Origin: an uncultured Alphaproteobacteria bacterium
Lineage (GTDB): Bacteria; Pseudomonadota; Alphaproteobacteria; Bin65
Length of the DNA: 32,000 bases
Reading direction: 5' to 3'
NCBI GenBank assembly: GCA_963754645.1
Contig: CAVWGP010000012.1
Span: forward strand, 771,718-803,717
Part shown: piece by piece, positions 1 through 32,000 of the stretch
Layout: the number at the start of each line of letters is the position of its first letter
Position numbering within the stretch: the stretch's first letter is position 1
Program-made: the position numbers and the translations under genes
Notes under the pieces: generated by a model
What the model was told of the DNA's origin: nothing
The model's input: only the letters and a program-made list of their open reading frames with translations
The model's database searches: none

Positions 1-1
1 C

Positions 2-142
2 CAAGCCGGTGCCTGCGGCGACGCTTCGCGCGCCACGGCCGAAAAAGGCGCCGCCACGATCGCCCATGTCGCGCGCCGCTTCGTCAACGTCCTGGGGCAG
101 ATCGACCGGCTGCCGGCCGATTGGCTGAAGCGGCGGGCGTGA
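2..142 (+). CDS. 3' end of an unidentified CDS entering from upstream of the window
   Basis: Frame 2 is open from the window edge to TGA at 140-142. About 40 of its 46 codons end in G/C, like the confident genes here. The stop overlaps the next gene's ATG (TGATG). The 46 aa (..ATAEKGAATIAHVARRFVNVLGQIDRLPADWLKRRA) contain no motif I recognise. Confidence 0.3.
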   Translation, partial: QAGACGDASRATAEKGAATIAHVARRFVNVLGQIDRLPADWLKRRA

Positions 143-969
143 TGGCCGAGGCGGGCTACAACGCCGAACAGGTGCGGCGCGCGCGCCTCGACCGAAAGTT
201 GCGCATCTTCGTGCCGATTTTCGTCCTCGCCCTGGCGCTGATCGGCTGGGAAGCGGCGGTGCGCATCAACGAGATTCCGCACTATCTGATTCCGGCGCCG
301 ACGCTGGTCGCCGAAACGCTGTGGACCGACGGCGCCTCGCTGCTGGGCTCGCTGCTCGTGACGCTCAAGCTCACCTTCGCCGCCCTCGGCCTGGCCGTTC
401 TCGGCGGCATCGTGCTGGCGACGCTGTTCGCCGTGTCGCGCTGGGTCGAGCTCAGCCTCTTCCCGTTTGCCGTCGTGCTGCAAGTGACGCCGATCGTGGC
501 CATCGCGCCGCTCATCATGATTTATGTCGAAGACACATTTGCCGCCCTGTTGATTTGCGCCTGGATCGTCGCGTTTTTTCCGATCCTGTCGAATACGGTC
601 ATCGGGTTGCGCAGCGCGGATCACAATCTGCGGGACTTGTTCACGCTCTACAAAGCGACGCCGGGCCAGCGCTTGCGGCTGCTGCTGGCGCCGAGCGCGC
701 TGCCGTTCTTTCTCGCCGGGCTCAAGATCGCGGGCGGCCTGGCGCTGATCGGCGCCGTCGTCGCCGAATTCGTCGCCGGCACCTCGGGCAAGGACACGGG
801 CCTCGCCTCGCGCATTCTCGAGGCCGCTTTCCGCAACGAAATCCCGCGCATGTTCGCGGCCCTGGTTCTGGTCTCGCTGTGCGGCGTCGCGATTTTCCTG
901 ATTTTCAACCTACTTTCGCATCTCCTGCTCGGCAAATGGCACGAGAGCGAGATCAAGCGCGACGCGTGA
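142..969 (+). CDS. ABC transporter permease, NitT/TauT (nitrate/sulfonate/taurine-type) family
   Basis: Track ORF 121..969. Polytopic membrane protein with the cytoplasmic-loop signature of binding-protein-dependent permeases (GLRSADHNLRDLFTLYKATPGQRLRLLLAPSALP). ATG 142 overlaps the upstream stop; TTG 121 is the alternative start. Its stop overlaps the next start (GTGA, 966-969). Confidence 0.85.
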   Translation: MAEAGYNAEQVRRARLDRKLRIFVPIFVLALALIGWEAAVRINEIPHYLIPAPTLVAETLWTDGASLLGSLLVTLKLTFAALGLAVLGGIVLATLFAVSRWVELSLFPFAVVLQVTPIVAIAPLIMIYVEDTFAALLICAWIVAFFPILSNTVIGLRSADHNLRDLFTLYKATPGQRLRLLLAPSALPFFLAGLKIAGGLALIGAVVAEFVAGTSGKDTGLASRILEAAFRNEIPRMFAALVLVSLCGVAIFLIFNLLSHLLLGKWHESEIKRDA

Positions 970-2237
970 CGGCGACGTCGATCGCCGACCGCATCGCGGC
1001 GGCAGAGGGCACTCTGCGCCTGCTCGGCGCGCATGTTCCGGCTCGCCTTGCGCCGCAATTGCCGCCGGGCGATGGCTGGGTCAACGCCGATATCGATGTC
1101 GCCGCCGGGCGGATCGCGCGCATCGCGCCGGCGGCGGATATCGCCGACGCAGCCGCCATCCGCATCGGTGGGCCGGTCATTCCGGCGCTCGTCGATCTCC
1201 ATGTCCATCTCGACAAGACCAACATCGTTGCGCGCGCGCCGGCGCCCGAGGGCGATTTGTTCGCCGCGATCGACGTGGCCGCGCGCGACTACGCTAACTG
1301 GACCGAGCCCGATCTCCGCGCCCGCGCCGAATGGGCGCTCGACCGCGCCTATCGCGCCGGCACGCGCGCGATGCGGACTCATGTGGATTGGCCGGCCATT
1401 GCCGAGCCGACCGCGTGGCGCGTGTTTGGCGAGCTCGCCGTCGAATGGCGCGGCCGCGTCGCGCTCGAACGCGCGAGTTTGACGCCGATCGATATATTCG
1501 CCGACGAAGCGGCGGCCGAGGCCATCGCGCGCGCCGTCGCCGAAGGGCGCGGCTCAGGCGGCGCCGTGCTCGGCGCCTTCGTCTATGTCACCGGCGATAT
1601 TCCGGCCAAGCTCGACCGCGTCGTCGCCGCGGCGGCGCGCCACGGACTCGATCTCGATTTCCACGTCGACGAAACCCTCGATCCCCGGGCGCGCGGCCTC
1701 GGCGCCGTGCTCGATGCGCTGGAGCGCCGGAAGTTTCGCGGTCGCGTTATCTGTGGCCATTGCTGCGCGCTCGCCATCCTACCCGCCCCCGAGCAACGCG
1801 CGCTCATCGCCCGCGCCGCCGCTTCGGGCGTCGTCATCGTCACGCTGCCGACGACGAACCTCTACGTCCAGGACCGTGTCGCGGGGGCAACGCCCGTCCG
1901 CCGCGGCGTCACCCTCGCCGCCGAGCTCGCCGAGGCCGGCGCGCCCATCGCCATCGCCACCGACAATGTGCGCGATCCCTTCTATCCCTATGGCGATTAC
2001 GACCTGCTGCGCGTCTACGAAACCGCCCTGATCACGCTCCATCTCGGCGGCGCCGCGCGCTGGCTCGACGCGATCACGACGACACCGGCGCGCGCCATGG
2101 GCCTCGATTGGGACGGCGCTCTCATGGCCGGGGCGCCGGCGGATTTGATCCTATTTCCGGGCGCGGCCGCCGCCGACATGGCGAGCCGGGCCGTGGAGCG
2201 GATCGTGCTGCGGGGTGGCGCGCCGGTTGCGCCCTGA
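966..2237 (+). CDS. Cytosine-deaminase-like metal-dependent amidohydrolase
   Basis: In-frame GTG at 966 within track ORF 321..2237. The first 215 codons of that ORF overlap the permease out of frame and are Arg-rich junk. CodA-family motifs: PALVDLHVHLDKT (HxH metal site), DLDFHVDE, IATDNVRDPFYPYG. Substrate is not assignable from sequence alone. Confidence 0.8.
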   Translation: MTATSIADRIAAAEGTLRLLGAHVPARLAPQLPPGDGWVNADIDVAAGRIARIAPAADIADAAAIRIGGPVIPALVDLHVHLDKTNIVARAPAPEGDLFAAIDVAARDYANWTEPDLRARAEWALDRAYRAGTRAMRTHVDWPAIAEPTAWRVFGELAVEWRGRVALERASLTPIDIFADEAAAEAIARAVAEGRGSGGAVLGAFVYVTGDIPAKLDRVVAAAARHGLDLDFHVDETLDPRARGLGAVLDALERRKFRGRVICGHCCALAILPAPEQRALIARAAASGVVIVTLPTTNLYVQDRVAGATPVRRGVTLAAELAEAGAPIAIATDNVRDPFYPYGDYDLLRVYETALITLHLGGAARWLDAITTTPARAMGLDWDGALMAGAPADLILFPGAAAADMASRAVERIVLRGGAPVAP

Positions 2238-2342
2238 AGAACAACAAAGACGACAGGGACAGCAGAGACAACAGGGGCTTCAGGCATGGGAGTCCGGGAT
2301 TGCAGTCGCTGAGGTGCCTGGTGTCCTTGAAGTACCTCGCCG

Positions 2343-4827
2343 CTACTCCTTCTCCTTCATCGGCATGGCGCTCGCCGCGACTTCATCGACGTAGCCGCGC
2401 AAGACCCAGCCGCTGATGAGCGCGACAGTGAGCGTGAACATCGCGAAAAAAACCAGGTGCGACGTGCCGGCGGTGACCCAGGTCATCGGCTGGCCCATGA
2501 CGGGCAGCAGGCCGAGCACGTTGCCCCAGGAAATGAGCCAGTGCGCGGCATACATGCAGGCGCCACCAAAGATCACAAATCCCAGCACGGTGCCGAGCTG
2601 CTGCTCGCGGAAATCGCCGCGGCCGAAATGACGCTCGATGGCGCCGCCCAGCATGAAAAGCAGAGTGACGAAGATCAGCTCGGTGCCCAGCGCCAGAAGT
2701 CCGGCGAAGCCGCCGAAGCGGTTGATGAGGAAGGCGGTGATAAAATCGTTCTGCACCTCGGGCAGAGCCATGACGCCGCCATTGCGCCCGAACCAGGCTT
2801 TGGCGCCATACCATTTGGCCTCGCCGACGAAGTCCATCGAGCCCAGCACCTGCGCGCCGGTGTGCGGATGGAAGCGCGGCTCGGCCCAGACCAACACGCG
2901 CTCTTTCTTGGGGAAGCTATCGGGCAGTCGGCTCGGGTCCTCGTAGACCTTGTAGGCGCCATAGGCGACGGCGACGACGCCGAGGATGATGAGCGGCCGG
3001 ATGCCCCACCACAACCAGCGCGCACGCGAGAAATCCCGGCGCCACGAACCGACCTTCCACATCCAGCACACCGAGATCGCCAGCATGATGATCAGCGGCG
3101 AAAAATCGCGCACGCCGGCGACCATGGCGAATACGATCATGGCGAAAATCGCGAGCATGCGGATATAGGGCAGCAGAAAGGCGAGTGGCTTGTTGCGGTA
3201 GGCGCTGACCTCGCGTTGCCGGCTCTCGGCGATATGCATGCCGACGAAGGCGAGCAAAGTGACGAAGGTCAACTTGACCAGCTCGACCGGCTGGAAACCG
3301 AACAGGCCTTCCTCGTTGCCCATGAAGAACTGCATGATCATGGCGCCCATCAGGACGAGGGCCAGCAGCGTGAACCAGCGTTCGTGGGTGTAGACCGCGT
3401 ACCACAGGCGGCGCCATTGCCGGTCGGGCACGACGGCAATCAGCGCCATGCTCCAGCCGAACAGCGACAGGATGAGCGCGTGATTGCCGAAGAAGCGCAA
3501 CCAGCGCGTGTTATCCGACCCGGCGCCGAGCTGGAGCAGCGTCGTCATGCCGATACCGGCAAGCAGCGTGATGCAAACCCAAAGCCAGCCCGAATAGCCG
3601 CGCAGCTTGCCGGAGAACACCAGCAGGAAGCTCGCCCAGAACCACGCGGCGATGGCGTTGTAGACCATGAGCGACTGATCGGGGTTGCCGGCGCTCTGCA
3701 GCAGCATGCCGGTGACCCAAATGCCCAGGAAGAACGGCACCACGCCGAGAATCCACAACAGCAGCGTGGTGAACGGGCGTTTGCGCCGGTACCAGACGAA
3801 GCAAATGAGCACGAACAGGCCGCCGCCGGCCGCAAGACCGATCGTCAGCGCGAGGTTGCGCGACAGAGCCCATTCCTCGATGCGCGCGCCGGCGCCGATC
3901 CAGTTGAGAAGCTGGCGGTTGGGCGGGTCGGGTTCGTCGGCGAAGAAGAATACGCGATTCGAAATCGGCGAAAACGTGATCTGGTCCGCCGTGGCCTGGA
4001 CGCGATAGCGCGAAATTCCGACGACGAGAACTCTCCACCTTGCCGTAAGCGCCGGCCAGAGGCGCCACGATATCGGCGAAGCCCTGGCCGCGCGTTTGCC
4101 CGCGCCGGATGAGCAATGTCTGGTCGCGCTGCGAGCCGGGCGACACCAGGAACTTGCCCGCCTGCCAGCCGATATAGACCGCCTCGGAGGCCAGGCCGGT
4201 GAGCTTCCAGCGATCCGAGCAATTGACGCCGCCGCCGATGCCGAACAGGCGGATTTCCGGCTTGTTCTCGGTGAGAAAGTCGCGGCCGAGCCACTTCATC
4301 GTGTTGATGCCGCGGCGCAGGGCGCCGTTGCAGACCTCGGTCACCGGTTCGCCCTTGGGCACGACAGTGCCTTCCCACGCCATTTCGCGTTGGGTTTTTA
4401 GGTCGCGCAGCACGATTCGGTCGCGCGTCAGGCCAGCCACCAGGATATCGGCATTGGGAAAGGATATCCGATCGCCCTCGCCCAGTTCCCAACGCTCGAC
4501 GAAGCGCGCGGCGAAGCGGTCGGTGGTGAGCAGCACGCGCTTGTTCTGAGTCTTGTTGGCGAACAGGATCTCATTGCTCTGGCGCGCGACCAGCAAGTGC
4601 TCGGCCGCCGCGCTTTTCGCGCCGGCACGCTGGCCGAGTTCGAGATAGCCGAGGACTTTCGGGAGTTCGCTGAACTTGAGCGTGATCGGCCCACCGACCT
4701 TGCCCGGCGGCGCGTTCTGCAGCACCTGCCAAGTCATCCACGCCCAGCCGATCAGGATAGCGTAGGTCAGGATGGTGGGAATGAAGGCTTTGAAGAAACC
4801 CAGGAACGTGTCGACGATCAACCGCAC
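2343..4827 (-). CDS. Divergent SEDS (FtsW/RodA/SpoVE-family) peptidoglycan glycosyltransferase homologue with a ~330-aa N-terminal extension. Frame is broken by an apparent 1-nt shift near 4025-4040 (pseudogene or sequence error).
   Basis: Track ORFs 3511..4827(-) and 2343..3812(-) are two frames of one gene. Frame A is sensible from GTG 4827 to ..APLAGAYGKVE (4033). Frame B is open and sensible from ~4031 (VLVVGISRYRVQATADQITFSP..) but has no start codon before GTG 3812, which lies inside a predicted TM helix. SEDS motifs: FGFQPVELVKL, NDFITAFLINRFGG, LGLLPVMGQPMTWVTAGTSH. There are many TM segments. Confidence 0.75.
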
Positions 4828-4873
4828 GGCCAGCCCACCCGTTCGCTCAGCAACTTACTGCAATGCCGCGCCG

Positions 4874-7720
4874 TCAATCGGTCGTCCCTTCTTCCTCGTC
4901 GCGCAGCAGGGGCGGTTCGTCGCCGGGCCGCGGCGTGTGCGACAGATCGGGCCGCTCGAGCAACTCGAGCGAGAACATGATGTCGCGCACGATCTGGCCG
5001 CACGAAGTGCCGCCGAAGCGGAAATTGCCGACCGCGTGCGACGTCATGCAGGCAACGGCGACGCGCCGGCCGTTTTCGCCGATCGGCTCCTTCCAGCCGA
5101 CGAACCAGCCTGAGTTGAAGCCCGCGTTCTTAGCGGGATCGGCGGTGCCGGTCTTGCCGTGCATGCGGCACCACAGGGGCTTTACCGCGCCCCGGCCGGT
5201 CGCCACGCGCAGCGCCGCGATTCGGTTGAGGATATCGTTGCTACGTCCCGCGCTCGCCACCAGCGTGCTGAGCACGAAGCGCGGCGACGCGGACTTGAAG
5301 ATCGAAACCGCCGTCGAACCCGCCGCCTCGGGCACCGATTTCATGCCCAGGCGGATCTCGCGGATGATCTCGGGGTCGAGTTTGAGCGCGGTTGCCTCCG
5401 GCGTCGGCAGTCGCTTGCCGAGCCAGCCGCGGATGATGTGCGGCTGCACGGTTTTGCCGCTGGCGATGGTGGCGGCGCCGCGGGCGAGGTGCAGGGTCGA
5501 CACCGTCCAGCCCTGGCCAATTCCGTTCAGGCCGATGCGATGGAACGCCGCAACCTTCCACACCGCGGCATTGTCCGGCAGCAACGCCTCGCCGCGCGTA
5601 ATGTGCGTCAGCGGCGAGCGGCCAAACAGCGGATCGTAGATCGCGGCCGAGCGCAGGCGGAACAGCCCGAGATCGCCCGGCACATTCACCGCGAGGTCCA
5701 TTGGGGTCTCCCAATCGACGCCGAATTCGCGAAGGCGCAACATGAAGCGCGTCGCCGGAATCTTGTCCGCCTTGACGGTGATGCGCCCGCCGCGTTGCGG
5801 CAGGCTTTTGATCCAATTGTCGACTGCCCTTTCTTCCAGCATGACGGCGAGGCGCGAGAAAAAGACGTTGTAGGACGATTTGATCGCTATGCGCACGCCG
5901 AGCTTCTCGAAGCTTGGCCGGCGGTATTCGGGATCGGGATGGTTGGGATCGATGCAGATCGGATCGCGCGTCGGTCCGCCCTGCGACATGGCGGCCTTGC
6001 TGTGATTGCTGATCGAGCGCGTGTCGGAGCCCGGGATCATATAAGTGCCGGCGCCCGAATCGAGGCCGGTGACTTGCCGGAATTCGCCCGGATCGAGCCC
6101 CATAAGCATGCGCTTGATGCGCGGATCGGCGCCCGGCGCCGAGGCTTCGAGCGCCGCCGAAAGCGCCAGCAAAGTCTTCCAGGTCGAGCCCGGCGTGTTG
6201 TGGATGTCCATCAATTCCCAAGACGCCACCGACATCGGATCCTTGTTCGGATTGCTGATGGCGTAGGAAACATAGTCCCAGGACTTCGCGCCGAACGGCG
6301 GCAGCGGCCAGTTTGCCATGCCGAGAATCGCGCCCGTATCGATATCGATCAGCATCACCGAGCCGCGCCGGTCGTGATAGAAACGGCCCGGCCGGGCTTC
6401 GCTGTCGAACTCCTTGGTCATGTAGTGCGTGACCGTATCCTGCACCGCCTTCTGCACGCGGCTGTCGATCGTGAGGACAATGTCGCCGGCGGCACCGAGG
6501 CGCGTTTGATTGAGCATGCCGGAGATACTGCTGGCGTCGCCGCGGCCGAAACCGATAAGGCTCAGAAGTCCAAGGTTGTTCGCTTCCTCGGTTGGCGTGC
6601 CCTTGCCTTCGACGTCGGTGAGGGCAACGCCGTCGAGCGTCTTGATGACGTAGCGATTCGCAGAGGCCGATGGCTTCGGACGCTCGACCGGGCGCCAATT
6701 ATAGACCCATTCCAGCGTGTCGATCGTCACCGTGCCCGGGTCCTTGCCCGGCGTCTTGCCGCGGCGCGCCTTGCTGCGCCCGCGCGTGCGCGGCCGCTCG
6801 GCGAGATCTTCGCCGCTCATGCTGATGGCGAGGCCGAATATTTTCGGCGCGCAATTGACGGAGGGTTCGACCGTGATCTCGACGTCGGTATCGCCGCGCA
6901 CCGGCAGGGTGACGAGCGCCGCGCGCGAACTCAGCTTGCACGGCCATATCGACTTGATTTCGCTATAGGTAATTTCGCGCCGGTCGATGCGCGCGCCAGG
7001 CGGGACCTTGACCGGATTGCCGATGACCTGGATCGAAACCGTGCCGGTATTGCCGGTGATGCGCGTCGAAAACACGAAACGCTGTTTGGGCTCAGGGGCG
7101 GCGACACCGACCCAATCGTCCATGCCCTTGGGAATCTCGTTCTTGTTGACGAAACCGAAGGTTTCCGGCACCAGCGCGCCGACTTGCTTGGGGTGGCCGG
7201 AATCGGACTTGGCCGTCCAGAATATTTTATTTTGGTCGGCATCGCTGACCTTGCGATTGTCGCGCACGGCGGCAATGAGGCGCGTTTCGTTCCACAGCTT
7301 GACCTGGGTCCGGACGATGATGCCCGCCGGCAAATCGTAAAGGTCCTTGAGCAGGCCCTCCTGCACGACCTGGCTGACGCCCTCGTCCGAGTCGCCCTTG
7401 TCGCCCGCCGCCTTCTTGATCAGCACATAGTCCGGCGGGGCCATTTCAAGGCCGGTGTCCTCGCGCGGCACGACAAGTTTGGCCTCGATCAAGGCACGGA
7501 ACAGCGCGTAGTCCTCGGTTTCGTTGAGCGCGCGGGTGAGGTCGGGCTTGCGCGCGGTGGCTTCCTTCTGCAGCCCGTCGAGGCGCCACAAAACGAGAAC
7601 CGCGACGCCGGCAATCACCGCGAGATATACGGCAGCGCCGATAACGCGACTGCCAAAGCCGAGAAACGAGAAAAACAAGTTTCGCTTCGGCTTTTGCTTG
7701 TTCTTTTTTCTTTCGGCCAT
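4874..7720 (-). CDS. Class-B penicillin-binding protein-like D,D-transpeptidase with an unusually large N-terminal ectodomain
   Basis: 948-aa ORF. AAAGGAG lies 5 nt upstream of ATG 7720. Lys-rich N-terminus followed by one TM helix (aa ~20-45). Catalytic motifs: SxxK = STWK (aa 512-515, nt 6176-6187), SxN = SYN (aa 616-618, nt 5867-5875), KTG (aa 856-858, nt 5147-5155). Confidence 0.85.
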   Translation of the reverse strand: MAERKKNKQKPKRNLFFSFLGFGSRVIGAAVYLAVIAGVAVLVLWRLDGLQKEATARKPDLTRALNETEDYALFRALIEAKLVVPREDTGLEMAPPDYVLIKKAAGDKGDSDEGVSQVVQEGLLKDLYDLPAGIIVRTQVKLWNETRLIAAVRDNRKVSDADQNKIFWTAKSDSGHPKQVGALVPETFGFVNKNEIPKGMDDWVGVAAPEPKQRFVFSTRITGNTGTVSIQVIGNPVKVPPGARIDRREITYSEIKSIWPCKLSSRAALVTLPVRGDTDVEITVEPSVNCAPKIFGLAISMSGEDLAERPRTRGRSKARRGKTPGKDPGTVTIDTLEWVYNWRPVERPKPSASANRYVIKTLDGVALTDVEGKGTPTEEANNLGLLSLIGFGRGDASSISGMLNQTRLGAAGDIVLTIDSRVQKAVQDTVTHYMTKEFDSEARPGRFYHDRRGSVMLIDIDTGAILGMANWPLPPFGAKSWDYVSYAISNPNKDPMSVASWELMDIHNTPGSTWKTLLALSAALEASAPGADPRIKRMLMGLDPGEFRQVTGLDSGAGTYMIPGSDTRSISNHSKAAMSQGGPTRDPICIDPNHPDPEYRRPSFEKLGVRIAIKSSYNVFFSRLAVMLEERAVDNWIKSLPQRGGRITVKADKIPATRFMLRLREFGVDWETPMDLAVNVPGDLGLFRLRSAAIYDPLFGRSPLTHITRGEALLPDNAAVWKVAAFHRIGLNGIGQGWTVSTLHLARGAATIASGKTVQPHIIRGWLGKRLPTPEATALKLDPEIIREIRLGMKSVPEAAGSTAVSIFKSASPRFVLSTLVASAGRSNDILNRIAALRVATGRGAVKPLWCRMHGKTGTADPAKNAGFNSGWFVGWKEPIGENGRRVAVACMTSHAVGNFRFGGTSCGQIVRDIMFSLELLERPDLSHTPRPGDEPPLLRDEEEGTTD

Positions 7721-7805
7721 AGCAACTCCTTTACCGGCGCGGTCCGGCCCAGTCGGTCTTTATCTTACTCTAGCGCAGCCGGCACAAGACCAAGACGGTC
7801 GGCGA

Positions 7806-7828
7806 GTCCGGCGCTTGGCCGCCAGGAC
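7806..7828 (-). other. GC-rich stem-loop in the FHA-gene / PBP-gene spacer
   Basis: Minus strand reads GTCCtGGCG-gccaag-CGCCGGAC: an 8-bp stem with one bulge and a 6-nt loop, 16 nt after the FHA-gene stop. No U-tract follows, so it is not a canonical intrinsic terminator. Confidence 0.25.
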
Positions 7829-7843
7829 GGACGTTTGAACAAA

Positions 7844-9858
7844 TCATTCGGGCTCGGCGTCGCGCTTGCCGGCCCGGCCGCGCAGCATGGTGGCGTCGCG
7901 CGAAGGCAGCACTTGCGGCTTTTCCTGGTTGAAACGCAAAAGGTAGCTGCCGACGATGAACATCTCTTCGGGCTCAAGAACCGCGGCACCACGATCGCCC
8001 GGTGCCAAGGATCGGATCAGCTTGCCTTCCTGGTCGAGCACGTAGCTCGGCATCTTGCCGTCCGCCATCGCGATTTCAAGCCGGCTGCCGCTCAACTTCA
8101 ACGACACATGGCGGCGCGACAGGTTAAGCGCATTGAGCCGCGCGCCCCTAGGCCCCTGCCCGCCCGCCCAGGTCAGCGCGTCGGGATGATCGAGCAATTC
8201 CATCGGCAAGTCGGGCTGCGCGCCCTCAACGGCAGAATCGCTACGGCCGAGCAGGAACGGATCAGTGCTCAGGGGGAACGAACTTTCCTGCCGCAACATG
8301 AGCAGGCCGTGATAGACATCGGGTACCGGCGAGGCGAGCAATTCGAGATATTTGCCCGAGCCGGTATCGAGCGAACTTGGCATGTAGTTGACTGGGCTGA
8401 ATTCGGTTTGGCCCGGCAAGCGGTAGAATAATGTCGCCGCATCGGCGCGCGCCTGGAGCGCGAGGCAGCGCTTGATATCGACTGTCGCCTTGTCCGCCGC
8501 CCGCACCGGGCGGCCGATGCGATCGAACCAGATGGTCCATTGCTCCAATCCGCCCAGTCGGCGCTGGCCGTCGATGCGCAGCAGCGCGCAGCCCGTGACC
8601 TTAAGCGAGTAACGTTGCGAAATTGGCGCTTGATGGGCCGATTTGGCCGACGGTGGCGGCGTCCTTGGCGCCGGCGTCGCTGCGGGCGCTGGTGCCGCTG
8701 GCAACGCGGCCCGCGGCTGTGCGCCGGCGCCGTCCTTCCCGGCACCGCCAAAAAAACGGTCGAGGCCGACGCGCGCCGGTGCTTGGCCGACGCCCGATGC
8801 CGGCGCCGGTTGCGGCGGGCGCACTGGTGGCGCACCTTTGCGGGCGGTGGGTACGTCGTCATCCGGCTGTTTCGCCGCGACGGGCTTGGGCGGCGGCGGC
8901 GGCGGGGCGCTTTCGGTTTGGGCGCCTCCTTGGGCGGCAGATTGAAGGCCCGCCTTGTCGCCGGCTCGGAAATGAACTTGACCTCGATGACGACCGTGTC
9001 GTCGCCTTCGCTTTCGGGGCCGCGCTTGTCCTTCAAGATCCAATGGAACGGTTCGCCGTCGTGCTTGGGGCTGATCGTCTGAACGAGGCTGACATAGTCG
9101 CTGTCGGAATAGACGCGTTCGGCATCGGAGGAGGAGAGATTGAGCGAGATATTGCCCTCACGACGGCCGAACCAAAGCGGCGCGCGCACCGGACCGGCAC
9201 GATCCGGCGTGAGCAGGATCGAGCCCTGTCCGGCATAGACCCCGACCGGACGCTTGATCTGGGCGCCATTGCGCCAGAACGACCAATCCTCGAATTTGAC
9301 CGGCTCGGCCTCCCGGCTACGCCGCATCTGGATCGAGCCGAGCACCTCGTCCTCGGCCGTCGGCACGAAGACGCCGAAGCCGAACTGGAACACGACGGTA
9401 TTCGCCTCGAGATCCTCGTCGGGCATGATCGTGTAGTTCGGGTCGCGCTCGGGCGGCATGGAGCGCTTGAATTTCATGCGGTGAAGCTGGGCGAGATTGC
9501 TGGCCAGGGCCTCGAGCCGCTTGCCGCGGCGCTTCGAGTCGGCGCGCCATTTGGCGTCCGCGATCCACATCACAACATCGGTAAACACCGGCGTCTGTTC
9601 GCGAAATCGGCCCTCGGCGTCGCGCACGTGCTTGATGTCGCGGCAGCCATCGAGCGCCGCCTGCAGGCGGAACTCGCGGTCGCCGGTTTTTTCCTCGGCG
9701 ATCTTGCTGTTGCCGCCATAACGCCGGTCCCACAGCGGATCGGGATCGAACGGATCCTCGACGCCGGTGAGCGATAGGGTAAAGACGCCGAGACTCTCGC
9801 CCGCTTCGCGATACTCCTCGATCGTCTCTTTACCTTTGTGTTTGAAAAGTCCGAACAT
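7844..9858 (-). CDS. FHA-domain protein: unassigned ~318-aa N-terminal region, Pro/Ala-rich linker, C-terminal FHA. Frame is broken by an apparent 1-nt shift at 8904-8907 (pseudogene or sequence error).
   Basis: Track ORFs 8269..9951(-) and 7844..9043(-). The first frame is sensible from MFGLFKHKGKETIEEY (ATG 9858) to ..NLPPKEAPKPKAP and then becomes Arg-rich junk. The second frame is sensible from ..APPPPPPKPVAAKQPDDDVP to the stop at 7844. Adding one C to the C4 run joins them as ..KPKAPPPPPPPKPVAAK... No TM segment is seen. Confidence 0.7.
7928..8272 (-). other. FHA-like domain core within the 7844..9858 gene
   Basis: FLLGRSD (Gly-Arg), LSRRHVSL (Ser-x-x-His, nt 8108-8119) and C-terminal EMFIVGSYLLRF match the FHA pattern. 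There is a ~40-aa insertion between GR and SxxH, and no clear Asn-Gly. Confidence 0.6.
8891..8907 (-). repeat. (CCG)5 proline-codon trinucleotide repeat abutting a C4 homopolymer (minus strand)
   Basis: The plus strand reads cggcggcggcggcgg followed by gg, giving G4 at 8904-8907. The frame break of the FHA gene maps here. Confidence 0.8.
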
Positions 9859-9980
9859 AGGGCCGGGAAAATAGCCGGAGACGCGGCATAATTCCACAAC
9901 TACGCGTAGCCTCGCGGCGGCACGCTTGCACCCCCAACTCGACCTTGACACACTCGCGGCGTTCAGCGCAGGGGAGATCC

Positions 9981-11135
9981 ATGACCAGCCGCGACCCCGC
10001 TTATGTGACCAACGTCCACCAACTCTTGCGCGACCAGGCGCGCCGCTTCGTCGAAACCGAAGTGCTGCCCCACGCGGATGCGTGGGAAAAGCAGGGTTTC
10101 GTGCCGCGCGCCGTCTACCGGCGCATGGGCGAGCTGGGTTTTTTCGGCCTGCGCTATCCCGAGGAATACGGCGGGTCGGGCCTCGACAGCGTGGCCTCGG
10201 TCGTGTTGTGGGAAGAGCTGGGCCGCAGCGGCTATAGCGGCTTCGTCGTCGGCGGCGCGGTGCACGGCGAAATGGCGTCGCCCCATCTCGCCCGCTACGG
10301 CTCCAAGGCGCAAAAAGACCGCTGGATGCCCAAAATCGTCGACGGCTCGGTCATCACGGCCGTCGCCGTCACCGAACCCGACGGCGGTTCCAACGTCGCG
10401 GCGCTCAAGACCCGGGCCAAGCGCCAAGGCAACGATAAGTGGGTGATGAACGGCTCCAAAATCTTCATCACCAACGGCGTGCTCGCCGATATCTATTTCG
10501 TGGCGGCGCGGACCGATCCCGACGCCAAGGGTTCGCGCGGCATTTCGATGTTCATCGTCGAAAAGGGCAGCCCCGGCTTCAAAGTCGCCAAACAGCTCGA
10601 CAAGTTGGGCTGGCGCTCCTCCGATACGGCCGAACTTGTGTTCGAGGATTGCGAAATTCCGGCGGAAAACCTGCTCGGCGAAGAGAACAAGGGTTTCTAC
10701 GCAGTAATGCGTAATTTCCAAAACGAGCGTATCGTCGGCGCTTCGGTCGCGCTCGGCGAAACCGCCAAGGCGATCGAACTTACGCTCGATTGGGTCAAGA
10801 CGCGCAAGGCTTTCGGCGGCGTGCTGTGGGACAAGCAGGTGATCCGCAACCGCCTCTCCGAGCTCGCGATGCGGCTCGAGGCTGGGCGACAGCTCACCTA
10901 TCACGCCGCCTGGCTCGACGCCCAAGGCATCGATTGCGTCAAGGAAGTGTCGATGGCCAAGGCGATGATGGGCGAACTCGTCAACCAAACCATGTATGTC
11001 TGCGGTCAGTTCCAGGGCGGCATGGCTTTCATGAAGGAGTCGCCGATCGAGCGGATGTATCGCGACGCCCGAGTGGCCTCGATCGGCGGCGGCGCCACCG
11101 AGGTCATGCTCGAAGAGGTGGCGAAGCGGATGTAG
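9981..11135 (+). CDS. Acyl-CoA dehydrogenase
   Basis: 384 aa from ATG 9981, with GGGGAGA 4 nt upstream. The track start TTG 9945 adds 12 implausible residues. Typical ACAD blocks: [49 protein letters not shown]. Confidence 0.9.
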
Positions 11136-12270
11136 CGGCCCGCCATTCCTGGCGGACATCCTCATCGGCCTCCGCGGCTTGCTCAGCCGCCGCCAAGCGG
11201 GCGAATTCGTCGGCAGGCAGAAGCCGCGACAACGCCCACGCCGCCGCGGCCCGCACCACCGGCGAGGCGTCGCGCGCCAGCCGCTCGGCCTGGGGCCGCA
11301 GTGCCGGTTCGCCTGAGTTGCCGATGGCGATCAGCACGTTACGGATAAAGCGGTCGCGCCCGATGCGCTTGATCGGCGAGGCGCGGAAGACGGCGCGGAA
11401 GGCGGCATCGTCCAGAGCCGCGAAATCGGCGAGCTTCGGCCGGGTGAGTTCGACACGGGGCGCGAAAGCGTAGTCCTTGGTGCGCTGCGCGAACTTGTTC
11501 CACGGACACACGGCGAGGCAATCGTCGCAGCCATAGATGCGGTTGCCGATCGCCGCGCGGAATTCGCGCGGAATGTGGCCCTTGTGCTCGATGGTGAGAT
11601 AGGAAATGCAACGCCGCGCATCGAGCCTGTAGGGTGCTGGGAACGCCTTGGTCGGACATACGTCAAGGCAGCGCCGGCACGCGCCGCAACGATCGGCGGC
11701 AGCGATATCGGGCGCCAGGTCAAGCGTCGTCAGCACGCAACCGAGAAACAGCCACGAGCCGAATTCGCGGGAAACGAGATTCGTGTGCTTGCCTTGCCAG
11801 CCGAGTGCCGCGCGCTCGGCGAGCGGTTTTTCCATGAGCGGCGCGGTATCGACGAAGACCTTTACGTCGCCGCCATAGGTGCGTTGCAGCCAGCCGGCAA
11901 GGCGCTTCAAGCGCGACTTCACGGTGCCATGGTAATCGGCGTTGCGGGCGTAGACCGAGACCGTGCCACGGTCGGGCATCGCCAGGGTTTCCAGCGGATC
12001 GCCAGGCGGACCGTAGTTGAGGCCGAGGAGGATGGCGCTGCGCGCCGCCGGCCACATGGCGCGCGGATCGGCCCGACGCTCGGCGGTGGTTGCGAGCCAC
12101 TCCATTGTGCCGTGATTGCCTGCGGCCAGATATTCCTTCAATCGCACCGCAAGCTCCGGCGGCAGCGACGCGGCGGCAAAGCCGGCCGCATCGAAGCCGA
12201 ACTCGATCGCTTTGGCGCGGATCGCGGCCTCCCTGCTCGCGGCCTCGCCGCCCGCCGCCGGCGCGGTCAT
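11104..12270 (-). CDS. queG: Epoxyqueuosine reductase
   Basis: Two ferredoxin-type Cys clusters ([30 protein letters not shown]), [18 protein letters not shown], and a HEAT-like C-terminus. ATG 12270 lies 4 nt after the queF stop. The 3' end overlaps the convergent acyl-CoA dehydrogenase gene by 32 nt. Confidence 0.85.
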
Positions 12271-12274
12271 GGCG

Positions 12275-12760
12275 TTAGCCGCGGCCCCGATAGGGTGCGA
12301 CGCCCTGTTCGGGCAGCCACAGCCCGCGCGGCGGCGGACCCGATTGATAGAACACATCGATCGGCATGCCGCCGCGCGGATACCAATAGCCGCCGATGCG
12401 CAGCCAGCGCGGCACGATCGTGCGCATCACGCGCTTGGCAATGGTCAGGGTGCAATCCTCGTGGAACGCGCCGTGATCGCGGAAAGACGACAGATAGAGC
12501 TTCAAGCTCTTGCTCTCGGCCAGGCGCCGGCGCGGCACGTAGTCGATGACGAGGTGCGCGAAATCGGGCTGGCACGTGATCGGGCACAGCGCGGTGAATT
12601 CCGGCGCCGTGAAGCGCACGAGATAGAGCGTGCCTGGATGCGGGTTCGCCACGGTTTCGAGCACAGCGTCCGCGGGCGAGGCCGCGGCGCGCGCCGGGCG
12701 GCCAAGCTGGGTCAATTTCGGTCCGATCGATCTGGGCATCCCGGCAAGATACGTCGCCAT
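12275..12760 (-). CDS. queF: NADPH-dependent 7-cyano-7-deazaguanine (preQ0) reductase, unimodular type
   Basis: QueF motif ESKSLKLYL and catalytic-Cys block [14 protein letters not shown]. The start is uncertain: ATG 12760 gives 161 aa, ATG 12739 gives 154 aa, and the track ATG 12844 adds an implausible N-terminus. Confidence 0.8.
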
Positions 12761-12968
12761 CGCACCGCATCCAAGAACCCAATCTGGCACCACCGGCAAG
12801 ACCGTGAATGAGACCTGATTGGCATCGATCGTTAGGATTTTCAAATCGTTGAGCCGGCCCGCCAGCCGGTTTCTTCGGCCGCATCCGTGCCCGGAGCGGG
12901 CGCATTCATAAATTCTTAGCTTGGCCGGAACACAATGAGCGTTGCTTCAACAAGAGCCGGTTCCAGCC

Positions 12969-13601
12969 ATGGACAAGAAAGTTATGATGATCGGCGGCGC
13001 CGTCGCCGTCGTCGTGCTTGGCGGCGCATACATGCTGCTGTCGCCCTCGCGCGCGCCCAAGCCGGTCCAACTGACGTCAACCGAGCCCCCGCCGCCGCCC
13101 TCGGCTTGGGTCGAGAAGACCGCGGAAGTTGCGAATACGAGCTACGGCTTTTACTTCAAGTATCCGAAAGACTGGGGTCCGGGTTTCCAATTTTCCGGCA
13201 ATGTCGTGCAAAGCGTCGGCCGGCGCGACGGGGTCTATTGTTCGGTCAGCATTGTCGAGAAACGGCACGAGAGCGACGAAACCGGCAAGCCGAAGACGCT
13301 CGCCGCGCTTCTGACGGCGGCGACCGACAAGAATGTCAGCGGCCTTTATGGGTCGGCAAAGGCGAAGGTCGACAAATTCGCCCCCGGCAAGCTCGGCAAG
13401 CAGGACAGCCGCGAATTCATGATGACAGTGACGGGCGGAACGGTCGGCGACATCAAGGTTCATGGTCATTTGACGATGCGCGACCAGGGCGTGGTCTATC
13501 TTATTTGCGCGGCGCCGACGAAAATCTATCCCGGCAAGGATGTGCAAGATCCGTTCAAGCTGGTGATGGAAACCTTCGAGTTCGACGGCCGCCCGCGCTA
13601 G
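12969..13601 (+). CDS. Hypothetical membrane-anchored protein (paralogue A)
   Basis: ATG 12969 (MDKKVMMIGGAVAVVVLGGAYMLL = N-terminal TM anchor), a PPPPP linker, then a ~150-aa domain (YGFYFKYPKDW ... FEFDGR). About one-third identical by eye to the next gene. Confidence 0.7.
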   Translation: MDKKVMMIGGAVAVVVLGGAYMLLSPSRAPKPVQLTSTEPPPPPSAWVEKTAEVANTSYGFYFKYPKDWGPGFQFSGNVVQSVGRRDGVYCSVSIVEKRHESDETGKPKTLAALLTAATDKNVSGLYGSAKAKVDKFAPGKLGKQDSREFMMTVTGGTVGDIKVHGHLTMRDQGVVYLICAAPTKIYPGKDVQDPFKLVMETFEFDGRPR

Positions 13602-13646
13602 GCTTCGTCGAGCGGATTGCGGCACAAGGCACGCGAGGCGCGATCG

Positions 13647-14294
13647 ATGTTGGATGCTCAAAAGCTGGTTTTGTGCGTCGTCGCGATCGCCTTTGGCTTT
13701 CTTGGCCTGCCGTTCGTATACATGCAGATCGTCGGCGCTTTGATGGACGACAGCGGCCTCAATTCGCCGATGTCGCTGGCCTCTGTTGTCGCCACGAAAT
13801 TTGACGGCGAGCAATCTGAGCTTCGGAACGAGCGGTTCGGTTTTTCCTTTCGTTTTCCCCGGGATTGGGTCGCCGGGCCGCGCTACGCGGCAAACGTCAG
13901 CGAAAGCGTCGGCCGATCGGACGACGCATTTTGCTATGTGAGCATTGCCCGGAATCGCTTCGATTCGGATTCGAACGGCGTGCCCAAGCGGCTGCGCGAG
14001 AATATGAGCCGTCTCGCGCCTACGCATCTTCAGGGCGAAATTCAAGGCGCAAAGATCACGGTTGAAAATTTTGGCCGTAGCCAGTTGGGCGGCCAGGATG
14101 CGCGCGAATTCGTCCTCAAGGCGTCGAGCCCGATCCTCGGTGAAATCGCATTGCGCGGACACGTGACCCAGCGCAACTACGGGGCGATCTTCGTCGTTTG
14201 CCGGGCGCCGATGCACATCTTCCCGGACGCCGGCCTGCAATCGGAGTTCGAAGCCGTCCTGCGAAGCTTTCGCTTCGATGGCCGCGCCCATTAA
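13647..14294 (+). CDS. Hypothetical membrane-anchored protein (paralogue B)
   Basis: ATG 13647 with GAGG 8 nt upstream. N-terminal TM anchor ([23 protein letters not shown]), then a domain collinear with paralogue A ([15 protein letters not shown], GxQDxREF, CxAP, FRFDGR). Confidence 0.7.
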
Positions 14295-15421
14295 AGCTGC
14301 GCGATATCGCCCATCGCATAGCTGTCGCGTCGATCGCGGGCGAAACTCGGCCACGCGCCCGCTTCGATCGCCACGCGGATGCCGCGCATCAAGTCTTGAT
14401 AATGCTGTAGGTTGTGCTGGGTCAGCAGCATCGGCCCGAGCATTTCGTCGGCTTTGAAGAGATGATGGAGATAGGCGCGGCTTAGGCTTCGGCACGCGGT
14501 GCACGCACAATCGGCGTCGATCGGGCGCGGATCCTCGGCGTGGCGCGCGTTGCGGATATTGACCTCGCCGCGGCGCGTGAACGCCTTGCCGGTGCGGCCC
14601 ATGCGGGTCGGCAGCACGCAATCGAACATGTCGATGCCGCGCGCCACCGCGGCAAGAATATCCTCCGGCCGGCCGACGCCCATGAGGTAGCGCGGCTTGT
14701 CGGCGGGCAAGTGCGGCACCGTCACATCGAGCGCTTCGGCCATATCGGACTTGCTTTCGCCGACCGCGAGGCCGCCCACCGCGTAACCTTCGAAATCGAG
14801 CGCGGCGAGACTGGCCGCCGATTCGCCGCGCAATCCGGCGTAGACGCCGCCTTGCACGATGCCGAACAGCGCGTAACCCGCCCGCGGCCGAAACGCCGCC
14901 TTCGCCCGCTCGGCCCAGCGCAGCGATAACCGCATCGAGTCGCGCGCCTGCGGCTCCGTCGCCGGGAAGCTCGTGCATTCATCGAGCTGCATCGTGATCG
15001 TGGCATCGAGCAGATTCTGTATCCCGATGGCGCGTTCGGGCGTCAGTTCGATCTTGCTGCCGTCGAGGTGCGAGCGGAAGATCACGCCGCGCTCGCTGAG
15101 CGTGCGGAGCGCGCCGAGCGACATGACCTGAAATCCGCCCGAATCCGTGAGAATCGGCCCCGGCCAATCCATGAAACGGTGCAGGCCGCCCAGCGCCGCG
15201 ACGCGTTCGGCACCGGGGCGCAGCATGAGATGATAGGTATTGCCCAGCACGATCTCGGCGCCGGTGGCACGCACCTGATCGGCCAGCATCGCCTTGACCG
15301 TGCCGGCCGTTCCCACCGGCATGAAGGCGGGCGTTTCCGCCGTGCCATGCGCCGTGTGCAGCCGGCCGCGCCGCGCCGCGCCGTCGGTCGCAAGCCGTTC
15401 GATCCGGAAACCCGCGCTCAT
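14291..15421 (-). CDS. tgt: Queuine tRNA-ribosyltransferase (tRNA-guanine transglycosylase)
   Basis: 376 aa. [36 protein letters not shown] and the zinc-site CxCxxC (CACTAC). Start overlaps the queA stop (ATGA at 15418-15421). Confidence 0.93.
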
Positions 15422-16470
15422 GCCGGCCCCTCGGGCGCGCGCTCGAGCAGGCAGGCATCGCCGTAGGAATAGAACCGATAGGCTTCACGAATCGCGTGGG
15501 CATAGGCCGCCTTCATGCGCGCCGTGCCGGCGAAGGCGCAGACCAGCATGTACAGCGTCGAGCGCGGCAAATGGAAATTCGTCAGCAGTAGATCGGCGGC
15601 GCGGACGCGATAGCCGGGCACGACGAACAGCCGCGTTTCGCCGGTCCAGGCCCGGAGGCGATCGGCCTGGTCCGTGGCGCTTTCGAGCACGCGCAGGCTC
15701 GTTGTGCCGACCGCGACGATGCGCCCGCCCGCCGCCCGCGCCGCGACGATGCGCGCCGCCGCGGCCGCGCCGATTTCGCCCCACTCCGCATGCATGACGT
15801 GATCGCGCAAGTTCTCCGCTTTCACCGGCAAGAAGGTTCCGGCGCCGACATGGAGCGTCACAGGCTCGCGCGCCACGCCGCGCCGGTCGAGTGCGTCGAA
15901 CAATTCCGGCGTAAAATGAAAGCCCGCGGTCGGCGCCGCGACGGCGCCGGCATGGCGCGCGTAGATCGTTTGATAGTTCGCGCGATCCAGCGGATCGCCG
16001 CCGGCGGGGCGCTTGATGTAGGGCGGCAACGGCATGGCGCCCCAGCGTTCGAGCGCCGCGACAAGCGCGCTGCCCGCGAGATCGAACGTCAAAACCACCT
16101 CGCCGGCCTCGCCCTTGGCCGCAACAGTCGCGGCGAAATCCGGGCCGCAGATAACGCGGTCGCCCTCGGCGAGGCGCTTCGCCGGCTTGGCGAAGGCGCG
16201 CCACGTTGCCGCGTCCTCGCGCTTGTGCAGCGTGAGTTCGATCTTGGCCGTGCCGCGCCGGCCGACGAGGCGGGCCGGAATAACGCGCGTGTCGTTGAGC
16301 ACCAGAATATCGCCGGGGCGAAGCAGCGCCGGCAAGTCGCGCACGACACGATCCTCGAATGCGCCCTGCGCTGCCGGCACGTACAACAGCCGCGCCGCGT
16401 CGCGCGGACGCGCCGGCTGCGTCGCGATCTGCGCGCGCGGCAGTTCGAAATCGAAATCGGCGGTTTTCAT
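15418..16470 (-). CDS. queA: S-adenosylmethionine:tRNA ribosyltransferase-isomerase
   Basis: [11 protein letters not shown].., [55 protein letters not shown]. Start taken at ATG 16470 (alternative ATG 16482). The track ORF to 16659 adds a non-coding-looking extension. Confidence 0.9.
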
Positions 16471-16534
16471 CGCGCGCGGCATACCATGTCCCCGCCGCCG
16501 GCGCATCAAGGCCGCGCCTTGACAAGCGGCGGGC

Positions 16535-17410
16535 ATGTGTGCCCCTCCTCCGCGCATGACATCGGCATCGCAAGCGGTCGAAACGCCGTCCGGCAAGGGC
16601 GCGGGCGACGAGAATTTTCCCGTCGGCTCGTTGCTGCTGCCCAAGGCGCTGCGGCCCAAGGTCGCGATCTTCTACGCCTATGCGCGCGCCATCGACGATA
16701 TCGCAGACAATCCGGCGCTCGCGGCCGGCGACAAGATCGCGCGGCTCGACGGTTTCGATCGCGCGCTCACCGGCGCCAGCGACGATCCGGCCTATGCCAA
16801 AGCGATCGCCGTGCGCGACCGGCTCGGCGCGGTCGGCGGCACGATCCGCCACTGCCGCGATCTCGTCGTCGCCTTCAAGCGCGACGCGGAGAATCCGCGC
16901 TACGCGAATTGGCGCGAGCTGATCGATTTCTATTGCATGAAGTCCGCGGCGCCGGTCGGCCGCTTTCTGCTCGATCTGCACGATTGTCCGGCGAGCCTCT
17001 ATCCCGGCGCCGACGCGCTGTGCAACGCGCTGCAGGTCATCAATCATCTGCAAGATTGCCAAGCGGACCGCCGCACCCTCGACCGGGTCTATCTGCCGGG
17101 CGACTGGCTCGCGGCCGAAGGCGCCACGATCGCCGATCTCGAACGCGCCGCGGCCACGCCCGGCCTGCGCCGCGTCATCGACCGTTGCTTGGCGGGAACC
17201 GAAGAATTGCTGGCCCAGGCGCGCCCCCTGCCGCGCCAATTGCCGAGCCGCCGCTTGGCGATGGAAACGGCGGCGATCCTGCGCCTGGCGGAAAAGCTCA
17301 CCGCCATGCTGCGCCGGCGCGATCCCCTGGCCGAGCGCGTCGCCTTGTCCAAGGCGGGCCTGATCGCCTATGCCGTGCTGGGCGTCGGGCGCCTTTGGCT
17401 CGGCCGCTGA
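16535..17410 (+). CDS. hpnC: Hydroxysqualene synthase (squalene-synthase-like HpnC)
   Basis: [13 protein letters not shown] and [13 protein letters not shown] motifs, and first position in the hpnCDE order. ATG 16556 is an alternative start. Confidence 0.85.
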
Positions 17411-17437
17411 GACACGCAAATCGAGGTCACCGCCATC

Positions 17438-18307
17438 GTGCAAGCGACATCCGCCACCGCCGATACGACCGATTTCGAGGCGCGCGAGCACGTGCACCAC
17501 GTGGTCGCCGCCTCGCGCACGTCGTTCCTGCAAGGCATGCGCGTGCTGCCCGAGCCTCGGCGCGAGGCGATGTATGCGATCTACGCCTTTTGCCGCGAGA
17601 TCGACGATATCGCCGACGAGCCGGCGCCGACTGCGGACAAGATCGCGCGCCTCAAGGAATGGCGCCGCGAGATCGATCGGCTTTATGCCGGCGCGCCGCA
17701 AACGCTGACCGGCCGGGCCCTGCTGCCGCATGTGCGCGCCTACGGCATGGCGCGCGGCGATTTTCTCGATCTCATTGCCGGCATGGAAATGGACGCGATC
17801 GAGGATATTTGCGCGCCGCCGCTGTCGCGCCTCGAGCTCTACTGCGACCGCGTTGCCGGCGCGGTCGGCCGGCTTTCCATCCGGGCGTTCGGCGCCACGG
17901 AGGAGCGCGCGACGGACGTCGCGCGCGAACTCGGCCAGGCCTTGCAGCTCACCAACATCCTGCGCGATCTGGCCGAGGATGCCGAACGCGGCCGGCTCTA
18001 TCTGCCGGCCGAGATGCTCGATGCCCACAACATCAAGACGCGCGTTCCGGCGGAAATCCTGGCCCATCCCAATTTCGCCGGCGCGTGCCGCGATCTCGCG
18101 GCAGTGGCGCGCGAGCGCTACGCCAAGGCGGCGGCGGCGATGCGCAAATGCGCGCGCCGCCCGATGCGGCCGGCGGCGCTGATGATGGCGGCTTATGGCG
18201 CCGTTCTCGGCCTGCTCGAACGCCGCGGATGGCAGCGCCTCGGCGAGAAAGTCAGCTTGCCCGGATGGCGCAAGCTGTGGATCGCGCTGCGGCACGGCTT
18301 GCTCTAG
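17438..18307 (+). CDS. hpnD: Presqualene diphosphate synthase (HpnD)
   Basis: SFLQGMRVLPEPRREAMYAIYAFCREIDDIADE and LQLTNILRDLAEDAERGRLYLP (the two Asp-rich squalene/phytoene-synthase motifs). GTG 17438 with GAGG 11 nt upstream. Confidence 0.88.
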   Translation: MQATSATADTTDFEAREHVHHVVAASRTSFLQGMRVLPEPRREAMYAIYAFCREIDDIADEPAPTADKIARLKEWRREIDRLYAGAPQTLTGRALLPHVRAYGMARGDFLDLIAGMEMDAIEDICAPPLSRLELYCDRVAGAVGRLSIRAFGATEERATDVARELGQALQLTNILRDLAEDAERGRLYLPAEMLDAHNIKTRVPAEILAHPNFAGACRDLAAVARERYAKAAAAMRKCARRPMRPAALMMAAYGAVLGLLERRGWQRLGEKVSLPGWRKLWIALRHGLL

Positions 18308-18317
18308 GGCCTCGACA

Positions 18318-19613
18318 TTGTCCGAGCCGCCATCCGCCGCGCGCGACACCGGGCCGCCGCGACCAGGCACGATCTTTGTCATCGGCGCCGGGCTGGCCGG
18401 GCTCTCGGCGGCGCTGCGTCTCGCCAAGGCCGGCGCCACGGTGCGCGTGTTCGAGGCGGCGGGCCACGCCGGCGGCCGCTGCCGATCTTTCTTCGACACG
18501 CAATTGGGCGTCGAGATCGACAACGGCAATCACCTGCTGCTCGGCGGCAATATTTCGGCGATGCGCTATCTGCGCGACATCGCGGCCGAGGACACGCTGT
18601 TGCGGCCGGCCACGGCCGCGATCCCGTTCGTCGATCTGGCCGGCAACCGGCACTGGACGATCCGGCCCAATGCCGGCCGCTTTCCGACCTGGATTTTCGC
18701 CGCCGGCCGCCGCGTTCCGGGCAGCGGCCCGGCCGATTATCTCGCGGCCCTGCGCCTCGCCTTTGCCGGCGCCGACGCGACGATCGACAATGTCTTCGGC
18801 CGCACCGGCGCGGCTTATCGCGGTTTTTGGGAGCCGCTCGCCGTCGCCGTGCTCAACACGGCGGCGCGCGAGGCTTCGGCGCGGCTGCTATGGCCGGTGA
18901 TGACCGAAATTCTCGCCAAGGGCGAAGCCGCGGCGCGACCGGTCGTCGCAGGACATGGCTTGTCGAAAAGCTTCGTCGACCGGTTCGCCGCCGCGGCCGG
19001 CGAGCGCGTCACGCTCCGCTTCAACGACCGGCTCCGCGCCGTCGTGCGCGACGGGGCACGCATCGCCAAACTCGTGTTCGCGAGCGGCGAGTTCGCGCTC
19101 GCGGCGGCGGATCGCGTCGTGCTCGCCGTTCCGCCGCAAATCGCCGGCGATTTGCTGCCCGGATTGACGGTGCCGGACGAGTTCCGTCCGATCGTCAATG
19201 TGCATTTCGTGCTCGACCGGCCTGTGGCGCTGCCCGGCATGTCGGCCGTGCTCGGCTTGGTCGGCGGCACCGCGCAATGGCTGTTCAAGCGCGGCACCGT
19301 GCTTTCGGTGACGATCAGCGCCGCCGAGCGCGAGGTCGAGTTCGATGACGAGCGGCTGATCGCCGCCGTCTGGGCCGATATCGAGAAGGCGCTGGCTCTG
19401 GCGCCCGGCGCGCCGCCGCGTTTTCGTATCGTCAGGGAGAAACGCGCAACCATCGCGCAAACGCCGACGCAGGTTCGCAAGCGCCCGCGCGCCGGCGCCG
19501 CCGGGCTCGGCAATCTGGCTCTCGCCGGCGATTGGACCGATACCGGCCTGCCGGCGACGATCGAGGGCGCCATCCGCTCCGGCGAAATCGCCGCTAAGCT
19601 CGTTCTGGGCTGA
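18318..19613 (+). CDS. hpnE: Hydroxysqualene dehydroxylase (squalene-associated FAD-dependent desaturase HpnE)
   Basis: FAD dinucleotide fold IFVIGAGLAGLSAALRLAKAGATVRVFEA and an amine-oxidase-like C-terminus (LAGDWTDTGLPATIEGAIRSG). Start assigned to TTG 18318, the first start codon after the hpnD stop. The track ATG 18195 would overlap hpnD by 113 nt. Confidence 0.8.
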   Translation: MSEPPSAARDTGPPRPGTIFVIGAGLAGLSAALRLAKAGATVRVFEAAGHAGGRCRSFFDTQLGVEIDNGNHLLLGGNISAMRYLRDIAAEDTLLRPATAAIPFVDLAGNRHWTIRPNAGRFPTWIFAAGRRVPGSGPADYLAALRLAFAGADATIDNVFGRTGAAYRGFWEPLAVAVLNTAAREASARLLWPVMTEILAKGEAAARPVVAGHGLSKSFVDRFAAAAGERVTLRFNDRLRAVVRDGARIAKLVFASGEFALAAADRVVLAVPPQIAGDLLPGLTVPDEFRPIVNVHFVLDRPVALPGMSAVLGLVGGTAQWLFKRGTVLSVTISAAEREVEFDDERLIAAVWADIEKALALAPGAPPRFRIVREKRATIAQTPTQVRKRPRAGAAGLGNLALAGDWTDTGLPATIEGAIRSGEIAAKLVLG

Positions 19614-19670
19614 GGCGAACGGCTTGACATCCGGTCGGCCAGCGGGACATGGGTACCCGCCCCAGCTTGG

Positions 19671-19710
19671 GCCCGCTTGTCTCGCGGCCCGCTCGTCTCG
19701 CGGCTCGCTC
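19671..19710 (+). repeat. Tandem 16-bp direct repeat in the hpnE-shc spacer
   Basis: GCCCGCTTGTCTCGCG (19671-19686), GCCCGCTCGTCTCGCG (19687-19702), then a partial GCTCGCTC (19703-19710). The two full copies differ by one mismatch. Confidence 0.75.
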
Positions 19711-19764
19711 CCGGCATCCCGGCGACCGGGCTAACCGCTTGCACTGGTTGCGTATAGATCATCG

Positions 19765-21705
19765 ATGGACAGCATCGCCCCGCGCCCGCCAGACGAAACG
19801 CTTGGCGCGCTCGACACGCTTATCGAAGAGCAGGCCAACCGCCTGCGCGCTCTACAGCGCGCGGACGGACATTTCGTGTTCGAACTTGAAGCCGATGTTT
19901 CGATTCCGGCCGAATATGTTTTGTTCCATCATTTTCGCGGCACCGTCGATCCCGCGATCGAACGCAAACTCGCGGTCTATATCCGGCGCACGCAAGGCGA
20001 GCATGGCGGCTGGCCGCTGTTCCACGGCGGCGATTTCAATATCAGCTCGACGGTCAAGGCCTACTATGCGTTGAAGCTCGCCGGCGACGACCCGCAGGCG
20101 CCGCACATGCGGCGCGCGCGCGAAGCCGTTCTCGCGCGCGGCGGCGCCGCGCGCTGCAACGTCTTCGCGCGCATCCACCTCGCGCTGTTCGGCGCCGTGC
20201 CGTGGCGCGCGGTGCCGGTCATGCCGGTCGAGATCACGTTGTTGCCGCGCTGGTTTCCGTTCCATCTCAGCAAGGTTTCCTATTGGTCGCGCGCGGTGAT
20301 CGCGCCGCTGCTCGTGGTGATGGCGCTCAAGCCGAAGGCGCGCAATCCGCGCAACGTGCGGGTCGATGAGCTGTTCGTGACACCGGCCGAGGCCGAGCTG
20401 AATTACCACGTCAATCCGACCGGCAAGCTGCCCGGCCGCATCCTGCTCGTCGTCGATCGCTTCCTGCGCGCGCTCGAGCCGTTGCTGCCTGCGCGTCCGC
20501 GCCGGCACGCGATCGCGGCGGCGATGAAGTTCGTCGAGGAGCGGCTCAACGGCACCGACGGGCTCGGCGGAATTTTTCCGGCGATCGCGAATTCAGTGCT
20601 GGCGATGGAGGCCCTGGGCTACGCGGCGGACGACCCGCGCCTGCTCGATGCGATCGCGGCGGTCGAAAAGCTGCTCGTCATCAAGGACGACGAGGCCTAT
20701 TGCCAGCCTTGCGTTTCGCCGATCTGGGACACCAGCCTGCTCGCGCACGCCATGATGGAAGCGGGCGAGCCGGTCGACGGCGAAACCATGCGCAAAACGG
20801 CGGATTGGCTGCTCGAGCGCGAGATTAAAGATGTGAAGGGCGACTGGTCCTGGCAGAAGCCGGATCTGGCGCCGGGCGGCTGGGCGTTCCAATATCGCAA
20901 CGACTATTATCCCGATGTCGACGACACGGCGGTCGTGGCGCTGGCGCTCGACCGGATGAACGATCCGCGCTGCCGCGATGCCGTGAAGCGATCCGAAGCC
21001 TGGATCCTGGGCATGCAATCCGCGAACGGCGGCTGGGGCGCCTTCGATATCGACAATAACAAATATTACCTCAATCACATTCCCTTCGCCGATCACGGCG
21101 CCCTGCTCGATCCGCCGACCGCCGATGTCAGCGGCCGGTGCCTGGCCATGCTCGGGCAACTCGGCTATCGCCACGACCACGCGGCGGTCGCGCGCGCGGT
21201 CGCCTATTTGAAAAGCGAGCAGGAGGCCGACGGCTCGTGGTTTGGGCGCTGGGGCACGAACTACATCTATGGCACGTGGTCGGTGCTGACGGCTTTGAAT
21301 GCCGTCGGCGAGGACATGGGCCAAGCCTATGTGCAAAAGGCCGGGTCCTATTTGCTGCAATGCCAGCAGCCCGATGGCGGCTGGGGCGAGGATGGCGCCA
21401 CCTATTGGCGCGAACGGCGCGGCGAATGCAAGGCGAGTACGCCGTCGCAAACCGCCTGGGCCCTGCTCGCCCTGATGGCCGCGGGCAGAGTTGGCGACCC
21501 AGCCGTCGAACGCGGCATCGACTACTTGCTGAAAGCGCCGCGCGACGGCGCGCGCTGGCGGGAAAATTGGTTTACCGCCGTCGGCTTCCCGCGCGTCTTC
21601 TACTTGCGATATCACGGCTATGCCGCGTATTTCCCGCTCTGGGCCCTGGCGCGCTATCGGAACCTCCTGCATGGCAATTCGCGCCGGGTCAATTGGGGCT
21701 TATAG
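19765..21705 (+). CDS. shc: Squalene-hopene cyclase
   Basis: 646 aa. Catalytic DxDD = DVDDTA (nt 20914-20925), repeated QW-type motifs (QxxDGGWG: QSANGGWG, QQPDGGWGE, EADGSWFGRWG). Confidence 0.95.
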   Translation: MDSIAPRPPDETLGALDTLIEEQANRLRALQRADGHFVFELEADVSIPAEYVLFHHFRGTVDPAIERKLAVYIRRTQGEHGGWPLFHGGDFNISSTVKAYYALKLAGDDPQAPHMRRAREAVLARGGAARCNVFARIHLALFGAVPWRAVPVMPVEITLLPRWFPFHLSKVSYWSRAVIAPLLVVMALKPKARNPRNVRVDELFVTPAEAELNYHVNPTGKLPGRILLVVDRFLRALEPLLPARPRRHAIAAAMKFVEERLNGTDGLGGIFPAIANSVLAMEALGYAADDPRLLDAIAAVEKLLVIKDDEAYCQPCVSPIWDTSLLAHAMMEAGEPVDGETMRKTADWLLEREIKDVKGDWSWQKPDLAPGGWAFQYRNDYYPDVDDTAVVALALDRMNDPRCRDAVKRSEAWILGMQSANGGWGAFDIDNNKYYLNHIPFADHGALLDPPTADVSGRCLAMLGQLGYRHDHAAVARAVAYLKSEQEADGSWFGRWGTNYIYGTWSVLTALNAVGEDMGQAYVQKAGSYLLQCQQPDGGWGEDGATYWRERRGECKASTPSQTAWALLALMAAGRVGDPAVERGIDYLLKAPRDGARWRENWFTAVGFPRVFYLRYHGYAAYFPLWALARYRNLLHGNSRRVNWGL

Positions 21706-21711
21706 ACAGAT

Positions 21712-22521
21712 TTGTATAACGACGATCGGATCGCGCTCGCCATCGTTACCGGGCTTCGCCGCGAGATCACGATCGCCCTTTCGAAAGTGCCAACAGATAC
21801 CGAACTTTTCGCGGCCGGCGGGCGCGCGGACTTGGCCTACGACCAAATCCGTCACTGGGCCGCCCAGACAAAAGTCGGCAAGATCGTGAGCTTCGGTATA
21901 GCGGGAGGCCTGGCATCCGATTTGCCCGCTGGTACATCGATTATTCCCCGTCGGGTCATCGCGCCCGATGGGGCTATTTATGATACGGACAAGTCTGTAT
22001 CTAATTTTATGGCGGAAAGGCTTCCGACTGCCTTACGCCAGGATCTGGTGGGCATGGACAAACCGGTGGCGAGCGTCGCGGACAAGGCCGCGCTGTTTCG
22101 GCGCCACGGGGCCGCGGCCTGCGACATGGAAAGCCATGGCGTGGCGCGGGCAGCGGCGGAGCTGAACATCCCTTTTGCCTGCCTTCGCGTTATTGCCGAT
22201 CCGGCGACGCGCGCACTGCCGGCCGCGGCGCGGGCGGGATTCGGCGCCGATGGGCGGATTCGCGTATTGGCCGTGCTCGGGCGGCTGCTGGTGCGGCCGG
22301 GCGATATCGGTGCGCTGCTGGCGCTGGCGCGCGATGCGCGCTGCGCCGAGGCGGCCTTGAAAGCCGCGGTGACCGCGGGCGCGCTGAATTTCTCGATTGC
22401 GCGCCGCGCTAATCCGCGGCGGCGGCCGGCGCCTTGGCATCGTTGGACTGGGCCGGAAGCGGCAGTCCCTTGCCTTCGAACCAGCGCTTGTCGCGCGCCG
22501 TCAAACTCGTTTCCTTCATAA
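21712..22521 (+). CDS. hpnG: Hopanoid-associated phosphorylase/nucleosidase (adenosylhopane nucleosidase HpnG)
   Basis: PNP/UDP-phosphorylase-like blocks (SFGIAGGL, AACDMESHGVA, ACLRVIADPA) and position after shc. TTG 21712 is 6 nt after the shc stop. The last ~40 codons look non-native and overlap hpnH by 113 nt. Confidence 0.75.
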   Translation: MYNDDRIALAIVTGLRREITIALSKVPTDTELFAAGGRADLAYDQIRHWAAQTKVGKIVSFGIAGGLASDLPAGTSIIPRRVIAPDGAIYDTDKSVSNFMAERLPTALRQDLVGMDKPVASVADKAALFRRHGAAACDMESHGVARAAAELNIPFACLRVIADPATRALPAAARAGFGADGRIRVLAVLGRLLVRPGDIGALLALARDARCAEAALKAAVTAGALNFSIARRANPRRRPAPWHRWTGPEAAVPCLRTSACRAPSNSFPS

Positions 22522-23611
22522 AATCGTAAACGTGCTTTTCGTGCATGATTTCAGCCGGGCGCGCCTTGCTCAGCTCGATCTCGGGCGCCATGGCGCCCTC
22601 CGTGCGCGGACCGCGCAACGCGACTCTGAGCGCCTTCAGCGGATGGGCGAAGGTGTCGGCGACCGCCGTTCCCTCGTAGCCGCAATGGACCATGCAGTTG
22701 GCGCATTTTTCGTATTTGCCGGTGCCGTAATCGTCCCACGCCGTGGTGTCCATCAGCGCGCGATAGCTCGTCGTATAGCCTTCGCCGATGAGATAGCAGG
22801 GCCGCTGCCAGCCGAATACGTTGCGCGTCGGCATGCTCCACGGCGTGCAGTGATAGTCCTGATTGCCGGCGAGAAAGTCCAGGAACAGCGAGGATTGGTT
22901 GAAATTCCAGCCCTTGCCCTTGCCGCGCCGGAAAATATCGCGGAACAGGTTCTTGGTCTTTTGCCGCGACAGGAAGTGCTCCTGGTTCGGCGCGCGCTCA
23001 TAGGCGTAGCCGGGCGACGCATTGATACCGTCGACGTTCAGCTCGTTGGTCACGAAGCTGAAGAACGCGGCCATGCGCGGCACGTCGATGCCGTCGAACA
23101 ACGTCGTGTTGATGTTGACGCGGAAGCCCTTCGCCTTGGCGGCGCGGATCGCGGCGACGGCGATGTCGTAGCCGCCCTCTTGGCACACCATCTTGTCGTG
23201 GTGCGCGCGGTCGCCGTCGAGATGGACGGTAAACGTCAGGTAGGAACTCGGCTGGAACAGATCGAGCTTTTTTTCCAGCAGCAGCGCGTTGGTGCAGAGC
23301 GAGATGAATTTCTTGCGCTTGACGAGCTCGGCGACGATGCGGCCGATATCGGCGTGCAACAGCGGCTCGCCGCCCGGAATCGCGACCATCGGCGCGCCGC
23401 ATTCCTCGACCGCCGCGATGCAGTCCTCGACCGTGAGGCGCTTGTTCAGGATGTGGTCGGGATAATCGATCTTGCCGCAGCCCGAGCAAGCAAGGTTGCA
23501 GCGAAACAACGGCTCCAGCATGAGCACGAGCGGATAGCGCTTGTTGCCCTTGATCCGCTGTTTCAGCAGATAGGCGCCGACGCGCAATTGTTGGATCAGC
23601 GGTACGCTCAC
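22409..23611 (-). CDS. hpnH: Radical-SAM adenosylhopane synthase (HpnH)
   Basis: CNLACSGCGK (CX3CX2C radical-SAM cluster) after MSVPLIQQLRVGAYLLKQRI. GTG 23611 with GAGGGA 7-8 nt upstream. 400 aa. Confidence 0.9.
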   Translation of the reverse strand: MSVPLIQQLRVGAYLLKQRIKGNKRYPLVLMLEPLFRCNLACSGCGKIDYPDHILNKRLTVEDCIAAVEECGAPMVAIPGGEPLLHADIGRIVAELVKRKKFISLCTNALLLEKKLDLFQPSSYLTFTVHLDGDRAHHDKMVCQEGGYDIAVAAIRAAKAKGFRVNINTTLFDGIDVPRMAAFFSFVTNELNVDGINASPGYAYERAPNQEHFLSRQKTKNLFRDIFRRGKGKGWNFNQSSLFLDFLAGNQDYHCTPWSMPTRNVFGWQRPCYLIGEGYTTSYRALMDTTAWDDYGTGKYEKCANCMVHCGYEGTAVADTFAHPLKALRVALRGPRTEGAMAPEIELSKARPAEIMHEKHVYDFMKETSLTARDKRWFEGKGLPLPAQSNDAKAPAAAAD

Positions 23612-23636
23612 GGCATTCCCTCGGCGACGGTCGCGG

Positions 23637-24569
23637 TCAAGCGGCGCTGGCGCGCAACTGGTCGGGCAGCTTGAATTGAATGTGCTCTTCGATGCCGCTC
23701 ATCACCGTCAGCTCGATATTGCGGTATTCGCGCAGCTTCTCGATGATCTCGCGGATCAGTTCCTCGGGCGTCGAGGCGCCGGCGGTGATGCCGACCGTGT
23801 CGACGCCTTCGAGCCAGCGCTCTTCGAGCGCGCTCACATCCTCGAGCAGATAGGTCGGCACGCCCGATTCCTGGCCGATCTCGCGCAAGCGGTTCGAGTT
23901 CGAGCTGTTGCGCGCGCCGACCACGAGCAGCAGGCCGACTTGCGAAGTCAGCTCGCGCACCGCCGCCTGGCGGTTCTGCGTCGCGTAGCAGATGTCCTTC
24001 ACGTCCGGCCCGACGATCCGCGGGAAGCGGCGCTTCAGCGCCTCGATCACTTCGCGCGTGTCGTCGACGCTGAGCGTCGTCTGGGTCACGTAGGCGACTT
24101 TGTCGGTGTCGCCGACGGCGATGCGGTTGACGTCGTCGACATCCTCGACGAGATGCACTTTGCCCGGAATGCGGCCCATCGTGCCTTCGACCTCGGGGTG
24201 GCCCTGGTGGCCGATCAGCACGACTTCGTAGCCTTTTTCGGAATAGCGCTGGCCCTCCTTGTGCACCTTGGCGACCAGCGGGCACGTGGCATCGAGCACC
24301 GGCAGGTCGCGCAGCTTGGCGCCGTCCTCGACCTTTTGCGCCACGCCGTGGGCGCTGAAGATCGTGATGGCGCCGGTCGGGATTTCGTCGATCTCCTCGA
24401 CGAAGCGCGCGCCTTTGGCCTTGAGCGTTTCGACGACGCGCTTGTTGTGCACGATTTCGTGCCGGACATAGACCGGCGGCCCGTAAATTTCGAGCGCCTT
24501 TTCGACGATTTCGATGGCGCGTTCGACGCCGGCGCAGAAACCGCGCGGCTGGGCCAGGATCACTCGCAT
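23637..24569 (-). CDS. ispH: 4-hydroxy-3-methylbut-2-enyl diphosphate reductase
   Basis: Near-collinear with remembered E. coli IspH: [50 protein letters not shown], [13 protein letters not shown]. Confidence 0.95.
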
Positions 24570-24614
24570 GTTGGGTTCTCGCGAAGCGGGCTATTCGGCA
24601 GATTCACTTGTCAG

Positions 24615-24643
24615 CACATAGCTTTGGCACGGCCCAAGGTCAA
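24615..24643 (-). promoter_or_regulatory. Candidate sigma-70-type promoter for ispH-hpnH
   Basis: Minus strand reads TTGACC, a 17-nt spacer, then TATGTG, about 45 nt upstream of the ispH ATG in the 92-nt hpnA-ispH gap. Only a hexamer-level match. Confidence 0.25.
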
Positions 24644-24661
24644 TGCTCCAAAGATCACGTT

Positions 24662-25669
24662 TCAGCGCGCGCGCAGGGCCGGCACGGCGCCGGTCGCGCG
24701 CAGCCACTCAATCGCATCGGTTAACGCTTCCGTTCCGGGGCGCGGCCGGTAGCCGATCGCGGCGCGCGCCTTGTCGCTGGAAAAATACATGAGCTTGGAA
24801 GCCATTTTCAGCCCGTCCACGGTGAACAGCGGCTCTTTTTTGGAGACCAGCCGGGCCCAGGCTTCGACCCCATAGGCGAGCGGATAAAGCGCCCGGCGCG
24901 GCAGTTTGACCCTGGGCGGGCGGCGCCCGACCGCGGCGGCAATGACCGCCAAAATTTCGCCAAACGCCATGTCCGTGCCGCCCAACACGTAGCGCTCGCC
25001 GATGACGCCACGCCGATAGGCGAGAATATGGCCTTCGGCCACGTCATCGACATGGACGATGTTGAGCCCGGTATCGATATAGGCCGGCATCTTGCCCTGG
25101 GCCGCATCGCGCACCATGCGCCCGGTCGGTGTCGGCTTGATGTCGCGCGGGCCGATCGGCGTCGAAGGATTGACGATAACGACCGGCAGGCCCTCCTCGG
25201 CCACCAACCGGCGCACTTCGGCCTCGGCGAGAAACTTCGAGCGCTTGTAGTGGCCGATCATGTCGGCGAGCGAAACCGGCGTCGCCTCGTCCGAGGGCGC
25301 GCCGTTCTTGTTGATGCCGAGCACGGCGACGCTCGACGTATAGACGATGCGCGCGACGCCGGCCGCGGCGGCGGCCCGGAACAGGGCCGCGGTACCGTCG
25401 ACATTGGTGCGGTAGATGTCCGCCGGCCGCGGCACCCAAAGCCGATAGTCGGCGGCAACGTGGAACAGCGCCACGCAGCCCTTGGCGGCTTGGGCGAGCG
25501 AGGCCGGATCGGCGAGATCGCCGACGAAGCGTTCTCCCGGCAGGCCTTCGATATTGCGCGGATCGCTCCGGGCGCGCACCAAGAAGCGCAGTTCCGCGCC
25601 GTCGGCGAGCAGGCGGCGCGCCACGGCCGCGCCGACGAAGCCGGTGGCGCCCGTGATAAGCGCCTTCAT
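24662..25669 (-). CDS. hpnA: Hopanoid-associated NAD-dependent sugar epimerase/dehydratase-family protein (HpnA)
   Basis: MKALITGATGFVGAAVARRLL Rossmann fold, SDR-extended YxxxK (YKRSK). ATG 25669 overlaps the hpnN stop (ATGA). The track start 25756 adds junk. Confidence 0.8.
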   Translation of the reverse strand: MKALITGATGFVGAAVARRLLADGAELRFLVRARSDPRNIEGLPGERFVGDLADPASLAQAAKGCVALFHVAADYRLWVPRPADIYRTNVDGTAALFRAAAAAGVARIVYTSSVAVLGINKNGAPSDEATPVSLADMIGHYKRSKFLAEAEVRRLVAEEGLPVVIVNPSTPIGPRDIKPTPTGRMVRDAAQGKMPAYIDTGLNIVHVDDVAEGHILAYRRGVIGERYVLGGTDMAFGEILAVIAAAVGRRPPRVKLPRRALYPLAYGVEAWARLVSKKEPLFTVDGLKMASKLMYFSSDKARAAIGYRPRPGTEALTDAIEWLRATGAVPALRAR

Positions 25670-28383
25670 CCCTGCTTGATGCCCGCGTGAACAAGCCGCG
25701 CGAGGCGGCGCTGCTCGAAATAGGCCAGCATGGCCGGCAGCACGATGAGATAGCACGCGAGCGCGATCACCGTGGCGACGAACAGCAACAGCCCCATGCT
25801 CGCCTGACCCCAGTGACTCGAGATCGCCAGGCTGGCAAAGGACGCGATCGTGGTGAGGGCCGAATAAATCACGGCGCGCGGCGTCGTCGTCGTCAATAGT
25901 TCGATGACGCGCTCGCGGCGCGCCCGGATCACGAAGTGAATGCCGCTTTCGATGCCGTATCCGATCATCAGCGGCAGCGCGATGATATTGGCGTAGTTGA
26001 AGCTCAAGCCCGCGACGACGGCGATCGCCATGGACAGGGCGACGGCGAGCGCCAGCGGCACCAGGATCATCAGCGTATCGCTAAGGCTGCGCAGCAGCAG
26101 CGACATCGAAATCACGATCAGGCCGAGCGCGATGATCGACGCCAACGAAAAGGCGCGCACCACGGCGTCGCCCGACAGGAGCTCGACGACGGGGCCGCCG
26201 GTCGCGCGCGGCGCCACGCTCAACACTTCGCTGACGAAGCGGCGCAGCGCCGCGTTGTCGCGCGTATCTTCCTTGGCGACGACCTCGACGCGCACTTTTT
26301 GCGCCGGCGACAGCTCGCGCTGGCGCAGCGTGGCGGGCAGCGTCGCGAATTCGACCGGCTGGGCGGAGAGCGCCAGCTTGAGCGCCTCGATACGCTTGGG
26401 CAGCGTGTCGACGAGGTCCTGTTCAAGCGCGGCAACGCGCTGATCGTCGGCGCCGGCGGCCAGGAACGCGTCGAGCGCGGCGGCCAGCCGGCGCAACTCG
26501 GGCTCGGCCGTGCCGGCCCGCTTGCCGTCGATCGCGGCCTTGATCTTGCGGCTCAAATCGGCGATCGCCGCTTTGCGCTGATCGCCGGTGGGCGGCGCCG
26601 CGCGCCCGGTGGGCGACAGGATCGGCGTCATCTGCAGCGCCACTTCCTCGAGAATATCGAGCTTGGCGCGCTGATCCTTGGGCACGTAATCGTAGATGCT
26701 GCGCACCGAGGCGACCGACGGCAGCGCGCGCAATTTGACCGCCAACGGCTCGATCTCGTCGATCGAATCGACCAGGATGCTGATCGACCCCACCCGCAGC
26801 CGCGGATTCTTGAGCAGCTCGATCGCGGTCGAGACGGATTCGGTGCTCGTGTCCTTGAGATTGAACGGATTGCGGTCGAAGCGCGCGCCGCTCACGAACG
26901 CGAGCGACCCGAACGCGAGCACCAGCCCGACGACGACGACGACGCCGCTATGGCGCCACAGCCAATGCTCGGTATCCGCGATCGTCGCATCGGTCTTGCT
27001 GCGCCGCGACACGCTGACGCGCGCCGGCATCGGCCACAACGCCAGAAGCGCCGGCAGGATCGTAACGTTGGTGACAAAGGCGATGATCATGCTGACGCCG
27101 GCGATCAGGCCGAGTTCCGAAACGCCGCGAAAATCCGTGGGCAGAAACGAAAAGAACGCCAGGGCCGCGGTGCCCGCCGTCATCGCGAGCGCCGTGCCGA
27201 CGCTGCGTCCGGCCGCGGCGAGACCACCGATGCCGTCTTCGCCCCGCCCGATCATCTCGCGATAGCGCAGGCCGTAATGGATGCCGAAATCGATCGCCAT
27301 GCCGATGAACAGCACCGCGAAGGCGATCGAGATGAGATTGACCGATCCGATGACGGCCATGGCGAAGGCGCCGGTCCAGATCAAGCCGATGACGAGCACG
27401 ATGAGCGAGGCGATGACCAGCCAAAACGCGCGAAAACAAACGACCAGGAGCAGCGCCACCGCGAGAAAGGAGAGCGCGCCGGAAATCTCGGCGTTGGCGG
27501 TGACCGAGACGAACTCCTCCGATTCGATCGCCGCGGCGCCGGTGATGCGCAGGCGGATGTCGTTTTCGGGCGTGAGGCCCACTTCGCGCGCGAGGCGGCG
27601 GATTTCGCGCATCGCATCGGCGGCCGGCGACAGCGACGCATAATTGAGCGTCGGCTGCAGCACGATGATGCGCTGCCGGCCCTCGGCCACGCTGGCGGCA
27701 CCCCAGCTATCGCCCATCAACTCGCGCCATGACAGCGATTGCGGCTTGCCGGCGGTCCGCGCTTCGACCACGGCGGCGATCCTGGCGATGACCGAGCCGA
27801 TCCGATCGGGCTGGGCATCGGCGGTCCCCAGCGCTTCGACCGCTAGCCCCATCACCTCGAACAGCCCGCGCAAGCTCATGTCGCGGCCAAGGGTGGAGAG
27901 CAGCGGCTGCGCCTCGGCGAGCCGGTTGGCCAGGACTTGCAGTTCGGCGACGCTCAGATAGAGCAGGCCGTTCTGGCGGAAATAGCGATCGCCTTCGGGA
28001 TAGAAAATATTGCTGAACCGGCCGCGGTCGCGCTGCAGGCGCTGGTACAGCGCCTCTGCCCCGTCTTCGACCCGGTCCGTGTCGCGGCCGTCGATGACGA
28101 TGACTAAGTTATTGGAAAAATAAGGAAAAGCCCGGCGAAATAACTCGTAATCGCGGCGGAATTGCAGCTCCGGCGACAACATGTCGGTCGGGTCCGTATT
28201 CATCTTGAAATTGCGCACGACGTAGACGCCCAGCGCCGCCGTTATGGCAAACGACAGCAACACGACCAACCAGCGAACTCGGACGATGGCGGCGATCATG
28301 GCGCCGAGCGCGGCGCCGAACCGATCGGCCGCGACGCGGGACGGTCGCGGGTGGGCGGTTACGGCGGCTTCAAGGCGGTTCAC
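25666..28383 (-). CDS. hpnN: RND/MMPL-family hopanoid transporter (HpnN)
   Basis: 905 aa. Two blocks of ~6 TM helices, each preceded by a large periplasmic loop (RND topology), in hopanoid-locus context next to hpnM. GTG 28383. Confidence 0.85.
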   Translation of the reverse strand: MNRLEAAVTAHPRPSRVAADRFGAALGAMIAAIVRVRWLVVLLSFAITAALGVYVVRNFKMNTDPTDMLSPELQFRRDYELFRRAFPYFSNNLVIVIDGRDTDRVEDGAEALYQRLQRDRGRFSNIFYPEGDRYFRQNGLLYLSVAELQVLANRLAEAQPLLSTLGRDMSLRGLFEVMGLAVEALGTADAQPDRIGSVIARIAAVVEARTAGKPQSLSWRELMGDSWGAASVAEGRQRIIVLQPTLNYASLSPAADAMREIRRLAREVGLTPENDIRLRITGAAAIESEEFVSVTANAEISGALSFLAVALLLVVCFRAFWLVIASLIVLVIGLIWTGAFAMAVIGSVNLISIAFAVLFIGMAIDFGIHYGLRYREMIGRGEDGIGGLAAAGRSVGTALAMTAGTAALAFFSFLPTDFRGVSELGLIAGVSMIIAFVTNVTILPALLALWPMPARVSVSRRSKTDATIADTEHWLWRHSGVVVVVGLVLAFGSLAFVSGARFDRNPFNLKDTSTESVSTAIELLKNPRLRVGSISILVDSIDEIEPLAVKLRALPSVASVRSIYDYVPKDQRAKLDILEEVALQMTPILSPTGRAAPPTGDQRKAAIADLSRKIKAAIDGKRAGTAEPELRRLAAALDAFLAAGADDQRVAALEQDLVDTLPKRIEALKLALSAQPVEFATLPATLRQRELSPAQKVRVEVVAKEDTRDNAALRRFVSEVLSVAPRATGGPVVELLSGDAVVRAFSLASIIALGLIVISMSLLLRSLSDTLMILVPLALAVALSMAIAVVAGLSFNYANIIALPLMIGYGIESGIHFVIRARRERVIELLTTTTPRAVIYSALTTIASFASLAISSHWGQASMGLLLFVATVIALACYLIVLPAMLAYFEQRRLARLVHAGIKQG

Positions 28384-28452
28384 GGAAATTTCGGAATCCT
28401 TCGCTTACAATCGCGCGGTTGCGCCGTTCCGCCGCTTGCGCTGTCGCGGCTT

Positions 28453-28466
28453 GCAATACAAATTGC
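28453..28466. promoter_or_regulatory. Inverted repeat in the divergent hpnN/hpnM control region
   Basis: GCAAT-acaa-ATTGC: perfect 5-bp arms with a 4-nt spacer. A second 8-bp palindrome, GAAATTTC, sits at 28384-28391, abutting the hpnN start codon. Confidence 0.3.
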
Positions 28467-28528
28467 GCGCCTCGAAATCGGTTTTCCTTGATGGCGAGAT
28501 TTCCCCATCCTACGCCTCGGTTCGAAGC

Positions 28529-29182
28529 ATGACACTATCGCATATCGCCGCGCACCGCTTCGCCGTTTGTCGCGGCGCCACCGGCGTCCTGGCCGCTTTC
28601 ATTGGCGTGATTCTAGGCCAGCTTATAGCCTTCGACGCCCGCGCCGAGCAAGCGGCGGTCGAAGTCGTGCGCGTCTACCAGGCGGCGCTGCTCGATACCA
28701 TGAAGCAAGGCAAGCAGCTTGGATATGACGGGCGCTACAAGGCCCTGGCCGGGCCGGTCAGCAAGGCGATTGACCTCGAATTCATCGCCCAGCGCGCCGC
28801 CGGGCAGGCCTGGGCCGGTTTCAGCGACGCGCAAAAAAAGAATTACATCGACGCCTTCGCGCGCTATTCGATCGCCCAGCACGCTTCGCGCTTCAAGAGC
28901 TTCGGCGGCGAGAAATTCGAAGCGCTCGGGGTCGACAACGTCGGCCGCGGCTTCCATCGCGTGCGCACGCAGCTCATCACCGGCGACGGCGACAAGATAC
29001 AGCTCGATTACTTGATGGCGCAGCGCGGCGGCGGCTGGCGCGTTGTCGACGTCTTCGCCAAGGGCACGATCAGCGAGGTCTCGACCCGCCGGGCCGACTT
29101 CGCCAAGACGCTGCGCGAAAGCGGCGTCGATGCGCTGATCCAGGAACTCGAGCAGAAGATCGCGGCGGCCAAATCGTTCTGA
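28529..29182 (+). CDS. hpnM: MlaC/Ttg2D-like periplasmic lipid-binding protein (HpnM)
   Basis: ATG 28529. Signal-peptide-like N-terminus ending ARA-EQ. A ~190-aa domain with toluene-tolerance/MlaC-like features (IDLEFIAQRAAGQAWAGFSDAQKKNYIDAF, GGGWRVVDV). Divergent from hpnN. Confidence 0.7.
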   Translation: MTLSHIAAHRFAVCRGATGVLAAFIGVILGQLIAFDARAEQAAVEVVRVYQAALLDTMKQGKQLGYDGRYKALAGPVSKAIDLEFIAQRAAGQAWAGFSDAQKKNYIDAFARYSIAQHASRFKSFGGEKFEALGVDNVGRGFHRVRTQLITGDGDKIQLDYLMAQRGGGWRVVDVFAKGTISEVSTRRADFAKTLRESGVDALIQELEQKIAAAKSF

Positions 29183-29192
29183 CCGCGCCGGC

Positions 29193-29945
29193 TCACGCAT
29201 AGCGGCGGCGGATGCCGCGGTCGAACGCCAACAGCAGCGCGCTCGCCGATACCGCGGCGCAAATCAGGATGAAAGTCAGCGCCGTGATCAGGCGCACATT
29301 GTGCAAGCCGATGCCGTTCATCAGCAGATGGCCGATGCCGTGCTGCGAGGCGAACATTTCGCCGAGCAGCGTGCCGATCAAGGTCAGCGAAAATCCGATG
29401 CGCAGGCCGGTGAAAATTTCCGGCAACGCGCCGGGCAGCAGGATGCAACGGATCGTGTCGGCGCGCGACAGGCGCATGACCGCCGCCGTGCGCAACAGCA
29501 CGGGGTTGATATTGCGCACCGCGCCCATGGTGAAAATCGCGATCGGCACGATGCCATGCAAGGCGCCGAACGCGACCTTGGCCGGCATGCCGATGCCGAA
29601 CGCCAGCAGCACGATCGGGTAGAGCGCGATCTTGGGAATCGAGTAGAGCGAAACCAGCACCGGCTCGAAGGTGTCGCGCCAATAGCGGCTGACGCCCAAG
29701 CCGAAGCCGATGGCGAAGCCGGCCAGGATCGCGACCGCCAGAGCCAGGGCGAAGGCGCCCGCGGTTTCGACGAAATGCGGCTGAAAACGCCGGGACGAAA
29801 TCAGCTCCGCGGCAAACGCCATCGTCTCCAAGGGTGGCGTGATCGCGTTGCGGCCGGCGAACCGGAAGATCGCCTCCCACGCGAGCAGGGCGACGGCGAT
29901 CAGGATCGAAACATTGCGCCACGCGCGCATCGCGCCGGCGCTCAT
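29193..29945 (-). CDS. ABC transporter permease, NitT/TauT family (second of pair)
   Basis: Real gene starts at ATG 29945 (MSAGAMRAWRNVSILIAV..), overlapping the upstream stop (ATGA). The first 243 codons of track ORF 29193..30674 are out-of-frame junk. Conserved loop: LRTAAVMRLSRADTIRCILLPGALPEIFTGLRIG. Confidence 0.85.
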   Translation of the reverse strand: MSAGAMRAWRNVSILIAVALLAWEAIFRFAGRNAITPPLETMAFAAELISSRRFQPHFVETAGAFALALAVAILAGFAIGFGLGVSRYWRDTFEPVLVSLYSIPKIALYPIVLLAFGIGMPAKVAFGALHGIVPIAIFTMGAVRNINPVLLRTAAVMRLSRADTIRCILLPGALPEIFTGLRIGFSLTLIGTLLGEMFASQHGIGHLLMNGIGLHNVRLITALTFILICAAVSASALLLAFDRGIRRRYA

Positions 29946-30688
29946 CGCCGCCGCCGCGTCATGATCGCGCGCTCCCAGCGCGAGAACAGGGCGTTCACCG
30001 TGGCCGCGATGGCGAGCACCAGGATGATCAGCGGATACATGATCGCATTGTCGAAATTGTTGTAGGCGAAGCCGATCTCGTAGCCCAAGCCGGTGCGCGA
30101 CATGATCAGCTCGGCGCCGATGACGCCGATGAAGGAATAGGCGACCGCCAATTTGATGCCGGTGAAGATATTGGGCAGCGCGCCGGGCAGCGCCACGCGC
30201 AGCGCGCTTTCGACCGGCCCCATGCGGTACATGCGCGCGGCCTTGAGCAGGACTTTGGGCACGCGATCGAGCCCGTTCAAGGTATTGACGATCACGGCGA
30301 CGATTTCGAGCGCGAAGCCGATCAGGATCTGCGGCACGTCGCCGAGCCCGAAAATGACGATGAACAGCGGATAAAAAGCGTAGACCGGAATGGCGTAATA
30401 GGCGGCGAACAGCGGATCGAGCGAATAGCGCACCGCTTTCAAGCGATGGATGACCGCGCCGGCGACGATGCCGCATACGATGGCGCCGGCGCAGGCCAGC
30501 GCCACGTTGCGCAGCGTCTTGCCGATCGCGGGCCACAGCTTGCCGTCGCTCAAGAGCTGCGCCAGATCGCCGAGCATGACGCTCGGCGGCGGCATCGAGA
30601 AGCGGTCGATCGCGCCGAGCCGGACGCCGGCTTCGGCCGCGAGGATCAAGCCGGCGACGATCAAAATCCGGCATGCGCCGGGGCGCAT
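29942..30688 (-). CDS. ABC transporter permease, NitT/TauT family (first of pair)
   Basis: 248 aa. Loop LLKAARMYRMGPVESALRVALPGALPNIFTGIKLA. GAGG 5 nt upstream of ATG 30688. Confidence 0.85.
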   Translation of the reverse strand: MRPGACRILIVAGLILAAEAGVRLGAIDRFSMPPPSVMLGDLAQLLSDGKLWPAIGKTLRNVALACAGAIVCGIVAGAVIHRLKAVRYSLDPLFAAYYAIPVYAFYPLFIVIFGLGDVPQILIGFALEIVAVIVNTLNGLDRVPKVLLKAARMYRMGPVESALRVALPGALPNIFTGIKLAVAYSFIGVIGAELIMSRTGLGYEIGFAYNNFDNAIMYPLIILVLAIAATVNALFSRWERAIMTRRRR

Positions 30689-30722
30689 CGCGGCCTCGGC
30701 CCGGTCGCGCGCGCGGGCCGCC

Positions 30723-31712
30723 TCAGCGCTTGGTTTTCAGGTCGTCGGGCAGAAAACTCTCGTCGATGATCTTCGACCACATGACCTCGCCCTTGAGCGC
30801 GTCGACGAGGCGCTGGGCGCGCATCATGTCGTCCATGCCCTTCATGTTGAAATTGCCCGGGCCCCAATACTTCACGCCGGACTTGGCGTGGCTCGTGACC
30901 AGATTGCGCACCGCGCTGCGCGCCACGGCGGGCTCGAGGTTGTAGGCCTTGGCGACGATGTCGCCCGACTCGTCGGGATTGGCATACATGAACTCGACCG
31001 CCTCGCGCCGCGCCTTGATGACGGCGCGCAGGAAATCGCCGCGCGCCGCCGCGGCCTTGCCGGTGGTCACGCCGACGACGTTGTCGAGCGGCGGCAGCAC
31101 GTCGCTGGCATGGATGACGGCGCGGTATTTGTCCTTGTGCAGCGACCACAGCGGCTCGGGCATGGGCACGACATCGACCGCGCCGCGATCGAGCGCCACC
31201 ACGCCCTCGCCGAACCCGCCGGTGCGCACCAGCTCGGCGTCGGTTGCCTTGAGGCCGGCCGCTTCGAGCAGCAGGATGCCCAAGGCCTGGCTCGTCGAAC
31301 GCGGATTGGTGTAGCCGATTTTCTTGCCCTTCAAGTCCTGCAGCGTCTTGATCGGCGACTCCTTCGGCACGACCCAGACGAACTCCGCCACGGTCTGCAC
31401 GTTGTCGCTGATGATCTTGAGGTCGGCGCCCTGCTGGATCGCCGTCACCGTCGCGGTGGGATTGATCTCGCCATAGGCGACGTTGCCGCCGAGCAGGATG
31501 CGCACCGTGGTGCCGCCGCCGTCGGAGGATAGAATGCCGGTGACCTCGGCGCCGTATTTCTTGAACAGCCCCTTGGCCATGGCGACGGCGAACGGCATGC
31601 CGTTGGTGGTCACGCCGTAATTGCTGACGACGATCTGTTCGGCATGGGCCGAGGATGCGGCGAGGCACGCGGCGGCGAACGCCAAAGCGGCGCGCTGGCG
31701 AATAATTTTCAT
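30723..31712 (-). CDS. ABC transporter periplasmic substrate-binding protein (NMT1/THI5-like, SsuA/TauA family)
   Basis: ATG 31712 preceded by GGAAGGGAGA. Signal peptide MKIIRQRAALAFAAACLAASSAHA-EQ. A ~300-aa binding-protein fold. Confidence 0.8.
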   Translation of the reverse strand: MKIIRQRAALAFAAACLAASSAHAEQIVVSNYGVTTNGMPFAVAMAKGLFKKYGAEVTGILSSDGGGTTVRILLGGNVAYGEINPTATVTAIQQGADLKIISDNVQTVAEFVWVVPKESPIKTLQDLKGKKIGYTNPRSTSQALGILLLEAAGLKATDAELVRTGGFGEGVVALDRGAVDVVPMPEPLWSLHKDKYRAVIHASDVLPPLDNVVGVTTGKAAAARGDFLRAVIKARREAVEFMYANPDESGDIVAKAYNLEPAVARSAVRNLVTSHAKSGVKYWGPGNFNMKGMDDMMRAQRLVDALKGEVMWSKIIDESFLPDDLKTKR

Positions 31713-31762
31713 GCAATATCTCCCTTCCACGGCCTGAGCGGCCGGTTCGCGCCGATCCTAGC

Positions 31763-32000
31763 TCAATCGCCGGGCTTGTTGAATGCGGATTCGAGCTTCG
31801 CCCACGCCGATGTTTCGACCGCGGCGGCGAGCGCGTCGAGCTCGACCTCGCCTTCGCCGCCGCGCATGGCGTCTGCGTCGCCTCGGGCCAGCGCCGCAAG
31901 CCGGCGCAGCCCGGCCTCGACCGCGCGCACGACGCGCGTGATCAGGCTGTTGGGATAGACGATCTGCGAAAAGCCCATGGCGTGCAGCTCGCCGGGCGAA
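31763..32000 (-). CDS. 3' end of a PEP-mutase / isocitrate-lyase-superfamily enzyme gene (5' part lies outside the window)
   Basis: The frame stays open to the window edge (..SPGELHAMGFSQIVYPNSLITRVVRAVEAGLRRL..). This resembles the C-terminal region of methylisocitrate-lyase / carboxyphosphonoenolpyruvate-mutase-like proteins. Stop at 31763. Confidence 0.5.
   Translation of the reverse strand, partial: SPGELHAMGFSQIVYPNSLITRVVRAVEAGLRRLAALARGDADAMRGGEGEVELDALAAAVETSAWAKLESAFNKPGD

Follow-up and report, generated by a model that had tools for sequence, protein, structure and literature searches.

An FHA-fold protein encoded beside a divergent penicillin-binding protein and a SEDS-family protein in uncultured Alphaproteobacteria

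In Mycobacteriales, for which the architecture and the operon of FhaA have been described (PMC11898655), an FHA gene is co-operonic with genes for a SEDS protein and a monofunctional transpeptidase, and this actinobacterial cluster (fhaA-fhaB-pstP-rodA-pbpA-pknA-pknB) also contains genes for a PP2C phosphatase and Hanks kinases (PMC11898655, PMC6554272). RodA and PBP2 (MrdB and MrdA) of E. coli and T. thermophilus are likewise a SEDS protein and a transpeptidase of the class B PBP (bPBP) type encoded by adjacent genes. In addition, "Only-TPase" bPBPs have been described next to SEDS proteins with a β-rich outward domain, with Bosea lupini as an example (Garcia-del Portillo et al., Microlife 2025, PMC12516126).

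Here, we analyze three genes (g1, g2, and g3, Table 1) in a 32-kb stretch of alphaproteobacterial DNA, hereafter the window. All three lie on the minus strand in the same direction, with 123 nt between g1 and g2 and 46 nt between g2 and g3, and are bounded by a divergent acyl-CoA dehydrogenase gene and a convergent amidohydrolase gene. This arrangement had been reported by an earlier, sequence-only reading of the same DNA, and its coordinates, spacings, and flanks proved correct throughout. When we checked the conservation of the neighborhood, as that reading had proposed, we found the order g1–PBP–SEDS in every related locus of sufficient length (about 23 non-redundant loci, all from uncultured organisms and mostly from alphaproteobacterial MAGs), with variable flanks. 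Since the same order recurs in all of these loci, the arrangement is not a product of chance. In two loci (L059 and L068), g1 directly adjoins the SEDS gene. A literature search yielded no published description of the trio, in line with the earlier statement that no characterized proteobacterial system is known to have such an architecture. The trio probably constitutes one operon for a specialized peptidoglycan synthase and its cytoplasmic regulator.

Table 1. Features of the trio locus (positions in the window)
Feature	Position	Strand	Evidence or comment
g1, cytoplasmic FhaA-like adaptor, 670 aa after repair	7844..9858	-	ORFs and frame repair; frame interrupted in linker
g1 N-terminal globular domain, ~aa 22–297	8968..9795	-	AF2 pLDDT ~90
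g1 frame change in gcgccccgccgccgccgccgccc, CCG-rich, poly-Pro/Ala linker	8888..8910	-	three-frame translation
g1 middle all-β domain, ~aa 415–533	8258..8614	-	AF2 strands 377–495 (P0047 numbering), pLDDT ~90
g1 C-terminal FHA-fold domain, ~aa 537–653	7898..8248	-	Foldseek; holds GR and SRRH (8108–8119)
g2, bitopic PBP, 948 aa, intact	4874..7720	-	Pfam Transpeptidase; AF2 pLDDT 82.9
g3, SEDS-family glycosyltransferase with N-terminal extension, 827 aa minus one T	2343..4827	-	Pfam FTSW_RODA_SPOVE
g3 periplasmic domain, ~aa 37–325 (~290 aa)	3852..4719	-	hydropathy and alternating K/R-rich loops
Extra T breaking the g3 frame	4027..4027	-	only indel versus L071; gapped versus L001
g3 ten-TM SEDS core, ~aa 413–809	2400..3590	-	QPVELVK, NDF, LPVMGQPMTW

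The reading frames of g1 and g3 are both interrupted, and the source annotation splits the two genes (pieces P0130, 489 aa, and P0144, 326 aa). Comparison with relatives (L001, and for g3 also L071) shows real indels in both genes, so that the frame repairs assumed in the sequence-only reading were indeed needed. In g1, the gaps relative to L001 add up to 116 nt, a total not divisible by 3 and hence a net non-triplet change. Contig L071, which is 99.8% identical to the trio locus over 4668 bp, lacks the extra T of g3, and a mismatch lies 5 nt away from this indel. P0283 is an intact, near-identical g3 allele. Two frameshifts in 7.5 kb, while some 15 further genes of the window match Pfam families over their full length, could mean that two of the three genes have been disabled and that the module is a decaying pseudogene cluster in the source genome; that the pieces of g1 and g3 were called as separate ORFs would fit this explanation. 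We nevertheless consider it improbable, as g3 is intact in the population represented by the 99.8%-identical contig, which comes from another data set, as neither gene carries further lesions, and as conservation continues past each shift. Moreover, there are only two events, and by our own calculation the chance of both landing in the trio is about 0.07. The source contig is 1.1 Mb long, and a long-contig MAG (L023) also contains a g1 frameshift, which is consistent with assembly indels.

The protein encoded by g3 belongs to the SEDS family. It matches PF01098 above the gathering score (3.7e-14; 52.9 bits, cutoff 26.4) over model positions 5–344 of 356, aligns by hhalign to residues 59–348 of E. 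coli RodA with a probability of 95.7%, and contains ten core TM helices plus four extra ones by hydropathy. The motifs listed for the core in Table 1, including NDF with the position of the catalytic Asp, are invariant in the family; at the aligned positions, E. coli RodA has QPSEIAK, TDF, and LPVVGVPLPL. The SYGGS of RodA is replaced by TAGTS. These motifs stand behind an N-terminal extension, as had been noted from the sequence. The extension includes a periplasmic domain between TM0 and three extra TM helices, with conserved residues among which are the nearly invariant cysteines C166 and C203. We found no match of this domain to the bPBP pedestal, to the FHA region of g1, or to PDB entries. 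In one locus (L027), a domain of this type is encoded as a separate ORF of 403 aa.

The g2 protein consists of a TM segment (~aa 26–44), an N-terminal ectodomain (~aa 67–405), and a bPBP-type transpeptidase domain with inserts (~aa 410–925). Hydropathy predicts one TM segment as membrane anchor, and the AF2 model shows a long helix at residues 16–66. The single TM helix and the three catalytic motifs described earlier (STWK, 6176–6187; SYN, 5867–5875; KTG, 5147–5155) are all present, and S512xxK515, S616xN618, and K856-T-G858 vary little or not at all among homologues. Across homologues of 28–86% identity, the catalytic motifs of both g2 and g3 are invariant. Transpeptidase is the sole Pfam match of g2 (8.4e-20), the fold matches bPBP transpeptidase domains at E ~1e-15 in Foldseek searches, and the best PDB matches by sequence and by fold are MrdA, FtsI, PBP2, and PBP3. 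The pedestal (PBP_dimer, PF03717) gave no Pfam match at E < 0.1. Profile and hhalign alignments cover the transpeptidase only: the family profile aligns to bPBPs in the PDB from profile position ~382 onward, and hhalign covers residues 243–614 of E. coli PBP2 and 231–556 of FtsI. The N-terminal ectodomain matched nothing in Pfam or the PDB. The class B label given to g2 by the sequence-only reading is thus apt in so far as the protein has C-terminal transpeptidase motifs, bPBPs as closest relatives, no GT51 domain, and an N-terminal anchor, and less so because a pedestal is not detectable; judged from these sequence comparisons, the N module may still be a very remote relative of it.

Trio and RodA–PBP2 pair share QPxExxK, the catalytic Asp, and the C-terminal LPxxGxP in the SEDS protein, as well as SxxK, SxN, and KTG in the transpeptidase. 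Unlike PBP2, g2 has no detectable pedestal and a transpeptidase domain that is about 200 residues longer owing to inserts; in the trio, moreover, the PBP gene precedes the SEDS gene, and an FHA gene lies upstream of both. These differences bear on the question as to whether the trio might be a very diverged housekeeping elongasome (RodA–PBP2) of these lineages rather than an additional machine. The best NCBIfam matches are rodA_shape and pbp2_mrdA, g3 has a slightly higher score with E. coli RodA than with FtsW, and the window contains no other mrdAB or ftsWI copy. However, both scores fall about 7-fold below the equivalog cutoffs (g3 versus TIGR02210: 48.8, cutoff 336.7; g2 versus TIGR03423: 68.8, cutoff 455), which agrees with the earlier view that the cores have diverged far from housekeeping RodA/FtsW. 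In hhalign comparisons, the g2 and g3 cores are roughly equidistant from E. coli PBP2/FtsI and RodA/FtsW, with g2 equally near FtsI and PBP2. Furthermore, the family has a very rare and patchy distribution, with 19 loci in 185,579 species representatives and 46 PBP clusters in 5.8 billion proteins; its members have additional TM helices and domains and are linked to signaling genes. Judged from the window and these family comparisons, an elongasome explanation has little probability in our estimate, and we favor a specialized synthase, which may be accessory as the sequence-only reading had proposed.

The third protein, g1, contains neither a TM helix by hydropathy nor a signal peptide. Its family comprises 71 clusters at 90% identity and 243 representatives at 50%, with almost all members measuring 500–740 aa and sharing the same layout. 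Within the trio, conservation is highest in the N-terminal domain of g1, with invariant charged and aromatic residues that include D38, D40, W43, R64, Q66, D70, R84, E87, and D94; compared with locus L002, g1 (68%) and g3 (67%) are better conserved than g2 (50%). We found no relatives of this domain in Pfam, NCBIfam, PADLOC, or the PDB, the latter searched by sequence and with Foldseek, and no non-FHA PDB match for the model of the middle β domain. Altogether, the large extra domains of the three proteins amount to about 900 conserved residues without a Pfam or PDB match, in keeping with the earlier remark on large domains that could not be placed.

Despite the absence of any Pfam match to g1, and of FHA or Yop-YscD_cpl matches in Pfam or NCBIfam at E < 0.1, structure prediction bore out the FHA-like C-terminal fold that had been suggested from sequence motifs. 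The AF2 model of P0047, the closest intact homologue of g1 (pLDDT 81), ends in an FHA fold, and its only significant Foldseek matches in the PDB are FHA domains, including crystal structures of APLF, MDC1, CT664, OdhI, GarA, and FhaA (probability 1.0, target TM 0.6–0.7). The predicted structure thus confirms an FHA domain where sequence models miss it. Aligned by hhalign to a canonical FHA domain, g1 did not reach a significant score; the SRRH motif, which is found where the earlier reading had placed it, is nonetheless in register. Canonical FHA domains contact phosphothreonine through a Gly-Arg loop, the Ser and His of SxxH, and an Asn of the NG loop. G502, R503, S544, R545, and H547 are invariant in 69 g1 homologues, and the G, R, and S positions reach at least 90% conservation in the wider family. 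The NG-loop Asn position is not conserved, the consensus there being MAxGxMP.

A globular N-terminal domain, a disordered Pro/Ala linker, and a C-terminal FHA domain make up the layout of g1 as they do that of mycobacterial FhaA. The resemblance is confined to architecture: no Pfam family matches the N-terminal domain of g1, nor does the solved N domain of FhaA, g1 has an extra β domain, and Foldseek finds the FHA domain of FhaA (2lc1, 3oun) and no structure for the g1 N domain. Further differences from the actinobacterial cluster concern g2, which lacks a PBPA_dimer or pedestal match, g3, with its four extra TM helices and periplasmic domain, and the hosts, which are uncultured and mostly alphaproteobacterial rather than Mycobacteriales.

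Unlike the actinobacterial cluster, the trio clade also lacks a kinase or phosphatase gene in cis. As claimed before, there is no Hanks kinase or PP2C gene anywhere in the window. About 23 trio-type loci likewise have neither gene nearby, and most trio-type loci contain none within 10 kb. Distant g1 relatives differ in this respect. Pkinase and/or PP2C genes, confirmed by Pfam, are present in 13 non-redundant g1 loci; L037 contains a contiguous STK–PP2C–g1–PBP–SEDS operon, and L027, L028, L029, L031, L049, L069, and L070 contain other combinations of kinase, PP2C, and trio-type genes. A PP2C and a Hanks kinase in the operon, as in the actinobacterial cluster, are found in L037, L028, and L027. 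The kinases beside distant g1 relatives carry Lcl_C, Sel1, S8, or FHA modules in place of the actinobacterial PASTA domains. In view of these linked relatives and of the invariant GR/SRxH residues, the earlier description of the trio as self-contained is doubtful. Since distant loci include STK and PP2C genes and these residues are invariant in the trio-only clade, the trio appears to be what is left of a five-part module and still to depend on a kinase in trans. It would thus be a reduced and deeply divergent equivalent of the actinobacterial fhaA/pstP/rodA/pbpA/pknAB cluster, for which a kinase gene outside the operon probably provides the activity.

On this basis, we propose a mechanism. 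From its sequence, g3 is predicted to polymerize lipid II into glycan strands, which g2 would cross-link through their stem peptides. The lineage-specific periplasmic modules (~340 aa in g2, ~290 aa in g3) would replace the canonical bPBP pedestal and presumably form the contact between the partners, although this detail is conjecture. The FHA domain of g1 would bind phosphothreonine made by a Hanks-type kinase, its conserved N domain would engage the synthase or its substrate supply, and g1 would thereby switch or localize wall synthesis upon a signal. Kinase and PP2C, gone from the operon in the trio clade, would act in trans. We hold this mechanism as a whole, a synthase pair with an FHA regulator and a kinase in trans, to be reasonably probable.

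Several observations count against it. The FHA domain has diverged beyond the reach of the Pfam model, and the NG-loop Asn is not conserved; kinase and PP2C genes are missing from the window and from the surroundings of most trio-type loci; g1 and g3 have broken frames in this assembly; and neither the g1 N domain nor the two periplasmic modules have a relative of known function. FHA domains such as those of YscD and EssC act without phosphorylation. If g1 worked likewise, the trio would be truly self-contained, with g1 as a constitutive cytoplasmic scaffold or assembly factor. The absence of kinase and PP2C genes from the window and from the vicinity of about 23 non-redundant loci would agree with such a role, as would the divergence of the FHA domain and its lack of the NG-loop Asn. 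On reading the alignments, we also saw no Thr conserved in the cytoplasmic parts of either g2 or g3. Against it stand the invariant phosphate-contacting G-R and S-R-x-H residues of the trio clade, the tight linkage of g1 relatives to STK and PP2C, and two trio-type g1–PBP–SEDS loci (L016 and L039) with a kinase within 3 kb. A phosphorylation-independent g1 thus appears unlikely, and we retain the phosphothreonine-dependent regulator.

The trio and the Bosea lupini pair fall in the same general category: both are alphaproteobacterial, and both combine a transpeptidase without a recognizable pedestal with an enlarged SEDS protein that has an extra extracytoplasmic domain. They differ in that g2 keeps its own 340-aa N module and in that the Bosea SEDS protein is reported to contain a pedestal-like domain (PMC12516126, which never mentions FHA), whereas the g3 domain shows no pedestal similarity. 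Tentatively, the trio may represent an unrecognized third lineage of SEDS–bPBP wall synthases in Gram-negative bacteria, in which new periplasmic modules on both partners have replaced the pedestal interface and a new FhaA-like adaptor gates the enzymes from the cytoplasm, its conserved N domain having a regulatory or substrate-binding fold not described before. If so, the family would show how a five-gene kinase–phosphatase–FHA–synthase module was trimmed to three genes as control passed to a kinase elsewhere. Finally, five loci have a gene for a Tat-exported Peptidase_M15 (DUF882) protein immediately upstream of g1, and this neighbor also points to cell-wall work.

The module comprises three co-directional minus-strand genes that encode an FHA-fold protein (g1, 670 aa after repair), a penicillin-binding protein (PBP; g2, 948 aa) and a SEDS glycan polymerase (g3, 827 aa after repair). 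The sequence-only reading had described the same arrangement with intergenic gaps of 123 nt (g1/g2) and 46 nt (g2/g3); we recovered identical coordinates, and the motifs SRRH, STWK, SYN and KTG translate exactly where that reading had placed them (table). The trio is flanked by a divergent acyl-CoA dehydrogenase gene and a convergent amidohydrolase gene. Neither gap contains a terminator-like site on the coding strand, which makes a single operon of the three genes probable. Promoter and terminator scans returned nothing above chance. Our best reading of this module is a specialised SEDS–PBP peptidoglycan synthase controlled from the cytoplasm by an FhaA-like adaptor that senses phosphorylated threonine.

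Features of the module in the window, domains of the modelled g1 homologue and gene order in related loci
Feature or locus	Position or gene order	Strand	Remark
g1	9858-7844	minus	ORF
SRRH (g1)	8108-8119		translation
g2	7720-4874	minus	ORF, intact
STWK (g2)	6176-6187		translation
SYN (g2)	5867-5875		translation
KTG (g2)	5147-5155		translation
g3	4827-2343	minus	ORF
g1 homologue, part 1	residues 22-297		well-folded N domain (AF2)
g1 homologue, part 2			disordered linker (AF2)
g1 homologue, part 3	residues 377-495		all-beta domain (AF2)
g1 homologue, part 4			C-terminal domain; all significant PDB matches are to FHA domains
L037	STK-PP2C-g1-PBP-SEDS		contiguous
L028	S8/STK-PP2C-g1-PBP
L027	g1-PP2C-PBP-SEDS		SEDS gene as two ORFs
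L031	STK-PP2C-g1
L029	STK-PP2C-g1		no synthase follows
L069, L070	g1, PP2C, STK		PBP-SEDS ~6 kb distant
L016, L039	trio-type loci		kinase within 3 kb

SEDS proteins and their class B PBP (bPBP) partners form the central machinery of wall building and are among the main targets of antibiotics. In current models, which are based on RodA-PBP2 and FtsW-FtsI, the PBP pedestal (PBP_dimer region) activates the polymerase. The g2 protein consists of a single TM helix and a transpeptidase in which SxxK, SxN and KTG are invariant; its AF2 model (pLDDT 82.9) matches bPBP transpeptidase domains with E about 1e-15. The ~340 residues between anchor and transpeptidase gave no PBP_dimer match and could not be aligned to any solved bPBP, nor to the pedestal of E. 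coli PBP2 or FtsI. The g3 protein matches Pfam FTSW_RODA_SPOVE across nearly the entire model and aligns to E. coli RodA with 95.7% probability (hhalign). The motifs QPVELVK, NDF and LPVMGQPMTW are invariant in its family, and NDF is aligned with the TDF of RodA, which holds the catalytic Asp. Both catalytic centres are kept in a family with no recognisable pedestal, and g2 and g3 may be coupled by other means. That the module is a diverged housekeeping elongasome is improbable, because the scores fall 7-fold below equivalog cutoffs and the distribution is patchy.

Hydropathy analysis of g3 predicts 14 TM helices, arranged as TM0, a loop of ~290 aa, three more helices and a ten-helix SEDS core, so that the polymerase core is extended by four TM helices together with a periplasmic domain. 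The alternation of K/R-rich loops is as expected for a cytoplasmic N terminus and a periplasmic 290-aa domain. We could reject the idea that this domain is a relocated pedestal (hhalign probability 1.5%), and hhalign also rejected a relationship to either the FHA region of g1 or the N module of g2. In a distant relative (L027, 8493-10968) the SEDS gene is annotated as two ORFs with 20 nt between them, one for the N-terminal extension (403 aa) and one for the SEDS core (414 aa); either the gene is truly split or a further indel interrupts it.

The g1 protein contains no TM helix and gave no match in Pfam, NCBIfam or PADLOC, so that an anti-phage defence reading is unsupported. A g1 family profile found no PDB sequence at E<=1, and a tblastn search of 72,556 plasmids returned nothing. 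We read its structure from the AF2 model of the closest intact homologue (pLDDT 81; table); the N domain presumably serves to bind a partner. The phosphate-contacting residues of the FHA site (G502, R503, S544, R545 and H547) do not vary among 69 homologues, whereas conservation is lacking for the NG-loop Asn. A phospho-independent scaffold role for the FHA domain is a less probable alternative. Together, the trio contains three conserved, well-folded and unassigned domains.

The adaptor reading is consistent with distant g1-family neighbourhoods that hold Pfam-confirmed Hanks kinases (STK) and PP2C phosphatases (table). A kinase and/or PP2C occurs in 13 non-redundant loci, and the bare trio in about 23 loci plus the window. 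The earlier claim that neither enzyme is encoded beside the trio holds for all 32 kb of the window, which contain no kinase or PP2C anywhere. In the window's clade the module has probably been trimmed to three genes, and kinase and phosphatase would act in trans. The alignments of g2 and g3 revealed no Thr conserved in a cytoplasmic segment; the phospho-target may therefore lie in the kinase or in some other protein. None of the g1-linked kinases carries PASTA repeats. Several kinase loci (L029 4889-10746, L063 3128-5326, L028 812-4087 and L039 4257-5891) encode kinases with unusual partner modules, namely a C-terminal Lcl_C domain, fusion to a Peptidase_S8, Sel1 repeats or an N-terminal FHA domain; L029 presents its STK-PP2C-g1 triad with no synthase genes nearby.

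All three families are rare, with 46 clusters for g2 and 71 for g1 among 5.8 billion proteins. Pattern searches for g1 detected 19 loci in a set of 185,579 species representatives. These loci all come from uncultured MAGs, mostly Alphaproteobacteria and some labelled Candidatus Odyssella; a protein search added one Rhodospirillaceae MAG, and every host of the family is uncultured. The order g1-PBP-SEDS is kept in every sufficiently long locus, down to about 29% identity, with variable flanks, and g1 and g3 are better conserved than g2. An exhaustive HMMER search, clustered at 50%, yielded 243 representatives of the g1 family. Almost without exception they are 500-740 aa long and share one layout, and conservation of G, R and S in the FHA site reaches at least 90%. 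The widest g1 alignment contains no conserved stretch usable as a search pattern, and a narrower one does.

Occasional additional genes accompany the trio, including an ECF sigma factor gene downstream. In five loci (L004 7054-7635, L017 9199-9771, L013, L014 and L015) g1 is directly preceded by a gene for a small Peptidase_M15 protein (DUF882 family) that bears a twin-arginine signal for Tat export and is a possible cell-wall hydrolase partner. One subclade (L017 11925-13430, also L014 and L038) has a 501-aa ORF between g1 and PBP that we read by eye as GAF plus class III adenylate cyclase, and L002 carries a TPR-guanylate cyclase gene 5 kb downstream of the trio. A MAG labelled Planctomycetales (L022 193-1416) contains only the first ~270 residues of g1, 77-82% identical to those of the window, and the next 9.5 kb hold neither a PBP nor a SEDS gene; possible explanations are a gene remnant, chimeric assembly of the contig and wrong binning.

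In the window, g1 and g3 each contain one frame change, and g2 is unbroken. The source annotation (1.1-Mb contig) divides both genes (P0130, 489 aa; P0144, 326 aa). The g3 break is a single extra T at 4027, and that in g1 is a non-triplet indel in a CCG-rich run (8888-8910) coding for the Pro/Ala linker. An independent data set (run ERR11593397) contains a short-read contig, L071, that shares 99.8% identity with the window over 4668 bp; between its positions 1-4684 and window positions 1901-6567, eight substitutions and the single T at 4027 are the only differences. L071 therefore represents the same population sampled elsewhere. Since the extra T is absent there and g3 (P0283, 827 aa) is unbroken, the g3 break is an assembly error or a strain-level mutation and not a feature of the gene. 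This intact, near-identical allele also weakens the alternative that the module is a decaying pseudogene cluster in this genome, to which we give little credence despite two broken genes. Exact look-ups of g1 fragments matched only the 326-aa ORF of the source genome itself. Some 15 other genes in the window have full-length Pfam matches. Because all relatives read through both break sites in one frame, we can reject programmed frameshifting. Two relatives have interrupted g1 genes: L023, a 318-kb MAG contig, is frameshifted at ~11205 after 'LLRIDGDRRLPG', and L048 has an in-frame TAA (10118-10120) immediately ahead of 'GVALPRID'. Since these positions differ from the break in the window, we also reject the idea that g1 is repeatedly split at its linker.

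With the catalytic centres kept, the recognisable pedestal gone, TM and periplasmic parts added and a link to phosphothreonine signalling, this family constitutes a natural experiment in other ways to couple and control polymerase and cross-linker. It is genetically linked to such signalling outside the Gram-positive and actinobacterial world, and the ~240 representatives allow comparison of the three conserved domains. The overall logic of an FHA protein, kinase and phosphatase encoded with a SEDS–PBP pair is already known from Actinobacteria, as in the mycobacterial operon fhaA-fhaB-pstP-rodA-pbpA-pknA-pknB (PMC11898655). FhaA begins with a globular domain of unknown fold, which a long disordered segment connects to an FHA domain at the C terminus (PMC11898655); g1 shares this layout, but the likeness is one of logic and architecture, and homology of the adaptors is not demonstrable. 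The closest published statement is a 2025 survey in which 'only-TPase' bPBPs adjoin enlarged SEDS proteins with beta-rich outward domains, for example in Bosea lupini (PMC12516126); FHA is never mentioned there. Full-text literature searches found no description of the trio family. What is new here is the lineage, whose synthase pair is non-canonical and in which three conserved domains have no assignment; the wiring logic is familiar.

Elsewhere in the window, queuosine genes occupy 11104-16659 (queG 11104-12357, tgt 14291-15421 and queA 15418-16659). Between queG and tgt lies a ~2-kb stretch (12.4-14.3 kb) whose GC (0.606) is the minimum for the window and whose ORFs all lack Pfam matches. 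A complete-looking hopanoid biosynthesis cluster (16535-29182) encodes two squalene/phytoene synthases, an amine oxidase, squalene-hopene cyclase, a PNP_UDP_1 phosphorylase, a radical SAM protein with DUF3463 (HpnH-like), LytB/IspH, an epimerase, an MMPL transporter (HpnN-like) and an MlaC-domain protein.
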